Positions 1 to 64,000 of a DNA stretch of 64,000 nt are shown here, piece after piece. Where the stretch lies: positions 22,625 to 86,624 of the IMG/VR virus record IMGVR_UViG_3300026735_000021; one strand, 5' to 3'. The notes beneath the pieces are model-generated. The model was not told where the DNA came from. It worked only from the letters and a program-made list of their open reading frames with translations, and made no database searches. Positions within the stretch are counted from its first letter, which is position 1, and each line of letters opens with the position of its first letter. The translations under genes and the position numbers were made by a program. The stretch is from a virus. Taxonomy: Duplodnaviria; Caudoviricetes.

Positions 1-1726
1 AACACCATTAATTATTGCTCAAATGAGTGCTCCAGCGTTAAAAGATTATATCCAAGCTGACCAGTTCGTTACAACTCTTAAAGATGACGATTATGAGATC
101 GATCTTGAATCAAAATCTGTACATTTAACAAAAAGCGGTGAAATCAAAGCCAATAGTTATTTTAAAAAAGAGTCCGTATATGATGCCAAGAACACATCAA
201 TTATGCATCGAATAAATCAAGCCTTACAAGCTCGATTAATCCAAAAACTTGATGTGGATTACGCTATCATTCAAAATCCTGAAAATCCAAATAATAAAGA
301 TATTGTTATTATAGACCAATTCACAGGACGGATTATGCCTGGTCGTCGATTCAATAATGGATTACATCAAGCATTAGAAGCCAAACACGCAAAAGACGGT
401 GTAGCTATTCAAGATGAAACAGTAACAACCGCAACAATTACACTTCAAAATTTCTTTAGATTATATAACAAAATTTCTGGAATGAGTGGAACAGCTAAAA
501 CAGAAGAAGATGAATTTTCTGAAATTTACAACATGCGCGTTATTCCAATTGAAACGAATAAACCTCTTGCTCGGATTGACTACGATCTTGAATTGTATTC
601 AACAAAAGAAGGAAAATGGAATGCAATTGTTAATAGAATCAAAATCATTAACAAGAAAAAACAACCAATTTTGGTTGGAACATCATCCGTAAAAGATAGC
701 GAATTGTTATCAAAACGACTAAAAGCCGAAAAAATAGAACACGTTGTTTTAAATGCCAAGCAAGATGAGCATGAAGCTCAAATTATAGCCCTTGCCGGAA
801 ATCAATCAGCCGTAACTATCGCCACCAATATGGCAGGTCGAGGAACAGACATCAAACTGGGTGAAAATGTTAAAGAACTTGGTGGTTTATTTGTCCTTAG
901 TACTGAATTAAATGATAGTCGTCGAATCGACGAACAATTAAAAGGTAGAGCCGGTAGGCAAGGCGATCCGGGAGCAACATTAACAATTGCGTCATTACAG
1001 GATAATTTGTTCCAACGATTTGGCGCTCAATCAATACAAGACAAATTAATAGCATCTTGGCCAAAAGATAAACCATTAACTCTAAACAAAACCGTCATAA
1101 AAATCCTACTTGATGCTCAAAAACGAGTGGAAGGATCGAACTATGATTCCCGAAAATCAACCCTTCAATATGATGACATTGTCCGAGAACAACGAACAAT
1201 ATATTATTTAGATCGAAACATCGTTGTTAATGCAAAAACGGTAGATGAATTAATACCACACATTAAAAAAGTCACATTAGCAATTGAACAAAACCCTGAC
1301 CTTAGAGATAAATCCCAATGGCTCAATTGGAAAGATCACCATAACAATAAATCCTTAACTGACGTTACGCTTGACACATTAGATAAAATGCCTGAAACAA
1401 TAGCATTAGAAACAATTAAAGCTATTATTCTAAGCGCAATGGACGCATCTTGGATTGATCATATTGATGCTCTTGACAAATTAAGATCAGGAATTAGTTA
1501 CCGAAGTTACTCAGGTACAAACCCCGTTATTGCGTATCAAACCGAAGCCGCAGAATTATATAATAATCTCATAAATTCAGTATACAAAACCGAAGGTCAA
1601 AATTACTTACGACTCCAATCCTATAAACCTCAAGAACGATCAGATGTTTATGATAATCAATTTAGTAAATCAATAAAAGGCTCTAAAACAAAATCAATGA
1701 AGAATTTTGTACGAACATTACATTAA
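1..1726 (+). CDS. secA: Preprotein translocase ATPase SecA, C-terminal part (5' end outside window); no C-terminal Cys/His zinc finger
   Basis: SecA motifs IVIIDQFTGRIMPGRRF.NGLHQALEAK, TITLQNFFRLY.KISGMSGTA, ATNMAGRGTDI, QLKGRAGRQGDPG, DWIDHID-like helical wing segment; frame is open to the window edge. Confidence 0.95.
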   Translation, partial: TPLIIAQMSAPALKDYIQADQFVTTLKDDDYEIDLESKSVHLTKSGEIKANSYFKKESVYDAKNTSIMHRINQALQARLIQKLDVDYAIIQNPENPNNKDIVIIDQFTGRIMPGRRFNNGLHQALEAKHAKDGVAIQDETVTTATITLQNFFRLYNKISGMSGTAKTEEDEFSEIYNMRVIPIETNKPLARIDYDLELYSTKEGKWNAIVNRIKIINKKKQPILVGTSSVKDSELLSKRLKAEKIEHVVLNAKQDEHEAQIIALAGNQSAVTIATNMAGRGTDIKLGENVKELGGLFVLSTELNDSRRIDEQLKGRAGRQGDPGATLTIASLQDNLFQRFGAQSIQDKLIASWPKDKPLTLNKTVIKILLDAQKRVEGSNYDSRKSTLQYDDIVREQRTIYYLDRNIVVNAKTVDELIPHIKKVTLAIEQNPDLRDKSQWLNWKDHHNNKSLTDVTLDTLDKMPETIALETIKAIILSAMDASWIDHIDALDKLRSGISYRSYSGTNPVIAYQTEAAELYNNLINSVYKTEGQNYLRLQSYKPQERSDVYDNQFSKSIKGSKTKSMKNFVRTLH

Positions 1727-1763
1727 TGCACGTAGAAGCCATATTTATCCCATATGAGAAAGG

Positions 1764-2333
1764 TTGCAAATGGCCAAGGCAAATAGACCAAACATAAAAT
1801 CAAGAACAACAGGGGGCATTATAATTGCCCTCATCATTATAGCTCTAGTTTTTCTCGGAATTAGATTTTTACCACCAGCCTATCAGGTCATGAAACAAGC
1901 AGATGCCACACCCTTTGAGGCTAAAATATTAACATTCAGAAAAGATGCGAAACAAGCACTGACGAACACGCCGAACAAAGAAATTGACACAATTGCAACA
2001 GATCAATCACAAATTCATAAACCCGGCATGATCATATTCTATAAAATAAATTGCCCATTTTGTGAAGCCGCACATCAGGCAATTGAATCAAAAATCAAAG
2101 CTGTAAATACAACATCAGGTCGAAAAAATATTGTTTTTGTAAATGTTGAATCAGATTTAGGAAAAAAACTCGTTAAAAAATATAACATTCGATATGCCGC
2201 ATCAATTACAATATTAAACAAACAAGGTAAATCATTCAACTTTACCCAGGCAGCCTTAGATGATAAACATAACCATGTGGCGGATAACGATAGTATAAAT
2301 AACGCATTTGACAAATATGCATCACTATTTTGA
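1764..2333 (+). CDS. Membrane-anchored thioredoxin-fold protein (CPFC)
   Basis: N-terminal hydrophobic segment (IIIALIIIALVFLGI) then FYKINCPFCEA CxxC motif and thioredoxin-like beta/alpha pattern. Confidence 0.7.
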   Translation: MQMAKANRPNIKSRTTGGIIIALIIIALVFLGIRFLPPAYQVMKQADATPFEAKILTFRKDAKQALTNTPNKEIDTIATDQSQIHKPGMIIFYKINCPFCEAAHQAIESKIKAVNTTSGRKNIVFVNVESDLGKKLVKKYNIRYAASITILNKQGKSFNFTQAALDDKHNHVADNDSINNAFDKYASLF

Positions 2334-2344
2334 AAGGTAACATC

Positions 2345-2491
2345 ATGAAGAAAACCAAATTTCCAATTAAATGGTTAACTCCAAAAGAAATAGTCAACAT
2401 CACAACAAATGTTGTGATAATGGCTTGTTTCACTACAATATTCACAGCAGGAATTGCAGCTGGAATTGCATACCTCATTAGTTTAATATAA
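2345..2491 (+). CDS. secE: Preprotein translocase subunit SecE (48 aa, not in ORF track)
   Basis: Own translation MKKTKFPIKWLTPKEIVNITTNVVIMACFTTIFTAGIAAGIAYLISLI*; matches the SecE pattern (V/I)xWPxxxExxxxTxxV plus one TM helix; RBS GAAAGG upstream; lies directly before secY. Confidence 0.75.
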   Translation: MKKTKFPIKWLTPKEIVNITTNVVIMACFTTIFTAGIAAGIAYLISLI

Positions 2492-2508
2492 AGGGAAAGG
2501 AGCAATAA

Positions 2509-3759
2509 ATGCTGTCAACACTCAAAAACGCAATCAAAATTAAAGATGTACAAAAAAGAATCCTATACACATTTGGAATCCTCATTATATTTCAAATTGG
2601 AATACATATACCATTGCCCGGAATTGATGCTAGTAAAATAGCATCATTACAAAATAATTCACTATTTTCAATGTTAAACTTAACATCAGGTGGAGCAATG
2701 GAATCATTTGGATTATTAGCACTAGGTGCATCACCTTACATCACAGCAAGTATTGTTATTCAATTGTTAGCTCAAGGTATTTTTCCAAAATACACGCTAT
2801 TTTCTAAACAAGGGCGTGTTGGTCAACAGAAACTAGCAACAAGAACTAGATTTTTAACTCTAGTTTTTGGCTTTTTTCAAGCCATGACCTTAATGTCAAC
2901 ACTTCAATATTTAAAAACCCTAGGCTTTGCCCCATCATTTAATTTCACAACTAAAATGCTAATGTGCTTAGTTTTAGGAATGACATCATTATTTGTGGCA
3001 TATCTAGGCGAAATGATAAATGAAAATGGTATCGGAAATGGATTATCATTAATCATTGCATCTGGTATTCTTGTTAATGTCCCATCTTCAATTAATCAAT
3101 GGATTTCCGATTACTTCATCAATACGAAAATATCAGCAAATTCCTTCATGGATATGGGTCTAATTATAATCTTGATTATAGCCCTCATTTTATTTACCGT
3201 ATATATCAACTCAGCTGAATGTCGAATTCCATTGCAATCCATGCAGAGTCCAAATCAAACAAACGCCCATTATTTACCAATAAAATTAATGGCTGGTTCT
3301 GTTATTCCAGTCATATTTGCATCAAGTATCATTTCCATTGGCTCAATGATTACAACAGCTACAGGTAAAACGTATTCGTTCTTGAATTACAATACACTTG
3401 AAGGCGGATCATTATACGCTATTATGATTCTATTATTTGCTTATTTCTACAACGTGGCTCAAATCAATCCCGATAAAGTAGCCGATAATTTAGAAAAATC
3501 AAGTATGTATATCAAAGGCGTACCGCAATCAGAAAATGTATCATTTATTGGTAAAACCGTTATACGATTAACAAACATTGGTGCGCCTGCTCTTGTATTT
3601 ATTGTAATGATTCCAATTATTATCACAAATACAACAAATATAACAACCCTTGATGGTGTGAGCGGAACAGGACTACTTATTGTTGTGGGTGTGTTCACTG
3701 AGTTATATTCACAAATTAATGGTCTTGCCGCAAAACATCAATACCCACACATTCTCTAA
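2509..3759 (+). CDS. secY: Preprotein translocase subunit SecY
   Basis: KRILYT..., HIPLPGID, LALGASPYITASIVIQLL, GEMINENGIGNGLSLII, PIKLMAGSVIPVIFASS, NPDKVADNL, GTGLLIVVGV; about 10 hydrophobic segments. Confidence 0.97.
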   Translation: MLSTLKNAIKIKDVQKRILYTFGILIIFQIGIHIPLPGIDASKIASLQNNSLFSMLNLTSGGAMESFGLLALGASPYITASIVIQLLAQGIFPKYTLFSKQGRVGQQKLATRTRFLTLVFGFFQAMTLMSTLQYLKTLGFAPSFNFTTKMLMCLVLGMTSLFVAYLGEMINENGIGNGLSLIIASGILVNVPSSINQWISDYFINTKISANSFMDMGLIIILIIALILFTVYINSAECRIPLQSMQSPNQTNAHYLPIKLMAGSVIPVIFASSIISIGSMITTATGKTYSFLNYNTLEGGSLYAIMILLFAYFYNVAQINPDKVADNLEKSSMYIKGVPQSENVSFIGKTVIRLTNIGAPALVFIVMIPIIITNTTNITTLDGVSGTGLLIVVGVFTELYSQINGLAAKHQYPHIL

Positions 3760-3771
3760 GAAAGGAATAAT

Positions 3772-3999
3772 ATGCTAATTTTAATTTACACATTACTATT
3801 GATTCTTAGTTTTATTATGGTAATTCTCATCATGAGCCAACCATCAAACCAAGAAACTTTAACAAGTGCGTTCACTGGCGGATCTAATCTTTTCAAGGAG
3901 AACAAGGTTCGAGGTATACAAAAAACACTTAAAAAGTATACTCTAATCACAGCATTACTAATTGCTATACTTGGATTAGTATCACAATTCATACTATAA
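3772..3999 (+). CDS. secG: Preprotein translocase subunit SecG
   Basis: 75 aa, two TM segments flanking Q-P-S...SAFTGGSNLF...RG..K.L.K.T, the SecG pattern. Confidence 0.9.
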   Translation: MLILIYTLLLILSFIMVILIMSQPSNQETLTSAFTGGSNLFKENKVRGIQKTLKKYTLITALLIAILGLVSQFIL

Positions 4000-4033
4000 G
4001 AGATAGAGTGTAATGCTCTATCTCTTTTTTTTT
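3998..4033 (+). terminator. Intrinsic terminator of the sec operon
   Basis: Stem GAGATAGAG/CTCTATCTC, 7-nt loop, followed by a T run. Confidence 0.85.
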
Positions 4034-4047
4034 AAGGAAATATTATC

Positions 4048-4476
4048 ATGGAAAAAAAGAAAATTATAACAATTATCACAGCCGGAATAGCACTAGTCTG
4101 CATTATCATTGGAGCCATTGGCGTCTATAATGCCTCACAAAAATCAATCAATATCAAATCATATAGCACAATGGACATTTATTCCAAGAGCTACAATCAG
4201 CCCAATCTCAACAACCACGTTCGTATTGAATATTATATGATGAAACCCGATAAACTAGCAATCAATACATTAGTGGAAGCATCAAAAACAAACAAATCTA
4301 CGGTGTTCAATGTATATGACTTGACTCGAAAAATCAATTCTGGCGTCAAAAACCGAATGGGATTAAAAGCATCCCATATTCGGGTAATATCAAGAGATAA
4401 CAAACTATTATATTCTAAAGATCGACCATCTGAAAAAGACATTCAGAAGGCTATAACCGTAGCAAAAAAAGGATAA
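4048..4476 (+). CDS. Hypothetical membrane-anchored/exported protein
   Basis: 142-aa ORF with RBS and N-terminal hydrophobic helix. Confidence 0.6.
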   Translation: MEKKKIITIITAGIALVCIIIGAIGVYNASQKSINIKSYSTMDIYSKSYNQPNLNNHVRIEYYMMKPDKLAINTLVEASKTNKSTVFNVYDLTRKINSGVKNRMGLKASHIRVISRDNKLLYSKDRPSEKDIQKAITVAKKG

Positions 4477-4480
4477 TTCC

Positions 4481-4963
4481 ATGAATTTAAAGAATGCGAT
4501 TACAGAAGAAGATATACCTAATATAAAGTTGAACTTATATTCAACTTTTGGTATAATTTTAAACAAACATCATATTGAATCAAATACTGATAGTATAATT
4601 TGGGTCATTAGTCCGATTACAATCAACAAGAAACCCAAATCCGGCATTAGAGCTAAACTAGGATTTGACTTAGAATCAAAATCAACAATAATTCTAAACT
4701 CTAATAATAATAGTTTAGACATTAACTCAGAAGCATTAGTATATAGCATGACCAAACTAATAGAATCAATTAAATCGCCATTATTAACAACAAATGAATC
4801 TGATATGATTGCATATGTTGAAAAACTCAATGATGAATTAACGAATCTCAACAATAATGCCGAATCACCTATTAAAGCCACAGCCAAAATGAAGTCATTA
4901 GGGGATATTCTTGCTATGATTGATCCAAATATTGAAAAATATGCAAAAAAAGGAAAATCATAA
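4481..4963 (+). CDS. Hypothetical protein (paralog of next ORF)
   Basis: Shares DIP.(I/L)K, DSI..W and C-terminal S..DIL..IDPN...Y with 4963..5454. Confidence 0.6.
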   Translation: MNLKNAITEEDIPNIKLNLYSTFGIILNKHHIESNTDSIIWVISPITINKKPKSGIRAKLGFDLESKSTIILNSNNNSLDINSEALVYSMTKLIESIKSPLLTTNESDMIAYVEKLNDELTNLNNNAESPIKATAKMKSLGDILAMIDPNIEKYAKKGKS

Positions 4964-5454
4964 TGTACAAAATAACAACAATAAAAAATGCAAAAAAATT
5001 ATCAGAAATGGATATACCAACACTAAAAAACATATATGGCTTCGTCTTAGCGTCGGGGTCTGACTCTATTGTTTCAACGTGGGTACTAGACTTTGATATA
5101 TCATACAAAAAGAAACGATCAATCATACCGTTTCTTCCTGCCAAATTTTCAGGACATATACAAGCTCATCATGCAATCAATATTCAAAAACTAAACAATA
5201 AATCAAATATAAAATCACAAGAAATTTTAAATGAAATTTCATCAGAAATTCATAAGATGGATGAACCCTACATTGTTGATTCAAAAGCAGAAGCTGTAAA
5301 ATATACAAATATTTTAAACTCTATTTTCGATGAAATTCATAAACACAATAATGATTCTCATTTATATGTTCATACCATGTCTATCTACGATATTCTAAAC
5401 ACAATTGATCCAAACATGAATGAATATTTGAAAACCAGAAAACCACAATCATAA
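4963..5454 (+). CDS. Hypothetical protein (paralog of previous ORF)
   Basis: Translationally coupled (TAATG); shared motifs as above. Confidence 0.6.
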   Translation: MYKITTIKNAKKLSEMDIPTLKNIYGFVLASGSDSIVSTWVLDFDISYKKKRSIIPFLPAKFSGHIQAHHAINIQKLNNKSNIKSQEILNEISSEIHKMDEPYIVDSKAEAVKYTNILNSIFDEIHKHNNDSHLYVHTMSIYDILNTIDPNMNEYLKTRKPQS

Positions 5455-5470
5455 TGATTGTGGTTTTTTT

Positions 5471-6271
5471 TTATTCACGACGGAAACCCGCACCTAATGT
5501 TGATTCCCAAAATGTTGCCCATTTTCCAGCATTACTCATAACTGAGAAATTGCCCATAAATGCGTCCATTGCATATTTGGGCGCTTCTTTTTTATCCCAT
5601 TTAGACACAAGTTCACCTTGCACAACTCGTCGATATTCTGAATTAAAAGAATTACAAGTGACTAATGTTACTACAGGTTTGCCTCTATCCGTAGCTACAC
5701 TATCATCTAAAACATCACTTTGCCATCGAGACACAGCTACTGTATTGTACACTCTATACTGATACACATGATCAACATCATTCAGCCAGATGTCCATACC
5801 TACCGTAACAACGTCTAATGGTGTAAATAACAAATAAGGATTGGCTAATCGATGACTACCTAATGAATAATTACCTTTACCCATAACTTCGCCCGGTTTC
5901 ATTGTAGCCGCACCACTAACAGCATTCAAATTTGTTAAACCATCAAGGACAGGCAACAACATCCCTCTAGCTTGAGGTATAGATACTTCACCAACTAATT
6001 GAACATCACCATCATCAATAGCTTGGGCCGCAGCCGAAACCGACGCTTGATTATAATCTACAATTTTATCTTGTTTCCATCCCGTTCCATCCGGTTTAGA
6101 TTTTGGCTTGACCATTTCCTGAGTCAATAATTTCTGAGGCTCACGTAATGTTTTCCAATATTTGACATTTGGATACAAAAAAGTGGCAGAACCAACAAGA
6201 AGAAGAAGTATTCCTAATAATATATATATCTTATTACGTTTTTTTTTATTTTTCTTTTTTTTGTCTACCAT
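5471..6271 (-). CDS. Sortase (class A-like)
   Basis: Basic N-terminus + TM anchor; GNYSLGSH (catalytic His), VVTLVTC (TLxTC), RRVVQGEL (catalytic Arg). Confidence 0.9.
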   Translation of the reverse strand: MVDKKKKNKKKRNKIYILLGILLLLVGSATFLYPNVKYWKTLREPQKLLTQEMVKPKSKPDGTGWKQDKIVDYNQASVSAAAQAIDDGDVQLVGEVSIPQARGMLLPVLDGLTNLNAVSGAATMKPGEVMGKGNYSLGSHRLANPYLLFTPLDVVTVGMDIWLNDVDHVYQYRVYNTVAVSRWQSDVLDDSVATDRGKPVVTLVTCNSFNSEYRRVVQGELVSKWDKKEAPKYAMDAFMGNFSVMSNAGKWATFWESTLGAGFRRE

Positions 6272-6281
6272 TTAGACCACC

Positions 6282-7025
6282 TTATTTCATAACAACAGAC
6301 ATTCCCGTTATACCAACAAAAATTATCCAAACCCATACAACACAACACATCCAGTTAATTCCTGCAAACAGATATCGTATCAGTTTTTCACGGTGGCTGC
6401 CCGTTCTATAATAAAAGAACTTAGGTTTTCGCCCCCGTTTCATTACTGCACCAGAGCCATAAGTCACATATCCAGAAAATGGATTAAACCAGGCAATACC
6501 TTGCTTGCTAAAGGTATCTTCCACAATATGCCAAAAATAGCCAAACACCATCATATTATAATACGGACTATTTGCAAAATACCCAATACCCGTTAAAACT
6601 AATATTGCCCATATTGTATGCGTTATAGTACGATGCGGTATATATTTACTAAAAGGGAAATACCGGCCCAAATACGACTTATCTGAGTCAATATCAGGTA
6701 ATATAGATCCAACAATTCCTGCCACAAACAATAATAAAATATGAAGAATAATTCCAAACGAAAAGTGTGAAGAAACGGTAGTATATCGATTAAAGAAATA
6801 ACCCATATCATGCCAATTTAAACTAAAGACCGACATAAATACTGAGTTGGCTTCAAATATTAAAAATTTTAAAAATGATACAGTATGAAAAGCCGAATCA
6901 TGTATAAATGATGTGTCAACTTCCCGTAATGTACCACTATCTTCCCACGTTTTTAAAAAATATGATCCAAGTAATGATGTGTTAATTACTCCAGCGGTCA
7001 CTACCATATGCGACTTTCCCATCAT
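6282..7025 (-). CDS. Membrane-bound metal-dependent hydrolase (YdjM/DUF457-like)
   Basis: MMGKSH, GSILPDID, HRTITHT, WHIVEDTFSKQG motifs with TM segments. Confidence 0.8.
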   Translation of the reverse strand: MMGKSHMVVTAGVINTSLLGSYFLKTWEDSGTLREVDTSFIHDSAFHTVSFLKFLIFEANSVFMSVFSLNWHDMGYFFNRYTTVSSHFSFGIILHILLLFVAGIVGSILPDIDSDKSYLGRYFPFSKYIPHRTITHTIWAILVLTGIGYFANSPYYNMMVFGYFWHIVEDTFSKQGIAWFNPFSGYVTYGSGAVMKRGRKPKFFYYRTGSHREKLIRYLFAGINWMCCVVWVWIIFVGITGMSVVMK

Positions 7026-7039
7026 ATGATGATTCCCCC

Positions 7040-7456
7040 CTAAACTAAAGAATGCGAGCCATCATAATACGGATAAAAAGGAATACCCATATAAATCATG
7101 CCCGAAATTAAACACACATTTTGATAATCAGTATTTCCGGCAATATATAACGGATGATTACTTCTAAATCTATATGCTTTTTTGCTAACATTATCTCTAA
7201 TCATTGCATTCAAAATATCAATTGATTCTTCAATATAAAATGATCCAAAAGCCGTACTTATAAACTTAACAAAATTGATTAACGAAATATCAATAACACT
7301 TGTGTCAGGAAAATCAACTTCATCATAAAACGGCTTAATTAAATCGCCATCGCCTTTCGTTATGAAATCCATCAAAGGTTGTTCTAACACCTCTAACATC
7401 ATAAAACTTCGCACTTGATTTGTTTGTGCCAATCTATCACTCCGATCTTTTTTCAT
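7040..7456 (-). CDS. Hypothetical protein
   Basis: 138-aa ORF with upstream promoter-like sequence. Confidence 0.55.
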   Translation of the reverse strand: MKKDRSDRLAQTNQVRSFMMLEVLEQPLMDFITKGDGDLIKPFYDEVDFPDTSVIDISLINFVKFISTAFGSFYIEESIDILNAMIRDNVSKKAYRFRSNHPLYIAGNTDYQNVCLISGMIYMGIPFYPYYDGSHSLV

Positions 7457-7487
7457 TTTAATCTTAATTATATAATACTACATTATA

Positions 7488-7501
7488 GCTGAAATTTCAA
7501 C
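7488..7501. promoter_or_regulatory. Palindromic operator candidate GYTGA-N4-TCARC
   Basis: GCTGAAATTTCAAC overlapping the -35 region of the 7040..7456 promoter. Confidence 0.55.
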
Positions 7502-7507
7502 AGAAAA

Positions 7508-8389
7508 TCACACTTCTATCAAAAACTCAACAGGTGTATTTAACAATTCAGCATAATAAGATATTCCTTTTGTAATTTCATCTTTACTCATATCAATATA
7601 AAGATATACATCATCCCGTCCAGATAATAATATCGCTCTTGATTTGCCATTCTTTTTCAAAGCAGGCATATATCGTCCAAGCATAGACGTAGCCGTTGGT
7701 GCATCATCCACAATATCCGTAGACAACTTATAATAATGATAATCATCCGATAAATTATAAAAATAATTCATCATTTGAGTAAATATAACATCAGGTGTAC
7801 CTTGAAACATCAAACGATTTAATTCAGGAAATACAATCGTATTATAACCAGACACAACTTCAGCATGAGACGTTATCTTAACTTTAGGATCATTAGTTAA
7901 TGTCACAACAGACTCTAACTCAGGCAAAACATTGACATCAACTAAAAGAAGCATTGCTCTTGCTTTTCGTACAAGATCTATAGATGAATTTTCATCTATA
8001 TCAGAAATAAAACTTGTGTTCCCAATTGTTTTATTTGTTGTAATATATGCGGATTTTTGATTAAATAATTTAATCAAATACGTTTCGAGATAATCAGCTT
8101 GTCCTTTAGATAATGAACCATCAACAAAACCAAAACATGCAAAATTTGTCCAATTACTCTTATTAACTAAATGCTTAGAGATTCTTGATTGTATTGATAC
8201 AGCCGACTGACCAACATACACTCGGGATGTATCCCATATCATGTATATTCCAGGACCGTTAAATAACTTATTATTGAGCAAACGGTCAACATCAGATCTT
8301 AATCCTGATATTGTAAAAAAATTCGATAAATTAACAACACTCAAAGAATCATTCGATTCTTTATTAGATTCTATATTTAAAATATTCAC
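7508..8389 (-). CDS. GIY-YIG domain nuclease with uncharacterised C-terminal region
   Basis: PGIYMIW...RVYVGQS...SRI..H, W, YLETYLI, N: all GIY-YIG catalytic positions. Confidence 0.8.
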   Translation of the reverse strand: MNILNIESNKESNDSLSVVNLSNFFTISGLRSDVDRLLNNKLFNGPGIYMIWDTSRVYVGQSAVSIQSRISKHLVNKSNWTNFACFGFVDGSLSKGQADYLETYLIKLFNQKSAYITTNKTIGNTSFISDIDENSSIDLVRKARAMLLLVDVNVLPELESVVTLTNDPKVKITSHAEVVSGYNTIVFPELNRLMFQGTPDVIFTQMMNYFYNLSDDYHYYKLSTDIVDDAPTATSMLGRYMPALKKNGKSRAILLSGRDDVYLYIDMSKDEITKGISYYAELLNTPVEFLIEV

Positions 8390-8440
8390 GTTCGTCCCTC
8401 ACTTTAGTTGTATGTCTCAATAATATTATACCACATTTAT

Positions 8441-8454
8441 ACTGATATTTCGAC
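8441..8454. promoter_or_regulatory. Palindromic operator candidate (variant)
   Basis: ACTGATATTTCGAC at the -35 position of a TG-TATAAT promoter on the - strand. Confidence 0.45.
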
Positions 8455-8649
8455 ATATATTGAAGTTACCTCATAAAGTAATCTTTTCAAGATTAAATTA
8501 ATGATAAATCTATCATTTCATTTTTGATCTATAAAATATTGCACATTCGCGTTAAACCTTCGGTTTCGCTCATCGTGCCGATAAAATTATTGTAAATAAT
8601 TAATACAAAAATTATTATAGGAAATAAACTATAAAAGGACTACAAAATT

Positions 8650-9348
8650 ATGCCACTACCTTTATTAAAAGATACACTACCTTCAAACTGGAGCATTGAG
8701 CCAATGCCATCGCTATTGGCTACTCCTGAATTCATCAATTTCAACAAAACATTGATGGCATTAGAAGCTCAAAATAAACTTAGCCCTGGATACAATGACA
8801 TCTTTAAAGCATTGAATCTGACATCACCTAATGATGTAAAAGTTGTTATATTGGGGCAAGACCCATACCCTCGTGAAAATGATGCGATGGGATTAAGTTT
8901 CTCAGTGAATCCAACCCAACCAATTCCTCGTTCATTAAAAAACATTTACAAAGAATTGGTTGACGATGTTGGTATTGATAATACAACCAAAACAGGTGAT
9001 CTGTCATACTGGGCTAAACAAGGTGTACTATTATTAAATACAACACTCACAACAGAAACAACAAAAACAAATGCCCATCGAAATAAAGGCTGGGAAGAAT
9101 TCACAACAGCTATTATTCAATATTTGAATAATAATGCCACATCTGAAAAACCTATCGTATTTATTCTTTGGGGTAATGCTGCTAAAGAAAAAGGATTCCT
9201 TTTGTCAAACCCTAACGTCTATAAGATCGAATCTCCCCATCCTAGCCCATTCTCAGCTCGAACAGGGTTCTTTGGAAGCAAACCCTTCAGTCAAACCAAC
9301 ATGTTCTTAGAAAGCCATTCAATGGATCCTATTGATTGGAGTGTATAA
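8650..9348 (+). CDS. ung: Uracil-DNA glycosylase, family 1
   Basis: VVILGQDPY, GLSFSV, WAKQGVLLLN, FILWG, HPSPFS motifs. Confidence 0.97.
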   Translation: MPLPLLKDTLPSNWSIEPMPSLLATPEFINFNKTLMALEAQNKLSPGYNDIFKALNLTSPNDVKVVILGQDPYPRENDAMGLSFSVNPTQPIPRSLKNIYKELVDDVGIDNTTKTGDLSYWAKQGVLLLNTTLTTETTKTNAHRNKGWEEFTTAIIQYLNNNATSEKPIVFILWGNAAKEKGFLLSNPNVYKIESPHPSPFSARTGFFGSKPFSQTNMFLESHSMDPIDWSV

Positions 9349-9739
9349 TATGCCATTATTAATGACAGCAATATGTGATTGTTGTAATAAGACAATGCTT
9401 TTTGACATTGATTCCGTATCAAAATCTGACGTTATATATCATGTCCGAAAAAACAAACATTGGCAATATGGCACTAAAGGCTTATTTTGTGAAAAGTGTA
9501 AACATCACTACAAATTAAAAACATGCAAACAATTAGAATTAAAAACAAAACTTAAAAATCAAATAGAATTACTTGAAGTATTCACCCGTGCCCTAACAGT
9601 TACAGACTTTGAAAATGAAACATTTCATTTAGACGAAACAAATACAACAACATGGATGTCTAAAGACGAAGTCGAAATAAACATATTAAAAATTAAAGAA
9701 AAAATATCACAATTAAAAAGAAAGATTACAAATGATTAA
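9332..9739 (+). CDS. Hypothetical protein with two CxxC pairs (possible zinc ribbon)
   Basis: CDCC...FCEKC; coiled-coil-like C-terminus. Confidence 0.5.
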   Translation: MIGVYNMPLLMTAICDCCNKTMLFDIDSVSKSDVIYHVRKNKHWQYGTKGLFCEKCKHHYKLKTCKQLELKTKLKNQIELLEVFTRALTVTDFENETFHLDETNTTTWMSKDEVEINILKIKEKISQLKRKITND

Positions 9740-10019
9740 TCCAAGATTAGAACAACTACCAGTAAAATCAGATGAATTGATTATCCATAAAGGAACCCTA
9801 CTTGAAATCTATAGTAACCCAGATGGCGTGTATGGCTCTCATATTACAGATAACGGAAGTTCAATGTTTACAGAAATAACAACAGATATGACATTTGCTC
9901 AACTTATCATCAAAACACAAGATTTAGGACGAATCTCTGATGATACCATTACCTTTATTAAAATCATTGACACAAACTCACGTGAAGCCCAAATGGCTAA
10001 ATCAAACCCATTCAAATAA
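9732..10019 (+). CDS. Hypothetical protein
   Basis: 95-aa ORF coupled to the upstream gene. Confidence 0.5.
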   Translation: MINPRLEQLPVKSDELIIHKGTLLEIYSNPDGVYGSHITDNGSSMFTEITTDMTFAQLIIKTQDLGRISDDTITFIKIIDTNSREAQMAKSNPFK

Positions 10020-10458
10020 ACTAAAAGGATTACTAACTGTGGAATTTCAAACAAAAAACTTTCCAATTGACGTCGTTTTAGAAAAGTCAAGAATTACAAT
10101 TACACCAATTTGGGAAAAACCAACACCACAATACTGGAATTGTATCTTTGAGTCTACCGAATTAAAACGATTTCTATCATTTTGTATTGATTCATATTTA
10201 AAAATAGGTGGAACAATTAAACAAATCAAACCTCAAGACAAACCATATAGTGAAGAACTTAATGTTTACAAAGATGAAATTGAAAGATCAATTACAACTG
10301 AACGCAATGGATTTAGTTTCATATGTTATACTGATCGAGAAAACGATGAATGGACATATTTAACAAAAGCTAAACTTCGTTATTTCATTGAACTATTACT
10401 ACCAAGCTTAGAACAAAAAGCTATCAACCAACTACTCAATAAAGGAGAATCAATCTAA
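9940..10458 (+). CDS. Hypothetical protein (true start probably downstream of 9940)
   Basis: ORF fills the gap and is coupled to the next gene (TAATG). Confidence 0.5.
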   Translation: MIPLPLLKSLTQTHVKPKWLNQTHSNKLKGLLTVEFQTKNFPIDVVLEKSRITITPIWEKPTPQYWNCIFESTELKRFLSFCIDSYLKIGGTIKQIKPQDKPYSEELNVYKDEIERSITTERNGFSFICYTDRENDEWTYLTKAKLRYFIELLLPSLEQKAINQLLNKGESI

Positions 10459-11810
10459 TGCTAAATATCACATTCAAACAACTTAACTCACTTATCCGCG
10501 CAGACATCAAATCAAATATTGCCCCAATCTTATTGGGAGAACCAGGTATTGGTAAATCATCATACCTTGAAAATCTGGCTCGTGAATTTAAAACAAAAGT
10601 ATTCACATTACCTATGAACCAATTGGCTGACCGTGCTGACTTAACAGGTGCTCGTGTTGTTGAAACAACTGACTCATATGACAGCTCTAAAACTGTGTTT
10701 AAACAAGAGTTCTTCCCTCACGCAACAATTATGGATTCAATTTCATATGCAAACGCCCATCCTGACGAATGCCCTATCTTATTCCTCGATGAAGCAAACC
10801 GTACAGAAGATGGAATTACATCAGCAGCACTTTCATTCATTACATTACGTCGTGTTGGTACAATGGACTTTCCTAAGAATCTTCGATTCGTATTAGCCGG
10901 TAACGACAAAGGTAACATCACAGTATTTGACAAAGCATCAATTACACGGTTCTCTGTATACAAAATCACTCCAGATGCTGAAACATTCTTAGAAAAGAAT
11001 ACTAATCTAAACCCATTTGTAAGTGACGTTATTCGTAAAAATCCAAGACTCATTACCCCTGATGAAAGCATGTCTGTTCAAACAATTGGATCAACTGACC
11101 CAGACGCTGATGATGAAGCATCTACAATGTTTGACATTAACGCTTTTGGTGACGAATCAGCTGCCTTTGACCAAATGACTGTACCTCGTACAATCACAAG
11201 CGTATCAAACTGGCTTAATTCTCTTGGCGAAAATGGAATCAAGAAATCAGGGACAGATGAAGAACTCAAACTCATTCAAGATCTCAAATCAGAAACAATT
11301 TCTCAAGATAATGCGTCTCAATCATTGTTATTGTATGGTATCATTGCTCACTCAGGTAACTCAGAATTTTCTCATGATTTAAATCAACTCATTGAGGAAT
11401 ATTTTACCAGCACAATGTCATCAGCCGCAACAGCTACAACTCAAGGTCTCATTCTCGATCGCTTCCGGCCAGAGCAAGATGTTATCAACACAATGTCTCG
11501 GGCAAACGACGTACCCGAAGTAGAAGCATTAATTTCCACGCTTGATACTGAACAACAAGAACGCCTATTCGTATGGCTGTTCGAAGAAGCCTCTGTTTTT
11601 GAAATCAATAACAAAGTAGCTGTGACAGCAGCTCTCAACTACGTGCTAAATAGCATTCAAACACTAAGCCGTGATGTAACTCAAGGTGTGACTGAAATCG
11701 TAAGTCATCACGAATCAGTATCTCGTGTGACACTTAATGCTATGGCTGCATCAAATACTCCAATTGCAAACTCACTCAACGGTTTGCTTAGAATGTCAGG
11801 ATTGATCTAA
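10458..11810 (+). CDS. MoxR-like AAA+ ATPase
   Basis: Walker A LLGEPGIGKS, ADRADLTG, Walker B ILFLDEANR, VLAGN sensor 1, ASITRF arginine finger. Confidence 0.85.
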   Translation: MLNITFKQLNSLIRADIKSNIAPILLGEPGIGKSSYLENLAREFKTKVFTLPMNQLADRADLTGARVVETTDSYDSSKTVFKQEFFPHATIMDSISYANAHPDECPILFLDEANRTEDGITSAALSFITLRRVGTMDFPKNLRFVLAGNDKGNITVFDKASITRFSVYKITPDAETFLEKNTNLNPFVSDVIRKNPRLITPDESMSVQTIGSTDPDADDEASTMFDINAFGDESAAFDQMTVPRTITSVSNWLNSLGENGIKKSGTDEELKLIQDLKSETISQDNASQSLLLYGIIAHSGNSEFSHDLNQLIEEYFTSTMSSAATATTQGLILDRFRPEQDVINTMSRANDVPEVEALISTLDTEQQERLFVWLFEEASVFEINNKVAVTAALNYVLNSIQTLSRDVTQGVTEIVSHHESVSRVTLNAMAASNTPIANSLNGLLRMSGLI

Positions 11811-11849
11811 TCAATCCTTTCCTTTTATTAAAAACACGAAAGGTCAACA

Positions 11850-13622
11850 ATGAATATCCAAATTTCAAATCAAAAACCAGCATTGTTGTACTTTGCATCC
11901 AAAGTACTTCCCAATATTCCAGTAATTACGGACGAATCAACTTATAACTCTGACAGACGTGATGCAATTTCTAAAATGATGGTTGAGCCTATTTTTGAAA
12001 GCATTGTTCCAAACGTACCTGTCGACATTATTGACAACACAGACCCAAAAAATCCATTACCAATCACAAGTGATATGATATCTGATGCCATTAACAGCTT
12101 ATGGATCGACGATACACTTGATGTTGATACAGACGCTCAATTAAACGAGATTTATAGACAATCGCTACAGTATGGTCAATCATCTGACTGGTTAATTGAT
12201 GAGCAATTAGTTGCAGAAGCATTAGCTCGTCAAAAATTGCCATTACCGGGAACAAACAATGGAGTTATCGTTCAATACACCGAAACGACAGACATTATTC
12301 CAACAGCAAAACAGCTTTTGGCCAAAACAACATCAACTTTGTCTGATTCTGATAAAGAATTATGGTTTGGAACTATTGGGGCATATCTGCACCAAAACCA
12401 AAATCGTAATATTCTACCAATTACAGTCACCTCATCAGCAGCATTTGACCATCTTAAAGCTGAAATCAAAACAGCATTATCAATGGTATCACCCCATTTA
12501 ACTCTGGACACAAACAAAATGTTTAACGATCTTGACGCTATCTCAATCAAAGGTATGTTGTCATCAACATTTATGCTTCCCTCTGACAATGATGCCTACT
12601 CATTTTCACGGACATTGATGAGCATGTTAGCATCATTTGAAGCATCATTTCCAAATGAGCTATTCATCCAACCAATCAATATCAGCCAATTGTTCAATCC
12701 AGAAAATATTGTCATTTTAAATCTTGAAGAATATTCACACGCGACAGCTCGTCAAATCAAAAATGATTGGGACAAAATTAACCAAGCAATCAACATTAGT
12801 CAACGATGGAACATGGTTTCAAACAAAAAGCTTACTACAGCCAAGGCTATAAATCAGGCTACAACCAAAACCCAAAGTCCACATATTCGAAATAAAAAAG
12901 GGGGGCAAGTACATCGAGTAAAAACTCGACACTTTTCAGGAACACCTGTAACAAGTGTCCAAATGTTGCAGGCAATGATTCGAGTCATTCAAGATACCAC
13001 AACGACACGAAGAACGCAAAACATGTATAAGGTCAAAAAGCCGACATTCATGCGAGCAAACCGTCGAGATCCAAATAATATCAATGCTATGGGCAAATTT
13101 AACACAAATAAATATCGACCAGATATTCATATCTATATTGATACATCTGGATCAATATCAGAAGCCCAATATAGAGATGCTGTTATGAATATTATCTTGT
13201 TATCAAAAAGAATTTCAGCCAATTTGTTTATCACAAGTTTTGCAGATTATGTTACACAAACATACCAATTACAAACCAAAGGATTATCCGTACAACAAAT
13301 TTACGCAAACTTCATGCGTATTCCTAAAACAACAGGTGGTACAAACTTTGAAAATGTATGGTCTAAAATCGATGCCATTGATAAGATCAATACAAAAGCA
13401 GGTAAGTCATATCAACTAAACTTTATGATTACAGACTTCGAGTATTCACTCTCTCGTAACAGACGATTCTCTCCGCAACAGGCATCTGTTAAAAATACAT
13501 ATTATTTGCCAATTTCTACAAGCAAAGCTCACTGGCAATATCTCGTTGATGCCGCAACATCATTTTCTAAAGAAATGATGGCCGCTGGAGATAAAAATAT
13601 TAGACAACGCATGTTGCTATAG
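11850..13622 (+). CDS. von Willebrand factor A (vWA) domain protein, MoxR partner
   Basis: C-terminal YIDTSGSIS (MIDAS DxSxS), GGTNF, MITD; adjacent to a MoxR ATPase. Confidence 0.85.
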   Translation: MNIQISNQKPALLYFASKVLPNIPVITDESTYNSDRRDAISKMMVEPIFESIVPNVPVDIIDNTDPKNPLPITSDMISDAINSLWIDDTLDVDTDAQLNEIYRQSLQYGQSSDWLIDEQLVAEALARQKLPLPGTNNGVIVQYTETTDIIPTAKQLLAKTTSTLSDSDKELWFGTIGAYLHQNQNRNILPITVTSSAAFDHLKAEIKTALSMVSPHLTLDTNKMFNDLDAISIKGMLSSTFMLPSDNDAYSFSRTLMSMLASFEASFPNELFIQPINISQLFNPENIVILNLEEYSHATARQIKNDWDKINQAINISQRWNMVSNKKLTTAKAINQATTKTQSPHIRNKKGGQVHRVKTRHFSGTPVTSVQMLQAMIRVIQDTTTTRRTQNMYKVKKPTFMRANRRDPNNINAMGKFNTNKYRPDIHIYIDTSGSISEAQYRDAVMNIILLSKRISANLFITSFADYVTQTYQLQTKGLSVQQIYANFMRIPKTTGGTNFENVWSKIDAIDKINTKAGKSYQLNFMITDFEYSLSRNRRFSPQQASVKNTYYLPISTSKAHWQYLVDAATSFSKEMMAAGDKNIRQRMLL

Positions 13623-13744
13623 CAACATGCCAATAAATTAGATTGCACAATTAAATTTGTGCTATCTCTTAAGTAGATATACATCAATAATTATATCTAT
13701 TTAATAGATAATAAAATATAAAAAATAGAAAAGGAAAAATTATC

Positions 13745-15661
13745 ATGGCTAATGGAATTCACAACTTCGGCAAAGGAAATAACTCAGGTTCAAACTCAGG
13801 AGGGGGTACTAATGGTACACCCATTGGCGCAATGCCATCCGGTGGATCAGCGTTTGCCTCACAACAACCAACAACGCCTGACGTATTAGAAAACTATAAC
13901 GAAAAAGCAAAAAACGGTGACTTCCATGAAGCCCTATTTCGCGATACTCAAATTATCCAACTCATGAGTGTTCTTACCACAGCAATGCATCCAAATGCAT
14001 TATTGACAGGAGCTGCCGGTGTTGGTAAAACTCAAATTGTTGAAGAAGTTGCCCGTCGACTTGCCAATAACGACCCTATTACAACAGCAATTCTAGGCGG
14101 ATATACTATTTACGAATTGCAAGTAAGTAAACTTGTAGCGGGTAAATCTTACGTAGGACAACTTGAAGAAGCACTTCATGAAGTAATCGAATTTGCATCT
14201 GATCCTAACGAAAAAGCTATTCTTTTCATTGACGAAATTCATCAATTGATGTCAAGCTCAGATCCAACCAGCGAAAAAATTGCCCAAATTCTAAAACCAG
14301 CATTAGGTCGTAAAGATCTCCATGTTATTGGCGCAACAACAACACAAGAAGCGACTACGTTCCTAAAAGACCCAGCCTTTTCTCGTCGTTGGTCTACCGT
14401 TATTGTCCCAGAATTATCACCCGCTGAAACCGTTGAAATTATCAAAAATTTAAAACCCGCCTTGGAAAAACACCACAACGTTGCAATTCCAGACAAAATT
14501 TTAGAGCAAATCATCACATTAGGTGATCAACATAAGCAATATGGTTCTCACCGTCCTGATACATCATTATCATTAATTGACAGAGCAATGAGTGACGAAA
14601 ACATCAACTTTGAAAAACTCAAAGAAGAAGCTAAAAATGACCCGATGATTAAACAATACGTATCATCCGTAAAAATGCCTGTATTATCTATCACTCAGGT
14701 TAAAAAATCAGCAATGTCCTTAATCACTGGATCAGAAACAGCCTTTGATGCCAGTGCTGACGAACTTCGTACAACATTTAATGAAACAATTATTGGGCAA
14801 GATGACGCTAAAGAAAAAATCATTAATTCAATTGAACGTATGAACTTAAAACTCACTCGTCGAACTAAACCTGTAAGTTTCCTATTTGTTGGACCTACAG
14901 GTACGGGTAAAACCGAAATCACAGAACAACTTGCCAAAACAATCTTTGGAAGTAAACGTCGAATGATTGAAATCAATTTGACAGAATACAGTGACTCATC
15001 AGCATTGACTCGAATCACCGGGTCTAGTGACGGATATGTCGGCAGTACATCTAAACGCGAACTACCTTTTGATTCTCTTGAAGCAAATCCTTATCAAGTT
15101 ATTCTTCTTGACGAATTTGAAAAAGGAAGTAAGGCTGTACAACGTTTCTTTATGCAAGCCTTAGACAAAGGTCGTGTAATGACTAACCGTAATAAAGAAA
15201 TTGACTTCACTCGTACAATCATCATTGCTACAACAAATGCCGGAATGACCAAACTCAATGAAAAACAAGTTGGGTTTGGAAATAACAACAAAACATTAGC
15301 CTCTGTTGCCTCAGCCTCAGATATTAATAAAGCGTTAGAACAAAGTTTCGACACAGAATTGCTTAACCGTTTTGAACACATTGTTACGTTCAAACCAATG
15401 ACAAAAGAGCAATATACTCAAATCCTTGCCGTTAAATACAATCAAATCGTAAAAGAAGCAACAGAAAGCCGTCATGACTTAGATTTAAACCCTAAATCAA
15501 TTAACTTGGAAGACGCAACGTCATACGATGTATTGACCAAATTAGCAGATGAATCCTATCTTCCTGAATTCAACGGCCGACCAGCAAGTAAAACAATTAA
15601 CAAATATATTGAGGATTTCATCCTCAATAATGCATCATTAACTAAGCTGGATTTATTATAA
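13745..15661 (+). CDS. Clp/Hsp100 double-ring AAA+ ATPase lacking the canonical N-domain
   Basis: GAAGVGKT/LFIDEIH (NBD1), IGATT, GPTGTGKT/LLDEFEK (NBD2), IIIATTN, ELLNRF; Gly/Asn-rich N-terminus. Confidence 0.9.
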   Translation: MANGIHNFGKGNNSGSNSGGGTNGTPIGAMPSGGSAFASQQPTTPDVLENYNEKAKNGDFHEALFRDTQIIQLMSVLTTAMHPNALLTGAAGVGKTQIVEEVARRLANNDPITTAILGGYTIYELQVSKLVAGKSYVGQLEEALHEVIEFASDPNEKAILFIDEIHQLMSSSDPTSEKIAQILKPALGRKDLHVIGATTTQEATTFLKDPAFSRRWSTVIVPELSPAETVEIIKNLKPALEKHHNVAIPDKILEQIITLGDQHKQYGSHRPDTSLSLIDRAMSDENINFEKLKEEAKNDPMIKQYVSSVKMPVLSITQVKKSAMSLITGSETAFDASADELRTTFNETIIGQDDAKEKIINSIERMNLKLTRRTKPVSFLFVGPTGTGKTEITEQLAKTIFGSKRRMIEINLTEYSDSSALTRITGSSDGYVGSTSKRELPFDSLEANPYQVILLDEFEKGSKAVQRFFMQALDKGRVMTNRNKEIDFTRTIIIATTNAGMTKLNEKQVGFGNNNKTLASVASASDINKALEQSFDTELLNRFEHIVTFKPMTKEQYTQILAVKYNQIVKEATESRHDLDLNPKSINLEDATSYDVLTKLADESYLPEFNGRPASKTINKYIEDFILNNASLTKLDLL

Positions 15662-15762
15662 AAAACATTTTATGAGAATCACAGTATTGCAATTACTTGT
15701 GCTAGACTACAAGTAATTGCCGATTAGTTTAGTGAAAATTAAACATATAAGGAGAACACCTC

Positions 15763-18700
15763 ATGCCTATCGTTATTGACTCTAATAAAGATTTCAATGA
15801 ACAAATCACAGAACAAACAAAAATGATTGTAACTGATGTTACACCAAAATTTTTCAACTCTAATTTTACAGGTTCACCTACTCGAAAAACCGGGCATTTC
15901 AATGCCGATACTGATTCTCTTTTAAGCTATAACCTAAAAGTGGCCAAAGCATTATACGATGCCAATGTAACCCGATTAAATAGATACGAAAATAGTGTAA
16001 ATGATAATGTTATTGATCCTATTTTTGAGAAACACCAAGAAGAACACAACACACAATTCAGATACTTTGCAAACGTACCAACCATTGCAGTTGAACCTCG
16101 TTTGTTTATGTCGACGTCTGACATTATGGCTAAATCTGATGGCCTTGTCTTCGATCATGACTCTGAAGTAATGGATATTGCCACATCAGATAATTGGCCA
16201 GTTATTGCTGAAAACGATGACTTTAAAACTACAGGTCGAGTAATCATTGCATCAATGAAATTGTGGGAAAAAACAATTCCAGCCAAATCATCAGGCTCAG
16301 GTAAAAATGTCCGTGTGTTGGCAGGACAACCTCTTGCTTACATGGCTCTAGTTACTAGAAGTAAAAATGAAGTACCTGACGCCAAAACAATCATCACACA
16401 AAAAGTAACAGAAGTAACCCCTCATCAAGCTGTTATGACTATTGCTTCACTCTACCCTGACCTGTCAAAAGGTCTTTCGTCACGAAATATTGCCGACAAT
16501 GTTCGTATTCACATTTCTCGTACAATCGGAGCGCCAAAAACTAATTTACCAACCGCTGTTGTTCAAGATTATTCAAAAAATGCTTTATCAAATGTTGCAG
16601 CAAATCTAATTAACCCAGCTAGCATTTCAACAATGCTTGCAACGCAAGCATTCAAAGTAAAAAACAGCTTTGAATCAATCACATCAGATCTTATTAATGC
16701 GGTCTTAAATGCGAAAGCCTCATCTGGCTCTAATATTGACGAAACAATGACATCAACAATTGAATCAATTGTGTCATATAATGAAGCTTTAGCCAATCTT
16801 GATGAATCTATTTTATCCACCGCATATCTCTCTGATTTATACAGTAAACTCAAAGGATCAAATCTCCCAAAAACTTCAATTAATGCTATCTCTAAACGTT
16901 CACTTCGGTTGTTGCTAGCTCAACGTCTTCACGATTTAAATGAATTAAACAAGGCTGATGGGCTTTATAAACTAGATCCAATTGATCCAGCCATTTCAAA
17001 AAAATATTCTTCAAATCCAAATTATTCAGCGCAACAAAAACGAATCATTTTGACACAAGAGCCCCTTGTCATTGGTCAAGCTGGCGCGGGATCAGGGAAA
17101 TCTCATACCCTTGTTGGTCGTATTAATTACATCAAAGATCAAGGGCAAGACTTAAAAAATGTATTAGTATTGTCATTTACAAACGTTGCTGCAACCGTTA
17201 TATCTAATCGTTTTCCTGGAATTAAAAGTGAAACATTAGCAAACATGTTCAATTCAATTTACAACGCATCTTATCCAAAACAAGCATTAAGTCAACCATC
17301 AACCGTAGCTAATAGTATTTCATTACTAAACCCATCAGCTAAAATCTTTTCACTTAAAGGTTATTCTGTAGCAACGGTAATGGAGTTCATTGATACATTT
17401 TCATCAGCTGTTCGCAAATTTGACCAAACAGGATTCAAACGAGTAAACTTACAAGAAGTAACACGCGATGTAGCCAAAATTATTGAATCAAACATGGAAC
17501 TAACCGAAATTGTATTAGATGCAATCGAACAAACAACCCTTGAGTTGCAACCAATTATTATCCATAATCAATTATTGGAATCAAATGCCAATCTTACAAT
17601 CCCCGATAGATACCAAGATTTGAAATATATTATCACAGATGAATCACAAGATATTTCAACATTTGAATACATCTTACTTCTTGAATTAACCATTCACTAC
17701 AAGAGCCAATTACTTATCATTGGCGATGGCTCTCAAACCCTGTATGAATTCCGTAACTCTGACCCAAGATACATGAATGCCCTCGAAGCGTCTGATGTAT
17801 TTACATCATACAAACTTGATGTAAACTATCGATCAAATCAAGAAATTCTAACATTTGCAAATCAATTCTTACAAGTTATTGAAGCAAATGATCTTGCTCA
17901 AATCCAGTTGTCAGCATCGTCATTCAATATTCCAACTGTAGATTCTTTCAAAGAATCAATCAAAATTAAGAACAACATTATGCTATCTGCTAGACAATCA
18001 GATTATAATGAATCAATTGCCGATTTTGTTGAAAAAAGTGATGATTTCATCAATTGGGTATTACCAAAACTTCAAAACAAAGAACAAGTTGCAATCTTAG
18101 GTTGGACTCGAGCTGAAGTTATTGCGGCATCAGAAGCACTCCAACGCTTAATGATCAAAAATAACCTTGATATTCCTATCACAAATATTATGTCAGATAA
18201 TGAACGACCACTAACTATCATTTCGGATATTGTCGCTCAAGCACATAAAAACATTCTAAACATTAGTACATCATCATCAGCTTATACATCACTCATTACA
18301 AAAGAACTGAAAGATCAAGTTGCTATAAAATACAATAAAGCATCACCTAAACAATTAGCATTCTTTGAGTCAGTTATTGTATCAGCTATTACTCAAGTAA
18401 CAAATGATCAAGCATGGAAAATCATGTTAACAGAAACTCGATCAGGGAAACAATCACGCCAAGCATTGGTTGGACATCTTACTCGAGAACTTCTTCGAAT
18501 TGAAACACGCAAAAATGCGATGGATCAATACCTTAATAAAAATAATGAAATTCCAAACTACGACGAATGTCCAATCATTGTATCAACAATTCATGGAGCT
18601 AAAGGTCTTGAATTCGATCATACCATTGTATTATTTAACCAAAAGAAAAAGAACAGCACAAGTCAAGAAAGTCTTCGTATGTTCTTCGTGGCCCTTAGTC

Positions 18701-18876
18701 GTGCTAAGAAATCAGAATACATTATTAACTCAACAGTTGTTGGAACCCCAACCTCAGCCACATCTTTATTATCTAATATGTTCGAAGATCCAATGCATAC
18801 AGCATATCTAAGATCAATTATCGATATTGAAGATGCCCAATCTGCGCAAGCCAACCAACAAAATGAGACTACATAA
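15763..18876 (+). CDS. UvrD/PcrA-like superfamily 1 helicase with long N-terminal extension
   Basis: AGAGSGKS, LSFTN.AA, ITDESQD, GDGSQTLYEFR, NYRS, STIHGAKGLEFD, FVALSRAK. Confidence 0.9.
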   Translation: MPIVIDSNKDFNEQITEQTKMIVTDVTPKFFNSNFTGSPTRKTGHFNADTDSLLSYNLKVAKALYDANVTRLNRYENSVNDNVIDPIFEKHQEEHNTQFRYFANVPTIAVEPRLFMSTSDIMAKSDGLVFDHDSEVMDIATSDNWPVIAENDDFKTTGRVIIASMKLWEKTIPAKSSGSGKNVRVLAGQPLAYMALVTRSKNEVPDAKTIITQKVTEVTPHQAVMTIASLYPDLSKGLSSRNIADNVRIHISRTIGAPKTNLPTAVVQDYSKNALSNVAANLINPASISTMLATQAFKVKNSFESITSDLINAVLNAKASSGSNIDETMTSTIESIVSYNEALANLDESILSTAYLSDLYSKLKGSNLPKTSINAISKRSLRLLLAQRLHDLNELNKADGLYKLDPIDPAISKKYSSNPNYSAQQKRIILTQEPLVIGQAGAGSGKSHTLVGRINYIKDQGQDLKNVLVLSFTNVAATVISNRFPGIKSETLANMFNSIYNASYPKQALSQPSTVANSISLLNPSAKIFSLKGYSVATVMEFIDTFSSAVRKFDQTGFKRVNLQEVTRDVAKIIESNMELTEIVLDAIEQTTLELQPIIIHNQLLESNANLTIPDRYQDLKYIITDESQDISTFEYILLLELTIHYKSQLLIIGDGSQTLYEFRNSDPRYMNALEASDVFTSYKLDVNYRSNQEILTFANQFLQVIEANDLAQIQLSASSFNIPTVDSFKESIKIKNNIMLSARQSDYNESIADFVEKSDDFINWVLPKLQNKEQVAILGWTRAEVIAASEALQRLMIKNNLDIPITNIMSDNERPLTIISDIVAQAHKNILNISTSSSAYTSLITKELKDQVAIKYNKASPKQLAFFESVIVSAITQVTNDQAWKIMLTETRSGKQSRQALVGHLTRELLRIETRKNAMDQYLNKNNEIPNYDECPIIVSTIHGAKGLEFDHTIVLFNQKKKNSTSQESLRMFFVALSRAKKSEYIINSTVVGTPTSATSLLSNMFEDPMHTAYLRSIIDIEDAQSAQANQQNETT

Positions 18877-18893
18877 GTAGTCTCTCTTTTTTT
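18865..18893 (+). terminator. Intrinsic terminator
   Basis: GAGACTAC-ATAA-GTAGTCTC followed by T run. Confidence 0.8.
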
Positions 18894-18896
18894 ATA

Positions 18897-19025
18897 TTAC
18901 AGTTCGTAAAAACCATGTAAAATGTGAAGTTACGTTAATACCCATTTATCTGAATCTTGTTCAGATTAACGATAAATGAAATAAGGGCATACTGCCTACC
19001 TTTATCCAGTTAACATTTCTGTTTT
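18897..19025. repeat. 129-bp direct repeat, copy 1 (copy 2 at 63872..64000, truncated by the window end)
   Basis: TTACAGTTCGTAAAAACCATG...GTTAACATTTCTGTTTT reads identically at both positions. Confidence 0.95.
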
Positions 19026-19092
19026 CCAGACTATTAGTTTTTTTTATTGATCGTCTCAGACGGTGTCACTAATATGTAAATGAAACATCTAC
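18897..19092 (-). ncRNA. Putative ~200-nt structured non-coding RNA
   Basis: Near-consensus promoter on - strand (TTGACA-17-TATTCT with TG, about 19099..19127) with no ORF downstream; internal hairpins (ATCTGAA/TTCAGAT; CGTC/GACG); 3' part duplicated elsewhere. Confidence 0.35.
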
Positions 19093-19248
19093 ATCTATAG
19101 AATAACATTAATATATATAAATGTCAACTATAATGTAGAAAAAAAACATCATAAGCATAAAAATGAAAAGCAGAAGAAAACACGTTCAAATACAAGCAAC
19201 TTATAGTAAAATATCACCTATTGGGTGTCATCAATGAAAGGATATCCC

Positions 19249-19989
19249 ATGATTGATATTCATAGCCATATATTACCGAGAATCGATGATGGGGCCAAAT
19301 CCTCATCAGAAACATTAGATTTACTAAAAAAAGCTGAAAAAGAAGGAATTTCATCAATAATTGCCACGCCTCATAAAAACCCTGAATTTAAGCCATCTAT
19401 TGACACAATTACATCATTAGTAAACAAAACAAACACAATTGCTCAAAATAATAACCTTGATATAAATGTTTTAGTAGGGCAAGAAATCAGATTGTACGAA
19501 AATCTTGTATCTGATTTAGAAAACAACAATTTGTTAACATTAAATCAATCAAAATACATTTTAATCGAATTTCCATCAAATAATGTACCCTATTATGCTC
19601 AAGACATTTGCTACCAACTACAAATGAGTAAATACCAACCCATTATCGTTCATCCCGAACGTAATACCGATATCATAAAAAATCCAAATATTTTATATGA
19701 TTTAGTCCAGCATGGGGCATTAGCTCAAATCACAGCCGGAAGTATCATCGGTAAGTTTGGGTCAAAAGCTAAAAAAACAGCATTTAAATTGATAGAGCAT
19801 GAATTGATTCATTTTATCGCAAGTGATACCCATCATTTAAAAACAAAAGATTTTCATATGAAAGCTGCTACAAAAAAATTATCTAAAATATACGGGCAGT
19901 ATTATACTCAATATTTAATAGATAATGCAAAAAAACTTGTAAACAATGAAACGATTCAACCAGGCTATCCTCAACCTATTCGGAGATAG
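19249..19989 (+). CDS. cpsB: CpsB/YwqE-family PHP tyrosine-protein phosphatase
   Basis: MIDIHSHILP..DDG, IIATPH, GQEIR, LIEFP, IVHPERN, FIASDTH; RBS-supported ATG at 19249. Confidence 0.93.
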   Translation: MIDIHSHILPRIDDGAKSSSETLDLLKKAEKEGISSIIATPHKNPEFKPSIDTITSLVNKTNTIAQNNNLDINVLVGQEIRLYENLVSDLENNNLLTLNQSKYILIEFPSNNVPYYAQDICYQLQMSKYQPIIVHPERNTDIIKNPNILYDLVQHGALAQITAGSIIGKFGSKAKKTAFKLIEHELIHFIASDTHHLKTKDFHMKAATKKLSKIYGQYYTQYLIDNAKKLVNNETIQPGYPQPIRR

Positions 19990-20116
19990 AAAGAGTTCAA
20001 CGTGAATCAATACTCAAAAACGCTTTATCAAACAAATTATTGAAAACTCAAACATAAACTTACAGTAAAATCAAACAATTTAATACTGAGTTTCAATCAA
20101 TTATTAAAGGACTATT

Positions 20117-20854
20117 ATGATTCCAAAAATTATTCACTATTGCTGGTTTGGCGGCAAAGATCTACCTAAAAATGTACAAAAATGCATTGAATCTTGGCGA
20201 AAATTTGCACCAGACTATAAAATTAAGCGCTGGGACGAATCAAATTTAGATGTCAATGCCAATATTTATACTAAAGAAGCTTATAAACACAAGAAATATA
20301 TCTTCGTATCAGACGTTGCTCGACTTTCCGTCGTAGCCAAATATGGCGGTTTTTACCTCGATACCGACGTAGAACTCATTAAACCCCTTGACGAACTTCG
20401 TAAATATGACGCTTTCATGGGAATTGAATCAGGAAAAACAAATGTTAATACAGGTCTAGGTTTTGGAGCCATTCCAAATCATCCTGTTATTATTGAAAAC
20501 ATGAACATGTACAAACATCGTTCATTTATTGATCATAAATCAGGCAAAATAGATTTAACCACAGGCATTACAATTACAAAACAAGCTCTAGCCCAAATGC
20601 TTCCATCATTTGAAGTAACAAATGAGCCCGTAACCATATCTATGTCAAAAACATCATTAAAATTCACAATCCTGCCAATTGACTATCTATGTCCATACAA
20701 TAGGGCATCAGGTAAAACACACATTACAGACAAGACTATATCAATTCACCATTATGATACATCCTGGAAATCAAAAAAAAGACAAATTTTTGAGATTAAA
20801 ATTCGTCAAATACTCGGAGATCACATATATGACAAAATTAAATCACTAAAATAA
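20117..20854 (+). CDS. DXD-motif glycosyltransferase (GT32, capsular polysaccharide synthesis type)
   Basis: MIPKIIHYCWFGG, SDVARL..V.KYGGFYLDTDV, IHHY..SW. Confidence 0.92.
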   Translation: MIPKIIHYCWFGGKDLPKNVQKCIESWRKFAPDYKIKRWDESNLDVNANIYTKEAYKHKKYIFVSDVARLSVVAKYGGFYLDTDVELIKPLDELRKYDAFMGIESGKTNVNTGLGFGAIPNHPVIIENMNMYKHRSFIDHKSGKIDLTTGITITKQALAQMLPSFEVTNEPVTISMSKTSLKFTILPIDYLCPYNRASGKTHITDKTISIHHYDTSWKSKKRQIFEIKIRQILGDHIYDKIKSLK

Positions 20855-20863
20855 GGACAAATA

Positions 20864-21103
20864 ATGAAACTATCATATCCACAAGTACAAGCTCTCAAGT
20901 AAACATTATCTCAATTGATTGACGCAGACCCAAATCAAGGAAATCTTACTATTGAAAACATAACATCCCCAACAATGGAATACTTCGTTAAATTGTTTTC
21001 AAAATGTAAACCCACATCCCCACTAACGATAGCCTCATTATTTTACTTTATTGACGAACAATTACAAACAGCACAAATCAGACTAGAAGAAGATCTTAAT
21101 TGA
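20864..21103 (+). pseudogene. Small gene with in-frame TAA at 20900..20902
   Basis: RBS AAGGA + ATG at 20864 is in frame with ORF 20915..21103, interrupted by one stop codon. Confidence 0.4.
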
Positions 21104-21338
21104 ATTTCACAAAACCCATTTAGATTGGGAAATATCATCAGTTTCAAAATAAATATTAAATATTTAACACTAATCGCAGCATTATACGCAATAACATCTA
21201 TTTTCTATTCTCTATTTTTACCATTATCAAAATAAATTGAGTATCAATTGTTGCTACAACATTAATGCTAATTGTACTTTTAATTAACACCAATAAATTA
21301 TTAAAGGTTAAACTTTAAACCGAAAAGGAATAAAAAAA

Positions 21339-21884
21339 ATGACATCAAACATTATTAACGACATCAAACGCCTCAACATCTCAATTGACTCAGTAGAATA
21401 CGACATCACGATTACAACCCCTGTAAATTTAGATGATTTACAATCAGCTGATAACCTACAATATGCTTTTGACTATCCTCAAATCGATCCAAATACAAAT
21501 CAACCTAAAATGGAAATCACAGGAGACAATGCTACATCGAGCGCCAATATTAATCTTAATGATTTTAATATTATTGTTCAAGATATTGCATTTGACGACC
21601 TCAAAGATGTTTTATCAGATATCATTCCATTCATGGACACAATCAATCGTATCAAAGAATACAAAAAGCCAATTTACATCAAATTACCAAATGAAGAAGA
21701 ATCTATTGAAATTGATATGATCATTCCCGTACCGAATGGACTCTCTCTTAAAATCGTCAATTGGGGAACTACAAATCTACTAAAAGGAACACCAATCACC
21801 ATTGAATTTGATGGAAAAATTGAAACAGTAATTGACAACACAGATTTGCTGAAACTTTTCAAAAATATCGCTCAAAACCTATAA
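21339..21884 (+). CDS. Hypothetical acidic protein
   Basis: 181-aa ORF with RBS AAAGGA. Confidence 0.6.
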   Translation: MTSNIINDIKRLNISIDSVEYDITITTPVNLDDLQSADNLQYAFDYPQIDPNTNQPKMEITGDNATSSANINLNDFNIIVQDIAFDDLKDVLSDIIPFMDTINRIKEYKKPIYIKLPNEEESIEIDMIIPVPNGLSLKIVNWGTTNLLKGTPITIEFDGKIETVIDNTDLLKLFKNIAQNL

Positions 21885-21936
21885 TTGACAAGATATAATT
21901 TGTTATGCTAAACTATATTAAAATATAAACAATCAG

Positions 21937-22689
21937 TTGAAAGGAACTTCACAAGTTATGTACCCATCAAAATCACTCATTACATTCGATCCGAAAAAAT
22001 CTAAACCATTAGCAAAAAAGAATATTCTTCCAGGTGAATCTGTCATTACGATTCATCCAGGATTAAAGTATCCATTCAAAGGCTGTATTGTTAAATGTTT
22101 AGAACACACAGCAATCATTGAAATTACAGAAACTGTTAATATTCCCCAATCTAAAGATCCATCCGATAAAGCATTAGGTATTATGTTAAACAATAGAGTA
22201 CTTGTTGCCTTTAATGAAATTTATAATTCAGACATCTTATGCCCATCCAATCATTTTATTAATCTTATGACCGAAATTGATGACATTAAAAACGAAAAAA
22301 ATAAAATTTATAATGAAATTAATTCAAAATTAGCTAAAATTGAAAATTTGAAAGAAGCAAACTTAGCCCTTCAATCAGTATTAGAACAAAAATGGAAAGA
22401 TATTCGAAAATTCACAAAAGAATCAACAGCGCCTGAACTAACACCCGAATATCTATTAAATAACTGGACAAAAGATGCACTAAAAGATAAACAACCGCAA
22501 ATTGCTACAGCAAAACAAAACCGAGATGTAGCCCAAAATGAATTCGAAGTTACTCAAAACCAATTTGATGCCAATACTTTATCAATGCAGTTTGCCCGAC
22601 AAGAAATTAGTAATCTTAAACATAACCTAAATAATCTCGAGTCAAAACTAAACATTTTATCCTTGGCTAATAATCAAATGGCTATTTAA
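21937..22689 (+). CDS. Hypothetical protein, small beta-barrel-like N-terminus plus coiled coil
   Basis: KGCIVKCLEHTAIIEIT segment then heptad-rich C-terminus; upstream TTGACA-17-TAAACT promoter. Confidence 0.5.
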   Translation: MKGTSQVMYPSKSLITFDPKKSKPLAKKNILPGESVITIHPGLKYPFKGCIVKCLEHTAIIEITETVNIPQSKDPSDKALGIMLNNRVLVAFNEIYNSDILCPSNHFINLMTEIDDIKNEKNKIYNEINSKLAKIENLKEANLALQSVLEQKWKDIRKFTKESTAPELTPEYLLNNWTKDALKDKQPQIATAKQNRDVAQNEFEVTQNQFDANTLSMQFARQEISNLKHNLNNLESKLNILSLANNQMAI

Positions 22690-22773
22690 ATATCTATTAA
22701 GTAACCATATCTTGAAATCAATGATATAATTAAAAGACATCATATTGATGTCTTTTTTTTGAAAGGAATCAAA

Positions 22774-23484
22774 ATGCACACTAAAATCACATTTCAATCA
22801 GAAACCGACTGTATTACTATTAAATCATTAATGGGGATTATACCCAATTCAATAATCGATCCTAATATACTTATACCAAAACCAAAAATACTCGAAGAAT
22901 TTACATCAAGTGTAAATACAGATAAAAGTCAACAGTATGTGGCCTACTATTTGTCATCACTTCCAAAAAATATTCGAGATAAAATGCTTATTAAATTAAA
23001 TAAAATACACCTTAATGACTCGGACAAAAGCGAACGCGATAACATTGAACCAAAAATAAACCAATTTTTGCACCCATTATTATTATTAGAATGGCTTCGT
23101 ATAAATAAATCATACGGATATGGCTACACCATATCAAATCAAAAAGAAATAGGAAAAAAATTGTTTGAAGCCATAATTTCATGCCAATCTTATGACCTAC
23201 CTCAATGGCTATTTTCTAATTGGGGAACAAAATGGCAACCAGAATTAGTATCTCAATCAGATCTGTCTATTTTATTCATTACGGCTGACACTCACCCATT
23301 TAAATATATAAGGAAATTATCGGAAAAAGCACCAAATATAGAAATGTATATTGATTTTGCTGATGAATCTCCTTTCAATAATACATTTGGAAACTATCTC
23401 ATTCATAATGGTAATACCTCGATATTAGAACAAAAACCAAAATATGAAATTTTATCAAAAATAAAAAAAGGATATAATTCATGA
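22774..23484 (+). CDS. Hypothetical protein with NWGTKW motif (DUF1281-like)
   Basis: W...NWGTKW motif, F.TA..HP, and FADE near the C-terminus. Confidence 0.55.
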   Translation: MHTKITFQSETDCITIKSLMGIIPNSIIDPNILIPKPKILEEFTSSVNTDKSQQYVAYYLSSLPKNIRDKMLIKLNKIHLNDSDKSERDNIEPKINQFLHPLLLLEWLRINKSYGYGYTISNQKEIGKKLFEAIISCQSYDLPQWLFSNWGTKWQPELVSQSDLSILFITADTHPFKYIRKLSEKAPNIEMYIDFADESPFNNTFGNYLIHNGNTSILEQKPKYEILSKIKKGYNS

Positions 23485-24359
23485 AAAAAATTACCACAAT
23501 ATCAATTGCATTATTAGCTGCACTTTTAACTCTAACCGGTTGTTCTCAAATTAAAAACAATATTGACATCAAAAAACAAGATGACAAATCAAAAACAGTA
23601 AACATTACCCAGCCATCAGTTGACAGCCACAAGAATTGGCCCAACCAAGCAACCGCAGCATATATCAGAGACAAAGATGATATCAATAATATCACTAAAT
23701 ATCCAGAATATCATAAAGAAGTCAAGCCATTCATCACAACAAATGACCACGTAAAAACAAAAGAACAATGGACAAGGTACGACAAGCTTGACTCATTAGG
23801 TCGAGCTACAATGGCTACAGGTCTAATCAACAAAAATACACTTCTTGCTCAAAAAGATCTTGGCCGTCCACCCTTTTCTTCATCTTTAGTTATTGCCGGT
23901 GAACGCACCCCTAATCGTTTCACAGATAAATGGGAAAACGTATCAGGGTCTAAATCAAACAATCAAAAAGTCAATTTAAAAATGGCTAAATCATCATACA
24001 ATGGTTGGCTTTATAACAAAAGCCATTTATTAGCATGGTCTCTAGGTGGAGATATGACCGACCATAATCTTATTCTCGGAACTCGTGCTCAAAATGTAGG
24101 ATCAAACTACTCAAAAGACCCGGGTGGAATGAGCTATATCGAAACAAAAACTCGAGACTACCTTTATGCTAATGATAAAGCTATAGTATTATATACAGCA
24201 ATTCCCGTATATGACGGTGATGAATTATTACCTCGTGCTGTTTATGTTGAAGCCTATGATATTGATAATCCATCTAAATTTTCAATTGGAACATGGATAT
24301 CAAATCAACAACAAGGTGTGTCTATTAACTACACCACAGGTGAAGCCAAAATCAAATAA
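23481..24359 (+). CDS. Lipoprotein DNA/RNA non-specific endonuclease (EndA/DNA-entry nuclease family)
   Basis: Lipobox LTGC; Y.KLDSLGRAT; YNKSHLLA..LGG; NL..GT..QN; M.YIE; YTAIPVY.G.EL.PRAV. Confidence 0.88.
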   Translation: MKKITTISIALLAALLTLTGCSQIKNNIDIKKQDDKSKTVNITQPSVDSHKNWPNQATAAYIRDKDDINNITKYPEYHKEVKPFITTNDHVKTKEQWTRYDKLDSLGRATMATGLINKNTLLAQKDLGRPPFSSSLVIAGERTPNRFTDKWENVSGSKSNNQKVNLKMAKSSYNGWLYNKSHLLAWSLGGDMTDHNLILGTRAQNVGSNYSKDPGGMSYIETKTRDYLYANDKAIVLYTAIPVYDGDELLPRAVYVEAYDIDNPSKFSIGTWISNQQQGVSINYTTGEAKIK

Positions 24360-24368
24360 GGAGCAATA

Positions 24369-25691
24369 ATGCTAGAAAAAAATCTTGTATCAACACTACT
24401 TAAAATCAAAGACACATCGTCGAAAACACAAAAACAACAAATTGTTAAAGAAAATGCGGATACACCATTGCTTAAAGAAGCTTTGGTGTTTATGTTAAAC
24501 CCTTTTACAAAAATTGGAATCTCAACAATTTCATTATCAAAAGATATTGAACCTATTCAAGAATACACAGAATTTAACACTGTGCTAGAATACCTTATTG
24601 ACAACCCAACTGGATCAAATAAATCCATTGCCATCCTCTTAGGCTATCTCAATCAATTTGATGACACAACTAAATCTGTATTATCTGAAGTATTTGCTAA
24701 ATCATTGAGTGTCGGCATGTCAGCAAAGTCTGTCAATAAAGCCTTTAATGAAAACCTTATTCCCATTTTTGATGTCCAACTTGCGTTTTCTATCGATAAA
24801 TACATTCAGGATATCACTGAAGATGAAAAGTTGTATGTAACACAAAAACTTGATGGAACACGATGTATCGTCAAAGTACAAAACGAAACATCATGTGAAT
24901 TATACTCACGTAAAGGTATAAAACAAGAAGGATTTGATGAATTAGAAAATGATATACTATCATTTATCAGTAAAAATCAACACCTTATGCAACATTTTCC
25001 GAATGGAATCGTTCTTGATGGCGAACTCTTACTTAAAAATACAAAAAACCTTAGCGTTCATGAATTATTCAGAGCATCAGCTAAAGAAATCCGCAAAAAA
25101 GGACAAAAATCAAATATTCAATTAAACATCTTTGATTGTATTCCCCTTGACGAATTCCTAACATCAGAAACATCAAGCAAGCCCTATTCTCATCGTCGAG
25201 AATCTTGGCTTAATGCTATGATTAAAACCGATTTAGTAGCACCTATCCCCTTGTTAGGCATTATTACTAAAGATCAAATTCAAAATTGGGCAACAATTGC
25301 AAAACAAAATAAATGGGAAGGCGTAATGTTGAATAGAGCAACAGGGCTTTATGCAAAAAAACGTTCTAAAGATATCCTAAAAGTAAAGCAAATGAAATCA
25401 GCTGACGTTGAAATTGTAGGATTTAACCAAGCCATCGAAGGCAAATTTAAAGGAAAACTAAAATCATTAATTGTTAGTCTAGGTAATGGAAAGACAACAG
25501 ATGTAGGATTTGGTATCTCAGATAAACTTAAAACTGAAATTTGGGATAATCAAGATTTCTATCTAGGAAAAATGATTGAAATTCAATATTTCCAAAAATC
25601 TGAAAACCAAAAAGGAGGTGAAGCATTGCGTCACGCAGGATTTACTCGATTCCGTTTCGATAAAACACCTGATGATACAAATATTGAATAA
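24369..25691 (+). CDS. ATP-dependent DNA ligase
   Basis: KLDG motif I (TQKLDGTRC), VLDGEL (III), IFD (IIIa), EGVML (IV), LKVK (V), OB-fold end. Confidence 0.93.
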   Translation: MLEKNLVSTLLKIKDTSSKTQKQQIVKENADTPLLKEALVFMLNPFTKIGISTISLSKDIEPIQEYTEFNTVLEYLIDNPTGSNKSIAILLGYLNQFDDTTKSVLSEVFAKSLSVGMSAKSVNKAFNENLIPIFDVQLAFSIDKYIQDITEDEKLYVTQKLDGTRCIVKVQNETSCELYSRKGIKQEGFDELENDILSFISKNQHLMQHFPNGIVLDGELLLKNTKNLSVHELFRASAKEIRKKGQKSNIQLNIFDCIPLDEFLTSETSSKPYSHRRESWLNAMIKTDLVAPIPLLGIITKDQIQNWATIAKQNKWEGVMLNRATGLYAKKRSKDILKVKQMKSADVEIVGFNQAIEGKFKGKLKSLIVSLGNGKTTDVGFGISDKLKTEIWDNQDFYLGKMIEIQYFQKSENQKGGEALRHAGFTRFRFDKTPDDTNIE

Positions 25692-25692
25692 T

Positions 25693-26643
25693 ATGGATAA
25701 ATTAAAAGATAATCAAATCAGAAAAGCCATTGTTAAATCATTAAAAGGCCACATTCTTTTACACGAATTTACATTCATGTTCAATAATACCATTGCAGAC
25801 ATCTTAGACGTAACATCAGATAAAATCACAAGTTACGAAATTAAAAGTGACTATGATTCATATGCCAGACTTCCTAATCAAATCATTGGTTACAATAGCG
25901 TTTGTTCATTCAAATATATCGTAATCGGAGCATCAAAAGAATCATCAATATACGATCACATTCCTGATGATTATGGTATCATTGTGGCATCAAGCATTAA
26001 CAACAAAATTGAATTAACAACAATCAGAAAACCTATTGAAAACAAAAATATTCAAGTAGAACCTATGATTGAATGGCTTCCATCAACAATAATTAAATCT
26101 ATAGCTAAAGCACAACCCATAATTTTAGCAAAATATGATAACAAGAAAACACAAGTAAACAAAACACCTAAACACGTATTAATACAAGATATATTGTCTA
26201 ATATGCGAAATGAAATCATCATTGAAGAAGCAATGACTTACCTCAAGTCCGACGGTCTAGCTACAAAACGAGACGAACTCAAAGGCTGGAGAGATATAAT
26301 CAAAAACAAAGAAAAGGCGTCTATAGACGCCGAGTATGGCTATCGTATTTCAAACTTCCAATACTGGACAGAAGATTTAAAATTAGCCCAATCATCCAAA
26401 CGTTGGTCAAGACTCAAAACATTAGACTCATATCTACCATTGTCATTATATAACAAAGCCGCTTACACATATAGAGCCCACTTTGACTTCGATGACTCTG
26501 AATCAATTGTACTAGTCTTTGATGACAACCCAAAACTATCATTTCCTGCGGAAAAAAGGCTCTTTGATACATTAGAACAATCTTTAATTAACAAAGATCC
26601 TTATCAAAAAGTATTATTTAAATTAAAACTCAAATTTAAATAA
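25693..26643 (+). CDS. sce7726-family PD-(D/E)xK-like protein
   Basis: HEF...TIADI...YEIKSD.DSY.RL.NQI..Y; ATG at 25693 follows the ligase stop. Confidence 0.7.
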   Translation: MDKLKDNQIRKAIVKSLKGHILLHEFTFMFNNTIADILDVTSDKITSYEIKSDYDSYARLPNQIIGYNSVCSFKYIVIGASKESSIYDHIPDDYGIIVASSINNKIELTTIRKPIENKNIQVEPMIEWLPSTIIKSIAKAQPIILAKYDNKKTQVNKTPKHVLIQDILSNMRNEIIIEEAMTYLKSDGLATKRDELKGWRDIIKNKEKASIDAEYGYRISNFQYWTEDLKLAQSSKRWSRLKTLDSYLPLSLYNKAAYTYRAHFDFDDSESIVLVFDDNPKLSFPAEKRLFDTLEQSLINKDPYQKVLFKLKLKFK

Positions 26644-26647
26644 TACG

Positions 26648-26676
26648 AAAACTACTCTATAGAGTAGTTTTTTTTT
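26648..26676 (+). terminator. Intrinsic terminator
   Basis: AAAACTACTCT/AGAGTAGTTTT hairpin with T run. Confidence 0.8.
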
Positions 26677-26882
26677 ATATGCAAAACTTAATGTAAAATC
26701 TCATTTGCCAATAAAGATTTCACTCTTATTATATTATAAATCTTATAGTATAATAGATCATGTAGCAGAAGCTCATATTTAGCATTCTCTGCTATTTAAT
26801 TTAACAATGCATAGCAATTTACCATAAATTAAAAGCAAGGGCTTAAAAGCCAAAATATCGCAATGTGCGAAAGGATAAAATC

Positions 26883-29690
26883 ATGCCAACAATTTCACCA
26901 TTTCAAGACTTACCTGTTGTTCAAGGATTTTTTGACATCACTAAAGTTAAAAGCTCCAACCGAGATTCCAAAATAGATAAAGCATCAGATGATATGTCAA
27001 CCATTGATCGGTTATGGTTAGAAGGTACATTTCATCAATTGAAATTGTCATCTACTCCTGAAAAACCAGAATATGAAACAATTCCACGAGTAACAATGAA
27101 CATCAAAGATAATGACGTACAGATCAATGATCGTATTGTAATTACTGCTCGTAAAAAAGTTGAAAAAAGAATATTTAAGGGTCGAGAATACACTAATATT
27201 TCATTAGAGCCAATTCAATACAACAACCAATCCAGCTCTGACCGTCTAATATCTGAGCAATTTCAATACGGAACAATGGCTCAGTTTTTACAAACCAATG
27301 TAAAAAATGTAGGTAAAACCACGTCTAAAAAATTAGTACAACTCTTAGGCACAGACGCTAAAACTTTCATCCAAAATTTACTTCAATTGAAAGATCCCAA
27401 CCACCCATTTAGTATGGAAATTAAAGGGTACAGGTCTGGTGACAAAATCTATAAAGGTCTTTATAATTATCTTGTTAATAAATTTCCAGAATTAGACCAA
27501 AGTTTATTTGTATTGTTCGAAGATTTAGAACGAGAAAAACTCATCAAACCAAGTGATCTCACCATTCCACATTTTGAATGGGCTCTCACACAAAACGAAT
27601 GGGCTCATATTCAAAAACTAAATGAAAATTATACAAATGATCCATCAAAATTTATATGGACAAATCCATTTCAAGCCCTATTAACCAATATTGCGGAAAA
27701 ACAAGGAATTGCTAGGCTTTATGGTTCTAAAATTAAACGATTAATTACAGCCATTCAAATTGCAAAATCAACACCAATGGAAATTATTCTTCCACCGTTG
27801 TTGTATGATGCAATCATTACCAATACAAACAAAACAAAAGATACAGCCATTCCAGTTGATGCTGGCAATATATTCACGCCTATGGCTAACGAAGTAAGAA
27901 CATGGATGTATTCAAACCTATCTAAGCCTCATGATCAAACCTTAAGTTTACTCAATAATTTAGAAGCATTGGGAGAGCAACCCTTTTCATCATGGAACTT
28001 AGATCCAAAACAAAAATTGGTTAAATACTATGATGGCTACATTATGACAGCCAGACAATTCCAAATCAACAAAGAATTAGCCAAAGAAATCAAATTTAGA
28101 ACCAATCGAAAAACACAGCCATTAGTTGACCCTGATATTCTTGAACAAATTGTAATTTCGGAATTTCAAAAAGATATTCCAAATGGAACACTTGACCCAT
28201 CACAACTTGATGCCATCAAATTGAGCAATAAATCAACCATGTCTATCATCACAGGTGGGCCAGGTACGGGTAAAACTACAATTGTAAAATATTTGTTAAA
28301 AGCTTGGCTATCACAGTGCCGAAATTATGCGGAATTCATTGAATCCGTCGCATTGATGGCCCCAACCGGGAAAGCCGCAAAACGAATGTCTGAACAAGTT
28401 CACAATATTGCTGGGCCATATACATTATCTCAATTAAAGGCCTCAACAATTCATTCAAGATTACAATTATCTATTGACTCTAATGAATTCATGACAAGCA
28501 ATGATGTCATCAAAGAATCAGGAAAAATTAAACTCGTTATTATTGATGAAGCGTCAATGTTAGACGAAGCATTAATGAACGCAGTCTTATCTAAAATTGG
28601 AAGATCTATCAAAATCGTAATACTTGGTGACGTTGACCAAATTCCATCAATTTCTAACGGAAAAGTACTACAAGATTTAATTGAATCTAATGTCATTCCT
28701 ACATCAAAACTAGATGTAACACATAGAAACGGCGGGGTTATTGCCGAAAACGCAAGACATATCAGACACGGAGATCCTGTATCCGCCTGGAACTTATCAC
28801 AGCCTGAATTTAAAATCATTAACAGTCCTGATTTTCCTGTTGACTCACTTCAAATGCATGAGTTCTTGTATACCCATATCGCATCGAAATACTTACATCT
28901 AAAACCAGATGATTTCTCAAAATTTGCAGTATTATCGCCATTCAAAAACAAAGAAAAATTTAACAACGGCTTCAATGCACCTCGATTAGCGACAGCGTTA
29001 ATCAATGAAAATGTACAAAGAATCTTACATACACACCCAACACCACAAGAAACCCTAAATGTTAAGAAAACACCATATCCTAATGATTTAGGTACAAATT
29101 TCTACTTGAGAGACTATGTTATTAATACAACCAATTTTAATGTCATTAGTTTTGACAATGCGGCTGAGTGTAAAAAATTTATTTTCCAAGTTATAAATGG
29201 GAATTACATCGGAAATGTAAATCAACAAGAACAACTAGCAAAACTAAATAATTACCATCATCACAAGGAAACCATCTTTAATGGTGATACTGGTTTTATT
29301 TATGACATCATTAATGGTGTAATTAGTAAGGCGACAGGTGAAGTAGTAAATGCTGCAATCATCAAAATTGATGATATGTTCGTTCCGTTTATTGATGTAG
29401 AACTCACACAAATAGATTTGGCTTATGCTATTACAACACATAAATCACAAGGATCTGAATTTGACGAAGTTCTTGTAATTCAACCTGAATTTAATTCTTA
29501 TTTGAAAAACATGACATCTCGTGAATTAATTTATACAGCTGTGACCCGGGCTAAAAAATCTGTTTCAATTTTAGGTGAATATGATTCCATCAATTTAGCT
29601 TTAGCTACTCGATCAAATCAACGGATTACTGTATTATCATCATCATTCTTACAATCAAATCCTATAACATTTAATAATAAAAAGCCATGA
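26883..29690 (+). CDS. RecD2/TraA-like SF1B helicase
   Basis: ITGGPGTGKT, APTGKAA.R, TIH..L, IIDEASM, LGDVDQIPSI, FNGDTG, AITTHKSQGSEF, YTAVTRAK. Confidence 0.92.
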   Translation: MPTISPFQDLPVVQGFFDITKVKSSNRDSKIDKASDDMSTIDRLWLEGTFHQLKLSSTPEKPEYETIPRVTMNIKDNDVQINDRIVITARKKVEKRIFKGREYTNISLEPIQYNNQSSSDRLISEQFQYGTMAQFLQTNVKNVGKTTSKKLVQLLGTDAKTFIQNLLQLKDPNHPFSMEIKGYRSGDKIYKGLYNYLVNKFPELDQSLFVLFEDLEREKLIKPSDLTIPHFEWALTQNEWAHIQKLNENYTNDPSKFIWTNPFQALLTNIAEKQGIARLYGSKIKRLITAIQIAKSTPMEIILPPLLYDAIITNTNKTKDTAIPVDAGNIFTPMANEVRTWMYSNLSKPHDQTLSLLNNLEALGEQPFSSWNLDPKQKLVKYYDGYIMTARQFQINKELAKEIKFRTNRKTQPLVDPDILEQIVISEFQKDIPNGTLDPSQLDAIKLSNKSTMSIITGGPGTGKTTIVKYLLKAWLSQCRNYAEFIESVALMAPTGKAAKRMSEQVHNIAGPYTLSQLKASTIHSRLQLSIDSNEFMTSNDVIKESGKIKLVIIDEASMLDEALMNAVLSKIGRSIKIVILGDVDQIPSISNGKVLQDLIESNVIPTSKLDVTHRNGGVIAENARHIRHGDPVSAWNLSQPEFKIINSPDFPVDSLQMHEFLYTHIASKYLHLKPDDFSKFAVLSPFKNKEKFNNGFNAPRLATALINENVQRILHTHPTPQETLNVKKTPYPNDLGTNFYLRDYVINTTNFNVISFDNAAECKKFIFQVINGNYIGNVNQQEQLAKLNNYHHHKETIFNGDTGFIYDIINGVISKATGEVVNAAIIKIDDMFVPFIDVELTQIDLAYAITTHKSQGSEFDEVLVIQPEFNSYLKNMTSRELIYTAVTRAKKSVSILGEYDSINLALATRSNQRITVLSSSFLQSNPITFNNKKP

Positions 29691-29695
29691 CACAC

Positions 29696-29725
29696 AAAAA
29701 GACTACAATATGTAGTCTTTTTTTT
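29696..29725. terminator. Bidirectional terminator between convergent genes
   Basis: AAAAAGACTAC-AATAT-GTAGTCTTTTT. Confidence 0.8.
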
Positions 29726-31082
29726 ATACATCCAAGATGAATCGTAATAAATCTAATACTTTTTCAGGATCACCACCTGTTTCTAATTGAACAACAGAGC
29801 CAGCTGTAGCAACTTGCATCATTGTGTCGTAAGCCAAACGGGCTTTTGTACGAGGATTCGTATGAACATCTTTATAAGCTGGAATTCCAAACATATAATC
29901 AACAAATTTAGGAAATTCTTGTTTGACTTGAGGTTTGACATAAAGATTTGATAATTTTTCAATCTCTTTTTTACGTGTAGCCTCTGCCTTACGAGCTTGT
30001 TCCATTTTTTCAGCTAGAGCTTTAGCCTCGGCATCAGCTTTTGCTTGAGCTTCAGTATCACGCAAGCGTTGAGCTTCCTCTTGTTGTTTCTTGATTCGAG
30101 CCATTTCTTTAGCTTCTTGCTCACGCTTAATCTTAGCTTCAGCCTCAGCTTTTTCTCTTAATTCAGCGGCTCTACGTTCCGCTTCAAGTTTACGTTCTGC
30201 ATTAATTTTTAAAGCCTCACCCTCAGTAATAACATATTGAGGTGATGGATTGGCTTTAAATCCAGTCAACAATTTAAACTGATCAACTGATGATAGGCCC
30301 CATGAGTTTGACTCAATAGATTGCAAGGCTGTGCTCCACTCAAACACAATGTTTGAAACATTTGTTCTTACTTTCTCTGTAATTTTTCGAGTCTTAGCTC
30401 CTGATACCAATTTTGGATTAATCAAACGGAATCGACTAAAGTCTTGAAGCTCTGGTGCCAATCTAGCAATAATATTATATTGAGCAATACTTGCTTCAAA
30501 TGTTGATTTCAATTCAGCCCATCGTTGATTTGCTCTATGTGCTGTGATATCATTTTTCAATTGATTAATATCGGCTTTGGCTGTAACTAAATCATCAAAT
30601 TTAGCAGCTGTCAATTTGTCATCTAAATATTTAACAGCTTTATCACGTTGATCGTTAAAATAATCTTTAATGGCTTTTCTATCTTTTGTAATTGATGTGC
30701 TAAATGATGAAATTGCATCAAGAGCTTTCAAGTTTTCATTCAATGACTCTTCATCAATACTTTCAACAAACTCATCTGGATTTTTTCGCCAGTCAGTCAA
30801 TAACATATCAACTTGTTTCAATTTCTCAGGAATTTCTGCAAGAATCTTATTAAAAGCATCTGTTTCAGCAACATCGGGTGTAATTTGAACGACAGCCATG
30901 CTCGTTTCAACCGGAGCACTTTCAAGTCGTTTATGGGTTGCTGTGCTTTCACCAATAATAGTTCCATCGGAATCGAGTAAATCAGCAACAGGCTCAAAAA
31001 CCTCTTGTTGTTTTTCTTCAAAATCAACGTTTTGCTCTGTTTCTTGTGCCTGCGCAGCCCATGTATCAAAAATGTCACTCAT
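29724..31082 (-). CDS. Coiled-coil protein (DUF1351-like, uncertain)
   Basis: Long helical E/K/A-rich tract; TKDRKAIK segment resembles DUF1351 proteins. Confidence 0.5.
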   Translation of the reverse strand: MSDIFDTWAAQAQETEQNVDFEEKQQEVFEPVADLLDSDGTIIGESTATHKRLESAPVETSMAVVQITPDVAETDAFNKILAEIPEKLKQVDMLLTDWRKNPDEFVESIDEESLNENLKALDAISSFSTSITKDRKAIKDYFNDQRDKAVKYLDDKLTAAKFDDLVTAKADINQLKNDITAHRANQRWAELKSTFEASIAQYNIIARLAPELQDFSRFRLINPKLVSGAKTRKITEKVRTNVSNIVFEWSTALQSIESNSWGLSSVDQFKLLTGFKANPSPQYVITEGEALKINAERKLEAERRAAELREKAEAEAKIKREQEAKEMARIKKQQEEAQRLRDTEAQAKADAEAKALAEKMEQARKAEATRKKEIEKLSNLYVKPQVKQEFPKFVDYMFGIPAYKDVHTNPRTKARLAYDTMMQVATAGSVVQLETGGDPEKVLDLLRFILDV

Positions 31083-31135
31083 AATAATAATATCCCTTCG
31101 ATCTTTTTATCTATATCTTATTATAGCATAATTCG

Positions 31136-31149
31136 GCTGATATATCAAC
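31136..31149. promoter_or_regulatory. Palindromic operator candidate
   Basis: GCTGATATATCAAC overlapping the -35 of TTGATA-17-TATAAT promoter for 29724..31082. Confidence 0.55.
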
Positions 31150-31266
31150 CAAGATGATATAAACCGCATATATTTTTTATATAGATCATCAGATATAATT
31201 TTTTTTTGAATATTATTCATTATAGGCGATACTTATCTTTTATATATAAATTCTTAATGCCACCCT

Positions 31267-32316
31267 AAAGTGGAACCACTAAACATGACAGTGGTCTCGG
31301 TTCATCGTCACAGGTTCCACCGGTTCCACTTTGGTGGAACTTTTCAGTACACCAAAAATTAGTGTTTGTAATATTTCACGAACCACCATTGTAACAACGT
31401 TTATGCACGTTTTCGCATCAATTTATACAGTGCTAAATTTCGTGGTTCCAATGGTTCCACCAAATTTTGACAACCATTTATAATATTGCTCCCTTTTTGA
31501 CATACATTAAAGAAATCTAAGCATCATAGGGAGCAGAGCATTATTTCTAAATAATATATAAATATAGTGGAACTAGTGGAACTTAATTAACTAAGTCCGT
31601 GGTTGACACTTTTTGAGGTTCCACTTTTGGTTCCACTTTTGCTAAAAAGTTCCACCAAAGTGGAACTTTTGTTCAGTCTAACTGGAATTTTGGCTAAAAA
31701 CATCACTCATTATATTCTAATGTATCTCATTTTCAGTCAAAATTTTTATAATTATTGCTGAAAAAAAATAAAGCAGGCGCCATAAAAAAGAGAGCATCCT
31801 ACCCCATTTTCCTGTATTTTTAGACCAAAAGTGGAACCTGTAATATTTGCAACATTTATTTTTCCAAAATTTCACATGACAAATCATGTTTCGTATGAAT
31901 TGCTATTGACCCAATTATTTAAATTTTAATGTATACATTTATTGGAAAATTTCACAATATATAAGGTTCCACCATAATATAGTTGAAATATGCCGTAATG
32001 TGGCATATTTCGTTTTATGAGAAATTGCAAATTATGATGACGACGAAGGTCTATTTTCTGTATTGATTTATAAGAAAATCCAAAGGTTCCACCAAAAAGT
32101 GGAACCGTAAATCATGACAACATCAAACCTTTAAACGTGTATTTCCAAAAAGTTCCACTAAAGTGGAACTTTTCAATGAACATTGAGCCTCGTAATTTTA
32201 CACTATAACTTTTTTCTAATTATTTTATAATAATGCCAAAAATAAATATCAATAATGATTTGTGAAAGCATAAACTTGGCAAAAAGGTTCCACTTTCAAT
32301 CGACCAAAGTGGAACC
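31267..32316. repeat. Field of GTGGAAC/GTTCCAC iteron-like repeats; candidate replication origin
   Basis: 19 exact heptamers counted by eye, in both orientations, several as inverted pairs (e.g. AAAAGTTCCAC-CAAA-GTGGAACTTTT), in an ORF-free 1.3-kb gap. Confidence 0.75.
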
Positions 32317-32452
32317 AAACAAAAATATTAACAAAGCCCGTAGTAATCATGCTTTGTAGCGTATTTTTGATAATAATAATTTAAAAAAGAAATTGTTTAT
32401 ACAATTTTATTTTTTTAAATATTGTAATAAAACTCTTGAAAGGAAATAATCT

Positions 32453-32986
32453 ATGAACAATAGAGATACTGACACCCTACTCCAATGTGAGCGATTAAAA
32501 GAATTAATTAAAACTCAGCCATGGCTATCATACAAAGAATTGGGGGAACAATTAGGTGTAACCAAACAAAGAATTGGGCAAATAATCAAAAAAAATAATA
32601 TATCTTATAATAAAACATTGAAACCATTATCTATTCAATATGGCGATGATGTTATCACGAATGCCTCAATGTTAATGTTAAGCAATCCAAGTCTAATGAT
32701 AGATGCAATACGAGAACAAACAGGTTTGAGTCAGACGGCTATTGAACGATTGAGATATACACTAAACCGAGAAACGCCTCAAGCCGAACATTCAAAACAA
32801 CAAGTTGAAATCTTAAGAAAATTTGTTAAAGATAATAATTTAGAAGTAAATCCACATGGTATGACTGTCGATGATATTTCATCTAAATTAGGTTGGTCAA
32901 AACAAAAATTGAATAAAATTCAAAGAGAAAATAATATTAAAATCTATTATCCAGTTGGTAGAAACATTGATTATTCCCCACGATAA
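32453..32986 (+). CDS. Multi-HTH DNA-binding protein
   Basis: SYKELGEQLGVTKQRIGQII, IREQTGLSQTAIER, TVDDISSKLGWSKQKLN: three HTH-like units. Confidence 0.65.
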   Translation: MNNRDTDTLLQCERLKELIKTQPWLSYKELGEQLGVTKQRIGQIIKKNNISYNKTLKPLSIQYGDDVITNASMLMLSNPSLMIDAIREQTGLSQTAIERLRYTLNRETPQAEHSKQQVEILRKFVKDNNLEVNPHGMTVDDISSKLGWSKQKLNKIQRENNIKIYYPVGRNIDYSPR

Positions 32987-33050
32987 TATAATCAATACGA
33001 TAATAAATTCATTGACGAACACTGGCAATAGTGCTATAATGAAGTAAACG

Positions 33051-33064
33051 GCTGAAATGTCAAC
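33051..33064. promoter_or_regulatory. Palindromic operator candidate
   Basis: GCTGAAATGTCAAC just downstream of TTGACG-17-TATAAT promoter. Confidence 0.55.
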
Positions 33065-33082
33065 AGAAAAGGAACGAAATAT

Positions 33083-33913
33083 ATGCACGATTTGTACATG
33101 TGGTATCTAAATACTGTATCATTACCTATTAGGACAGTTTTATATAATATTGTAACTGCAATTGATATTATTTTACGATATATATTATTATTCATAATGT
33201 TTATCCTTCATACCATTGATTTGATTTATATCCCTCTTATTGTATTTATAATTGGTGGGGGTTTAATATTCATCACAATTTATACCATTACCGAATCCAA
33301 GAATATACCTCAATTAGTAAAGGACAATAGTAGAGATTCACACCTATTAAATGATGTAATATTTGCCCGCAAAGTTTTTGAACCAGATGAGCAAAAACAC
33401 AATGGTGTATTTGAAAGCAAACTCAAAAAAAGATTGAAATTTGTGATTATAAAAGATCTTCTCACAATTGTTTTAGCCGTTATTATTGTATTGGCTATAT
33501 CAAAATTTACACCCAATTCTACATATAAACAATTGAAAGATCATCATGATTATTATGCCGAATCAATTAATAAATACAAAATCGTATCTGATAATTCATT
33601 AACCTTTGTTGGACTTATGATGACAAATGATCATTTTAATGCTGACCCCCATTCTCGAATGCTTGATTTCGTAAACAAAGAATACCCAATGAACACACTT
33701 ACAGCAATAGCCTCACAGTATCAATCAGCCACTAAAATCATAAAGAAAAATGGAAAAGATAAAAACGAAATTGATAATTCCAAAAAAGTTGTAGCAAAAA
33801 TCAAAGAAATCAATAAAAACATTGATAAAATTTACAATAACACCAAAGATAAAACAAAAGCTAACAAAGAAATTTATGATAAGTATGGCGAGCTATCAAC
33901 AATAACCCCATAA
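33083..33913 (+). CDS. Hypothetical membrane protein
   Basis: Hydrophobic segments near residues 25-70 and 120-142; Lys-rich C-terminus. Confidence 0.6.
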   Translation: MHDLYMWYLNTVSLPIRTVLYNIVTAIDIILRYILLFIMFILHTIDLIYIPLIVFIIGGGLIFITIYTITESKNIPQLVKDNSRDSHLLNDVIFARKVFEPDEQKHNGVFESKLKKRLKFVIIKDLLTIVLAVIIVLAISKFTPNSTYKQLKDHHDYYAESINKYKIVSDNSLTFVGLMMTNDHFNADPHSRMLDFVNKEYPMNTLTAIASQYQSATKIIKKNGKDKNEIDNSKKVVAKIKEINKNIDKIYNNTKDKTKANKEIYDKYGELSTITP

Positions 33914-34009
33914 TATAAGGTCTGCAATATGCAGACTTTTTTTTTTAAAAAGGTATAGTTTAACTTGACCTTTCTTTGAATTAATGATATGATAGTATTA
34001 GTTCAAATG

Positions 34010-34023
34010 ACTGAAATTTCAAC
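34010..34023. promoter_or_regulatory. Palindromic operator candidate
   Basis: ACTGAAATTTCAAC downstream of TTGACC-17-TATGAT promoter of the XRE/primase operon. Confidence 0.55.
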
Positions 34024-34042
34024 TTATATTCAAAGGATAACT

Positions 34043-34276
34043 ATGAAAACTTACAATTTAACCGAATTGCGGAAGAAATCAAAACTTACAGTAAAATCGA
34101 TTACTTCCGAATTATCAATTACAAAAGCCACATTATATGCGTGGGAGAATGGAACAACACAAATACCATTATTAAGTCTTAAACGCTTATTAGAACTATA
34201 TGGTGTTACAATGAAAGATCTTGACTGGGATAGCATCTTTAATAATTTAGAAAGCAAGCGCAATATTGTCGAATAA
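34043..34276 (+). CDS. XRE-family HTH transcriptional regulator
   Basis: LTELRKK.KLT...I..EL.IT..TL.AWENG.T.IP...L..L..LYGV; RBS AAGGA before ATG 34043. Confidence 0.85.
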   Translation: MKTYNLTELRKKSKLTVKSITSELSITKATLYAWENGTTQIPLLSLKRLLELYGVTMKDLDWDSIFNNLESKRNIVE

Positions 34277-35897
34277 TGTGTCAACTACACAGCCTTATAA
34301 ATTTATTACACAAACGCCTGATTACTTAAAATCATTTCTACTCAATTTAAAAATACCAAAGCCTTTAAGTTTAGATGATTTATCTAAAATTGGTGAAACG
34401 GCTCTTATTGAAAAGAAATTAAGTGTAGAAACAAGTAATGCAGGTTTAGCGTCACGTGTACAAAAGCGTATCCCAGAGACGCTAGATTTTTTTGAAACGG
34501 CTGTGATTCTAACATTTATTATTCCCTTTAAAAATATTTATGTATCAAAAGAATCAAATGACACATTATTGGGAGCATATCAAGCACAAGGACCAAATAA
34601 AGGTGTATACGAGACAAATATAGAAATTTTATATCGTTTAGTTGATGCCGTATCTCCACGCTTCAAAGATAAAGATATACAAGATACACTAAACAAAATA
34701 AAAAGAATTGTGCCCACAATACAACAGACAACTCATCCTGATTTAATTATTGCAAACAATGGAGTTTTCAATAAAAAATCTAAAAAACTAATGCCATTTA
34801 GTGACGATTATATTTTCTTAGCAAAATTGGCAATTAATTATGTTGAAAATCCAAAAAACCCTACAATTATAGCAGATGATGGTTATGTATGGGACGTTGA
34901 CACATGGATATCAGAATTAGCTGAAGATGATGATACTAATTTATTAATATGGCAAGTCATTTCTGACTTTATTCAATCAGGATATTCTCGAGAAAAAGCA
35001 ATCTTCTTCTATTCTCAATCAGGTAACAACGGTAAAGGAACACTTGGCCAATTAATGAAGAATATTGTTGGTAAAGGTAATTATAGTTCATTAGCCATTA
35101 ACGATTTCAAACATGAATTCTTAAAAGAATCACTATTAGGTGTCACAGCCAATATTGCCGACGAGAACGATGTGGATCAATATATTGATTCTGTTCGTGA
35201 TTTTAAAGCGTCTATTACAGGTGATGACATCAATGTCAATAGGAAATTTGAGAAGCCAATACGTCTTCAATTCAAAGGGACAAATGTTCAAATGCTAAAT
35301 GGTTTACCAAAAACTCGTGATAAATCAGACTCATTCTATCGTCGTTTAATTCTTGTACCGTTTATCAAGTCTTTCACCAATAATGGTCAAAGAAAATACA
35401 TTAAAGATGATTATATAAAACGAAAAGATGTATTAGAATATGTCTTATGGAAAGCATTCAATTTAGATTTTAATGAATTCATTGTACCAAACAAATCACA
35501 GATTTTATTAAATGATTATAAGGAAATGAACAATCCCGTTATCCAATTCTGGGCTGAAATTGAGCCACAATTACAATGGGATTTAGTACCAACACAATTC
35601 CTATATGATTTGTTTATTTCATGGTTCAACAAAAATAACCCAATGGGTAAACCTATAAGTCGACAATCATTTATGGACTTGTTTAGATTGCAAATAGAAA
35701 CATCCACAACCTGGATTAATAAATTTGAAAAAACAGATAAAGTAAAAACAGGTACTAAAATGGATGCAGACGAACCATTAATTACAGAATATCAACTCAA
35801 TGATTGGATGAATTCAAAAGCACGAACAACAACAAATCTTCAAAAATTGAGAAATTTTGATAGAAAAGCAGCCTATCGTGGAATTGTTCGCAAATAA
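34266..35897 (+). CDS. P4/D5-family phage/plasmid primase-associated SF3 helicase
   Basis: D5_N-like IIANNGVFN..., Walker A SGNNGKGT, NIADEN, FKASITGD.I.V.RKF, RRLILVPF, winged-helix-like LY..F..W. Confidence 0.88.
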   Translation: MSNNVSTTQPYKFITQTPDYLKSFLLNLKIPKPLSLDDLSKIGETALIEKKLSVETSNAGLASRVQKRIPETLDFFETAVILTFIIPFKNIYVSKESNDTLLGAYQAQGPNKGVYETNIEILYRLVDAVSPRFKDKDIQDTLNKIKRIVPTIQQTTHPDLIIANNGVFNKKSKKLMPFSDDYIFLAKLAINYVENPKNPTIIADDGYVWDVDTWISELAEDDDTNLLIWQVISDFIQSGYSREKAIFFYSQSGNNGKGTLGQLMKNIVGKGNYSSLAINDFKHEFLKESLLGVTANIADENDVDQYIDSVRDFKASITGDDINVNRKFEKPIRLQFKGTNVQMLNGLPKTRDKSDSFYRRLILVPFIKSFTNNGQRKYIKDDYIKRKDVLEYVLWKAFNLDFNEFIVPNKSQILLNDYKEMNNPVIQFWAEIEPQLQWDLVPTQFLYDLFISWFNKNNPMGKPISRQSFMDLFRLQIETSTTWINKFEKTDKVKTGTKMDADEPLITEYQLNDWMNSKARTTTNLQKLRNFDRKAAYRGIVRK

Positions 35898-35929
35898 AAA
35901 ACACCCCAACTTGAGGTGTTTTTTTTTTT
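35896..35929. terminator. Bidirectional terminator at the +/- gene convergence
   Basis: AAAAAACACC..GGTGTTTTTT hairpin. Confidence 0.75.
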
Positions 35930-37139
35930 ATAAATCAGGGCCATCATTTTCTTTACTACGAGGCTTTGGTCTAGGTTTGAAATCTTCGGCTGTAATTTCC
36001 CGCTCAGGTAATTTTGGTGTATCATTAGAATTATCAACATGAAGGGAAACAACTGGTGTTTGTGGTTGAGACTCGGCCAGATTTACGAAATCATCGCCAT
36101 CAAAACCACTAAATTCAATAGGATGACTCTCATACTCTTTTAAGGCTTGCTCTGCTGCCGCTAATGGATTTAAATCAACAGAAAAGTCATTGGTCAAATC
36201 TGCTTCAAATTCATTTTCATGTGACATATCCCGTTCACCACCATTTATAGCCTTATCAATTAAATCCGCATTATGCAATTGAGGTTGAGCGCCAGGCTTC
36301 ACCGAATGATACGCGGGAACATATAGACCTCGAGACAAATTATCCATCAATGTACTCATATCGTCAGCAATCATTGGATCTGTTGGGAAATACAACGAAT
36401 CCTCAAGCATATCATATCCCACTTTATCAATAGCTTCTTTTGTAACAACATCGGGATCATCCAAATCAGAATAAAGTCGTAATAATGATTTATAGTACGC
36501 AACAGAGGCATTGTCTAACATTTCACGATGAGCTTCACCATTTTCATCATAATTCAAATAACGTGTATTTTTTGTCATGTGTTTAGTATAAGCTCTACTG
36601 GCTGCATAAATTTCTTCAGATGTTTCACCACGAAATGCTTTAATTAAATTAACTTGGAAACTACCATAAATAATATCTTGATAATATGGATTATCAGCTT
36701 TATTTTGTGACCAATAATCTAAATCATATTCATCATTATATACATTTTTCATAATGTATTCTGCTAAAATTTCATTTGTCAATTCACCTTTAGGAACATT
36801 ATCAACATACCCTAAGCGTTTAGCATCTTGTCGTAATGCGTCCATAAACAAATCATCATTAGTAGCTACATAATCAAAATCAACCATTGATGGTTGAACA
36901 CGCATAATTTTTAAATCACGAGGAGGCTTATTTAACACTTCATCCACATCATAATCGTGGCTTAATCGTTCACTCAAATATTGTTGTAAACTTTGAAGCC
37001 CTTCTTCACACACAATATAAGCGGGATGAGATCGAGCACCATATCCATCCCAGCCCTCAGCATATTCTTTTTTTAATCGGTCCAATTGAACATATTCATT
37101 TATTTCTTTTTTGGCAGCACGATCTGATAAAAACCCCAT
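35928..37139 (-). CDS. Hypothetical acidic protein
   Basis: 403-aa ORF, RBS GAGGTG, acidic tail ending in DL like neighbouring genes. Confidence 0.65.
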   Translation of the reverse strand: MGFLSDRAAKKEINEYVQLDRLKKEYAEGWDGYGARSHPAYIVCEEGLQSLQQYLSERLSHDYDVDEVLNKPPRDLKIMRVQPSMVDFDYVATNDDLFMDALRQDAKRLGYVDNVPKGELTNEILAEYIMKNVYNDEYDLDYWSQNKADNPYYQDIIYGSFQVNLIKAFRGETSEEIYAASRAYTKHMTKNTRYLNYDENGEAHREMLDNASVAYYKSLLRLYSDLDDPDVVTKEAIDKVGYDMLEDSLYFPTDPMIADDMSTLMDNLSRGLYVPAYHSVKPGAQPQLHNADLIDKAINGGERDMSHENEFEADLTNDFSVDLNPLAAAEQALKEYESHPIEFSGFDGDDFVNLAESQPQTPVVSLHVDNSNDTPKLPEREITAEDFKPRPKPRSKENDGPDL

Positions 37140-37228
37140 ATGTCACCTCTTCTTTTCATATTATATCTATTATAAGAATAACACAAAATCAGTCAAAACC
37201 CTAATTTTGATTTAAACAAAAAAGACGA

Positions 37229-37540
37229 TTATTTCGTCTTTTCATTGTCCGAGCGCAAACGCCGTTTGTATGTTCGACTTGCCGTAAATACAAATGACTT
37301 ATGGGCAGGAATTTCATATTCTTCTTTTGATTTCGGATTTCGACCTTTATGCCCTTTTCGATCTTTCATTTCGAAACGACCCCTACCTTGAAATCTAACC
37401 ATATGGCCAAGTTCAACCTCGTCCTGAAGAATATCCCAAAACGCATCCACCATTTCTGTTGTTTCATCAACTGTTTTATTCAATTTGGCACTAAGCAAAC
37501 GAACAAAATCACCTTTATTTAATTTGACAGGTTTCGTCAT
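37229..37540 (-). CDS. hup: HU-family DNA-binding protein
   Basis: LNK.DFV..L...., V.FQGRGRFE...RK..KGRNPKS.EE.EIPA.K...F.AS. Confidence 0.9.
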   Translation of the reverse strand: MTKPVKLNKGDFVRLLSAKLNKTVDETTEMVDAFWDILQDEVELGHMVRFQGRGRFEMKDRKGHKGRNPKSKEEYEIPAHKSFVFTASRTYKRRLRSDNEKTK

Positions 37541-37766
37541 ATTCTAATCACCTTTACATCTTATTTTTCATTCTTATTCAAAAATTATTTATATATTAAT
37601 GATAACAAAAAAATACAAGAAAATCAACAGAAATCATTATTTGGGGGAAAAAAATAAAACCATGAACAACAAATAAATGTCATTTCATGGTTTTTGTTTT
37701 CAACTTATTTATTCAACCGAGAATAATATAATCTTACATACAAATTATACCACACCCAACATAAAA

Positions 37767-38375
37767 TTACAAATCAAGATCATAATCATCTTTTTGTTTT
37801 TGTATATTTTTCTCATTTTTTGGCTCGATATCTGCCCCTGTGTCATCAATAGGCTCTGGATCACCAAACTCTACATCAAAATCATTTTGCAACTCATTCG
37901 ATTTAACTGTTCCCATTGTTTTTTGATGTTCTGGCTCAATTGCTCGAGAATAATCCAATTTCAGTTCCATATCCGGAATTGTATCCACAATTTCTTCATT
38001 TCGAATTTCATCTTGATAATCAGAAAATCCAACGAAAGCATCAACTGGCATTTTATAATGATCTTCAAAATTATCAGCAAATTTATCAGCAAAATCATGT
38101 TGATTTCCAGCCGTAGTGTCCACAACTTGTTTTAAATCATCTTTATCAATATCAATTGAATCAGACAATGCGTCATATAAATAACTATCAAAATCCTTTT
38201 TCATATCATTAAACATCAAAGCTTCACTTAAACTTTTACGTTGAACACTTTCTGATATTGTTTGAATTAAATCATTGATTCGCTTTGAATTTTGATCATC
38301 ATCGAAATTACCAGCATAAATCTGACTCAATGCTTCAGTAACTTCTTCTTTTGTATACTGTTTCTTTTTGGTCAT
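37767..38375 (-). CDS. Hypothetical acidic protein
   Basis: RBS AAGGTGG before ATG at 38375; acidic tail DDYDLDL. Confidence 0.6.
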   Translation of the reverse strand: MTKKKQYTKEEVTEALSQIYAGNFDDDQNSKRINDLIQTISESVQRKSLSEALMFNDMKKDFDSYLYDALSDSIDIDKDDLKQVVDTTAGNQHDFADKFADNFEDHYKMPVDAFVGFSDYQDEIRNEEIVDTIPDMELKLDYSRAIEPEHQKTMGTVKSNELQNDFDVEFGDPEPIDDTGADIEPKNEKNIQKQKDDYDLDL

Positions 38376-38541
38376 ATAAACCACCTTTCTTATATAATTA
38401 TACCATGATATCAAACAAATATGAAATATGAATTAAACGATGACCTCAAATGACAATAAAAATAATATTATGAAACTTCTTTTTTTTAACTAAATTTGAT
38501 ATAATTTAAGAGTAATACAATAAAAAGGAAATAAATAAAAT

Positions 38542-39609
38542 ATGGAAAATAATTCGGATAGAATGGGGTTCGCATTAATCGCACTTAGCGTAGTAGCTTT
38601 TGTGTTACTTGCTGTGAATGGCCCATTGAAATCTACCGTCGGTGGCTTTTTTAATGGCTTTAACAATTGGCAAGAATCGACATTTAGTCAAATCTTGAAT
38701 AAAATTAATCCTAATGACGCTAAGTGGGTCACAAAAGGCGACTGGGGCTCAAATAGTAAATTTGTTGTAGATAAAGATGGTAATGCTGTGATTTATGCGA
38801 TGGATGCATCGAAACCGATCATATTTCATAATATGGCGTCTGAAAATGCAAAATTACCAAAAGATACCTTGACAACGCTTACCTTTCAGGATAAGGTTCA
38901 AGGTGACACAAATAGTTCAATGGCGAGCGCATTTTCTTATAATAGATATAGAAATCTCAAGACCATCCATAATTTGGATACGAATGTCGATACATCTAAT
39001 GTTATGGATATGAGTTGGATGTTCTATAATTCAAAGCTAACATTAGTTGGTGATTTGAGTCAATGGAATACATCGAAGGTGACTAATATGGATTCAATGT
39101 TCAGTCATTCAAAGCTAACATCAATTGGTGATTTGAGTCAATGGAACACATCGAATGTTAAGGATATGAGTTTTATGTTCATTGGTTCACAGTTAAACTC
39201 AGTTGGTGATTTGAGTAAATGGAATACGTCAAATGTGACGAATATGGGGTATATGTTCAGTTTTTCAAAGCTAACATCAGTTGGTGATTTGAGTCAATGG
39301 AATATGTCAAAAGTGACTGCTATGGGTGATATGTTCTATGATTCAAAGCTAACATCAGTTGGTGATTTGAGTCAATGGAATACGTCAAATGTGACGAATA
39401 TGGGTGAGATGTTCACGAATTCAAAGCTAACATCAGTTGGTGATTTGAGTAAATGGAATACGTCAAATGTGACTACGATGAAAGGGGCGTTCAGTTCTTC
39501 AGAGTTAACGTCAGTTGGAGATTTGAGTAAATGGAATACATCGAATGTTACGGATATGAGATATATGTTCCGTGATTCAAAGCTAACGCCACCATCATGG
39601 TATCATTGA
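38542..39609 (+). CDS. BspA/DUF285-type leucine-rich-repeat surface protein with N-terminal membrane anchor
   Basis: About seven 26-aa repeats SKLTSVGDLS(Q/K)WNTSNVT.M..MF; N-terminal TM FALIALSVVAFVLLAV. Confidence 0.9.
   Translation: MENNSDRMGFALIALSVVAFVLLAVNGPLKSTVGGFFNGFNNWQESTFSQILNKINPNDAKWVTKGDWGSNSKFVVDKDGNAVIYAMDASKPIIFHNMASENAKLPKDTLTTLTFQDKVQGDTNSSMASAFSYNRYRNLKTIHNLDTNVDTSNVMDMSWMFYNSKLTLVGDLSQWNTSKVTNMDSMFSHSKLTSIGDLSQWNTSNVKDMSFMFIGSQLNSVGDLSKWNTSNVTNMGYMFSFSKLTSVGDLSQWNMSKVTAMGDMFYDSKLTSVGDLSQWNTSNVTNMGEMFTNSKLTSVGDLSKWNTSNVTTMKGAFSSSELTSVGDLSKWNTSNVTDMRYMFRDSKLTPPSWYH
39031..39590 (+). repeat. 78-bp tandem repeat array inside the BspA-like gene
   Basis: TCAAAGCTAAC...GGTGATTTGAGT.AATGGAATAC recurs with 78-bp period. 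Confidence 0.9.
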
Positions 39610-39693
39610 TAAATACGGGCATTAAACCCTGACTATCATGAAGAGCTTGATGCTCTTTTTCTTTTTGTATAAATTTGCTGATAAGTTGTGTTA

Positions 39694-39776
39694 CTGGCTT
39701 TTTTAATGGCTTTAAACATTAACAAGAAACCACATTCAGTAGTATTTTAAGCAATGAGTCTGATGGAAATTCATAA
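39694..39776 (+). pseudogene. Remnant of a paralog of the BspA-like N-terminus
   Basis: Translates TGFFNGFKH*QETTFSSIL versus GGFFNGFNNWQESTFSQIL at 38641; Trp codon position is now TAA. Confidence 0.6.
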
Positions 39777-39977
39777 CAACAGATTGTTTTGCAAATGTTC
39801 CGCTATATAACAACATGATAACCCAATCATTAATTTCGCAATACCACATTACACTAAGAGCCCATATTGGCTTCATATGATGCTTTTATTATTAAAGTGA
39901 TAACTTATACAGGACAATGCCGACATGAGCCTTAAAATCAAAACTTAGGGCATTTAATTGGTGTTTTTATCAAAATG

Positions 39978-40010
39978 AAAAGGATAACTTAATTGTTATC
40001 CTTTTTTTTT
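39978..40010. terminator. Terminator at end of the RNAP-like gene (likely bidirectional)
   Basis: AAAAGGATAAC/GTTATCCTTTT hairpin. Confidence 0.75.
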
Positions 40011-40018
40011 TATTATAA

Positions 40019-43000
40019 TTATGGTTCTAAATCATCTGACGATGACGATTTAGCCATATTTACAGTATGTTGTGATACCTCTACATTAGATAAATCAACT
40101 GAAGATTTTTCTTTTGGTAAAGGTTTTTCTAGGTTAGCTTCTACTTCACGTTGTTGAATTGCCACTTTATCGAGAATATCTTGTTTAAGCAATGTTGTTT
40201 CATCTGTTGCTTCTCGCATTTTAAGTGGCGCAAATTGTTGACTACGTTCACCTTCAAGGAGACTTCTATTCTTTTCAGCCAGTGCAATCAAACGATCATA
40301 ACCACCACCATATGCAACTTGGTCAAGAGGTGATCCTTTTTCTTTTGCAATTTCTTTGATTGATTTAACGGCTGTTGTGCCATTTTCACTCATAAGATTA
40401 GCAATTGTATCAAGATATTCTTCGTTGAAATCAACGCCCAATTTTTCAGAAAGAACATGAGTCATTTCTGATTTGAATTGGCGTGCCGAAATATCTTTTT
40501 GTTTACCATCTGCTGATTTACCACCATATAAATTATTCAATGAACTTGACAATTCATCATTGATGATTTTAGCTTGACGAGGGTCATGCTTAATTTGAAG
40601 TGTACCTTGTGTGATTGGATATGTGATTTCAAGGGCAGCTTTCATATCGTCATCACGCAATGCCGCAACCAATTTTTGAGAGAATCCACCGGCTAAACCA
40701 GTATCATCAGATTTAACACCCGTTGCTTCTTGAATGGCTTGAGCATCACTAAGGTTTTTGATTGGACGTTCATTGAATTTTTTAACTTCAATTTTTCCAG
40801 ATTCAATTTGTTTAGACAATTTGTCACTATCTGATTCAACTTCATACCCAAAATAATCCATCAATTCAACAAATTTGCTAGGACTACCTTTTGCTTTGTT
40901 TTTAACCATTTGGGCAAATGATTCAACCATAGACTGTTTATCATCTAATCGAACATAATCCCCACCAAACCCATGATCACGGAAAGCCTTATGGCTATAA
41001 TTATTCAAATCGCGCAATGCTTTTTTAGTCAACATGCCTGTTGCGTCTTTAGCATTTGCATTTGCTTTAGCTTGATTTAAAAGATCTGTTACTTCAGTAG
41101 AACCTGTATCTTTCAAAGCTTTAGCTTCAGCTGAAGACAAATCCATTCCGCTTTGGAAATATAAATCATACTGTCCATCTTTATTCAAACCAGCACCAAA
41201 ATCAAGCATGTTAGCTTCGTGTCCAAACAATTCTTTCAATTGTTTATTAGCTTCAGGTGAATGTAATTTGATAAGACCCATTGTATCACCATCAAAGTCC
41301 ATATCATGTGATTTGTCCGCAATTGGATTAATTGAAATACCATGAACAGATTCATCATGTTTAACGGTAAAGGCACGAATCGCACCGTCACGAAGAACTG
41401 GATCACGCCAGCCCATGACAACGTCACCTTCTTTAACACCAAGTGAAGCCATCATAGCGGAGTTCATACCAGCATCACCTATATCCAAACGAGGGTCTAC
41501 AATAGCTACAGCTGTTGCTGAGTTATTCATACGTTTACCCATGATCTTATCACGAATGAAACTATGTTTACCATTAGGCCCACCATTCAATTGACGGTCA
41601 ATGATTTCTGATTGAATTTTGTCAAATGCTTTTTGAACGGACGCTTGAGCCGTATCACGATCACGAACGAATCTATCGTATGCATTTTTGACAGATGTAT
41701 TATCCATATCACCTGTGAAGTTTTTGATTTTTTCATCAAGCTTATTGAACTCACCAAGGTTATCATACATTGAAACATAATGACCAGTAAAATCATGAAC
41801 GCGTAAGCGATCATCTACCAATTCTGTATCTTTACGCAGATTTGCTGACAATACAGGAATTTGGAACATGCCATCACTATCAGTTTGAACAGATTTTCCA
41901 TTTTTAAATTTAATATCAAATGGAACTTTAAGGAATCCACCATGATCTTTGATTTGGTTCAAGAAATCAGCTGGACTTTTCTCTGGGTCATAATCAAATG
42001 AGTTACGAATTTCACCAGTTTGAGGTGTATATTCTGAAAGCAATGTACCATCAGCTTTCATATCCAAACCAGTTGTAATCAAGTATTCACGGAATGTAGA
42101 CCAAGGGCCAACATTATCTCCATAAATTTCTTCCATGATTTTATCTGCATTTTTAGATTGCAATGCCCATGCCAACTGTCCTGATGCTTTACGTCCTTTA
42201 CCTGAAGCAATATCCTCAGCTGAATAAGCATGCGTTTTATGATCAACAGTTAAGTCAGTAACAATCACATTCAAGCTACCTGTAGCGCCTTTTAAGGTTT
42301 TACCTTCAATAGGGTCATAAACAGATTTAGTTTCACCATCCATCAATTCAAGAACGACACCCGCGTTATCACGACTTAACATTGAATATGGGGCACCAAC
42401 AAGATCTAACCAGGGGTTAGCTTTCATGATAGCTACTTCATGTGTAAGCTTTTGGGCTTCAGCCTCAGCTGGATCCATGTTTCGATCAATAACAATACCT
42501 AGTGTACCTTTGTTACCCCCAAAGTCGGAAATCTTATCACCACGTTGCAGTTTACGTAAAGATCCAAACTCATTTAATTTAGTATCAAATGTTTCTTTTG
42601 ACACTTTATTATTTAAACTTGCTTCATAAATTTCATACAAATTAAGAAAATCTTTATTTGTATATGGCAATTTCATACCTAATGCGTCGGAAATTGTACG
42701 CTCCCTTGGATTAAATTGATTACGGAAATCTGAAATAGTTTCACCATCTGAAGCTGATTTGAAAACTTCGAGCGCATGTAATGCCGCTTCTTTATTTTCC
42801 TCATTAACACTAGCACCAGGAACATAGTTACGTTCAGCAAATTCAAGTGATGCGGCATAACTATCGTCAAATGTCCAACCACCAAAGTCCGTCAATGCTG
42901 TCCCAACATTTTCATCAATATGTAGTGCTGTCATTAATTGATTGGCCGCCATTTGATTACGGTCCCATGCATTATAATCATGATATTTAAAATAATCTAA

Positions 43001-46000
43001 TTTTTGCAATGCTGTTTTATCTGCAACCAATTCGCCTTTATCATTAAACATTCCTTGACTAGCTTTAACTGAGCCATCAGGTTTAACCTCAGCTCCGTCG
43101 GTCAAGTACCAGATCAACCCTTGAGTTTTACCTGTACCTGTCATAGTCAAGTCCGCAATGTTAGTCAAATCAGAATCAAGAATACGCATATTCTTTTCAC
43201 CCGCAGCTTTGAAATAGCTAAATGCCGCTTCATCTTCTTCATTGATACGATTTTTTTCAGCACGAGTTGCGGCGCTTGTTGTCGCATGTTCTCCATATTG
43301 ATTATCGAAACGAACACGATTAGATAATGTTTTAAGAATAGCATCCACACATTCTTTATCAAGATTACTATTAGCCACAAAATCAAGATCAATACGTTTA
43401 CCGTATACATCTCCATGGTACAACCCATTAAGGGTGCTTGAATCTAATCCTGTTGGAATATTATTCAATGTCATATTAAACGGACGAAGCATTTGTCCAC
43501 GAACGGCAGCTCTAACTTGGTCTTGTAATGATTCTTCGAAGCCTTTTACACGAAAACGATCCATTCGACTATCATTTGCATAATCACCATCGAAACTGAA
43601 ATATCCAGTATAACCCGGAACTAAACCGTAATTTTCACCCGATGCAAATTTTGTTTTGATGATTCCATTTTCGTCTGGAATAATAATTTGTCCAATTTCA
43701 CCAGAAATTGTTTCAGGTACAGCTGCCTTCTTAGTTTGACCTTTCGTCCGAACAGCCGTCCATTTGACGATACCGTTTTCATCAATAAGCACTTCAGGTT
43801 TTGCCCCATTAACGCCTTTAAAATCACCGTCAGTCAAAGTATCTTGAATTGCAGTTAATGCTCGATATGTCATTGATGTTTGTGGTACATCATCAATAGA
43901 TATAGCTGATCCTGGATCAAATTTAATCAAACGGTCTTTTACTGAGTTAGTCGCGAAATCATTACCATGAAGTTTATTTAAATCATAATTTGAAACTTTA
44001 AGAGCTGACATTGTCGCTTCACGAACATTTCGACGAGATGTTTCACGAACATTATCAATAATAAATCCTGGAGTAAATCCAGTTTCATATGAACCTACGG
44101 TTTCGTCCATAATCATGTCAAAAATTTCATTACCAAATTCAGTAATATCATCAGGTCCAACTTCTCGATTAGACAATACAGTTGCATCGTAAATTGACAA
44201 CAAATCAAAATCTGACTCTTTAATAGAAACAAGCATTTCAGCTTTCATTAATTCAGCATTGCCATCAGCATAAAGTTGAGTTAATTTCATAACATCATCA
44301 ATATAACCTTTTTGCAGTTCTTGAATGTTTTGATTAAGACTATACAAACTTGTCATTTCTTCACGGACACGAGCCATACCTTCTTTATCTTTAGTTACCG
44401 CAAATTCCCTAAATTCTGCTAACTTTTCATTAATTTCATTACGTTTGAAATCTGACGCCACAAGAGACCGAACGTCAGCAATTGATTCACGCAAGAAGTC
44501 TTCTGCCTCCGCGGGTGTATTAAACACAATGGAATCAAAACGATGTTTTACAGGTGAGACGTACAAGTGATCAGCACTATTTTCAGCCAATTCACGAACA
44601 ATAACACTATTGCTATCACTCTTAGACATGACAATCTTACCACCCTTACGACCCATAACGAAATCTAATTGTGATTTAATATCATTAACCGTAGGTTCTG
44701 CCCTACCACCTTGCTCTTTACGAAGATAGTAATATGAATTAAATGAATCATATACACGTCCAATATACTGAGGTTTTTCATCAAATACACGGAGATTTGT
44801 ATTTGGACGCATTTCTCCATTTGAAAGACCATTCAATGTCAGCTCAAGGATATTTTGTGATTTAGATTCTTTGATTGAAAAATCAATACCATTACTACGA
44901 AGATAACGTAAAATTTCTACAGACTTATACGCTGTTTCTCGAGATACTTTGATATCGCTAGAGATCAAACGTGACGCTAATACCGCATCAGGTCCTGACA
45001 AATATGCTCCTATTGCATGTTTTAATCCAGGCTTACGATCATCACCTTTACCTGAACCATCCCAGCCAATAAACACATCAGTAGAGTCAATATCAAATTC
45101 ATCTTCTGTTTCAGCATCAGTTTCAGCTTCAAGATTTACATCATCAAATGGATTTGTTGCGGTGTCAATGCTTATATCATTACCCGATTCAGCATAAGTG
45201 CCAATAGGCGCACCACTATTATCGATCAATTGAACTGATGTCAAACCATCAGTCAATAATTCACGAAGAGATCCATTACGGCTGTACATAAACGCTTTAC
45301 GATAAGTGTTATTATTAAATAATTCATTATCAGCAAAACGTGGATCCACAATTGATGTTGGATGCAAGTTGGCATTAACACGAACATCATATTCTTGTTT
45401 AAATTTATTATTTTGATTAACAATCCACTCAGTATTATTCAAATTATCAGAAACAGAGGAAAGACTAACCCCTTTAGTTTCTTCAATCATTGAAGCTAAT
45501 TGTTTCAAATGTGATGGACGAAGACCTGTTGTTGAAAAATCAACACCCAAATCAGCTCGAAGCTTACGGTAATCATTAAGATTAAGTTTCGTTACACCAT
45601 CCGGCAAATTTGAACTCATAAGCATCATCCATTGTAACATATTGAACTCAGCCGTATTTTGTTCTAATTGTGTTTTCATACTTTCTTTACCATCCGAATA
45701 CACACCAGCCTCTGTTCCATCACTGTTAAGAATAGATACACCACTAGCGGAACCATCATCAATCAATTCATGAAGACTTTTATCTCGAGTATAAAGAAAA
45801 GGCTTATTGTTATTAGGATTCGAAATCACCGTGTTATCAATAAATGTTGGATCAATTATTGATGTAGGATGCATATTACGATTAACACGATCCGCATATA
45901 TTGCTTTAAATGCATTATTTTGATTAACAATCCAATCCCTATTATTGAAATTAGTTTTAAAGTTGTCCAATTCAGTTGTCACACCAGCCACACCACCAAT

Positions 46001-46207
46001 AAGTGAAACCAGTTGTTTCAAATGAGACGGATGAATACCAGTTGTTGAAAAATCAACACCCCAATCTGATCGAACTCTACGATAGTCCGGAACTTTTAAA
46101 CGACGTTGTTCTGGTAGTTGACTACCAATCAACATCATCCATTGGAATGCATTAAACTCAGATTGATTCTGAGCTAAAGCTGTTTTCTTCTGTACAGTAT
46201 CTGCCAT
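40019..46207 (-). CDS. Putative single-chain two-barrel RNA polymerase (beta-like and beta'-like cores fused)
   Basis: GWTFDDS (~beta GYNFEDS), RKLQRGDKISDFGGNKG (~beta GDKxxGRHGNKG), MGKRMNNSATAV (~beta' LGKRVDYSGRSV), RDPVLRDGAIRAF (~RAPTLHRLGIQAF), DMDFDGD (~NADFDGD), in the expected order. Confidence 0.85.
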   Translation of the reverse strand: MADTVQKKTALAQNQSEFNAFQWMMLIGSQLPEQRRLKVPDYRRVRSDWGVDFSTTGIHPSHLKQLVSLIGGVAGVTTELDNFKTNFNNRDWIVNQNNAFKAIYADRVNRNMHPTSIIDPTFIDNTVISNPNNNKPFLYTRDKSLHELIDDGSASGVSILNSDGTEAGVYSDGKESMKTQLEQNTAEFNMLQWMMLMSSNLPDGVTKLNLNDYRKLRADLGVDFSTTGLRPSHLKQLASMIEETKGVSLSSVSDNLNNTEWIVNQNNKFKQEYDVRVNANLHPTSIVDPRFADNELFNNNTYRKAFMYSRNGSLRELLTDGLTSVQLIDNSGAPIGTYAESGNDISIDTATNPFDDVNLEAETDAETEDEFDIDSTDVFIGWDGSGKGDDRKPGLKHAIGAYLSGPDAVLASRLISSDIKVSRETAYKSVEILRYLRSNGIDFSIKESKSQNILELTLNGLSNGEMRPNTNLRVFDEKPQYIGRVYDSFNSYYYLRKEQGGRAEPTVNDIKSQLDFVMGRKGGKIVMSKSDSNSVIVRELAENSADHLYVSPVKHRFDSIVFNTPAEAEDFLRESIADVRSLVASDFKRNEINEKLAEFREFAVTKDKEGMARVREEMTSLYSLNQNIQELQKGYIDDVMKLTQLYADGNAELMKAEMLVSIKESDFDLLSIYDATVLSNREVGPDDITEFGNEIFDMIMDETVGSYETGFTPGFIIDNVRETSRRNVREATMSALKVSNYDLNKLHGNDFATNSVKDRLIKFDPGSAISIDDVPQTSMTYRALTAIQDTLTDGDFKGVNGAKPEVLIDENGIVKWTAVRTKGQTKKAAVPETISGEIGQIIIPDENGIIKTKFASGENYGLVPGYTGYFSFDGDYANDSRMDRFRVKGFEESLQDQVRAAVRGQMLRPFNMTLNNIPTGLDSSTLNGLYHGDVYGKRIDLDFVANSNLDKECVDAILKTLSNRVRFDNQYGEHATTSAATRAEKNRINEEDEAAFSYFKAAGEKNMRILDSDLTNIADLTMTGTGKTQGLIWYLTDGAEVKPDGSVKASQGMFNDKGELVADKTALQKLDYFKYHDYNAWDRNQMAANQLMTALHIDENVGTALTDFGGWTFDDSYAASLEFAERNYVPGASVNEENKEAALHALEVFKSASDGETISDFRNQFNPRERTISDALGMKLPYTNKDFLNLYEIYEASLNNKVSKETFDTKLNEFGSLRKLQRGDKISDFGGNKGTLGIVIDRNMDPAEAEAQKLTHEVAIMKANPWLDLVGAPYSMLSRDNAGVVLELMDGETKSVYDPIEGKTLKGATGSLNVIVTDLTVDHKTHAYSAEDIASGKGRKASGQLAWALQSKNADKIMEEIYGDNVGPWSTFREYLITTGLDMKADGTLLSEYTPQTGEIRNSFDYDPEKSPADFLNQIKDHGGFLKVPFDIKFKNGKSVQTDSDGMFQIPVLSANLRKDTELVDDRLRVHDFTGHYVSMYDNLGEFNKLDEKIKNFTGDMDNTSVKNAYDRFVRDRDTAQASVQKAFDKIQSEIIDRQLNGGPNGKHSFIRDKIMGKRMNNSATAVAIVDPRLDIGDAGMNSAMMASLGVKEGDVVMGWRDPVLRDGAIRAFTVKHDESVHGISINPIADKSHDMDFDGDTMGLIKLHSPEANKQLKELFGHEANMLDFGAGLNKDGQYDLYFQSGMDLSSAEAKALKDTGSTEVTDLLNQAKANANAKDATGMLTKKALRDLNNYSHKAFRDHGFGGDYVRLDDKQSMVESFAQMVKNKAKGSPSKFVELMDYFGYEVESDSDKLSKQIESGKIEVKKFNERPIKNLSDAQAIQEATGVKSDDTGLAGGFSQKLVAALRDDDMKAALEITYPITQGTLQIKHDPRQAKIINDELSSSLNNLYGGKSADGKQKDISARQFKSEMTHVLSEKLGVDFNEEYLDTIANLMSENGTTAVKSIKEIAKEKGSPLDQVAYGGGYDRLIALAEKNRSLLEGERSQQFAPLKMREATDETTLLKQDILDKVAIQQREVEANLEKPLPKEKSSVDLSNVEVSQHTVNMAKSSSSDDLEP

Positions 46208-46306
46208 GAAGTTGTTACTCCTTTTCTGAGGATATATTTAGAATAATCCTATCCTATAAGTAATATTTTACCATAATATCAGGTAAGATTCTAATTAAAA
46301 CTTAAA

Positions 46307-46336
46307 CAAAAAAAACAGAAAGCAGTTGCTTTCTGT
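46307..46336 (-). terminator. Intrinsic terminator after virD4
   Basis: CAGAAAGCA/TGCTTTCTG stem followed by T run on - strand. Confidence 0.8.
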
Positions 46337-46342
46337 AAAAAA

Positions 46343-47668
46343 TTAATCAATTTGAATTTTTCTATTATAGGTTGATGCTACGGCTGCGTCGAATCGACCG
46401 CCAGCAATATCAGACCATGAATCTAACGAAACAAGCCATTTAACAAAGGCATCTGTCACTTCATATTTAAGTGTACGATCCGTATTTTCATCCATTCCAT
46501 TAATTTTAGAATTTGCATCACGAGACGCAGCATCCAATTCATCAATTTCATCAGAATTAAGACCAGTTAAACTTCTAATAAAAACTTCATTTTGATCGCT
46601 ATAAAGTTCACCAGTATCTTTGTTATATCGAAATTTAGTATCATTTTTAAAGTATTGCTCTGTATCTTGATATGCTTCACTCAACACACGATACAATTCA
46701 CCCGATAATTGGCCGGCTTCATTAACAAACATTGATTTAGACAACAGTCCTTTTGCATATATTTTAATTTCATTTTTAAGAACATTCTGTTTCAATTTAT
46801 CAACTTCATCTAATAATTCATTATTAGGAACTGAACTTTCAACAAGATCTTGACCCCTACGCTCAGCTAGTTCCTCGGCCGCTACTTGTGCTTGAATATA
46901 TTCATCCTCTGAATTGAAACCAGAGTCTCGCCAAACTTCTTGATTATGATCAGATTTATACAAGAAATCATTAATGGCATTCATTAAATCATCACTTAAT
47001 ACATCCGGGTCTAATTGATCCATATGATGTTCTGTATAATCATAAACTGACATATATGTTGTTCTTACTGTGTCAACCATTTTTGCTTGTTCCAATCGTT
47101 TATCCAACATAGCATAGAAGTTTGGTTGATTTTGTCTCACATCAAAATCTTTAGCCAATGACAAAGTAGGAACTGTTTGTAATGAATACTTCTTACGAGG
47201 GTCACGAATTGTATTTCCAAGCAAAGCATAACTCATTGCCAATACTGTTTCATTCCTATTCCACACAGGTGAAACCCCTGCTCTAAGAACAACACTATTC
47301 CGAGGTGGAATGAACAGCAAATCATTGAATGATATAACTGGGCGTTCTTTTGTTGACATTGTATAAGATATACGTCCCTCATTTTTATTTAAGATACGTT
47401 CATTATCACGAGTGATTGTTTTAGATTCAATCAATGATTCATGAGTTTGTCCTGACAACTTAACCAATGTATCTAACATTGAGTCATCTGTTGATTTCAA
47501 GAAAACAATAGAGGCATTACCTTGAATAATTTTATCAACACTATCCCCGTAAACGTCCCGTAATTGTTGTAATGTTTGTAATATAAGTGTAAATTGTTGA
47601 TCTTGACCCAGCCCAATACTTAACATTGTTTGTAATGCTGGGATACCATGACCCTCATTTTGTAAGTT
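46343..47668 (-). CDS. virD4: VirD4/TraG coupling protein, exon 4
   Basis: Begins NLQNEGHGIPALQTMLSIGLGQDQQFTLILQTLQQL, continuing the Walker B MLDELG of exon 3; ORF-track prefix MLRTSETTNKKKT is intron sequence. Confidence 0.88.
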   Translation of the reverse strand, partial: NLQNEGHGIPALQTMLSIGLGQDQQFTLILQTLQQLRDVYGDSVDKIIQGNASIVFLKSTDDSMLDTLVKLSGQTHESLIESKTITRDNERILNKNEGRISYTMSTKERPVISFNDLLFIPPRNSVVLRAGVSPVWNRNETVLAMSYALLGNTIRDPRKKYSLQTVPTLSLAKDFDVRQNQPNFYAMLDKRLEQAKMVDTVRTTYMSVYDYTEHHMDQLDPDVLSDDLMNAINDFLYKSDHNQEVWRDSGFNSEDEYIQAQVAAEELAERRGQDLVESSVPNNELLDEVDKLKQNVLKNEIKIYAKGLLSKSMFVNEAGQLSGELYRVLSEAYQDTEQYFKNDTKFRYNKDTGELYSDQNEVFIRSLTGLNSDEIDELDAASRDANSKINGMDENTDRTLKYEVTDAFVKWLVSLDSWSDIAGGRFDAAVASTYNRKIQID

Positions 47669-49625
47669 CGTTTTTTTTTTATTTGTCGTTTCACTTGTTC
47701 GTAACACAAGCTCTATGTTAATTCATAGCACCCTCATTACAAGGCGTTAACCAGACTATATGTCAAGGTCTACTACTTTCGTAGCGATTCCCCCATCTAT
47801 TTTTCGCGCACGTCATATACTTACGTCGCTAACGGAGACGCCATCTCCTAGTCGTTAGAGGTTATACCTAAAACATTAGGCATAAGTCCTACCCGAACAT
47901 GCTCTTTTTACTAATTAAAGTACATCAACTTAGCAACACTATTAATGTTTTTTTATTTCAGCATATTGACATCTTACTTATTTCTTTCAGGTTTCCCAGC
48001 ATTCACGCTCATTGTTACCAATCACGTTGTAGCAAAGTAAGCTCTTAAAGCACTTCCGCGGGTTTAATTGATGTAAAGGTACGCACACATTACATATACG
48101 CAGGGCACTTACTTCAATTAAGAGTTTCTTATTATTTATTCAAAAATTTTATTTCCAATCATGTCTAATGGGGCATCCATCACTAATCCAACGTTTGGCA
48201 TCATTGAGATTACAATCCCATAATACAACATAATTCAAATTATTGGCACGAGCCATAGTTCGTTTGGTCACATCAGACCCCGTCCAAATATCAACATATC
48301 GATCATATAATGGTGTATGTTTTGATTTTAAATAATCAACTTTAGTCAAATCTTCATCAGATTCAGGATCAAACCATTTCCCACCATGTAACCATGTAGC
48401 ATTTAATTCAATAAATAAATCTAAAGATTTAATATAAAAATCGCAATTAAATGGGTATCGTTTATCTAAACGATGTTGTGTCATCACATCATCTTGCCCA
48501 AAATAATTAACAAGCATTTTACCTAATAATTGTTCAGGTTTTGATGTATTCATTGTGCCATTCATCTTTTTAGTATTCTGTATCTTCATAATAGTCTCTT
48601 CTGAACCAAGACAACTTCGTCCGATACTACTACTAGCCCAATGTTCTGATCCATATCTAATCAAACATGTTGATTTTCGTTTATTCATATATTCTTCTGA
48701 ATAAAACACACGCTTAGCATCATTACTCGTTTGCCATAATTGTGAACCATATCTAATCATATTTGTTGCTTTAGTTTTAGCTACAACTTCATCCGCTGAT
48801 AATAATTGTTTCAATCGAACTCTAGCTTCAGCTGATTGCCAATAATAAGGTACACCATATCGTTTCATTGATGTTTCTTTATATTTACGTTGAACATCTG
48901 CTGACAACATGCGTTCACTTCTCAGTTGTCGTTCTTCTGGCGTATTAAATATATGATTTAAATATTCTTTGCCTTCAGTGCTTTGCGTCCAATGATTTGC
49001 TCCATGATTTTTTAAAGATGTAGCTCTATATTTGGCTCGAGCGTCATCAGATTTAATTCCATCTGACATTTTTTTCCGCACATCGTCAGAACCTAATATT
49101 TCAACGAGTTTTTCTTTACCTATATCACTCTCTGCCCACGTTTTAGACCCATATTTTTCAATATTTGTATTCATCGCTTTAGCTCGAGATTTTTTAGACC
49201 AAGGTCCCTCGTTATTTTCTTTCAACATGCGAGCATTATCACTACCAGCCCATGACTCACTACCATATTTGTCATTATTTGTTTTACGTCGTTTTGCTAA
49301 TACTTCATCCGACTTAATGCGTTCACTTTGTTGTTTACGACGTTCAGGTGTCCAATAATTAGCTACATTTTCTTTTGCACAAATTTTGCAATAACCACCC
49401 TGTAAATGATATCCAGGTGTTATTTCAAAATCACCATGAATAGAACAAATAACAATAACTTTAGTAGCATTATTAATATAGTCTACTTTGGAATAATCAT
49501 AATTATATTTTTCAATTATTCCTTTATCTTTGAGTTTTTGAATAAATAAGTTAAGTTTACTTAATTTTTGTTCAGTCATAATATGTATTTCCTTTTCGGT
49601 TTATACTTATATTATAACATAATCA
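47669..49625 (-). mobile_element. Group I intron (intron 3 of virD4) with homing endonuclease in the P1 loop
   Basis: P-like GAATGCTGGGAAACC, R TCTAACGACTAG (47847..47859), S GACATATAGTCT (47753..47764), terminal G at 47669; IGS GTAAGTGCCCTG (48101..48112) pairs with both exons; 5' boundary uncertain by 1 nt. Confidence 0.88.
48149..49579 (-). CDS. Intron-encoded homing endonuclease, PD-(D/E)xK/Vsr-like (EDxHD-type)
   Basis: N-terminal CSIHG...CKIC module, ~40-aa repeats (KT...KYGxxxW), C-terminal CDFYIKSLDLFIELN...HGGKWFD. Confidence 0.8.
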   Translation of the reverse strand: MTEQKLSKLNLFIQKLKDKGIIEKYNYDYSKVDYINNATKVIVICSIHGDFEITPGYHLQGGYCKICAKENVANYWTPERRKQQSERIKSDEVLAKRRKTNNDKYGSESWAGSDNARMLKENNEGPWSKKSRAKAMNTNIEKYGSKTWAESDIGKEKLVEILGSDDVRKKMSDGIKSDDARAKYRATSLKNHGANHWTQSTEGKEYLNHIFNTPEERQLRSERMLSADVQRKYKETSMKRYGVPYYWQSAEARVRLKQLLSADEVVAKTKATNMIRYGSQLWQTSNDAKRVFYSEEYMNKRKSTCLIRYGSEHWASSSIGRSCLGSEETIMKIQNTKKMNGTMNTSKPEQLLGKMLVNYFGQDDVMTQHRLDKRYPFNCDFYIKSLDLFIELNATWLHGGKWFDPESDEDLTKVDYLKSKHTPLYDRYVDIWTGSDVTKRTMARANNLNYVVLWDCNLNDAKRWISDGCPIRHDWK

Positions 49626-49626
49626 A

Positions 49627-50457
49627 CCCCAATTCATCAAGCATATACTTAGTTTTGTAAAGAGGCTTTTGTGACTCTTTTACAATATAAGATAAGTCGA
49701 CATTTGAATCGAATGTTTGTTTGATAAGAATCAATATCAATTTAGCATATGTCATCAAATGTGGTGGTGTAATCATAAATACAATTTTTGGTTTTTCTGT
49801 GTATTTTACAGTGCTTTGGCTAAACGCTGGCACTTTAACAATCTTTTCAACAGAACCACCCTCACGAATGTTACGATATTTACGATTAACCATTGTTTGT
49901 TGATAAATGTAGTTTCCAGAACGCGTTTTATGCATTTCACGTAAAACTCCGTCCTTGATAATTTTATTACCCAATACAGGATCTTTGACATAAGATTTAC
50001 CATCAAGGTCGGTTTTATATGTGAGTTCCAATTCAAAATAGAAAGTTTTTATCAACAGTTCTGTTTCTGGATTTCGAATTTCCAGTTTAACATAGGCTTT
50101 TTTACTTTTAGATGTATCAAATTTACCATCAAAGTAATATCTAGCCCAACCTGTTCTATCAATAAGTTGACTGTGATCAAATTGATCGGATTTAGGTCTA
50201 ACGTCCGTCAACTCACCATCACGGTCATAAATCTTACCATCAACTTCTACGTAGCCGTCATTTAACAAACGTCTACTAAAGTTTTTATCTTCATATGCTG
50301 ACCATACAGCTTGCGTTCCAAACATTTTATATCGAGACTCATACTCAGGTGCAAACCTAACTCCTAATCGACGAGGAAATGATAATCCTGCCGCATCGAA
50401 ATTTTGAGACGGTTTACCTGATGTAAGCGTTGATATTGTTGGATCTGTGAAAAAACT
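49627..50457 (-). CDS. virD4: VirD4/TraG coupling protein, exon 3
   Basis: Begins SFFTDPTISTLTSG, ends Walker B KYMLDELG; contains IVFMITPPH; ORF-track prefix MSDKWHQNVTYRN is intron domain VI. Confidence 0.85.
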
Positions 50458-51114
50458 ATTACGATAGGTAACATTTTGATGCCATTTATCTGACAAACTT
50501 TTATATGTTTCATGTCGTTTTCATGACAGCTCCACGTTTTCCCCCGTACCACACCGTGCATGCGACTTTCACCGCACACGGCGTTCCCTCAATATGTATA
50601 AATTAAAAATTATACATATTGACTTGTGACCATCACTTCTTCGTCCATTACAGACGCTATCATTATTTCGATCACTACTTTTCAGCACAAATTCATCTGC
50701 TTATTGTTCTTCGTCAGACTACTGTTCGCTTTGTACCTTTCCACGTTCCAATTGATTTATCGTACATAATATACTTAGGTGCTTTCTATACTTGAGCATT
50801 ACATCATACACCTTTAATGTATCAAGGTTTTTCTACGCAATGACAATACTAAACCTCATAATATTCAAGTTTTAAATCGAAAGTTCGTCCAACTATTGTT
50901 ATACTCACCATATATATTGACGCCCGCCCTATCTAATTTTCATTATTCAGGCGACTTTACCGAGCTTCGAACATATAATGTTTCCATTTAATGCACGTCG
51001 GAGATTAGCGTAAACGCTTCAGATCGTTACATCTTCATTTCGTTTATCAATCAATTAGTTCTCCATGAGAATATTCTCATGTGTAAACACTTTTCATGTT
51101 CAAACGTGTCGCAC
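50458..51114 (-). mobile_element. ORF-less group II intron (intron 2 of virD4), 657 nt
   Basis: Starts GTGCG after GCA ATG; domain V ACGCCGTGTGCGGTGAAAGTCGCATGCACGGTGT; ends TACCTATCGTAAT (AY); removal gives in-frame TAM|SFF. Confidence 0.92.
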
Positions 51115-51840
51115 CATTGCAGTTAATGCAATTCCATATACTGACGCTATGGTTTTATCTGAACCAGCCATTGCACGTAATGCGCTGTCAGCATTATTTA
51201 CTAGATTTCTCATACTATTCTTAGGCAACTTAGCTGTTGCATCAAAGAATAATGTCAAGAAGTCTTTTTCTTCTACTACTTCGTCAGCATCAATTTTGAT
51301 TTTTGACTCATCCGTAGATTTTTTCGCAGATAATAATACAAACAATTGATATGCATTATATAACGTTACTTTACCCCAAAGATCGCCGATACGTTGGTTG
51401 AGCACTTTAGGATCAACTCCTGCCTGCTCAGCTTCACGTCTCATTTGTTTTTCTTCTTCGAGGTAGAAATCGATCAAGCCAAACGCCGAACGCTTAAACG
51501 CGTTGTTCGCGGCATTTGGCCACATTGGATCATCCGCTCCTTCTTTGGGGAAGAAAATGTCACCAATGTTTTCAACGTAACTTGCTGCTTTTGTGAAGTC
51601 CCCTTCACGTGCGGCATCAGCCGCATAACCCAATGGATTGTAAATGTCAGTTTTAGATGCATTAATCAAATTAAACTGAACAACTTCATATCCACGTACG
51701 GTTGCAGGTATAAAAAATTTAACCAATAACTCCCCTTTAGGGTCGTTAATTATGATATTGTCTTGTCGTTTCTGACGAGTCCACATATCAATTGTAGGTT
51801 CAATTACTGTTTGGCCCTTCCCAGCTCGAGTTATGGCTAA
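51115..51840 (-). CDS. virD4: VirD4/TraG coupling protein, exon 2
   Basis: LAITRAGKGQT (Walker A), IINDPKGEL, FNL......YNPL, DPMW. Confidence 0.9.
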
Positions 51841-51929
51841 CTTAAGGCTGGGAACGAGTTCGTCGCGATTCTTAACTCCGAACCCTATATATACTTTCAT
51901 ATATAAAGACTATGTGTTAATCAAAAATG

Positions 51930-52940
51930 TTAATATGTGTTTTCTTTATGATCTTTTAGAAAACATTCAGTGTTGCAATCATAATCATAGAACCATACAT
52001 TAAAATCTCTCAATTTTGGTTCATATATTTTTTTATTAGAAATTTGTCCATCCCAGAAAACTAAATAATTTAAATTATTTGATTTAGCTACATTTTTCTT
52101 TTCAATATCAGAATATCTCCAATTGTTTGCAGCTTTTTCCAATGATCCACCTTTTGACACCCAATTATCATAAAACTCTAAATCATTAGGGTCATTACTA
52201 TCAAACCATCGATCATTATGGCTATAAAAGCCATTCATTTCAATGAATAAATCATTAGATTTAATATAAAAATCACAATCATAAGGATATCTATCATCTA
52301 ATGGATATCGTCCATAATGTATTTTCACATCATCTATTCCAAATTTGGAAATCAACTTTTTATATACATATAATTCAAATTGAGATAGTAGTTTTTTACT
52401 TAACAAATTATCATAATTATTAGATTCATTGCTTAATTCCAATTCAGTCATAAACAATTCATGTTTTGTTTTCAATGATTTATTTAACGCCTCAGGATTA
52501 GCCAAGCCAACACCACCATATTTTTCGGTCTGAGTTTCTCTAATCTTAAACAATCGTGCTTCTTCAGATAATTTTTTAAACTCAGTTTCACCTAATAGTT
52601 TTTTAAGTGTTGGAATTGCTCGTTTACCTAAAAACAAACAATTAAACAACTCAAAGCCATCCCATCTAGCATCATTCATTAAATGATCATGCATATACTC
52701 AGAAATAATAGCTCGTTGCTCCTCTTTGCTGTAATGCTCATTGATATATTTAATTTGAGTGTCAGGTATATCCTCAGGTTTGATTTCATTTAAACCATAT
52801 TGAACTCTTTTCTTATTTAAACCTCTCAACATGATTTTATGATCTTTTTGAAGATTTGACCATCCCATTAAATATTTATGACTAATATCATTAATTTCGT
52901 TCAAATCTAATGCTTCTAATTTATGATTTACAGTTACCAT
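51930..52940 (-). CDS. Intron-encoded homing endonuclease, PD-(D/E)xK/Vsr-like
   Basis: RYPYDCDFYIKSNDLFIEMNG..SH..RWFD, homologous to the C-terminus of 48149..49579. Confidence 0.8.
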   Translation of the reverse strand: MVTVNHKLEALDLNEINDISHKYLMGWSNLQKDHKIMLRGLNKKRVQYGLNEIKPEDIPDTQIKYINEHYSKEEQRAIISEYMHDHLMNDARWDGFELFNCLFLGKRAIPTLKKLLGETEFKKLSEEARLFKIRETQTEKYGGVGLANPEALNKSLKTKHELFMTELELSNESNNYDNLLSKKLLSQFELYVYKKLISKFGIDDVKIHYGRYPLDDRYPYDCDFYIKSNDLFIEMNGFYSHNDRWFDSNDPNDLEFYDNWVSKGGSLEKAANNWRYSDIEKKNVAKSNNLNYLVFWDGQISNKKIYEPKLRDFNVWFYDYDCNTECFLKDHKENTY

Positions 52941-52973
52941 TTATATTTACCTCGGTTTCGTTCTTATATATTA

Positions 52974-53002
52974 ATTATAACACCCAAACGAGCTCGAGTC
53001 AA
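52974..53002 (-). promoter_or_regulatory. Internal sigma70-type promoter for the intron 1 endonuclease
   Basis: TTGACT-17-TATAAT with TG extension. Confidence 0.75.
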
Positions 53003-53364
53003 GCATTTTAGTTGAATATCGATGCTTTTTTTTTCATTTTTGATCCTGGATTTTTCTTCTTTATAAGTCAGGTCATAACATATAAAGCTTTACATTAAGG
53101 ACTAAAGTCCGCCTTCGCAAAAGGCTAGTCGTTGAACGTCTCCCTTATTATAAAATTATAACTTAGGGCTTTCGCTGCTAAACATCCATTTATATGACGT
53201 TTTAGGATTTAACCCTGCGTCATCTCAATATTTTTTTCTACTTTCGTTACGTAACTTTCGTTCAGCTTATCGTTTCCAATTACTGTTTCCGTATATTGAG
53301 CTTTAGGAATTCCTAGCAATAAACACAGAGTACGTGCATGTCACCATACACGCAGTGCTAACCA

Positions 53365-54315
53365 CACCATTGTATTAATAGCATCTGTTTCAACCAAGTA
53401 GGCACCTGATGGGCGCTGTACTTCGTAATCGGGAATTTCCCAATCTTGATTGATCAAATCAGCTACGCCATCGTATTTTTGTTTTTCCCTATTAGGTCTT
53501 TTTCCTTTTTTATCAGCTTGATTATAAGGAATTTTTGACACATCAAATGGTTCTCTAATTTCTTTAGCATCATCAGGGATACCACTGGCTGTCATTAAAT
53601 CTTGCCCAAATTGTTCATCAATAATTGGCATCATTTTAGAGACAGGATTACCATCTAGGTCTAAGATAGCTTCACCCTCATAAACTCTATCAACAAATTT
53701 TTCACCAGTATCTTCATCAATAAATTCCATATTTTTAGATTCTGAATACCGTTGAGTAAACGGAACCTTTTTAAGACCTTTATTTGACAAATTAATATGG
53801 CTAATCATCATTGTAGGATTTACGCTTGAATGAGCGCCCACATCAGGGAAATAATCAAATGTACGAATAGCTTCATCTGGTAACATGATATACTGGTCAT
53901 TCATATGTGGATTAATATCAGTAGTGTCATTCATTGAATTTTCACTACGCCAATTTGCCATCATTCTATTGTATAAGATTCCCCATACCATAAAGCCTAT
54001 AAGGACACTTGAGCCCCATGCTTTCCATGATGATAATCCATTATTAATATTGAATGCAACTCCAGCTACACTATTACCTCGTGACAATTGAAGCACAATA
54101 TCAGCAATTCCCATTAAAATCGAAATTAAAAATACGGATCCAATTGTAACTATGATTGACACTATTATAGATAATATTCTACGTGCTTTTGGACTCGTTT
54201 TCTGGCCTTGTTTACCCCGTTCCAATGACTGTGAATTATACACATCACGGTTTGCCGGTGTATCAGTAAACGATCGACCTTTAACGATGTCCCAATTTGA
54301 CTTTTTATTTTTCAA
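53365..54315 (-). CDS. virD4: VirD4/TraG coupling protein, exon 1 (two N-terminal TM helices)
   Basis: Two TM segments, ends YLVETDAINTMV which joins LAITRAGKG of exon 2; TTG start with RBS GAGG. Confidence 0.85.
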
Positions 54316-54417
54316 TAAAAAATAACCTCTCTTTCACTTTCTATTCAATTGTCAAAGATCAAAACCTTATTGGTCTGTATTAATTATACCACAATAGCCT
54401 GTTGTTTACCAATATTT

Positions 54418-54431
54418 ATTGAAATATCAGC
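54418..54431. promoter_or_regulatory. Palindromic operator candidate upstream of virD4
   Basis: ATTGAAATATCAGC about 30 bp upstream of the TG-TATAAT box (54383..54388). Confidence 0.5.
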
Positions 54432-54530
54432 CGATTTGTCGTCCATTATCACTGATTATTATCTAATAAAGAGGGGTATAAAAAAAGCTCTCCATATGAG
54501 AGCTAAAAATTGTTGCTGGTCAATTTTTTA

Positions 54531-56882
54531 TTATTTTTTATCAGTTGTTGATGATTTTGCTTCAGAACTTTTTGAGGCTGCTTGCTGGTCAGACCCTTTT
54601 GATTCAGATTTATCACCATAATAATTGTTATAAGTAGTTCCACCTTTATCATTAGATACTTGAGATTGAACCGATTGTACAGGTTGCGTTGTTGTTTTAT
54701 TATCACCATGCGACGCCATTACAAATCCACCAATCAAACCTAGAGCAATGGCGGCAATTGCTACAGCTACAACAATGACCATTTGTAATCGACCAGCTTT
54801 AGCTGTGCGTTCTTCCGCATAAGCGAGTTGATCAGTTAACGCTTTAATTTGATTTTGTCCTGTTTCAATTTGTGCTTGATATTTACTGTTAATTTCACCA
54901 TCCATGGTACTCAATTGAGTTTGAAGTGTATTAACTGATTTTTTCAAGTCAACATTCTGTTCATTTGCTTCATCAACTTTACGTGTCCATTCAGCAATCG
55001 TATTACTTAAATCTGATTGATGTTTATTTCTAAGATCTGCAATTTCAGATTCAGCTGAAATTTTAGCTTGAGCCAATTCATCTTCTTTAGCTTTAAGCAT
55101 AACGTTATATTGTTGACGTACTTCATCAGCTTTATGTTTTTGACGAAGTTCTTCAGCCAAGGCTTTGTTACGCATAACTTCGTTCGCATAATTTTCACGA
55201 ATAAATTTATCGATGTCATTACGGAATGAATCTTGGAATTGAATTTCACGAGCAACCATTTCTTTATATTTTTGTTGTAAATTAACAAGAATAGACGTAG
55301 ATGCTTTATCATACATACGACGAGCAACAACTTTACGTTCAGCATACATATCAGAAATATGAGCATCTGATTCGGCATTAACCTCAGAACGCATTTGTTC
55401 TTCACGTTTTGTTTTCAACAACTCGTTATCATCAAGATATAAATCATCATATTTACGAACAGCATCATCATAAGCTCGTTGTCCAAATTTATCACGTTTA
55501 ACATTGTATTCATTTTCGATACGTTGTCGTTCAGCCAAGGCAATATCTTCAAAGGCATTCAATGCAGCTTCTCGATTTTCTTGCAATGCCATATAACGTT
55601 TACCATAATCAGTAGATTCGTCATTATAATTAAGCATATCGACAAGAGAATCATGAGATTTAGACATTGCTAAATTATAAATTGAACGTAATTCTTGAAT
55701 ATTATCATTATGGAACTTCGTCATTTCAATATTAGCATCAGCATGCATTTTAGCAACGTGTCTACTTAATTCAGAATCATCAAGAGGTGCTTCATTAAAT
55801 AAAGCTAATTTAGTATCTTTATTATCGAAATGAAGATCAAACAATTTTGGATCAACATTTATTCCTAATTCATCATTATAGAATTCACGAGAAATTACTT
55901 CATCAACTAATTCTTTAGCATTAGTTTCATCCATATGCTCAAAAACAGAATCATCAAGTTCTAGGTCAGAATCATCATTAGGCAAATCATCTTCAACCGG
56001 AATCGTTGTATCTACATCATCATCGGCACCGAAATCAAATCCATCAGCCACTTCAAATGTATCATCTGTAAGGTCAGTATCATCATCAGGATTAATAGGA
56101 TAATCATCATTAGGATAATCGCCATCCTGCGAATCTTCTGCAAATGTATCGAAATCAGTTGTAGTATCAGGATCGAGAATAGATGGATCGTCAAACTCTG
56201 TCTGACTATCATCAGCATCAGAATTAACCAAAGCGTCAACATCGGATTCACCAACAACAATTGAACCATCTGGTTTTTGATGAAGTGGTGTTTCATTATT
56301 GGAAATATTAATTAAATCAGACAAATGAACAGTTGACTCAGTAACCGTTACTTCTGATTCATCCGTGATATCAACAGGGACAAGACCCCATTTAAACTCA
56401 ATTTCTCGAGCAAAACTAAATTCATCAAGTAGATCAAGAGAATCAGAATCAGGAATAATTACAATTTTATTATTACTCAAGTCTTTTTGTAGGAGCAACG
56501 ATTTAATTTGTTCACTTCGTAAGGCTTCAGCAAATGACCCAAATGATTCATCACCAGGTTGCAATCCTGAAGCAACAAGCATATCTTCAGTAAGAACAAC
56601 AACAGTATAGCCCTCATCAAGCAAACGTACAGCTGATGGCTCTTTTGTCATTTCCGATAGGACATTTAACCCCATTGATGCAACAGCATCGCTAAGGCCC
56701 ATACGAGAAATTAATGTTTTTGATTTGCGACGAGCCGTTCCTGTTGACGTCTCAGTTACTGCTGCACTAGGCTTTTTCTTAGCCTTTTTTCCACCACCAA
56801 ACAAGGACGCTTTTTGTTTTTTAGGCTTATTAGGCTTAACTTGTTTTTTGGCTACATTTTTAGTTTTTTTCTTAAATGCCAT
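54531..56882 (-). CDS. Transfer-region protein: globular N-terminus, acidic linker, long coiled coil, C-terminal TM
   Basis: D/E-rich tract, heptad-rich region, TM LQMVIVVAVAIAAIALGLIGGFVMA near C-terminus. Confidence 0.7.
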   Translation of the reverse strand: MAFKKKTKNVAKKQVKPNKPKKQKASLFGGGKKAKKKPSAAVTETSTGTARRKSKTLISRMGLSDAVASMGLNVLSEMTKEPSAVRLLDEGYTVVVLTEDMLVASGLQPGDESFGSFAEALRSEQIKSLLLQKDLSNNKIVIIPDSDSLDLLDEFSFAREIEFKWGLVPVDITDESEVTVTESTVHLSDLINISNNETPLHQKPDGSIVVGESDVDALVNSDADDSQTEFDDPSILDPDTTTDFDTFAEDSQDGDYPNDDYPINPDDDTDLTDDTFEVADGFDFGADDDVDTTIPVEDDLPNDDSDLELDDSVFEHMDETNAKELVDEVISREFYNDELGINVDPKLFDLHFDNKDTKLALFNEAPLDDSELSRHVAKMHADANIEMTKFHNDNIQELRSIYNLAMSKSHDSLVDMLNYNDESTDYGKRYMALQENREAALNAFEDIALAERQRIENEYNVKRDKFGQRAYDDAVRKYDDLYLDDNELLKTKREEQMRSEVNAESDAHISDMYAERKVVARRMYDKASTSILVNLQQKYKEMVAREIQFQDSFRNDIDKFIRENYANEVMRNKALAEELRQKHKADEVRQQYNVMLKAKEDELAQAKISAESEIADLRNKHQSDLSNTIAEWTRKVDEANEQNVDLKKSVNTLQTQLSTMDGEINSKYQAQIETGQNQIKALTDQLAYAEERTAKAGRLQMVIVVAVAIAAIALGLIGGFVMASHGDNKTTTQPVQSVQSQVSNDKGGTTYNNYYGDKSESKGSDQQAASKSSEAKSSTTDKK

Positions 56883-56964
56883 TTATATATGACCCTTTCC
56901 ATATATCATCTTATTGGAATATTGGCAAGCCAATATGCTCATATAATGATTGTACCATAAATAT

Positions 56965-56978
56965 GCTGATTTTCCAAT
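56965..56978. promoter_or_regulatory. Palindromic operator candidate (variant)
   Basis: GCTGATTTTCCAAT at -35 of TTGGAA-17-TACAAT promoter. Confidence 0.4.
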
Positions 56979-57015
56979 CATTAATAGTACAAAATTATAA
57001 TTTTTTTTAGTACTA

Positions 57016-58812
57016 TTATTTTTGAATAGAACCAACTACAATTTTAGCTTTAGATTTAAGTTGGGTTTTTGATTTACTTGTCATTGTACCTTCAATCTTA
57101 GCTGCGATTTTCTTTTCATCTGGATGAATATTAATATATCTGGCCACCATACTGGTTAATTCAAGATTAAGACGACGAATGACACCACGAGCTCCACCCG
57201 CATCTGTATCTTTATCAATATTTTCATATAATAGATAATCAATAATAGTTTCAGTAACAGTCAATGTCACATTATGTTTATCATATACCTCTCGAATTAA
57301 TTGTCCAACTTTATTTCTAATAATACGATTCAACGTTTCAGGTTTCAAGTCATTAAATGCAATCATTGAATCAAACCTGTTAATTAATTCACTAGGAAAT
57401 GTTTGATCATTAATCAATGCTCTCCGAATAACTTTAACATAATTATACATACCTGATGAGCCATCAACGTCATCATTGTAATTTGAAATTTGTTTATAAA
57501 TATCCGAACCAACGTTAGTTGTGCCCACGATATATGAGTTAGCGAATGAAACTTCCCTATTATTTTTGTCAGACAATCGAGCATCATCTAATACTTGCAA
57601 TAGCAAGCGAGACGCGTCTGAGTGGGCTTTTTCAATTTCATCAATAAGAATAATACTATAAGGTTTAGCCCATACTCTCATAGTCAAATCTGTCCTAAAT
57701 TTATCAACGGATTCTGCTGTATTATATTCAGACATATCATATCGAATAAGGGCTGAATCGGACCCAAATATCAGATTGGCTAAACCTTTAGCCATTTCCG
57801 TTTTACCAACCCCAGTTGGACCTGTAAACAGGAATGATGTCATTGGTCTTGATTTATCATGCAAATCGGCGACTGCAATTTGTAATCGACGTTCAACCAT
57901 TTGAACGGCGTGCTTTTGGCCATAAACTCGAGAATTTAGGGCTCTTTCAATTTCACGACCATTTACATTGAATGCAACATTAATTCCAGAACTTTCATAA
58001 ATAACTGTTGCCAATAATGCTTTATTCATTTTAGCATGATAGGCTTTATGCCAACCAATCATAGCATCAAGCACTAAAATTGATTTACGCGGTTGACTAT
58101 TTGCTGGAATATATCTATTCGTATAATCATAAATATCATCATATAATGATCGATCAATAATCGCTTCTGAAACCTCATATTTTTTCGCCATATTTTTAAG
58201 AATAGTAATAACTGTTTCTTTATTAGGTTCACGAACATTAATACGTTGCAACCGTTCGACTAAGGCTTGATTTGATGATATATATTGATTAAATTCGCCA
58301 TATGTTGTTGCGGCAATAACTTTAATACCACGAGTCGCACTATCTGCCAGCATTGGTTTGATTGCTTCAGTTGCTGCTGTTGATAAATTCACAATTTGAT
58401 GAAATTCATCAATGAATAAGACTAATTCATAAGAGCTTGTCGAATTACGAAAACGTTGAGCGTCATCAAATAAACCTTTCAGTCGTGACGCCATTTGAAC
58501 GGCACCATCTTCACCTTGTTCACTCGCTGCCATCTTTGCAATATCTACTTCCAAATAAATACGATGGTCTTTGTCTACTACAGATGCGCCTTGAACTAAC
58601 GCCGTTTTACCTGATCCAGGTTCGCCCAGCAATATCGGATTAGACACTTCAGCCCGAGCCAAACTAGCCAATAAACTTCTAATCTCAGCATCACGACCAA
58701 TAATTTGACGAGATGGAGATTTTACAACTGTTGCATATTTTGATAAAGTTGGGAAATTTTTCAAGTCTTTAATCGCATCTTCTTTTTTTACATCTTGATT
58801 TAACAAATACAA
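57016..58812 (-). CDS. Clp/Hsp100 double-ring AAA+ ATPase (no N-domain, no middle domain)
   Basis: IIGRDAEI, NPILLGEPGSGKT, LFIDEFH, AATT..EF, GPTGVGKT, LIDEIEKAH, PSELINRF. Confidence 0.92.
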   Translation of the reverse strand: MYLLNQDVKKEDAIKDLKNFPTLSKYATVVKSPSRQIIGRDAEIRSLLASLARAEVSNPILLGEPGSGKTALVQGASVVDKDHRIYLEVDIAKMAASEQGEDGAVQMASRLKGLFDDAQRFRNSTSSYELVLFIDEFHQIVNLSTAATEAIKPMLADSATRGIKVIAATTYGEFNQYISSNQALVERLQRINVREPNKETVITILKNMAKKYEVSEAIIDRSLYDDIYDYTNRYIPANSQPRKSILVLDAMIGWHKAYHAKMNKALLATVIYESSGINVAFNVNGREIERALNSRVYGQKHAVQMVERRLQIAVADLHDKSRPMTSFLFTGPTGVGKTEMAKGLANLIFGSDSALIRYDMSEYNTAESVDKFRTDLTMRVWAKPYSIILIDEIEKAHSDASRLLLQVLDDARLSDKNNREVSFANSYIVGTTNVGSDIYKQISNYNDDVDGSSGMYNYVKVIRRALINDQTFPSELINRFDSMIAFNDLKPETLNRIIRNKVGQLIREVYDKHNVTLTVTETIIDYLLYENIDKDTDAGGARGVIRRLNLELTSMVARYINIHPDEKKIAAKIEGTMTSKSKTQLKSKAKIVVGSIQK

Positions 58813-58876
58813 TCTACCTTTCTAAAACAAACGACCGAGACAGAAATCCGCCTCGGCAAAAATTTAATGACGAGAG

Positions 58877-59659
58877 TTAATAATTCTCAACGTTATCAAT
58901 TGTCATTGGTCGGCCATTATCTTCGTCATCATCATTATCTTCGTCATAATCATTATCTGTTGACTTTTCAATAACATCATCCACAATTGGAATATCAGTT
59001 ACGTCCAGAACACCGGCCATTATATCGTCAAGCCCACTGTCAACATCTGTATCCGTCTGATTTGAGGCAAAAAAATCACTAACAGCTCTAGTTTCAACCT
59101 TATCCGAAATACGATCAAGAATACCCTTAGATTCTTCTTGTTGTTCTTGTTGTTCTTGTTGTTCTTGTTGTTCTTGTTCGTCTTGTTCTTGTTCGTCTTG
59201 TTGAGGTTCATCTTGTTCTAGTTCGTCATCATTGATTTCTGATTCAATCAATGATTCGTGAGTTTGTCCTGACAACTTAACCAATGTATCTAACATTGAG
59301 TCATCTGTTGATTTCAAGAAAACAGTTGGTGTATGACCAGGATCTTCATCAAAAAGGTCTGGATCTACACCCGCATCATAGTTGTCATCAATGACCGGAA
59401 CATCTTCGTTATCATCCGGAATCTCGACAACTAATGATTTAAAATCAGCATCTAATGATGGCTTAGATTGATTAGGAAATTCAAACAAATCGTCTTCATC
59501 ATATACTGTATCTAGCAATCCTACTAATTCTTCGAAGTATTGATTGAATTTATTTTTGATTTTGTCGTCGGCTACTGAATTAACTTCAACAGATGCCTTA
59601 TCAAGCCAACGTTGTAGTTTCAACGCTGACGACAATTGACTATTAGCATTTAAGGTCAT
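58877..59659 (-). CDS. Acidic low-complexity protein containing a 28-aa copy of VirD4
   Basis: D/E-rich, EQQ repeats, internal VFLKSTDDSMLDTLVKLSGQTHESLIES. Confidence 0.65.
   Translation of the reverse strand: MTLNANSQLSSALKLQRWLDKASVEVNSVADDKIKNKFNQYFEELVGLLDTVYDEDDLFEFPNQSKPSLDADFKSLVVEIPDDNEDVPVIDDNYDAGVDPDLFDEDPGHTPTVFLKSTDDSMLDTLVKLSGQTHESLIESEINDDELEQDEPQQDEQEQDEQEQQEQQEQQEQQEESKGILDRISDKVETRAVSDFFASNQTDTDVDSGLDDIMAGVLDVTDIPIVDDVIEKSTDNDYDEDNDDDEDNGRPMTIDNVENY
59241..59324. repeat. 84-bp direct repeat shared with virD4 exon 4 (47424..47507)
   Basis: GATTCAATCAATGATTC(A/G)TGAG...TTTCAAGAAAACA, one mismatch in 84. Confidence 0.95.
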
Positions 59660-59748
59660 GCCATTACCTCCAGTTATTTAAAATAATTTTAAGAATGTAT
59701 GTTCATCTATAATAATATCATAGTTTTAGTGAAAAATCTACTCATAAA

Positions 59749-62115
59749 TCAATCAAATTCGCGAAAATCTGAATTTTCCATAATTGACTGAGATGCATCC
59801 ATTGCAATTTGATCAGCATCAAGAGACGCTTGTATTTCTTTGAGTAGGTCTCTACGATCATCTAATCTGATAGTTTTATAGTTTCTATTATCCATAAAGT
59901 CGCCAACATCAGGAGCAATCACTTTGATTTCATGTTTATCCTCAGCAACAGCCGCCGCCCCTTTCATATCATCAATATCAATACTGGCTCTATGTGTAAC
60001 ACTTAATGGTTGATTTGTTTTATTCAAATAATGATTAGCATCTTGTAGAACAACATTGCGCAAACGATATGCCTCTACAAAATTTTGAGCATTGGCGGGA
60101 CTAATACTATTATCAATTCTTCCATAAAAATCAATGCCTAAATGATGTAGGTCCAAAGCTTTTACCGAGTTGAAATGATCTTGGTCAATTCCATCGGCCC
60201 TAGTCTTTGGAGCAAATGGAGCTACAAATACACCATTACCATACTGCATTTGATCATGATATTCCATAACATCCATATTTTCAAATCCAGACGATACAGC
60301 AGTCCATTCACGAGCTGTGGCGACACCTTTAACAAAACAATCAAAGGTGTAATTTCTCAATTCTTTTGTATAACTTTTCTTATCATTAACAATTTCATCA
60401 ATAATAACTGAACGATACGAATCATCATAAACTCTTGATCCAGATAATACACCATATTCAGCATATACACGAGAATCAATCAAACTAATATTTTCAACAA
60501 TATCAATATCTGACGGCAAATTCAATTTAGACAACAAATTATCATCGTCAAAATCATAAATCAATTGTTCTTTTTTATGAATGGCATTGAATTGGTCTGT
60601 CAATTGTTCATAACGTGGAGTCATTTCTTCAACATTTTTCAAATCAAATCGATGATTAAACTTGAAAAAATAACGATATTTATCTACGAGCTTCATATTG
60701 TAATCTAATTCTTCTTCATAAAATCTACGCATTACCAATGCGTCTAAAGCTACTTGACCCATATCGTATTGTTGATCAAATTGATCTAACGCTTGTTTGT
60801 ATTCTATTGTCTCTTTCATATGAGTATCACGTCGATTGTTGAAGCCTCTAATTCGAAGTTCAAAACCAACGGCATCGAACGAATCAGGCTCTTTTTTGGA
60901 CAGCATTGACTTCAACTCATTATCTGAGCTACTCTGAACGTCAATCATTGGCGTTTGTATTTCTAAATCAGACTCAGATACTTCATTAGATAAAAATGAG
61001 TACAAACCATTTACAGACCGTTCTATTATTAATTTTTTACCATTATCAATCAATTTTTGTCGTTCAGTTAAACTTAGACCGTCATCAGATCGACGTTGAT
61101 TGCTGTAATCCAAAATTGATCTCAATGTTTTAGAATACCCACTCTTATCCGGCTGTTCTTTGAATAATCGAGATACAATAGACTCGGCTAATTCATTACT
61201 CCGAGACATTTTTTCATTATTTGTACTATATCTCCACAAATTCTTATTTTTAGGCAAAGATGCAACTAATAATTGTAATGTTGTATTATGACTAATTTCA
61301 TCATAGGCATAATCTTTAACAAATGATACAACATTACGTCTATCTAAATCCACTTGATGATGAAAAGACTTCATGGCTTTCATATCAATTAACGCATGAT
61401 TAATTCCAAACCGTAATGATGATTTCTCAGTTTCATGTATTTTCCCCCGATCATACCCATCATATACGGTTCTATGCGTTGAAAATTCTTTATCTACTAA
61501 CGCCAAATGGCAATGAACATGACTTGTATCTACTTGAATGACTCCTACCCATTCAGGAGCCTTATATCCACCGTCTCGTGTCATTTTCGTAATTCCTGAT
61601 GTAATTGCCTGCCTCAGTTTCAACTGGTCTAATTGGCCCCTATATGAGCCTTTGCCAGCGAACTGAAATGACTTGTCAACAACACCTGTTTCATGCAAAT
61701 ATTCATCTGTAAAGCTGAGAACGATCTTTTGAACAGTATGCCCCTCATCGAATGCTTTTTGTATTTCTTTACTGGTATCGACCAACTGTTTACCACTTAA
61801 TGAAATATGTTTACGACCAAAACCTCGTCCACTTAAATATTCTAACTCATTAAATTCCTGTTTAAGTTCTTTAACTGAGCCTCTAGGCCCAAGTAATTTC
61901 ATCTTTTCAGTTGCATCGGCTCTAGCCATATACCGTGTTGCATAAAAAACAAGCCCACTGTCGTTCACTTCAACAGGGGCTAATGTTTCGGTCGCATCTT
62001 CACGGGACATATAATCAATGACAAACTTACCAGGAGTACTACCCCTAGTTCCACGACTGCCACCAGCCGTATTTGTAAATTCATTTTTAATTACAATAGC
62101 CTTTTTCAAGTCCAT
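59749..62115 (-). CDS. MobL-family relaxase
   Basis: VIDYMSREDATE (motif I Tyr), QKIVLSFT.EYL (motif II), GVIQVDTSHVHCHLAL (HUH motif III). Confidence 0.88.
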   Translation of the reverse strand: MDLKKAIVIKNEFTNTAGGSRGTRGSTPGKFVIDYMSREDATETLAPVEVNDSGLVFYATRYMARADATEKMKLLGPRGSVKELKQEFNELEYLSGRGFGRKHISLSGKQLVDTSKEIQKAFDEGHTVQKIVLSFTDEYLHETGVVDKSFQFAGKGSYRGQLDQLKLRQAITSGITKMTRDGGYKAPEWVGVIQVDTSHVHCHLALVDKEFSTHRTVYDGYDRGKIHETEKSSLRFGINHALIDMKAMKSFHHQVDLDRRNVVSFVKDYAYDEISHNTTLQLLVASLPKNKNLWRYSTNNEKMSRSNELAESIVSRLFKEQPDKSGYSKTLRSILDYSNQRRSDDGLSLTERQKLIDNGKKLIIERSVNGLYSFLSNEVSESDLEIQTPMIDVQSSSDNELKSMLSKKEPDSFDAVGFELRIRGFNNRRDTHMKETIEYKQALDQFDQQYDMGQVALDALVMRRFYEEELDYNMKLVDKYRYFFKFNHRFDLKNVEEMTPRYEQLTDQFNAIHKKEQLIYDFDDDNLLSKLNLPSDIDIVENISLIDSRVYAEYGVLSGSRVYDDSYRSVIIDEIVNDKKSYTKELRNYTFDCFVKGVATAREWTAVSSGFENMDVMEYHDQMQYGNGVFVAPFAPKTRADGIDQDHFNSVKALDLHHLGIDFYGRIDNSISPANAQNFVEAYRLRNVVLQDANHYLNKTNQPLSVTHRASIDIDDMKGAAAVAEDKHEIKVIAPDVGDFMDNRNYKTIRLDDRRDLLKEIQASLDADQIAMDASQSIMENSDFREFD

Positions 62116-62134
62116 AAAGCACCACCTTTAATAA

Positions 62135-63100
62135 TTAAAATTCTAAACCATCATCTTTCACTTTTTTACGAGGAGATGGTTTTGGTTCAGGATTAGACGC
62201 AACAGATGTTGACGCCAAATCTCTCAATTTTTGTTCTTTTAATTCACGGATAGCTATATCTTCTGAACTTTCGCCAAACATACGAGAATTAAAGTCATCA
62301 TCTTCCAACTTAACATCTACAACAGCATCTTCGGTGTCAATATTCAAATCATCATCCTGCGCAATATCACCCGTTGGAGCTTCAAAAATCGTTTCATTAT
62401 CTAAATCACCAGTCAAGTCGACCACTTCATCTTGATTTTCTAATTCAGATACAATTGAACTTGTTGATAAACCTTGACGTGCATATTCATCGGCAATTGC
62501 TGCTACCGTTGTAATGATTTTACTAAATGATGTATACGGTGAATTCTCAATTTCGGTTTCAGTAACAGGAACACGATGCGTTTTTGATTGAATTGCTCCA
62601 ACAAAAACTAAAGGAACAATATGGCCATCGTCTTTAGCTAAGCCAACATGTTGAATTGCTGTTTCTGTTTCCATTTCAAACTGTTCATCCTGCAAAAATT
62701 TAGACAAAACAGTGTCAAACCGAGGATTACTGTAAAGACCAGCATCAATAAATTGCTTAATCTCCGTATCATTCATCTCATAAATATAATCAAATGTAGG
62801 CTCATCACCTGTCATAAATCGAACAGTATCAATATTATCCGCGATTTCTCCCGTCATTTGAACAATACTAGCATTCACTTTGATTCGAGGGCGACTAATT
62901 TGTCCGACATATGAATCAGATAGCAACATACGACCTGAATTAATTCGACTCGTTATGATTGACGTTGATTTTGATTTTTTAAGACCAGCTTCTGTCTCTT
63001 TTGTTGCTCCCGGATTAAACTTATGTTCGGTCAAATGTAAAAGAGCTGATCCTGTTGGTGTTTCTGTATTTAGCGCAATAACTTGGCTCATGAAATACAT
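62135..63100 (-). CDS. Hypothetical protein, acidic C-terminus
   Basis: 321-aa ORF immediately upstream of the relaxase, ends DDGLEF. Confidence 0.65.
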   Translation of the reverse strand: MYFMSQVIALNTETPTGSALLHLTEHKFNPGATKETEAGLKKSKSTSIITSRINSGRMLLSDSYVGQISRPRIKVNASIVQMTGEIADNIDTVRFMTGDEPTFDYIYEMNDTEIKQFIDAGLYSNPRFDTVLSKFLQDEQFEMETETAIQHVGLAKDDGHIVPLVFVGAIQSKTHRVPVTETEIENSPYTSFSKIITTVAAIADEYARQGLSTSSIVSELENQDEVVDLTGDLDNETIFEAPTGDIAQDDDLNIDTEDAVVDVKLEDDDFNSRMFGESSEDIAIRELKEQKLRDLASTSVASNPEPKPSPRKKVKDDGLEF

Positions 63101-63235
63101 CCTTTCATATAGTGGTACTATAACAAATACATACTAATTAATAATCTATACTCTTAATATTACCACAAATATCAGTCAAAAACAAGTTTTTAGTGAACAA
63201 AAAAAAAGATGAGAATAATCTCATCTTCTATGTTA

Positions 63236-63724
63236 TTACAGCTCAGCATCCAAATCTTCTTCTTTTGCTTTTTCCGTAGATTTTTCTTTTGCCGCTTCAC
63301 GAGCAGCCGCACGTTCATTACGAACTTCCAAAGTACGTTCTTTATGTTTTTCATTGTCAAATGGTTGATCAACATGTTTAACCGTCTTTGTATTTACGAT
63401 AAAGCCTTTACCATTTGCTGATGGCATAAGATCTGCTTCAAATACGGGGTGTGTTCCATCTGTATTGGCAACGGCCATAATATCATCATATTGTTGCTTA
63501 GAATATGATTCTTTCATCCATGTTTGAGATTTACCGTCTTTATCCGTATATTGTTTATACACTAAAGATGGATCAGTAATAACACGGTTATTATCTGTTT
63601 CCAAATCATTAGCCATTACAAGCTGAAGATTTTTACCCGTTTGTTTTTCACCTTTTTGATCAAATGCACTGATCAATGCAATACGGTTGCCTTTATAAGA
63701 CATTCCTTTTCTAATTGTAGCCAT
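63236..63724 (-). CDS. Hypothetical protein
   Basis: 162-aa ORF with RBS AAGGAG and TG-TATAAT promoter. Confidence 0.65.
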   Translation of the reverse strand: MATIRKGMSYKGNRIALISAFDQKGEKQTGKNLQLVMANDLETDNNRVITDPSLVYKQYTDKDGKSQTWMKESYSKQQYDDIMAVANTDGTHPVFEADLMPSANGKGFIVNTKTVKHVDQPFDNEKHKERTLEVRNERAAAREAAKEKSTEKAKEEDLDAEL

Positions 63725-63871
63725 AATAGTAAGCTCCTTTTATTTATATAAATTTTTACTATAAATATATTATAACATATCATTAAATATATTAAAAATT
63801 TAGTTTAAACAATGTGTTTAAAACAGGAAAGCCATAATATTAATATTCTAATTCATTAGACTTAATCGGGT

Positions 63872-64000
63872 TTACAGTTCGTAAAAACCATGTAAAATGT
63901 GAAGTTACGTTAATACCCATTTATCTGAATCTTGTTCAGATTAACGATAAATGAAATAAGGGCATACTGCCTACCTTTATCCAGTTAACATTTCTGTTTT
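63872..64000. repeat. 129-bp direct repeat, copy 2 (runs off window)
   Basis: Identical to 18897..19025. Confidence 0.95.

Follow-up and report, generated by a model that had tools for sequence, protein, structure and literature searches.

An intact Sec translocase operon on a plasmid-like transferable element: a candidate element-owned export channel

SecA-SecYEG is regarded as an essential, chromosomal and vertically inherited core machine. In Bacilli, the spc ribosomal operon contains the housekeeping secY, and secE, secG and secA are found at separate loci. The window studied here, a 64,000-nt stretch of the 86.6-kb record IMGVR_UViG_3300026735_000021, which is classed as a virus in IMG/VR, begins inside a set of sec genes gathered in one operon. 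To whom do these genes belong, and what might they export?

The operon runs head to tail from secA through the gene of a thioredoxin-like CPFC protein to secE, secY and secG, with strong ribosome-binding sites and gaps of -4 to 37 nt between the genes. About 35 nt before secA there is a promoter-like site, which has an extended -10, and a hairpin follows the last gene (Table 1). A reading made from the sequence alone had described a contiguous run of these five genes up to one terminator, and the gene identities and the hairpin bear this out. All five genes are intact, and comparison with a 93%-identical relative (L066) revealed purifying selection on each of them, with dN/dS of 0.05-0.15 (secA 0.053, trx 0.151, secE 0.148, secY 0.053 and secG 0.067). 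As that reading had also noted, neither ribosomal-protein nor Asp1-3 families were matched among the flanking ORFs scanned with Pfam and NCBIfam; the same scan of the neighbours found no glycosyltransferase or serine-rich repeat gene.

Table 1. Features of the window (positions are those of the window)
Feature	Position	Strand	Basis or remark
secA, 3' part, 574 of 795 codons	1..1726	+	NCBIfam SecA equivalogs above cut-off
Membrane-anchored thioredoxin-like oxidoreductase, 189 aa, CPFC motif	1764..2333	+	weak Thioredoxin/Thioredoxin_2 matches
secE, 53 aa from TTG 2330	2330..2491	+	orthologue profile vs solved SecE chains
secY, 416 aa	2509..3759	+	TIGR00967 312.4 bits, cut-off 253.6
secG, 75 aa, two TM helices	3772..3999	+	TIGR00810 52.7 bits, cut-off 30.85
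Intrinsic-terminator-like hairpin, operon end	3998..4026	+	13-pair stem, 3-nt loop, T8; directly after secG stop
Three small conserved ORFs, 142/160/163 aa	4048..5454	+	no Pfam family; syntenic in relatives
Two-way terminator after small ORFs	5437-5469		
Sortase, 266 aa, N-terminal TM anchor	5471..6271	-	Pfam Sortase E=1.4e-15; convergent with sec operon
YdjM-type membrane-bound metal-dependent hydrolase	6282..7025	-	Pfam YdjM E=3.5e-20; syntenic in relatives
VirD4/TraG-type coupling protein gene, in pieces	46343..54315	-	T4SS-DNA_transf and TraG-D_C matches on two separate ORFs
MobL-family relaxase, 788 aa	59749..62115	-	Pfam MobL E=5.4e-40; nearest plasmid relatives annotated relaxase MobL

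The full secA gene occupies G000 21963-24350 and starts 661 nt before the window. Its 795-aa product scored 833.6 bits against NF009538 (cut-off 814) and 807.8 bits against TIGR00963 (cut-off 800), and contains the Pfam domains SecA_DEAD, SecA_PP_bind, P-loop_SecA and SecA_SW, with a Walker A motif (MKTGEGKT) at residue 105 and a Walker B motif (DEVD) at residue 210; the Cys-rich SEC-C zinc tail is absent from this SecA. SecY aligns to positions 2-412 of the 414 positions of the TIGR00967 model, and the TM helices of SecG span residues 2-20 and 52-70. As a single sequence, SecE scored 21.6 bits against the 22.7-bit cut-off of Pfam SecE (PF00584) and 18.4 bits against the 27.55-bit cut-off of TIGR00964. 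A profile built from six SecE orthologues matched the chains 8ya0_E, 7xha_E and 5eul_E with E=2.8e-9 to 4.7e-9, and all 13 of its 13 best matches were SecE chains. The orthologues have a single C-terminal TM helix after a conserved amphipathic, tryptophan-containing segment, in which W15 is invariant, and they are homologous to the SecE of solved SecYEG structures. The true start of secE is probably the ATG at 2345 (48 aa), which lies behind a GAAAGG ribosome-binding site. The motor and the SecYEG set are complete, as first read, with SecA, SecY and SecG above their cut-offs and SecE recognised through its orthologue profile.

The matches of the thioredoxin-like protein to Thioredoxin and Thioredoxin_2 are weak (E about 3e-4), and comparison with the PDB returned protein disulfide oxidoreductase and glutaredoxin-like proteins (E=1.2e-5). 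Its gene likely starts at the ATG at 1770. A basic N-terminus is followed by one N-terminal TM helix (residues 18-36), so that the oxidoreductase domain is predicted to face outward. The CPxC motif is invariant in the orthologues, including those at only 29% identity; one of them is PedC-like by a weak match.

The SecY and SecA trees are congruent. The window's SecY falls in a clade made up solely of copies on mobile-element-like metagenome contigs (support 100/98), and its SecA falls in a matching clade (support 100/100) on a stem of 0.59. The clade with the window's copies is apart from housekeeping SecY, from SecA2/SecY2 and from the copies on Lactobacillaceae megaplasmids. Every housekeeping SecY sampled is spc-flanked, and all SecY entries flanked by rplO or adk lie outside the element-borne clade. 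Phylogeny was the check that the sequence-only reading had proposed; both trees place the window's copies outside every housekeeping SecY and SecA sampled and outside SecA2/SecY2. Among about 5.8 billion proteins, the closest housekeeping copies reach 41% identity for SecY (Enterococcus) and 47-49% for SecA (Heyndrickxia, Lacticaseibacillus and E. faecalis). The window's SecA and SecY are shown to be members of a clade of co-inherited pairs, found only on mobile elements. The restriction of this clade to mobile elements, the congruent trees and the dN/dS of about 0.05 point to a complete copy that elements have long kept.

The operon forms the centre of a conserved envelope module that spans roughly 12 kb. 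It is preceded by genes for a PrsA-like lipoprotein foldase, a membrane protease of the CPBP type and a single-pass surface protein of 501 aa, and the sortase and YdjM hydrolase genes, in convergent orientation, make up the downstream side. Of the three small ORFs that follow the operon, the first (142 aa) has an N-terminal TM helix, and those of 160 and 163 aa have the same single L008 ORF as their best match and are possible paralogues; the three show 75-79% and 31-35% identity in syntenic relatives, with dN/dS of 0.16-0.6. The sortase passes TIGR01076 (40.6 bits, cut-off 39.35), no class model scores above its cut-off, and the gene is syntenic in L007-L010 and L065. The order CPBP-...-secA-trx-secE-secY-secG is kept in L007-L010 at 72% SecY identity. 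In L069, at 41% SecY identity, it is kept from CPBP to secY, with a PedC-like oxidoreductase (weak match) and small ORFs in the secE and secG positions.

What kind of DNA carries this module? The record encodes both a relaxase (MobL) and a type IV coupling protein (VirD4, in pieces), which supports the relevant part of the earlier term "conjugative element"; the mating pore is the part that found no support, with no AAA_10 or CagE_TrbE_VirB (VirB4-type) match in the incomplete 86.6-kb record. The sec operon is therefore tied to transfer by its context alone. The best interpretation of the record is that it is a piece of a large plasmid-like transferable element of Firmicutes with a low GC content (34%). 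The holders of related sec sets are mostly food and dairy metagenomes, and the metagenomes in which the carrier element occurs come mainly from food and dairy fermentations. No gene for signal peptidase, YidC or SRP is present on the 86.6-kb fragment, and the Sec system is therefore not self-sufficient. Several element proteins have signal peptides, lipoboxes or membrane anchors. A search of the 86.6 kb for LPXTG or Gram_pos_anchor proteins as candidate substrates found none.

Sec genes on mobile elements are not new as a kind, since the Lactobacillus reuteri LL7 megaplasmid and the "Hodor" elements precede the present case. Hodors are conjugative megaplasmids of the human gut (211-389 kb, GC 45-47%, with a MOBH-like relaxase of the HD nuclease type) that carry an operon in the order hyp-secY-secG-secE, with no SecA reported and a trigger factor chaperone next to a sortase B; their authors proposed that this sec operon exports the element's own giant sortase-anchored proteins (Yuan et al., bioRxiv 2026, PMC12934698). 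Like them, the present element is a large Firmicutes-type transferable element first filed among huge phages, and its secY, secG and secE belong to a surface-protein module with a nearby sortase and chaperone; secE, secY, secG and the sortase lie within 4 kb, on a contig that also encodes MobL and VirD4. Compared with the published description of Hodors, it differs in that its operon also includes SecA and a CPxC oxidoreductase; further differences are a PrsA-like foldase with no trigger factor (no Trigger_N match in the fragment), a MobL relaxase, a GC of 33.6% and a mostly food and dairy distribution. In L. reuteri LL7, a third SecY-SecA was described on the megaplasmid in 2020; the genome is also reported to contain secY1-secA1 and secY2-secA2 (PMC7446861). 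Sets of the secY3-secA3 type are also present on L. kefiranofaciens pWW1, L. crispatus pLc83 and L. iners pC0094A1. These closed plasmids of 94-195 kb resemble our element in holding secG, secE, secA and secY together, but their order is secG(-secE)-secA-secY, their SecG is part of a fusion protein of about 270-290 aa, and their clusters lack an oxidoreductase. Their SecY and SecA (about 31-37% and 41-44% identical to the window's, respectively) each form their own clade (support 100) apart from the window's, and a single origin of the two clades was not rejected (AU p=0.073). The present case is new in its lineage, in having SecA and in the oxidoreductase that is conserved within its operon.

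The same features bear on other readings of the locus. The genes might be the only sec genes of an unsampled small-genome Firmicute, lying on its chromosome or a chromid. Their scores are canonical and their conservation is strong, and they share all four families and intact ATPase motifs with the housekeeping Sec of Bacilli. However, they form one mobile-element operon on long branches, their SecA is without the zinc tail, and secY stands outside the spc operon, which holds every housekeeping SecY sampled. Moreover, no tRNA gene was detected in 86.6 kb and no ribosomal or core-metabolic gene in the ORFs scanned, a relaxase, a coupling protein, TnpB and a retron-type reverse transcriptase are present, and the clade also occurs on contigs with plasmid partition and transfer genes, which leaves this reading with hardly any probability. 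An accessory SecA2/SecY2-type system serving one glycosylated serine-rich adhesin is scarcely more credible and is largely refuted. Like the accessory Sec (SecA2/SecY2, Asp1-5), the window's set would be a second SecA/SecY pair beside a general one and tied to cell-surface proteins, with a sortase nearby, and its tail-less SecA recalls SecA2 proteins. Yet SecA scored 529-734 bits against SecA2 models with cut-offs of 725-1100, each model staying far below its own cut-off, and SecY scored 121-136 bits against SecY2 models (cut-offs 250-353); a true SecE and SecG are present, the neighbourhood holds no Asp protein, glycosyltransferase or serine-rich substrate, and E. raffinosus SecA2 and SecY2 are distant in both trees. 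The sequence-only reading had likewise set the locus apart from this type. That the record is part of a jumbo phage, whose Sec genes would serve to control secretion by the infected host, is very unlikely. Its virus classification, a CheckV completeness estimate of 58% and phage-like replication genes (NrdDG, ligase, UDG and a D5-type primase-helicase) would fit. Against it, neither Pfam in most of the larger ORFs nor PHROGs in ten unassigned ORFs matched a capsid, tail or terminase family, MobL and VirD4 are encoded, related sec clusters adjoin NikA-like, TrbL, ParA and ArdA genes, and comparable sortase-bearing "huge phage" records were shown to be megaplasmids by the Hodor authors (PMC12934698).

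A more serious competitor, if still an unlikely one, is that the translocase boosts capacity or compatibility, raising or replacing the general Sec of the host and not being dedicated to element proteins; it might offset the burden that a large element imposes, resist attempts by host or phage to interfere with Sec, or remodel the host envelope. By score, SecA and SecY are canonical equivalogs and not specialised paralogues, the operon's neighbours include neither a dedicated substrate nor an Asp protein or glycosyltransferase, and the element encodes other "autonomy" genes, namely an RNA polymerase-like protein and two Clp-type ATPases. On the other hand, the long stems and the mobile-element-only clade suggest specialisation, and the copies always lie among genes for envelope proteins (sortase, PrsA-like and CPBP). 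We consider it reasonably probable that the operon encodes an intact, element-owned Sec translocase acting as a second general-secretion channel beside that of the host. We infer that the set would coexist with a housekeeping Sec set in the host and that its function may be the private export of the element's envelope proteins; a dedicated channel that serves surface or transfer proteins, or that is put to use after entry into a new host, as proposed in the sequence-only reading, is plausible. The host would retain its housekeeping Sec and the element would add its own channel, in which SecA may drive signal-peptide proteins through the element's SecYEG. On the outside, exported proteins would be folded by the oxidoreductase together with the PrsA-like foldase, and the sortase may anchor some of them. 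Export of the element's envelope, surface and transfer proteins would then be less tied to the capacity and compatibility of the host. A stronger version is speculative and, in our view, improbable: that an old, mobile-element-only lineage of co-evolving SecA-SecE-SecY-SecG and an extracytoplasmic oxidoreductase forms a host-orthogonal translocon, accepting mainly the element's envelope and transfer proteins. If that were true, giant conjugative elements could install surface machinery in distant hosts, whatever the host Sec.

Reports of export channels owned by elements are only just beginning. With its oxidoreductase, the operon also provides a natural case in which export and oxidative folding are genetically linked in Gram-positive bacteria. 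Cultivable Lactobacillaceae have comparable sets on megaplasmids, which opens the question to direct tests. If elements keep their own copy over the long term, general secretion joins the mobile gene pool, and such copies may be a lever for plasmid host range and surface remodelling in food and gut bacteria.

The sec operon is complete and closed by a single terminator-like hairpin, in line with the sequence-only reading, and the gene list of that reading (secA, a gene for a CxxC protein, secE, secY and secG) was borne out by ORF listing and family scans. The window starts within secA, whose product has 795 aa in the whole record (G000, 86,624 bp, of which the window is 22625-86624). SecA scored above both NCBIfam SecA equivalog cut-offs (833.6 versus 814 and 807.8 versus 800) and below the cut-off in every NCBIfam SecA2 model tried; Walker A and Walker B motifs are present and the Cys-rich SEC-C tail is absent. 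SecY (416 aa) and SecG (75 aa) exceeded their equivalog cut-offs as well, and SecY fell below those of the SecY2 models. Used as a profile with five orthologues, the secE product matched solved SecE chains (E=2.8e-9), and the best 13 matches were all SecE. The likely start of secE is the ATG at 2345; the GAAAGG site in front of it overlaps the stop codon of the gene before.

From weak thioredoxin-family matches, a basic N-terminus, a single membrane helix and the motif CPFC, the 189-aa protein encoded after secA is predicted to be an outward-facing, membrane-anchored thiol-disulfide oxidoreductase. The genes of the operon are separated by -4 to 37 nt, each of the five is preceded by a recognisable ribosome-binding site, and a promoter-like site with an extended -10 is predicted upstream of secA.

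Features of the element and of the comparison loci, with their coordinates
Feature	Sequence	Coordinates	Strand	Remarks
secE	window	2330-2491		single-sequence score slightly below Pfam SecE threshold
Terminator-like hairpin	window	3998-4026		after secG stop; 13 pairs + T8
160-aa and 163-aa ORFs	window	4481-5454	+	after secG
ClpB/ClpC-like double-AAA+ ATPase	window	13745-15661	+	638 aa
CpsB/CapC-type tyrosine phosphatase and capsule-synthesis-type DXD glycosyltransferase	window	19225-20854	+	
Non-specific DNA/RNA endonuclease	window	23481-24359	+	lipoprotein-type (LTGC lipobox); directly 5' of ATP-dependent DNA ligase gene
ClpB/ClpC-like double-AAA+ ATPase	window	57016-58812	-	598 aa
501-aa single-pass membrane protein	G000 (whole record); L004 (locus just upstream of window)	20369-21874; 369-1874		directly 5' of secA, just before window
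Oversized secG	L005	4489-5370		Lactobacillaceae megaplasmid
Oversized secG	L006	4522-5403		Lactobacillaceae megaplasmid
Oversized secG	L057	3604-4410		Lactobacillaceae megaplasmid
Oversized secG	L058	3250-4131		Lactobacillaceae megaplasmid
Lone secY	L055, B. longum K2-21-4 plasmid p1 (NZ_CP065396.1)	7001-8371		very divergent
spc-bearing PLSDB records	L054, L056, L059, L060, L062-L064			NZ_CP149721.1, NZ_AP028965.1, NZ_OY725740.1, NZ_OY725757.1, CP033372.1, NZ_LR134400.1, CP147646.1

Against the relative with 93% SecY identity (L066/L065), at dS of 0.4 to 1.0, dN/dS was 0.053 for secA, 0.151 for the oxidoreductase gene, 0.148 for secE, 0.053 for secY and 0.067 for secG. In the relatives with 72% SecY identity (L007-L010), all five genes are kept in unchanged order within about 20 kb of synteny. 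Upstream, this block takes in genes for a 347-aa protein and a PrsA-like lipoprotein foldase, then two small ORFs and the genes for a CPBP/Rce1-like membrane protease and the 501-aa single-pass surface protein; downstream, three small ORFs are followed by a convergent sortase, a YdjM hydrolase and further genes. A more distant cluster (L069, 41% SecY identity) has the order CPBP, SecA, PedC-like oxidoreductase (a weak match, with the motif CPDC), 51-aa ORF, SecY and 77-aa ORF, and adjoins NikA-like and ArdA-like genes. Because the oxidoreductase is kept at both distances, its conservation marks it as part of the module and not a passenger. The two ORFs after secG both match one ORF of L008 best (31% and 35% identity); a tandem duplication in the window's lineage would fit as a possible source of the pair.

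Among 5.8 billion proteins, close SecY relatives form only two clusters (93% and 72% identity), and the next matches lie at 42-45%; the SecA search gave the same pattern. Beyond the two close clusters, the contexts of two more distant SecY types, P0009 and P0003, are again secA-(secE)-secY-secG clusters. The contigs, up to 49 and 353 kb long, bear ParA, NikA-like, TadE, TrbL, HU and helicase genes; related 406-aa clusters reach 364 kb. No relative was found by SecY patterns among IMG/VR viral contigs, and a scan of GTDB species genomes returned only distant SecY (27-34% identity), mostly of the spc-flanked, housekeeping kind. Enterococcus housekeeping SecY is 41% identical to that of the window.

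The P0009 type (L011/L012; GC 27%, with contigs reaching 353 kb) and the P0003 type (L013-L015; GC 40%) are two further lineages, both abundant, of very large, element-like contigs with secA-secY-secG. Their SecA is shorter (735-743 aa). L013 has an uncalled 51-aa secE overlapping the secY start; in L011, none was seen in two short stretches, 5' of secA and 3' of secG.

SecY trees were built from 62 rows (quick) and 40 rows (careful). The window SecY falls in a clade with support 100/98 that contains no spc-flanked row; all rows flanked by rplO or adk lie outside it, and SecY2 is remote. In five lineages of this clade secA and secY are clustered, and in three of these the cluster adjoins plasmid or transfer genes; the other members of the clade are uncharacterised or on 2-3 kb contigs. 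The SecA tree is congruent: the same element set forms a clade there with 100/100 support, and its stem measures 0.59 substitutions per site. The element copies thus stand apart from both the housekeeping and the SecY2/SecA2 proteins, and do not nest with the former. The root on SecY2/SecA2 sits on a long branch, and the tree does not show the element clade as basal. A second clade, with support 100, unites the copies from Lactobacillaceae megaplasmids. Forcing the two clades together, with two further rows that sit inside them, cost 23.8 log-likelihood units (AU p=0.073), so that the test neither establishes nor rejects a common origin.

IMG/VR files the record as a linear virus, and CheckV puts its completeness at an estimated 58%. 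Scans with Pfam on most of the larger ORFs and with PHROGs on ten unassigned ORFs gave no gene for capsid, tail or terminase; the record yielded no tRNA, and the ORFs scanned no ribosomal gene. It does carry a MobL relaxase and pieces of a VirD4/TraG coupling protein, together with a D5-type primase-helicase, ligase, UDG, NrdD/NrdG, SNF2, UvrD and RecD-like helicases, two Clp-type ATPases at separate sites, a 2062-aa RNA-polymerase-like protein, TnpB and a reverse transcriptase. The earlier label "conjugative" is therefore tentative: relaxase and coupling protein speak for it, but the 86.6-kb fragment contains no VirB4-type gene. By megablast, the first 20 kb of the record had no match in PLSDB. 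Food-fermentation, dairy and food metagenomes of several studies contain the stretch near-intact or in closely related form, and its probable source is labelled as a subsurface metagenome; no RNA dataset is among the sequencing runs listed as holding it. The capsule-type tyrosine phosphatase and DXD glycosyltransferase genes point to an effect of the element on surface polysaccharide as well.

Sec channels on mobile elements are a known kind, barely studied, as RefSeq annotation, Milovic et al. and Yuan et al. 2026 attest. Closed megaplasmids annotated in RefSeq with secG, secA and secY come from L. kefiranofaciens (pWW1), L. crispatus, L. iners and L. reuteri; pWW1 and pLc83 have an annotated secE as well. 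In the "Hodor" conjugative megaplasmids reported by Yuan et al., a co-transcribed operon of the order secY-secG-secE is accompanied by a trigger factor and sortase B, and the authors propose that the operon exports two giant sortase-anchored proteins (PMC12934698). Hodor has a MOBH-like relaxase and no reported SecA (PMC12934698), whereas the window element has MobL and SecA. The papers on pMP7017 and on L. kefiranofaciens are silent on Sec genes, a 2017 SecA/SecY preprint does not treat plasmids, and the literature searched contains no experiments on a mobile-element-borne Sec channel. What is new here is a separate, diverse lineage, the motor SecA, a conserved oxidoreductase within the operon, and a food and dairy habitat.

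The annotated secG of the Lactobacillaceae megaplasmids is about 270-290 aa, 4x normal, with a SecG-like part fused to other sequence. On the genuine 198-kb B. longum megaplasmid, the neighbours of secY are genes for a WhiB regulator and TnpB and type I-E cas genes; there is no secA in the vicinity. PLSDB "plasmid" secY genes of C. difficile, B. subtilis, Monoglobus, Parabacteroides, L. fermentum, Listeria and S. agalactiae were rejected because they lie in an spc ribosomal operon; these records, labelled complete plasmids, look like misfiled chromosome pieces and inflate counts of plasmid-borne secY.

Predicted candidate clients in the fragment are the 501-aa surface protein, a secreted 267-aa protein, the lipoprotein nuclease, a DUF285 protein and the sortase itself; LPXTG heuristics and Gram_pos_anchor found no LPXTG sortase substrate in it. 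The 501-aa protein comprises a long coiled-coil, a Ser/Thr-rich linker and a C-terminal domain, and a protein-atlas look-up of its low-confidence model gave only weak likeness to the extracellular domains of MapZ, a division-site marker (TM-score 0.41-0.51). Such a nuclease, secreted or at the cell surface, could allow a transferable element to affect competition or DNA uptake.

Taken together, these comparisons demonstrate at the level of gene sequence a single mobile-element operon that combines an intact, selected SecA-SecYEG set, outside the housekeeping clades, with an oxidoreductase, which supports the structural part of the earlier interpretation. The fragment encodes no trigger factor. 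It also lacks genes for signal peptidase, YidC and SRP (SRP54), so the system still depends on the host for those steps. We propose that the host would retain its own Sec system while the element assembles a second channel, perhaps private to the element's proteins or perhaps a general booster of export, through which SecA would push signal-peptide proteins; the outward-facing CPxC enzyme and the PrsA-like lipoprotein would then fold the exported proteins, and the sortase may anchor part of them.

Follow-up and report, generated by a model that had tools for sequence, protein, structure and literature searches.

A predicted single-chain, two-barrel RNA polymerase encoded beside the coupling protein gene of a mobile element

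The 64,000-nt stretch of DNA analyzed here (the window) carries a gene for a single-polypeptide RNA polymerase (RNAP; P0001), in which two barrel-bearing modules resembling those of the cellular enzyme are predicted. This gene belongs to the core of a module for DNA processing and transfer that is kept across two phyla. We propose, at roughly even odds (a probability of about 0.5), that P0001 is a transfer-linked polymerase, produced in the donor by the host RNAP, which would prime or transcribe the incoming single-stranded DNA of the element.

The RNAP gene and its catalytic motifs

The gene (40019..46207), identified from the list of open reading frames and its translation, is intact across 2062 codons and encodes a protein of 2062 aa; like its parts, its control signals and the neighboring genes described below, it lies on the minus strand. 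The upstream control region (46208..46336) contains a terminator-like hairpin (46336-46315), situated behind the coupling protein (T4CP) gene and ahead of the RNAP gene, an extended −10 promoter (TGgTAAAAT) approximately 66 nt ahead of the ATG, and a ribosome-binding site (AAAGGAG) 8 nt ahead of it. A two-way terminator-like hairpin (39978..40005) is located directly 3′ of the stop codon.

The reading frame and the motifs that the first-pass annotation of this DNA had quoted were all recovered at the positions it gave, with the β-type motifs preceding the β′-type motifs in a single chain. The β-type set comprises GWTFDDS (residues 1110-1116; 42860-42880), which contains D1114 and D1115, and GDKISDFGGNKG (residues 1223-1234; 42506-42541), which contains K1225 and K1233. 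These are followed by the β′-type motifs GKR (41531-41539), within MGKRM (residues 1556-1560; 41528-41542), RDPVLR (residues 1601-1606; 41390-41407), with R1601 and P1603, and DMDFDGD (residues 1635-1641; 41285-41305), with D1637, D1639 and D1641.

Passages of PMC2919709 list eight superfamily invariants near the catalytic metals, namely the three Asp of DxDGD, an Asp of the β barrel, R-x-P and two Lys placed eight apart. All of the corresponding residues (D1115, K1225, K1233, R1601, P1603, D1637, D1639 and D1641) are present in P0001 and invariant in 33 homologues of 33-95% identity. The carboxylate ahead of the β-barrel Asp (D1114, before D1115) is D or E throughout the family.

The Pfam profile RNA_pol_Rpb1_2 matched P0001 above its curated cut-off (E = 4e-7; 30.9 bits, cut-off 25.3) and RNA_pol_Rpb2_6 below it (E = 0.003; 17.3 bits, cut-off 23.4), while a homologue from Staphylococcus aureus passed both (51.6 and 47 bits, respectively). 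A profile built from the 33 homologues detected β′/Rpb1 chains in PDB with E values of 1e-15 to 1e-10, and the best PDB sequence match of the RNAP was the virion RNAP of phage P23-45 (E = 0.002, around RDPV...DFDGD). Judged by the Pfam and profile scores, the motif set is not a product of chance.

Domain layout and predicted fold

The N-terminal part of the chain, which is a variable region across the family, begins with a tandem duplication. Repeat unit 1 (residues 8-172; 45692..46186), composed of helices and a small β domain, and unit 2 (residues 178-340; 45188..45676) share 51% identity (internal local alignment score of 426). The model of unit 1 has a pLDDT of about 90, and a PDB fold search performed with it gave no match. 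Two copies of the unit occur only in P0001, P0002 and P0003; a single copy is present in the ten other homologues in which it was detected, all of these being among the closer homologues listed. An acidic linker (residues 343-375; 45083..45181), predicted to be disordered (pLDDT below 50 in the N-terminal model), separates the repeats from a family-specific region (residues 378-849; 43661..45076) defined by its conservation, with G440 invariant and D476, R484 and G519 conserved in at least 90% of the family. This region was modeled, mostly with a pLDDT of 80-90, as an α/β domain (378-560) followed by helices (565-800), and its best match in a PDB fold search (Z 6.1) was within background.

The catalytic modules occupy the remainder of the chain. 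The β-like (RpoB-like) module (residues 850-1365; 42113..43660) was delimited by structural alignment, Pfam and the invariant residues, and the β′-like (RpoC/Rpb1-like) module (residues 1384-1999; 40211..42058) by structural alignment, Foldseek, Pfam and the family profile. The model of the core (residues 850-2000) has a pLDDT of 88 and a pTM of 0.84. In VIA alignments, residues 850-1365 (1-516 of the model) were superposed on Escherichia coli RpoB (Z 16.7; 365 residues, 20% identity), and residues 1384-1999 (535-1150 of the model) on Rpb1, β′ and vaccinia Rpo147 (Z 16-17; 455-534 residues, rmsd 3-4 Å); the top Foldseek match of the core was β′ (E = 4e-12). The first-pass annotation had described a single-polypeptide two-barrel RNAP and had been prepared to abandon this assignment if a predicted structure lacked the two barrels. 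The model contains both, the first half aligning with RpoB and the second with β′/Rpb1 (Z of about 16-17), which confirms, at the level of predicted structure, that P0001 is a β-β′ fusion RNAP with two barrel-bearing modules in a single chain.

The spacing between GWTFDD and GDK is only about 105 residues, all predicted to be helical, and the SBHM flap is absent from the model; parts of PMC7824862 present this flap, inserted in the β barrel, as a feature of the multisubunit-type RNAP lineage. Two further motifs, ATGVKS..TGLAG.FSQ and TYP.TQ..LQ.KHD, are invariant and fall within a helix of 52 residues and the stretch that follows it; in addition, the structural alignment continues to the end of Rpb1. 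The presence of bridge-helix-like and trigger-loop-like motifs is only suggested by this, and a profile of the region matched no RNAP in PDB. Searches of the whole 86.6-kb record, which is possibly incomplete, with the profiles of the α (RNA_pol_L) and sigma (Sigma70_r2) subunits gave no match, in line with the earlier impression that neither gene is visible.

Family and conserved neighborhood

A search with residues 1150-1750 of P0001 found more than 150 homologues, the nearest of which has 93% identity in this region. The family comprises 478 clusters at 50% identity, is distributed among Bacillota and Actinomycetota, and consists almost entirely of single chains of 1700-2600 aa.

The T4CP (VirD4-like) gene (46343..54315), recognized by tblastn and Pfam, is divided into four collinear pieces (53341-54315, 51100-51900, 49612-50496 and 46343-47707) by three intervening sequences. 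The intact 1350-aa T4CP of Streptomyces, used as a tblastn query, matched these pieces in order (query residues 12-397, 387-659, 660-917 and 918-1350), and the Pfam domains T4SS-DNA_transf and TraG-D_C were found in them. The middle intervening sequence (50458-51114) is an ORF-less group II intron (Rfam RF02004, 106.8 bits; RF00029, 57.8 bits). The RNAP gene begins 136 bp downstream of the final piece, and the two genes are thus neighbors, as the first-pass annotation had noted.

Upstream of the T4CP gene lie, in turn, the genes for (i) a conserved 783-aa protein, designated X (54531..56882), with a C-terminal CorA-like membrane segment (PADLOC CorA-like, E = 7e-8), which is homologous to a 688-aa Streptomyces protein encoded at the equivalent position, (ii) a ClpB-like double AAA+ ATPase (57016..58812; Pfam AAA_2, E = 4e-37, and ClpB_D2-small), and (iii) a MobL-family relaxase (59749..62115; Pfam MobL, E = 5e-40), which the Streptomyces and S. 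aureus plasmids encode at the same place and which is present in five of five complete related records. An HU-type DNA-binding protein (37229..37540; Pfam Bac_DNA_binding, E = 2e-19) is encoded downstream of the RNAP gene. The element also carries a gene for a D5-type primase-helicase; it is large and encodes many autonomous functions (Sec, ligase, helicases and RNR).

The order MobL relaxase, ClpB-like AAA+ ATPase, membrane protein X, 1300-aa T4CP, RNAP, HU is the conserved order of the module, and from MobL onwards it is identical in the window, a Streptomyces plasmid and an S. aureus plasmid. The T4CP gene was located directly upstream and on the same strand at 67 of 69 genome loci and 25 of 26 IMG/VR loci (92 of 95), which are non-independent samples, since related actinomycete elements dominate them. 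Protein X was found at 64 of the 69 genome loci, the ClpB-like ATPase at 63 and the downstream HU gene at 58. A few relatives, e.g. that of Lactococcus pJM4A, have no adjacent T4CP gene. In elements that are widespread in two Gram-positive phyla, among them staphylococcal and lactococcal plasmids and large Streptomyces plasmids, a complete minimal RNAP that derives from the cellular β/β′ enzyme is a near-universal neighbor of the coupling protein.

Promoters and transfer machinery

An extended −10 element (TGnTAnAAT) lies 35-76 nt ahead of 13 genes, out of 43 whose upstream gap is at least 40 nt, and those encoding RNAP, T4CP and X are among the 13 (controls: 2 on the antisense strand, 1.8 ± 1.2 in shuffles). 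No other shared motif was found across the upstream regions of the element. Since these promoters are of host type, general expression needs no private polymerase, and their presence ahead of both the transfer genes and the RNAP gene weakens the earlier suggestion that the enzyme serves to transcribe the former.

The pair of relaxase and coupling protein by which a conjugative element is recognized is present (MobL, T4SS-DNA_transf and TraG-D_C). The first-pass annotation had spoken of a conjugative plasmid; this designation was not supported. Alongside MobL and T4CP, no VirB4-type ATPase was detected either in this record (AAA_10) or in five complete related records (AAA_10, CagE_TrbE_VirB and DUF87), searches that a highly divergent VirB4 could escape. 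The large uncharacterized proteins of the S. aureus plasmid gave no Pfam match.

Comparison with known polymerases

Fused polymerases of the NCgl1702 type were reportedly predicted by Iyer, Koonin and Aravind in 2003. We found no experimental work on this RNAP family, although it has been predicted since that year, and the first-pass annotation was right in this respect. The link that it drew with NCgl1702-like polymerases agrees with the parts of PMC2919709 and PMC7824862 that discuss such β-β′ fusions of mobile elements, which are computational predictions. P0001 fits these polymerases as judged by published descriptions, in being a single chain of approximately 2000 aa with the β-type barrel before the β′-type barrel, in having some 40 conserved core residues amid otherwise unique sequence, in its occurrence on mobile elements of Gram-positive bacteria, in lacking the SBHM flap and in having no experimental characterization. 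The same parts of PMC2919709 and PMC7824862 make no mention, for NCgl1702-like RNAPs, of a module of MobL, AAA+ ATPase, T4CP, RNAP and HU; the Corynebacterium glutamicum genome, taken as a control, gave a match to MobL and none to TraG-D_C.

By sequence comparison, P0001 is far closer to cellular β and β′ than to YonO. Both of its catalytic modules superpose on those of cellular RNAPs (β/β′, Rpb2/Rpb1) over 365 and about 500 residues, and the likeness to β′ continues past the barrels into the GKR region (sequence match at rpoC 314-357). P0001 also has a counterpart (D1114) of the fifth carboxylate (Rpb2 E836), which YonO and QDE-1 lack. In contrast to the cellular enzyme, it fuses the two modules, no flap, α or sigma was detected, and an 850-residue N-terminal region without a recognized fold is present.

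YonO of SPβ, likewise a two-barrel RNAP in a single chain, is responsible for the transcription of late phage genes (PMC5467207). It shares with P0001 this architecture, a location on a mobile element of Bacillota and an adjacent HU-family gene (yonN), whereas its length of 839 aa, its membership of the QDE-1-like clade and its position among virion genes are its own. Kinship with YonO, as put forward in the first-pass annotation, holds at the level of the superfamily. A closer relationship does not: placement in a YonO-like group was rejected on the hhalign comparison of the family profile with YonO (probability 0.07, E = 0.67), and tblastn of P0001 against 50,697 phage records gave no match.

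Gp96 of phage P23-45 is a virion RNAP fused to the tape-measure protein and injected into the host (PDB 8H2M and 8H2N; PMC10770324). It too is a single-chain two-barrel enzyme, and its entry with the DNA to make the first transcripts is the model proposed here for P0001. However, the likeness is confined to approximately 70 residues, gp96, which belongs to a phage tail protein, is flat and clamp-less, and its partner is the virion, whereas that of P0001 is the coupling protein.

Possible role of the polymerase

Plasmid primases, such as Sog of ColIb-P9 and TraC of RP4, are carried into recipients during conjugation, and their transport has been demonstrated experimentally. P0001 may resemble them in proposed function alone, as an enzyme encoded by the element within a transfer gene set and priming the incoming single strand; the folds of Sog and TraC are those of primases (Toprim/DnaG type) and their products are short primers, whereas an RNAP fold is predicted for P0001. 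To our knowledge, all well-studied conjugative elements use the host RNAP or a small primase for the conversion and expression of incoming single-stranded DNA.

What follows is our inference as to whether the enzyme is active, which template it prefers, where it acts and how it is transported. P0001 would be a catalytically competent single-chain enzyme that depends on Mg and makes RNA on a DNA template, the β-like module supplying two lysines and the Asp-Asp pair, and the β′-like module GKR, R-x-P and DFDGD. In the donor, its gene would be expressed by the host polymerase from the extended −10 promoter. In the recipient, RNA made on the incoming DNA of the element would provide primers for the complementary strand or the first transcripts, and the element could become established without dependence on the polymerase of its new host. 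Unfolded by the AAA+ ATPase, the enzyme may accompany the DNA, by analogy with the Sog and TraC primases or the N4 and P23-45 virion polymerases. The nearly constant place of the gene behind that of T4CP suggests a role in moving or establishing element DNA, and early expression or priming in recipients, as raised in the initial reading of the sequence, is plausible. Against a transfer role, secretion of a 230-kDa protein is demanding, VirB4 went undetected in this record and in the five complete relatives, the D5-type primase-helicase could cover priming, and synteny with T4CP could mean shared regulation rather than shared function.

The enzyme might instead be a private transcriptase of the donor. 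It would then, like YonO, act at a small number of promoters of its own within the double-stranded DNA of the element and turn on a group of element genes, such as mating or late genes, without host sigma factors. The neighboring HU gene, as in yonO/yonN, the late-gene role of YonO (PMC5467207) and the autonomy of this large element speak for such an enzyme, in which, with no sigma gene, promoter recognition would be built in. We regard it as possible, though distinctly less probable, given that host-type extended −10 elements extend to the transfer module, that no further repeated upstream motif was found, that the gene is tightly linked to that of the coupling protein rather than to regulators, and that the family has no detectable relation to YonO. 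It is improbable that P0001 serves vegetative replication, by making the RNA primer or by opening the origin, and has no part in transfer. Host RNAP does prime ColE1-type and some phage origins, an iteron-like cluster and the D5-type helicase-primase lie 8-15 kb away, and large elements frequently have their own replication functions; however, the conserved neighbors are the relaxase/T4CP module and not replication genes, and the RNAP gene of the S. aureus plasmid is not in the RepA and ParA region. Least credible of all is a catalytically dead protein, retained for its fold as a scaffold or other part of the transfer apparatus, a DNA clamp or a motor. The approximately 850 N-terminal residues matching no known fold would suit it, but the invariance of all the superfamily catalytic residues, down to 33% identity, would not be expected without catalysis.

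An extension of the transfer-linked reading, which we consider rather unlikely in its full form, is that the RNAP is cargo or a working part of an undescribed, VirB4-less DNA-transfer system of Bacillota and Actinomycetota. MobL would nick the DNA, and the ClpB-like ATPase would unfold both the 230-kDa polymerase and the relaxase. These would be handed on with the single strand by the giant coupling protein, and the polymerase would begin RNA synthesis in the recipient for priming and the first transcripts. Plasmids would then have an equivalent of the virion RNA polymerases that phages inject. If the RNAP does act on transferred DNA, this would explain the establishment of such elements in distant hosts. 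Whatever its role, a compact, flap-less and sigma-less relative of cellular RNAP in a single chain is attractive for studies of the minimal catalytic core. In the 55-kb S. aureus plasmid, its gene accounts for about a tenth of the DNA.

Identification of a single-chain RNA polymerase

The open reading frame at 40019-46207(-) comprises 2062 open codons and encodes P0001, which the first-pass annotation had described as a single-polypeptide two-barrel (double-psi beta-barrel) RNA polymerase on the basis of short sequence motifs. We found every motif on which this reading was based, in the order and at the coordinates assigned to them, all on the minus strand: GWTFDDS (residues 1110-1116; 42860-42880), GDKISDFGGNKG (residues 1223-1234; 42506-42541), GKR (within residues 1556-1560; 41531-41539), RDPVLR (residues 1601-1606; 41390-41407) and DMDFDGD (residues 1635-1641; 41285-41305). 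The gene does adjoin that of the coupling protein (T4CP), as had been noticed, since its start lies 136 bp past the last T4CP piece; it has its own ribosome-binding site and extended −10 box, and terminator-like hairpins flank both of its ends.

Eight residues are listed as invariant in all two-barrel polymerases in PMC2919709, and P0001 contains each of them (D1115, K1225, K1233, R1601, P1603, D1637, D1639 and D1641). The same positions are invariant across 33 sequences sharing 33-95% identity. The beta-type aspartate D1115 is directly preceded by another acidic residue, D1114 (D or E throughout the family), which is a feature of cellular-type enzymes and, according to the same source, is missing from both YonO, the single-chain polymerase of SPbeta, and QDE-1.

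Profile searches revealed matches of P0001 to the Pfam domains RNA_pol_Rpb1_2 (residues 1591-1660; E 4e-7, exceeding the curated cut-off) and RNA_pol_Rpb2_6 (residues 1214-1295; E 0.003, slightly under the cut-off), both of which passed the cut-off in a staphylococcal homologue (E 1e-13 and 4.5e-12). The NCBIfam beta', A' and gamma models matched residues 1545-1719, and beta'/Rpb1 chains of PDB entries were detected with a profile of 33 homologues (E 1e-15 to 1e-10). The alignment of these homologues yielded a confident AlphaFold model of residues 850-2000 (pLDDT 88, pTM 0.84), for which the top Foldseek match was bacterial beta' (E 4e-12); large RNA polymerase subunits were also ranked in a search of a viral library. 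VIA-align divided the predicted core cleanly into a beta-like half, superposed on RpoB (residues 850-1365; Z 16.7, 365 residues, 20% identity), and a beta'-like half, superposed on Rpb1, beta' and vaccinia Rpo147 (residues 1384-1999; Z 16-17, 455-534 residues, rmsd 3-4 Å). The superposition of both halves of the model, together with the invariance of the catalytic residues, bears out the original identification and strongly supports the view that P0001 is a single-chain RNA polymerase; its fold and residues suggest that it would be catalytically active.

In the model, the approximately 105 residues separating GWTFDD from GDK are helical throughout, which suggests that P0001 lacks the flap (SBHM) that cellular beta possesses. 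Two invariant C-terminal motifs resemble the bridge helix and the trigger loop; a profile of this region matched no polymerase in the PDB. A PADLOC defence-system scan of the polymerase returned nothing, and no match was obtained by megablast against plasmids or by tblastn against phages.

The N-terminal region

The N-terminal 850 residues (model pLDDT 83) begin with a tandemly duplicated domain of 165 residues (residues 8-172 and 178-340; 51% identity), an arrangement confined to the three closest proteins. After the second copy come a disordered acidic linker, then a conserved alpha/beta domain (residues 378-560) and lastly a helical region. Foldseek analysis of residues 1-860 against the PDB returned no match with E ≤ 0.001, and comparison of the region with 48,161 chains by VIA-align (top Z 6.1) revealed no known fold. 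The C-terminal DNA-binding domain of T4 MotA aligned with residues 417-520 (Z 5.4, 87 residues); this value is within background, and the match is therefore treated as a lead only. A predicted complex of residues 1-530 with the C-terminal piece of the T4CP (454 aa; 20-row alignment) scored 0.00, and is evidence neither way.

Distribution and relationship to known polymerases

An exhaustive HMMER search yielded 478 clusters at 50% identity, of which 338 were obtained at E 1e-30. With few exceptions these are single chains of 1700-2600 aa in which the polymerase core lies within the C-terminal two thirds. Members are found on plasmids and in chromosomes of Bacillota (Paenibacillus, Evansella, Metabacillus, Staphylococcus, Lactococcus, Lachnospiraceae, Ruminococcus) and Actinomycetota (Streptomyces, Arthrobacter, Kribbella, Microbacterium, Actinomyces, Bifidobacteriaceae, Coriobacteriia). 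All are named "hypothetical" in the databases, except for a few UniRef clusters ("DNA-directed RNA polymerase"). The polymerase chain of some family members (P0081, L006:10001-15439; P0082) carries a YpsA (SLOG) domain, which indicates that the accessory parts are modular.

Fused beta-beta' polymerases were reportedly predicted in 2003 on Gram-positive mobile elements (NCgl1702). P0001 is a further member of these computationally predicted enzymes, placed among them by their published description. A literature search turned up no experiments on this family or on any two-barrel RNA polymerase of a plasmid, in agreement with the first-pass annotation, which knew of none on a conjugative plasmid. 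PMC7824862 describes NCgl1702-like enzymes as lacking the flap, as P0001 is predicted to do.

YonO had been put forward as a characterised relative. A profile comparison of the family with YonO (SPbeta record) was negative (probability 0.07), and this link therefore holds at the superfamily level only. The best PDB sequence match of P0001 was P23-45 gp96, an injected virion polymerase (PMC10770324).

The transfer module

The polymerase gene is part of a module encoded on the minus strand in the order: MobL relaxase (59749-62115), a 260-aa protein, a ClpB-like AAA+ protein (57016-58812), membrane protein X (54531-56882), T4CP (46343-54315), polymerase and, past a DUF285 (BspA-like repeat) gene on the opposite strand (38542-39609(+)), HU (37229-37540). 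In actinomycete relatives the place of the DUF285 gene is taken by a conserved 579-aa unknown protein, which had no match in the window. The annotations of two plasmids, one of 639 kb from Streptomyces and one of 55 kb from S. aureus, show the identical module order.

Neighbouring genes were counted at loci with full 10-kb flanks (69 from genomes and 26 from IMG/VR). The T4CP gene was located directly upstream, on the same strand, at 67 and 25 of these, respectively. Protein X was present at 64/69 and 17/26 loci and the AAA+ protein at 63/69 and 6/26, while downstream we found the 579-aa protein (61/69 and 21/26) and HU (58/69 and 21/26). Many of the loci are related actinomycete elements, so these counts overstate independence; despite this kinship, the module spans two phyla.

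Three intervening sequences break the T4CP gene into four collinear pieces. Rfam identifies the middle insertion (50458-51114) as a group II intron lacking an ORF; the other two contain ORFs at 51930-52940 (336 aa, no Pfam match) and 48149-49579 (476 aa, DUF7487). The AAA+ proteins of the Streptomyces modules (L008:1401-5696; L007:453-3425) have approximately 380 residues more than the window protein and a LAGLIDADG domain, and thus likely contain an intein. Taken with the T4CP introns, this suggests that the module is a favoured home for selfish inserts.

Nature of the element

The window belongs to an 86.6-kb IMG/VR "virus" record encoding SecA, SecY, two Clp-type ATPases, UvrD- and RecD-type helicases, a ligase, a D5-type primase-helicase, NrdD/NrdG, TnpB and a reverse transcriptase. 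The SecA and SecY genes occupy 2-3759(+) of the window (Pfam E 1e-59 and 4e-70); upstream of the window, record bases 33-13877 encode TnpB, the reverse transcriptase, an SNF2 helicase and the anaerobic ribonucleotide reductase NrdD/NrdG. A 1.4-kb gap between the ORFs 29724-31082(-) and 32453-32986(+) contains a dense cluster (31267-32306) of at least 13 copies of AAAGTGGAACC and its reverse complement, reminiscent of replication-origin iterons or of a partition site.

No virion genes were detected among the Pfam-scanned ORFs of the record. Five related records (L091, L105, L107, L114 and L111; 120-230 kb) are rated complete, two of them having terminal direct repeats, and each carries MobL, T4CP and the polymerase. 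Neither TerL nor the HK97 capsid, the only capsid family searched for, was found in these five. The assignment of the element to phages is thus unsupported, and the "virus" label of this class looks doubtful. The first-pass annotation had called the element conjugative. The relaxase and coupling protein agree with this, but three Pfam models (AAA_10, CagE_TrbE_VirB, DUF87) revealed no VirB4-type channel ATPase in the five complete relatives, and we therefore infer conjugation rather than report it as a finding.

Promoters and a proposed role of the polymerase

TGnTAnAAT boxes were located 35-76 nt upstream of 13 of the 43 genes preceded by a gap of at least 40 nt, compared with 2 on the antisense strand and 1.8 ± 1.2 in shuffled sequences. 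The genes preceded by these boxes include those encoding the polymerase, T4CP and X. When repeated promoter motifs other than the host's were sought, nothing emerged beyond the iteron-like cluster and extended −10 boxes of host type. Expression of the element, its own polymerase gene included, is therefore within reach of the host polymerase. The boxes, with no other shared motif, argue against a general private transcriptase and point to a specialised job for which the host enzyme would be unreliable.

The neighbours in the transfer module suggest that this job most likely consists in synthesising RNA on the single strand that is transferred, a reading to which we assign a probability of about one half. 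The enzyme may prime the complementary strand, produce the first transcripts, or both, and may be delivered together with the DNA; large secretion substrates would need unfolding, a task that would suit the ClpB-like unfoldase of the module. There are two precedents: the primases that some plasmids send into recipient cells, and virion polymerases that are injected, among them P23-45 gp96 (PMC10770324).

That P0001 is instead a donor-side private transcriptase serving a few promoters seems rather unlikely. An earlier proposal of a private polymerase for the transfer genes is weakened by the host-type boxes preceding T4CP, X and the polymerase; the observation made with it, that alpha and sigma genes are not visible, stands, as no alpha-type or sigma match was found in the record. 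We regard a replication primer enzyme as improbable, and a dead scaffold, given the retained catalytic residues, as very improbable indeed.

P0001 has a polymerase fold, conserved catalytic residues, a single-chain architecture and a tight linkage to the transfer module; claims about its function are partly supported. Three features appear new or at least under-described: the near-obligate association of the polymerase, in both phyla, with a module of MobL, AAA+, T4CP and HU, the absence of an identifiable VirB4 from the elements bearing it, and the host-type promoters. Together they lead to a specific, testable functional hypothesis.

The window HU protein (37229-37540) shares 29% identity (E 9e-17) with SPbeta YonN (L088:10834-11112(-)), whose gene follows yonO as the HU gene follows the polymerase gene here, although the two polymerases show no detectable sequence relation. 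This shared position raises the possibility of HU being a cofactor, whichever model applies.

What the first reader, a model, noticed from the sequence alone, without database searches (positions are those of the whole stretch)
46343..54315. virD4 is one ~1277-aa gene split by three self-splicing introns of two classes
The four track ORFs join as NTMV|LAITRAGKG, TAM|SFF and MLDELG|NLQ (exons of 317, 242, 277 and 441 codons by my arithmetic). The order is group I, group II, group I, with insertions directly before Walker A and directly after Walker B. Group II introns in conjugation genes are established (Ll.LtrB in a relaxase); mixed group I/II occupation of one coupling-protein gene is unusual. 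Conjugation would require three splicing events, a possible environmental control point. Automated annotation would call these pseudogene fragments.
Basis: partly seen in the sequence, partly recalled or inferred. Interest (0 to 1): 0.85.

Follow-up and report, generated by a model that had tools for sequence, protein, structure and literature searches.

The report
Coupling-protein gene split by three introns
One 1277-codon DNA-transfer motor gene (VirD4/TraG type) on a large mobile element is interrupted by two phage-type group I introns and one group II intron; this is a new example of a known kind, but both group I introns sit one base away from where the textbook splice-site rule puts them.

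Summary
On the minus strand, four exons (54315-53365, 51840-51115, 50457-49627, 47668-46343; 317+242+277+441 codons) join into one 1277-codon frame. It aligns end to end (63% identity) with uninterrupted 1284-1285-aa homologs, across exactly NTMV|LAITRAGKG, TAM|SFF and MLDELG|NLQ.

- **Intron 2** (657 nt, no ORF) is a textbook group II intron by Rfam.
- **Introns 1 and 3** (1524 and 1958 nt) are IA2-like, phage-type group I introns. Each carries a homing-endonuclease gene. Rfam's model is weak or silent on them, but covariation, P7, omega-G and homology to introns in Staphylococcus and Enterococcus phage genes support the call.

The gene family is an intron and intein hot spot, with at least 11 insertion sites in relatives.

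Precedents lower the novelty. pAW63 virD4 holds an ORF-less group II intron. [quoted passage not shown] This scan also found a group I intron in a coupling-protein gene in another genome.

One point is unexplained. In both group I introns the last exon base is G (paired with C), and the conserved U.G wobble is made by the first intron base. A cultured phage's tail-tube intron shows the same layout.

No RNA data were available. That the element conjugates is not shown.

The parts
54383..54412 (-). Promoter-like -35 (TTGGTA) and extended -10 (TGgTATAAT) upstream of exon 1
   Evidence: Read by eye, downstream of a hairpin plus T-run that ends the preceding 783-aa gene. Not tested.
53365..54315 (-). 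Exon 1 (317 codons): TTG start with AGAGG ribosome-binding site 10 nt upstream, hydrophobic N-terminal segments, ends ...NTMV
   Evidence: The start fits the homolog consensus M-x7-NW.
51841..53364 (-). Intron 1, group I (IA2-like), 1524 nt. Guide sequence GCACUG 53358-53353; P7 strands GACUA 53130-53126 and UAGUC 51912-51908; last base G 51841; endonuclease gene in the P8 region
   Evidence: RF00028 31.6 bits, E 2e-6 on a 451-nt search, below the gathering score of 50. 70-74% identity to intervening sequences in Staphylococcus and Enterococcus phages. Covariation on alignment A3.
51930..52940 (-). Intron-1 ORF, 336 aa, putative homing endonuclease with its own promoter-like TTGACT/TATAAT and ribosome-binding site
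   Evidence: No Pfam or PHROG hit. Its C-terminal 120 aa are 43% identical to the intron-3 ORF (E 2e-25).
51115..51840 (-). Exon 2 (242 codons): LAITRAGKG (Walker A) ... TAM
   Evidence: Pfam T4SS-DNA_transf, E 3.9e-9. 84% identity to P0001.
50458..51114 (-). Intron 2, ORF-less group II intron, 657 nt. 5' GUGCG; D1-D4 50913-51063; EBS1 CAUUGC 50842-50837, complementary to the last 6 exon bases GCAAUG; D5 (CGC triad) and D6 50458-50586; 3' end AU
   Evidence: RF02004 106.8 bits and RF00029 57.8 bits, both above gathering. Sequence. EBS1-IBS1 pairing.
49627..50457 (-). Exon 3 (277 codons): SFFTDP ... YMLDELG (Walker B)
47669..49626 (-). Intron 3, group I (IA2-like), 1958 nt. Endonuclease gene in the P1 loop; guide sequence GCCCUG 48106-48101; P10 partner UAAGU 48111-48107; P7 strands GACUA 47853-47849 and UAGUC 47758-47754; last base G 47669
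   Evidence: No Rfam hit. Homologous to two identical ORF-less introns in L006 and to the phiEF17H ribonucleotide-reductase intron. Compensatory changes against L006 read.
48149..49579 (-). Intron-3 ORF, 476 aa, homing endonuclease (DUF7487 repeats plus a C-terminal Vsr/EDxHD-like domain)
   Evidence: Pfam DUF7487. PHROG homing and HNH endonuclease families. 36% identity, E 6e-50, to the ORF inside a group II intron of L037.
46343..47668 (-). Exon 4 (441 codons plus stop): NLQNEGHGIP ... TraG-D_C domain and a long C-terminal extension
   Evidence: Pfam TraG-D_C, E 1.2e-10. 60% identity to P0001.
46307..46336 (-). Terminator-like hairpin plus T-run directly after the stop codon
   Evidence: Read by eye. 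Not tested.

Best explanation
This is one transcription unit (promoter-like site, ribosome-binding site, TTG start, terminator) that encodes a 1277-aa VirD4/TraG-family coupling ATPase. Its pre-mRNA of about 8 kb carries three self-splicing introns.

- Intron 1 is an IA2-like group I intron with a homing-endonuclease gene in P8. It sits in the strand before the P-loop.
- Intron 2 is an ORF-less group II intron.
- Intron 3 is an IA2-like group I intron with its endonuclease gene in the P1 loop. It sits two codons after Walker B.

Removing all three restores the frame and the conserved motifs.

Shown: exon colinearity, the junctions, the group II identity, a conserved and covarying RNA core for the intron-1 family, and endonuclease homology.

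Inferred: that the introns splice in vivo, that the group I introns arrived by endonuclease-driven homing or reverse splicing from the phage intron pool, and that intron 2 descends from an endonuclease-bearing group II intron at the same site.

The frame-restoring 5' splice sites of both group I introns follow a G paired with C. The usual U.G wobble is formed by intron base +1. I infer that this sub-lineage cleaves one position 5' of the wobble.
For: Exons:
- They are colinear with uninterrupted homologs, with gap-free junctions.
- The joined frame has 1277 codons and 63% identity end to end.

Group II intron:
- Rfam scores of 106.8 and 57.8 bits are above gathering.
- It has GUGCG, a CGC triad in D5, an AU 3' end, and a 6-bp EBS1-IBS1 pairing.
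- A group II intron occupies the same TAM|SFF site in L037.

Intron 1:
- RF00028 gives E 2e-6 with the GUUCAACGACUA J6/7-P7 motif.
- On a 7-sequence alignment, 58 pairs are 95% paired, and 35 pairs show compensatory change against 4-10 in slid controls. No shuffle out of 500 reached these values.
- P7 covaries across the 1-kb ORF: GACUA/UAGUC here, GAUCA/UGAUC in L012.

Intron 3:
- The same P7 motif pair and P7.1/P7.2 hairpins are present.
- Many compensatory changes separate it from the ORF-less L006 copies.
- It shares 80% identity over 93 nt with an intron that splits the phiEF17H ribonucleotide reductase. That intron's junction I could restore canonically.

Both group I introns end in G, and both form P10 with the 3' exon.

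A cultured phage (PMBT8) carries the same G|U...G layout in its tail-tube gene. Compared with the intron-less phage PT1-1, the insertion is exactly GAG|[U...G]|CCU. This layout is therefore compatible with a working gene.
Against:
- RF00028 is below its gathering score for intron 1. It finds nothing for intron 3, nor for the ORF-less relatives.
- The last exon base is G, not U, in both group I introns. Cleavage after the U of the U.G pair would add one U, giving stops at codon 330 or codon 836.
- No group II maturase or reverse transcriptase of intron type lies in the 86.6-kb record. The only RVT_1 hit is a separate 345-aa frame.
Confidence: 0.8

Rival explanations
1. The introns are real, but the two group I introns splice canonically, after the U of the U.G pair. 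The mRNA then carries one extra U at each site and the gene is dead, or is expressed only at a trace level.
For: P1 pairing puts the only U.G wobble at intron base +1 in both introns. An extra U gives a stop at codon 330 (intron 1) or an immediate UAA (intron 3). An earlier scan note (e1-5797145) makes the same point.
Against: The same offset occurs in at least 7 introns from two lineages, at different sites, in otherwise intact genes. These include the tail-tube gene of the cultured phage PMBT8. The exons show no other damage. The base after omega-G matches the conserved codon in all three informative cases: N841, L839 and A326.
Confidence: 0.1
2. Both splice sites of the group I introns lie one base further 3'. 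The exon then ends in the wobble U, and the intron ends in G plus one base. The product is in frame, with one changed residue at intron 3 (Asn to Tyr) and none at intron 1.
For: With this shift, P1 and P10 become textbook-adjacent. The 3' exon bases UAGCC and ACUUA pair with the 5 bases directly 5' of the wobble G.
Against: The intron would end in U or A instead of the universal G (established knowledge of group I chemistry). The G would be penultimate in 7 of 7 cases, with no known role. N841 is at least 90% conserved.
Confidence: 0.05
3. There is no splicing. The gene is permanently split by endonuclease cassettes into four polypeptides, or it is a pseudogene.
For: Each piece has some ATG/GTG/TTG upstream in frame. 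Annotation pipelines call such pieces separate proteins (for example P0019).
Against: The intervening DNA folds into conserved, covarying ribozyme cores. The junctions are exact to the codon. The breaks fall inside the P-loop strand and the Walker B strand. There is one promoter and one terminator for the whole unit.
Confidence: 0.04

Closest known systems
B.th.I2, the ORF-less group II intron in the VirD4 homolog of Bacillus thuringiensis conjugative plasmid pAW63 (PMC1196294)
   Same: An ORF-less group II intron interrupts a Gram-positive coupling-protein gene on a large mobile element. The two halves are annotated as separate CDSs.
   Different: pAW63 has one intron (935 bp) in that gene and no group I introns. 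A related RT-bearing intron lies elsewhere on that plasmid, and none was found here. Homology between the two introns was not tested.
[quoted passage not shown]
   Same: One gene is invaded by both intron classes. The endonucleases are built from CapR/DUF723/DUF4379-like repeats plus an EDxHD/Vsr-like nuclease domain. Here the intron-3 endonuclease is 36% identical to the ORF inside a group II intron of relative L037.
   Different: The host gene and the element differ. In this window the group II intron has lost, or never had, its ORF.
Phage IA2 group I introns: Twort orf142 (three in one gene), SEP1 tail-tube, phiEF17H ribonucleotide reductase and PMBT8 tail-tube introns
   Same: They share a core (J6/7-P7 AACGACUA, P7.1/P7.2, GNRA-capped P5 hairpins), with 70-80% identity over 90-235 nt. 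They also share multiple introns per gene and peripheral endonuclease ORFs.
   Different: The SEP1 and phiEF17H introns have a canonical U(-1).G. Introns 1 and 3 here, and PMBT8, have G(-1)-C with U(+1).G. That Twort I2 is canonical is my recollection only.
Ll.LtrB group II intron in the relaxase gene ltrB of pRS01 (PMC7293003)
   Same: A self-splicing intron sits in an essential DNA-transfer gene, so splicing gates transfer.
   Different: Ll.LtrB is a single intron with its own RT/maturase, in the relaxase gene, and was tested experimentally. Here the MobL relaxase gene (59749-62115) is uninterrupted.
[quoted passage not shown]
   Same: Many introns of both classes lie in one conserved gene, with endonuclease or maturase ORFs.
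   Different: Those are organellar and long-established. This is a bacterial mobile element.

Membership tests
Group II intron (intron 2) | Domain 5/6 and domain 1-4 covariance models above the curated threshold | tested here: met
   RF00029 57.8 bits (gathering 40). RF02004 106.8 bits (gathering 34.5)..
Group II intron (intron 2) | 5' GUGYG, 3' AY, bulged A in D6, catalytic triad in D5, EBS1-IBS1 pairing | tested here: met
   GUGCG at 51114. The intron ends ...CGUAAU at 50458. CGC triad is present. CAUUGC (50842-50837) pairs with exon GCAAUG.. A standard EBS2 was not found.
Group II intron (intron 2) | Lariat splicing in vitro or in vivo | not testable with these tools
   No RNA data.
Group I intron (intron 1) | Rfam RF00028 at the gathering score | tested here: not met
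   31.6 bits against 50. E 2e-6 only when 451 nt are searched. No hit in the whole-window search. The model is cut by the 1-kb ORF.
Group I intron (intron 1) | Conserved P4-P6 domain, P7 and IA-type P7.1/P7.2 supported by covariation | tested here: met
   35 of 58 pairs have compensatory change and 95% are paired. Slid controls give 37-42% paired. P7 double compensation in L012.
Group I intron (introns 1 and 3) | Terminal G (omega-G) before the 3' exon | tested here: met
   G at 51841 and at 47669 at the only frame-restoring junctions. G is also found in all 9 related introns examined.
Group I intron (introns 1 and 3) | 5' exon ends in U, paired with G of the guide sequence | tested here: not met
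   The last exon base is G paired with C. The U.G is formed by intron base +1. P1 reads UGGUG|U with GCACUG, and UGGGG|U with GCCCUG.
Group I intron (intron 3) | Rfam RF00028 | tested here: not met
   No hit at E up to 10 on 47640-48160, nor on the ORF-less relative in L006. The canonical relative L003 is missed as well, so the model is insensitive to this subgroup.
Group I intron (intron 3) | Homology to, and shared helices with, accepted phage group I introns | tested here: met
   Compensatory changes against L006 in P1, P5a, P5c, P6, P7.1, P7.2 and P9 hairpins were read. The count was by hand, not by shuffle test.
Type IV coupling protein (VirD4/TraG/TraD) | T4SS-DNA_transf and TraG-D_C domains with Walker A and Walker B | tested here: met
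   PF02534 on exons 2 and 4, and PF12696 on exon 4. Homologs also carry PF10412. TRAGKG and MLDE motifs are present.
Type IV coupling protein (VirD4/TraG/TraD) | Works with a relaxase and a VirB4-containing mating channel | tested here: inconclusive
   A MobL relaxase lies 5 kb upstream. No PF12846 hit in this 86.6-kb fragment or in 5 complete relatives. Only one VirB4 family was tried.
EDxHD/Vsr-like homing endonucleases with CapR/DUF723-like repeats (PMC12350094) | Repeat domains (DUF7487/DUF723/DUF4379) plus a C-terminal nuclease domain of about 100 aa | tested here: inconclusive
   The intron-3 ORF hits DUF7487 and PHROG homing-endonuclease families. The intron-1 ORF shares only the C-terminal domain. 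There is no PDB sequence match. The fold and the catalytic residues were not tested.

The most novel reading that the evidence does not exclude
A sub-lineage of phage-type IA2 group I introns cleaves its 5' splice site one nucleotide upstream of the conserved U.G wobble. It leaves a G-C pair at the cleavage site, with the wobble U as the first intron base. Members include both introns here, at least four in related elements, and the tail-tube intron of the cultured Staphylococcus phage PMBT8. If so, the near-universal rule that the exon ends in the wobble U is not obligatory, and P10 reuses the wobble G.
Probability: 0.45. Interest if true: 0.7.

Novelty: new member of a known kind. Interest (0 to 1): 0.5.

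Why it matters
- **Annotation.** The gene would be called four fragments plus two hypothetical genes. The same family in a sequenced Paenibacillus genome is already annotated as two proteins.
- **Intron biology.** The coupling-protein gene of these 120-250-kb elements is a dense landing pad. At least 11 sites, crowded around Walker A and Walker B, hold group I introns, group II introns and inteins. One endonuclease family is shared across intron classes, as recently seen in jumbo phages.
- **A test system for the splice-site rule.** The repeated one-base offset between the frame-restoring junction and the U.G wobble appears in a cultured phage, and could be tested there.
- **Possible gating of transfer.** If the element does transfer by this ATPase, expression needs three RNA-splicing events. 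That could gate transfer, as shown for Ll.LtrB, but nothing here tests it.

Tried and rejected
- **Rfam on the group I introns.** Rfam at gathering found only the group II intron, both on the window and on relatives L003 and L006. Permissive Rfam searches on intron 3, the L006 intron and the L003 intron gave only chance hits. I conclude that RF00028 is insensitive to this IA2-like subgroup, not that these are not group I introns.
- **A PreQ1 riboswitch hit** inside exon 3 (24 bits against 39) was dismissed as chance.
- **Near-identity searches** in the phage and plasmid collections found only group II domain 5. A tblastn of exon 4 against phages found nothing.
- **Programmed +1 frameshifting** as a rescue of the extra U. 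It fits intron 3 (GGG-UAA-C) but not intron 1 or the relatives, so I rejected it.
- **Other frame-preserving 3' sites after another G.** Each gives a stop, a deletion or no P10, so I rejected them.
- **Three-sequence RNAalifold for the intron-3 family**. phiEF17H aligned poorly in the 3' half, so I used it only for the window-versus-L006 comparison.
- **An automatic MAFFT/alifold run on ORF-deleted intron-1 relatives** mis-aligned the 3' parts and was replaced by alignment A3.
- **Literature.** Three look-ups for the two Twort intron papers found nothing held.
- **Endonuclease structure.** A PDB sequence search with the intron-3 endonuclease found nothing.


Full report
**Observation**

The feature is on the minus strand. 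Four stop-to-stop frames carry Pfam T4SS-DNA_transf and TraG-D_C matches. A database search with the last piece found hundreds of uninterrupted proteins of 1230-1290 aa. They carry PF10412, PF02534 and PF12696, and some are named type IV secretory system conjugative DNA transfer protein in Paenibacillus, Streptomyces and other genera.

BLASTP of the four pieces against six of these proteins is strictly colinear. Piece 2 ends at P0001 residue 562, piece 3 covers 563-840, and piece 4 starts at 841. The homologs read NTMVLAITRAGKG, TAMSFF and MLDELGNLQ across the three breaks.

Reading the DNA fixes the exons at 54315-53365, 51840-51115, 50457-49627 and 47668-46343. That is 317, 242, 277 and 441 codons. 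Joined in a script, they give one 1277-codon frame, 63% identical end to end to P0001 and P0002.

The unit has a promoter-like site, a ribosome-binding site with a TTG start that fits the family N-terminus, and a terminator-like hairpin after the stop.

**Intron 2**

Rfam finds a group II D1-D4 model (RF02004, 106.8 bits) and the D5/D6 model (RF00029, 57.8 bits), both well above gathering.

- The intron runs from 51114 to 50458 (657 nt).
- It starts GUGCG and ends AU.
- It has a CGC triad in D5.
- Its loop sequence CAUUGC is complementary to the last six exon bases.
- It has no ORF.

In relative L037 a group II intron sits at the identical TAM|SFF site and starts with the same GUGCGAC. That intron is about 5.5 kb and carries a 612-aa DUF7487 protein and a NADAR gene.

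The only reverse-transcriptase-like frame in the 86.6-kb record is a separate 345-aa frame outside the window.

**Intron 1 (53364-51841)**

Rfam RF00028 reaches only 31.6 bits (gathering 50), and only when the 5' 451 nt are searched alone. That alignment covers P1 to P7 with the GUUCAACGACUA motif.

The 5' 235 nt are 70-74% identical to unannotated gaps inside split genes of Staphylococcus and Enterococcus phages. Examples are the Romulus portal gene and 6ec-like phages.

I aligned seven members of this family (A3). RNAalifold predicts P2, P4, P5 with its extensions, P6, P7.1 and P7.2.

- 95% of cells are paired, against 37-42% when partners are slid.
- 35 of 58 pairs show compensatory change, against 4-10 in slid controls.
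- No shuffle out of 500 reached the observed values.

The two strands of P7 lie on either side of the 1-kb ORF (GACUA at 53130-53126, UAGUC at 51912-51908). They covary with the ORF-less relative in L012 (GAUCA/UGAUC). The intron ends in G.

**Intron 3 (49626-47669)**

Rfam gives nothing, but it also misses the ORF-less relatives. The endonuclease gene starts 47 nt into the intron, so the whole core lies after it. A homing endonuclease gene inside P1 has a precedent in a B. cereus recA intron (PMC2504315).

The core carries the same AACGACUAG...AUAUAGUC pair, with P7.1/P7.2 hairpins between the two strands.

It is homologous to a 449-nt ORF-less intron that is present twice in L006, in identical copies. 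It is also homologous to the intron that splits the phiEF17H ribonucleotide reductase. For that phage intron I could restore a canonical junction, AVAP|NGSIAYVNE.

Between the window copy and L006, I read compensatory changes in:

- P1 (GGGU/GCCC against GAGU/GCUC)
- P5a (CUUACUU/AAGUAAG against CCUGUAA/UUACAGG)
- P5c
- P6 (UAUGCC/GGUAUA against UAUCCG/CGGAUA)
- P7.1 (GGAGA/UCUCC against GGGGA/UCCCC)
- P7.2 (ACGU/ACGU against ACCG/CGGU)
- a P9 hairpin

These were read. The count was by hand.

**Endonucleases**

The 476-aa intron-3 ORF matches Pfam DUF7487 and PHROG homing-endonuclease families. The 336-aa intron-1 ORF has no family hit, but it shares the C-terminal 120 aa at 43% identity.

The intron-3 ORF is 36% identical (E 6e-50) to the ORF inside the L037 group II intron. 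Other intron ORFs in L037 hit DUF723, DUF4379 and DUF7487. [quoted passage not shown]

**A hot-spot gene**

I mapped P0001 onto 30 related loci and read the junctions. Most relatives are uninterrupted. Others carry intervening sequences at the following sites, in P0001 numbering:

| Site | Locus | Type |
|---|---|---|
| I323\|T324 | L038 | short, 333 nt, type not determined |
| R325\|A326 | L006 | group I |
| G329\|Q330 | L012 | group I |
| E334\|P335 | L038 | group I |
| W427/P428 | Paenibacillus amylolyticus L011, L014, L038 | group II (RT-bearing in L011 and L014) |
| A430\|A431 | L037 | ORF plus group II |
| M562\|S563 | L037 | group II |
| P828\|L829 | L003, L037 | group I |
| E838\|L839 | L006 | group I |
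| near N891 | L006 | intein |

The 1600-aa forms also carry a LAGLIDADG domain. L037 alone holds at least three group II introns and one group I intron. L038 has a 33-nt mini-exon that encodes TRAGKGQTVIE. Mixed occupancy is therefore typical of this family, not peculiar to this window.

**The splice-site anomaly**

Only one junction per intron both restores the frame and leaves a terminal G.

- At that junction the last exon base is G. It pairs with C of the guide sequence.
- The only U.G wobble is made by intron base +1. Intron 1 reads UGGUG|U with GCACUG. Intron 3 reads UGGGG|U with GCCCUG.
- The 3' exon pairs with the bases up to and including that G. For intron 1 this is UUAGCC with GGUUAG. 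For intron 3 it is ACUUA with UAAGU.

The same layout holds in L006 (both copies), L012 and the second L038 intron. The L003/L037 introns, the first L038 intron, phiEF17H and the SEP1 tail-tube intron are canonical.

Cleavage after the wobble U would add one base and give early stops. Shifting both sites by +1 would remove the terminal G and change conserved N841.

The decisive comparison is between the cultured phage PMBT8 and its intron-less relative PT1-1. The tail-tube gene differs by exactly GAG|[U...G]|CCU, with P1 reading CGGAG|U paired with GCUCUG. No parse of that insertion gives both U(-1) and a terminal G, yet the phage is viable.

I therefore favour real in-frame splicing one base 5' of the wobble, but I cannot show it. 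So the scan has seen group I introns in coupling-protein genes before, on other DNA.

**Context and function**

The window is part of an 86.6-kb IMG/VR record. It encodes SecA/SecY, Clp-type ATPases, helicases, a ligase, a D5-type primase and a 2062-aa two-barrel RNA polymerase directly downstream of this gene. A MobL relaxase lies upstream.

I found no terminase in the record, no HK97-type capsid in five complete relatives (150-250 kb, four with terminal repeats), and no VirB4-type ATPase in either. Only single Pfam families were tried for each. Membership in the coupling-protein family is well supported. That the element conjugates, and that splicing controls conjugation, remains inference.

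**Novelty**

- An ORF-less group II intron in a virD4 homolog is published for pAW63 (PMC1196294).
- Both intron classes in one phage gene, with related endonucleases, are published (PMC12350094).
- No held paper links group I introns with virD4.

I rate this a new member of a known kind, with an unexplained and testable departure from the group I 5' splice-site rule.

Noticed in passing
window 40019-46207 (-); L011, L012, L013, L014: The coupling-protein gene is always followed directly by a giant (1750-2060 aa) single-chain two-barrel RNA polymerase gene. It is preceded by a protein of about 790 aa and a Clp-type ATPase. This order holds in metagenomic relatives and in a Paenibacillus amylolyticus genome.
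   Followed up: partly
L006 6343-6791 and 8367-8815: Two identical 449-nt ORF-less group I introns lie in one gene, at TR|AGKG and LDE|LGN. Both target sites read CGAG|C. This looks like recent intragenic transposition guided by the 4-base guide sequence. The same gene also holds an in-frame intein of about 1 kb near 8980-10000.
   Followed up: partly
L037 9949-20100: One coupling-protein gene holds at least three group II introns and one group I intron. The group II intron at TAM|SFF is about 5.5 kb and carries a DUF7487 endonuclease-like ORF, a NADAR gene and several small reverse-strand ORFs (cargo). At PNA|ANN, a promoter-like site and a 310-aa DUF723/DUF4379 ORF precede the group II core. 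The 5' end of that intron was not resolved.
   Followed up: partly
L038 10497-10529: A 33-nt mini-exon encoding TRAGKGQTVIE (the whole P-loop) sits between two introns.
   Followed up: partly
L009 3236-4218 with L045 1-1257 (Staphylococcus phage PMBT8), compared with L010 (PT1-1): The tail-tube gene intron of a cultured phage has G as the last exon base and U.G at intron +1. The intron-less allele in PT1-1 fixes the junction at GAG|CCU. PMBT8 has four copies of this intron type in the region, with very short exons between some of them.
   Followed up: partly
L011 2003-8460 (Paenibacillus amylolyticus, GCA_023516485.1): In a sequenced isolate the homolog is annotated as two proteins (428 and 819 aa). 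They are separated by a group II intron with a 624-aa reverse transcriptase, inserted in phase 1 of the Pro428 codon.
   Followed up: partly
relatives G001-G005 (records behind L003, L038, L004, L006, L015): Complete 119-252-kb records, four of them with terminal repeats, are filed as viruses. None gave a hit to a VirB4-type ATPase family or to the HK97 capsid family. What kind of element this is stays open.
   Followed up: partly
window 7508-8389 (-) and 11850-13622 (+): There are further endonuclease-like ORFs. One is a 293-aa GIY-YIG protein. The other is a 590-aa protein with a PHROG HNH-endonuclease match. They may be free-standing homing endonucleases, or may mark further introns that Rfam does not see.
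   Followed up: no
own record G000:C1:4039-4530, outside the window: This is the only RVT_1 match in the record, a 345-aa frame. It is not next to the ORF-less group II intron.
   Followed up: no

What the first reader, a model, noticed from the sequence alone, without database searches (positions are those of the whole stretch)
47660..53370. Both group I introns are exactly one nucleotide out of frame under canonical splicing
Intron 1: P1 places the U.G pair at ATG GTG U| and the terminal G precedes TTA GCC, so canonical ligation gives GTG T TTA (+1, early stop). Intron 3: U.G at TTG GGG U| and G|AAC again gives +1. In both, P10 pairs perfectly only from the second nucleotide after the terminal G (GGTTA:TAGCC; GTAAGT:ACTTAC), so the guide sequence matches a product lacking one junction nucleotide. 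The P7 G-binding pair looks intact. Possible explanations: 5' cleavage one base before the U.G, a 3' site one base after the G (intron 3 would then yield G-Y-L rather than G-N-L), or two independent base-call errors (CCCC at 49627-49630, AA at 51839-51840). Errors seem less likely given the long intact ORFs elsewhere.
Basis: partly seen in the sequence, partly recalled or inferred. Interest (0 to 1): 0.75.

Follow-up and report, generated by a model that had tools for sequence, protein, structure and literature searches.

The report
Group I introns that splice after G
Two self-splicing group I introns in a DNA-transfer (VirD4/TraG-type) gene look one base out of frame only because they belong to a rare, already published kind of group I ribozyme that cuts its 5' end after a G, one base before the textbook U-G landmark, so the gene is intact.

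Summary
With textbook group I boundaries (exon ends with the U of the U.G pair, intron ends with G), both introns leave one extra U and the coupling-protein frame stops at codon 331 or 837. It is not a base-call error. Contigs from three independent DNA studies carry the same junction letters.

The inserted unit is U...G placed after an exon G. Removing exactly that unit gives a 1277-aa ORF that matches intron-less homologues residue for residue (NTMV|LAITRAGKGQT, DELG|NLQ). Six further introns show the same layout: two in contig L006, and one each in L025 and a Parvibacter genome, plus two in cultured Staphylococcus phage PMBT8 (one of them ambiguous). Six related introns are canonical and in frame.

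A contig from an RNA library joins GGGG directly to AACUUAC.

This 5' shift is published. Group B (IS607-type) IStron ribozymes splice after G, and the U is their first base (PMC4227781; 10.1101/2023.11.20.567912).

The 3'-shift and error options are rejected.

This scan had already met the same habit on other DNA.

Verdict: new members of a known, rare kind.

The parts
53365..54315 (-). Exon 1 of the VirD4/TraG-type coupling protein gene. It ends ...AAU ACA AUG GUG.
   Evidence: ORF. Intron-less homologues L003-L005 read NTMV|LAITRAGKGQT. A DNA contig of run X2 follows exon 1 up to 53365 and then continues CTCGCG..., an allele without intron 1 (table 7).
51841..53364 (-). Intron 1, a 1524-nt group I (IA2-like) intron of the G|U type. 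Its parts are: first base U 53364, P10 guide GGUUA 53363-53359, IGS G 53358, IGS CACUG 53357-53353, P2 about 53352-53333, candidate P7 GACUA 53130-53126 with UAGUC 51912-51908, and omega-G 51841.
   Evidence: Sequence. Its 5' 240 nt match group I introns of Staphylococcus and Enterococcus phages (E down to 7e-24). L025 and PMBT8 introns share the P1/P2 design.
51930..52940 (-). Intron-1 ORF of 336 aa, a putative homing endonuclease, lying between P7 and P7'.
   Evidence: ORF. No Pfam hit. Its C-terminal part resembles the intron-3 ORF (YP.dCDFYIKS.DLFIE). An 80% identical 70-nt DNA stretch links the two ORFs.
51115..51840 (-). Exon 2. It starts UUA GCC AUA ACU (LAITRAGKGQT, Walker A) and ends ...ACU GCA AUG.
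   Evidence: Pfam PF02534, homologue alignments and the model test.
50458..51114 (-). Intron 2, an ORF-less group II intron of 657 nt (GUGCG...AU). It is not part of the frame problem.
   Evidence: Rfam RF02004 at 106.8 bits and RF00029 at 57.8 bits. The junction AUG|AGU is in frame and matches homologues (AM|SFFTDPT). The joined form appears in an X19 contig.
49627..50457 (-). Exon 3. It ends ...GAU GAA UUG GGG (DELG, Walker B region).
47669..49626 (-). Intron 3, a 1958-nt group I (IA2) intron of the G|U type with its ORF inside the P1 loop. Its parts are: first base U 49626, P10 guide GUAAGU 48112-48107, IGS G 48106, IGS CCCUG 48105-48101, P3 CAUC 48073-48070 with GAUG 47797-47794, the P4-P5 motif at 48032-48003, P7 GACUA 47853-47849 with UAGUC 47758-47754, and omega-G 47669.
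   Evidence: Sequence. There is an exact match to a 30-nt P4-P5 pattern shared by 33 viral-contig loci, with 0 matches expected by chance. RNAalifold against the L006 copy gives 104 pairs, 28 of them compensatory, including P3, P7.1, P7.2, P8, P9.1 and P9.2. An X19 contig skips exactly 47669-49626 (table 5).
48149..49579 (-). Intron-3 ORF of 476 aa, a putative homing endonuclease.
   Evidence: ORF. Pfam DUF7487, E 6.4e-7. An ORF-less version of the intron (48134-49583 replaced by 27 nt) exists in run X19 (tables 5 and 5c).
46343..47668 (-). Exon 4. It starts AAC UUA CAA (NLQNEGHGI...) and holds the TraG-D_C domain.
   Evidence: Pfam PF12696 and PF02534.

Best explanation
Both introns are genuine group I (IA2-type) ribozymes of the rare 'G|U' kind.

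The mobile unit begins with its own U, which forms the U.G wobble with the internal guide sequence (IGS), and it ends with omega-G. The 5' splice site lies one phosphodiester upstream of that wobble. It follows an exon G that pairs with the C next to the IGS G.

Exon ligation after omega-G then removes exactly U...G and restores the coupling-protein frame: GUG|UUA = V-L and GGG|AAC = G-N.

In the ligated product the 5' exon pairs with the 3' part of the IGS. The first 3'-exon base sits opposite the IGS G, in the place of the intron's U. P10 starts at the second 3'-exon base. The whole P1/P10 duplex is therefore read one base pair out of the textbook register.

Shown here: the boundaries at DNA level, their recurrence, and a matching joined contig from an RNA library. 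Taken from the literature: related ribozymes really do splice this way. Inferred: the register-shift geometry and self-splicing of these two copies.
For: 1. Only the U...G boundaries give an open 1277-aa frame whose junction peptides equal those of intron-less homologues (NTMVLAITRAGKGQT, DELGNLQ). Canonical joining stops at aa 331.

2. The same layout holds in six other introns in four further records (PMBT8 D/E is ambiguous; see the Against line).
- L006a: ACUCGAG|U...AAUG|CAGGA, giving RAGKG.
- L006b: GACGAG|U...AAUG|CUUGGU, giving DELGNL.
- L025, an RNA-polymerase beta-like gene: GGUG|U...AUGG|UAUACGG, giving NMCGV|YGRENGGQ.
- A Parvibacter genome, orthologous gene at another site, with the same IGS as intron 3: UUGGGG|U...UAAAG|CAAGAG, giving SIGLG|QEQQ.
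- Cultured Staphylococcus phage PMBT8, major tail protein: ACGGAG|U...UUUG|CCUCCU. Intron-less phage SEP9 reads NTE|PPYAG.
- PMBT8 D/E: CAAAGAG|U...AAUUG|GUACAGG.

3. Controls. Six related or neighbouring introns are canonical and in frame by the same method: Staphylococcus phage vB_Sau_CG against SA5, L003, and L021/L034, L031, L028 and L020.

4. Structural correlate. In canonical relatives at least 2 bp follow the U.G pair. In all G|U members the U.G pair closes the P1 loop, and P10 pairs from base +2 (5, 6, 5, 4, 4, 3 and 2 bp, and 0 in L006a) but hardly at all from base +1 (0-1 bp).

5. Run X19, recorded as RNA, holds a relative at 92-95% identity. One contig joins 47668 directly to 49627 (GGGG|AAC) and also skips the group II intron. 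Unspliced and joined contigs share the same four exon-2 SNPs, so they come from one strain. An ORF-less intron 3 is also present at lower depth.

6. Independent DNA assemblies carry the same junction letters.

7. Published experiments. [quoted passage not shown] CboIStron splices without a scar after a TGGG motif, in cells and in vitro (10.1101/2023.11.20.567912).
Against: No RNA of this exact element was examined.

The X19 contigs come from a relative, and contigs cannot fully exclude an intron-less sub-population or DNA carried over into the library.

For intron 1, L025 and PMBT8 D/E the base after omega-G makes two readings indistinguishable or both in frame.

Rfam's group I model gives no hit at E up to 10, so class assignment rests on homology and covariation.

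The core of intron 1 (P3, P8) was not mapped by covariation.

How a group I active site selects the phosphate 5' of the wobble U is not understood, even for IStrons.
Confidence: 0.85

Rival explanations
1. The 5' cleavage is canonical, after the U of the U.G pair, and the 3' splice site lies one base after the terminal G. The junction base is thereby replaced by U (intron 3 would give G-Y-L).
For: P10 pairs perfectly from the second 3'-exon base, so U.G plus P10 would form an uninterrupted textbook guide duplex. The product is in frame (model B). For intron 1 the product is identical to that of the preferred model.
Against: It changes conserved residues in three of four informative cases: N to Y in DELGNL, A to V in RAGKG and L to F in DELG. 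Removing U...G restores the consensus residue every time.

The last intron base would then be U, A or C, or G in the ambiguous PMBT8 D/E case. That does not fit a guanosine-binding site.

The X19 joint is 47668 to 49627, not 47667 to 49626.

BcISt1 cDNA lacks the U (PMC4227781).
Confidence: 0.04
2. The introns splice canonically (U| and G|), the mRNA carries an extra U at each junction, and the coupling-protein gene is inactive, so the insertions are tolerated.
For: This is what textbook rules predict. Such a gene could be dispensable for an element in some settings.
Against: All four exons remain open and conserved, at 37-56% identity to relatives and without stops.

The same layout occurs in an RNA-polymerase gene (L025) and in the major tail protein gene of a viable cultured phage (PMBT8), where a frameshift would be lethal.

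The base kept after omega-G always rebuilds the consensus codon.

The joined contig in X19 lacks the U.
Confidence: 0.04
3. There are two independent homopolymer base-call or assembly errors (CCCC at 49627-49630, AA at 51839-51840). The true sequence would splice canonically in frame.
For: Both sites lie in short homopolymers, and the contig is a metagenome assembly.
Against: Contigs from independent studies cover these places and show no indel there (tables 4 and 8). X2, X4 and X7 cover the intron 3 junctions. X4 and X7 cover the intron 1 junctions.

The same extra base is seen in L006 (twice), L025, L047 and the finished genome of phage PMBT8.

For intron 3, deleting one exon G would also weaken P1 and leave P10 out of register.
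Confidence: 0.01
4. Canonical splicing uses other nearby sites that happen to be in frame and shorten the protein. An example for intron 1 is GUGU| joined to UUAG|CC, giving V-S-I-T instead of V-L-A-I-T.
For: Such a pairing of a U and a G exists for intron 1. A similar one exists in L025 (UGU| joined to AUG|GUA, which loses one Gly).
Against: It deletes residues of the strand before the Walker A loop that all homologues keep. The retained UUA GCC encodes exactly the consensus L-A, in frame.

P10 does not pair at that site.

No such alternative exists for intron 3, short of deleting NLQNEG, or for L006, L047 or PMBT8 E/F.
Confidence: 0.03

Closest known systems
Ribozymes of group B (IS607-type) IStrons: BcISt1 (Bacillus cereus), CbISt1-4 / CboIStron (Clostridium botulinum), LsISt1 and others (Tourasse et al. 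2014, PMC4227781; Zedaveinyte et al. preprint 10.1101/2023.11.20.567912)
   Same: They have an IA2-type core. The 5' exon ends in G, at GG-type targets such as AGGG and TGGG; intron 3 and the Parvibacter copy sit after UUGGGG. The U of the U-G pair is the first base of the element. The U-G pair is directly followed by a loop. The element ends in G. Exon joining is scarless.
   Different: The introns here have no IS607 TnpA or TnpB and no omega-RNA. They carry a putative homing endonuclease ORF, in the P1 loop or between P7 and P7', or no ORF at all (L006, L025, L047). Their 3' ends are AAG and ACG rather than CGG. No DNA similarity to anything in the plasmid collection was found, and direct sequence kinship to a group B IStron was not tested.
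Turicibacter sanguinis group IA2 intron with a GG-ending homing site (mentioned in PMC4227781)
   Same: It is a plain group I intron, not an IStron, that resembles group B ribozymes and sits after GGAGG.
   Different: It is only mentioned in the paper and no splicing data were given. Its sequence was not compared here.
Canonical IA2 introns of Herelleviridae and other Bacillota phages (Twort orf142 type; here vB_Sau_CG tail tube, L021, L028, L031, L020)
   Same: They share the P3-P6 sequence (72-83% identity over 75-235 nt), have the same P7.1/P7.2 architecture and often carry endonuclease ORFs.
   Different: Their 5' exon ends with the U of the U.G pair. At least 2 bp of P1 follow the wobble. 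P10 starts at the first 3'-exon base. They are in frame under textbook rules.

Membership tests
Group I intron (subclass IA2) | A P1 helix between the 5' exon end and an internal guide sequence, with a U.G wobble | tested here: met
   UGGUGU:GCACUG in intron 1 and UGGGGU:GCCCUG in intron 3. The pair at -2 covaries across members (U-A, G-C, A-U in L006 and PMBT8). U.G is invariant in all eight G|U copies.
Group I intron (subclass IA2) | The last exon nucleotide is the U of the U.G pair (the textbook 5' splice site) | tested here: not met
   The frame and the intron-less homologues require the exon to end at the preceding G. This is the known exception described for group B IStrons.
Group I intron (subclass IA2) | A terminal guanosine (omega-G) at the 3' splice site | tested here: met
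   G at 51841 and 47669. All eight G|U copies end in G.
Group I intron (subclass IA2) | Core topology P3-P4-P6 / P7-P7.1-P7.2-P3'-P8-P7' followed by an extended P9 | tested here: met
   Intron 3 against the L006 copy gives 28 compensatory pairs. P3 CAUC/GAUG covaries with CACC/GGUG. P7.1, P7.2, P8, P9.1 and P9.2 hairpins are present.

Intron 1 has P2, the P4-P6 homology and a GACUA/UAGUC candidate P7, but its P3 and P8 were not verified.
Group I intron (subclass IA2) | A match to the curated family model (Rfam RF00028) | tested here: inconclusive
   There is no hit at E up to 10, in the window or in the ORF-less L006 copy. That search was not run on the canonical relatives, so its sensitivity for this lineage is unknown.
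Group I intron (subclass IA2) | Guanosine-dependent self-splicing | not testable with these tools
   The only support is an RNA-library contig of a relative with the exact exon-exon joint.
Group B IStron | The 5' exon ends in G, the first element base is U, and the U-G pair is followed by a loop | tested here: met
   The criteria are those given in PMC4227781.
Group B IStron | It carries an IS607-type serine recombinase (ORF A) and/or TnpB (ORF B) downstream of P9.2 | tested here: not met
   The ORFs are DUF7487 or unassigned endonuclease-like proteins lying in the P1 loop or the P7-P7' region. There is no transposase.
Group B IStron | A long AU-rich inverted-repeat stem and a CGG 3' terminus | tested here: not met
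   The 3' ends are ...CCUUAAG and ...AAAAAACG. No long AU-rich inverted-repeat stem was seen, and none was searched for systematically.

The most novel reading that the evidence does not exclude
The one-base 5' shift is not a peculiarity of transposon-linked IStrons. It is a heritable trait of a wider clade of IA2 introns that carry homing endonucleases or no ORF at all, in phages, conjugative elements and bacteria.

In this clade the whole P1/P10 guide duplex docks one base pair out of register. The 3' exon's first base takes the place of the intron's own U opposite the IGS G. Because the intron brings its own U, it can colonise targets that lack a U. Intron 3 and the Parvibacter copy sit at two different UUGGGG sites of one gene family, and the two L006 copies sit at two CGAG sites.
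Probability: 0.6. Interest if true: 0.5.

Novelty: new member of a known kind. Interest (0 to 1): 0.4.

Why it matters
For annotation: genes split by such introns will be called frameshifted or pseudogenes if textbook U|...G| rules are applied. Here a 1277-aa coupling protein would be lost. The same would happen to the RNA-polymerase gene in L025 and the tail-tube gene in PMBT8.

For ribozyme biology: the examples collected here, eight G|U introns set against six canonical ones, most of them related, add non-IStron cases to a splice-site shift documented experimentally only for IStrons. They confirm the published correlation with a U.G pair that closes the P1 loop. They add a second regularity, P10 starting at 3'-exon base +2, which argues for a register shift of both chemical steps rather than a miscut at the 5' side only. 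That gives a concrete, testable model for a question the 2014 paper left open.

Tried and rejected
- Rfam, at gathering and E-value thresholds, found the group II intron but no group I model hit, even on the ORF-less L006 copy. This is not informative for this lineage.
- Megablast and tblastn of the locus against the phage collection found nothing useful.
- blastn of the intron 3 core against plasmids found no match, so kinship to plasmid-borne IStrons could not be shown.
- The pattern AAATAGRTGGGGGAATCGC gave one chance hit in a GC-rich coding region (L008), which was discarded.
- An apparent similarity between the intron 3 3' end and the region after the vB_Sau_CG intron turned out to be exon sequence.
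- A covariance model of the P3-P6 region was prepared (alignment A1) but not built, because the exact pattern match and the BLAST hits already placed both introns.
- An automatic classification of all 33 pattern loci was not completed. Only those with recognisable exon motifs were judged. L024 and L029 have unclear P1 helices and were left unclassified.
- Parts of the stretch lack cover in X2 (52314-53174) and in X19 (most of both endonuclease ORFs). No conclusion is drawn from those gaps.
- Ribosomal frameshifting or RNA editing as a rescue was considered and dropped. Nothing supports either, and the joined contig lacks the U.


Full report
**What is there.**
The window is part of an 86.6-kb record of the viral-contig collection. 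Other readers of this scan regard the element as plasmid-like, with a relaxase and a transfer region.

On the minus strand, between 54315 and 46343, lies one VirD4/TraG-type coupling protein gene (Pfam PF02534 and PF12696). It is cut into four exons by three introns:
- Intron 1 is 53364-51841.
- Intron 2 is an ORF-less group II intron at 51114-50458 (Rfam 106.8 and 57.8 bits).
- Intron 3 is 49626-47669.

Introns 1 and 3 each carry an endonuclease-like ORF. They are related to each other in P1, P2 and the P4-P6 region.

**Checking the observation.**
Intron-less orthologues in three viral contigs read NTMV|LAITRAGKGQT and MLDELG|NLQ/NLE across the two sites (L003-L005). The mRNA must therefore read GUG^UUAGCC and GGG^AACUUA.

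They are UGGUGU:GCACUG and UGGGGU:GCCCUG, with the IGS of intron 3 lying behind the ORF at 48106-48101.

- With the exon ending at the wobble U and the intron ending at the last G, each junction keeps one extra U. The frame stops at codon 331, or at codon 837 if only intron 3 is read canonically.
- With the U assigned to the intron, a 1277-aa frame opens whose junction peptides equal those of the homologues.
- P10 pairs from the second 3'-exon base (5 and 6 bp) and not from the first (1 bp).

**Not an error.**
Logan contigs of three independent DNA studies (food fermentation X2, X4; dairy X7) cover the junctions. They show substitutions elsewhere but no insertion or deletion at any of the four junctions (tables 3, 4 and 8).

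These runs also show that intron content varies between strains. X2 lacks intron 1: its exon 1 runs up to GTG and then continues CTCGCGATTACG... It appears to carry a different insert about 25 nt downstream.

**The unit is U...G, and it recurs.**
The orthologous gene of contig L006 contains two near-identical ORF-less copies (about 430 nt) of the intron 3 lineage, at two other sites:
- ACUCGAG|U...AAUG|CAGGAAAAGG, giving R-A-G-K-G.
- GACGAG|U...AAUG|CUUGGUAAC, giving D-E-L-G-N-L.

L025 carries an intron with the same IGS as intron 1, in an RNA-polymerase beta-like gene: GGUG|U AAAUUAAAGUAU GCACUG...AUAUGG|UAUACGG, giving NMCGV|YGRENGGQ.

A Parvibacter genome has the orthologous coupling-protein gene with an intron of the intron 3 lineage at yet another site: UUGGGG|U UCUU GCCCUG...GUAAAG|CAAGAG, giving SIGLG|QEQQ.

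Cultured Staphylococcus phage PMBT8 has its major tail protein gene shredded by introns. Two of them have the intron 1 design. The clearest is ACGGAG|U AUAAG GCUCUG...CAAUUUG|CCUCCU, and intron-less phage SEP9 reads NTE|PPYAG at this point.

In every case the following hold:
- The exon base before the U is G, paired with the C that follows the IGS G.
- The first intron base is U and the last is G.
- Removing U...G rebuilds the consensus codon.
- Textbook joining gives +1.

**Controls.**
The same reasoning gives in-frame textbook junctions for six other introns:
- Staphylococcus phage vB_Sau_CG tail tube, against intron-less SA5: AAU|...GUG|AAC.
- L003: CCU|...UAG|CUU.
- L021/L034: IHSP|SRVM.
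- L031.
- L028: PD|FHSNIA.
- L020: RYG-YQCWDL.

The method therefore does not manufacture frameshifts. In these canonical relatives at least two base pairs follow the U.G pair and P10 starts at +1. In the G|U introns the U.G pair closes the P1 loop and P10 starts at +2 (5, 6, 5, 4, 4, 3 and 2 bp, and none in L006a).

**RNA-level hint.**
Run X19 is recorded as an RNA-seq library and holds a relative at 92-95% identity. One contig (depth 13) lies on exon 4 up to 47668 and continues at 49627. It thus skips exactly 47669-49626, with a one-letter c/c ambiguity that does not change the product, and it reads GGGG|AACUUAC. The same contig runs from 50457 straight into exon 2 sequence, which is the predicted group II junction AUG|AGU.

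A second contig spans the intron 2-exon 2 boundary unspliced. It carries the same four exon-2 SNPs as the joined contig, so both forms come from one strain. An ORF-less intron 3 is present at lower depth.

This is what spliced and unspliced RNA would look like. It is not proof, because contigs cannot exclude a mixed population or DNA in the library. At site 1 the X19 form equals the intron-less DNA allele of X2 and says nothing about splicing.

**Known precedent.**
Notes from earlier reports of this scan pointed me to the IStron literature, which I then read.

Tourasse, Stabell and Kolsto (2014, PMC4227781) report that group B (IS607-type) IStrons have IA2 ribozymes inserted after GG-ending sites. 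[quoted passage not shown] Sequenced RT-PCR products of BcISt1 lack the U, while a full-length intron circle contains it. They also mention a plain Turicibacter group I intron at a GG-ending site.

The Sternberg laboratory preprint shows scarless splicing of CboIStron after a TGGG motif, in cells and in vitro.

**How it most likely works.**
- Shown: the boundaries, the P1 and P10 pairings, and the correlation with a P1 that lacks an extension.
- From the literature: ribozymes of this design cut after the G.
- Inferred: both transesterifications act one base pair 'lower' on the guide duplex than in textbook introns.

In the precursor the intron's U occupies the IGS G. After the first step that U leaves with the intron 5' end. 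In the second step the first 3'-exon base (U, A, C or G in different members) lies opposite the IGS G, and bases +2 onward form P10. The ligated exons then make an uninterrupted duplex with the guide.

Because the intron supplies its own U, the target needs only ...G plus a few complementary bases. This fits the L006 pair at two CGAG sites. It also fits intron 3 and the Parvibacter copy, which lie at two different UUGGGG sites of the same gene family.

**Membership.**
Both introns are group I introns by P1/IGS covariation, by omega-G and by homology to phage IA2 introns. For intron 3 there is also a covariation-supported P3/P7.1/P7.2/P8/P9 core.

They fail the textbook 5' splice-site rule in the same way as group B IStrons. 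They are not IStrons, because they have no transposase or TnpB and different 3' ends.

**Verdict.**
This is a real and correctly observed anomaly, explained by a rare but published splice-site shift. The gene is intact.

New here are further non-IStron members, among them introns that carry homing-endonuclease ORFs in a conjugative-type gene, and the P10 register regularity.

The scan has met the same habit before on other DNA (e1-5868505, e1-5753885, e1-1935105).

Noticed in passing
window 50458-51114 (-): This is an ORF-less group II intron of 657 nt (GUGCG...AU) in the same gene. Its junction AUG|AGU is in frame. In the X19 RNA library its region has much higher depth than the exons, and a joined contig skips it.
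   Followed up: partly
window 47730-47734 (-) and L006 about 8765-8770: An internal AGGGU (GAGU in L006), lying between P7' and P9.1, is complementary to the IGS (GCCCU; GCUC in L006) and covaries with it. It mimics the 5' exon plus U. It could be an alternative pairing that sequesters the guide, or it could be chance, since only two sequences are available.
   Followed up: no
L044/L046 (Staphylococcus phage PMBT8, MK893987, about 8.9-12.6 kb): The major tail protein gene is split by at least five group I introns into mini-exons as short as about 5-14 codons, and several introns carry endonuclease ORFs. The record annotates the pieces as hypothetical proteins.
   Followed up: partly
L006 8996-10000: The orthologous coupling protein of contig IMGVR_UViG_3300045988_182396 also carries an in-frame insert of about 1 kb at ...IQGNA|...HN|TSN with LAGLIDADG-like motifs. 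It is probably an intein, so this gene has two G|U introns plus an intein.
   Followed up: no
window 51813-53365, run X2: Intron content differs between strains. X2 lacks intron 1: exon 1 continues CTCGCGATTACGCGCGCAGGTAAGGG. It then has unrelated sequence with a short match to the intron-1 ORF, which suggests a different intron about 25 nt downstream. Exon codons next to the sites differ synonymously (CTC GCG against TTA GCC), as expected from co-conversion.
   Followed up: partly
window 48149-49579 and 51930-52940 (-): The two intron ORFs share a C-terminal nuclease-like region (YP..CDFYIKS.DLFIE...W) but sit at different places in the ribozyme, one in the P1 loop and one between P7 and P7'. 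Only the larger one hits a Pfam family (DUF7487).
   Followed up: no
L010 (Fusobacterium phage Fnu1, MK554696, about 32.6-34.4 kb): A P3-P6 segment 73% identical to the L006 intron lies just upstream of a gene annotated as a transposase. This looks like an IStron in a phage genome.
   Followed up: no
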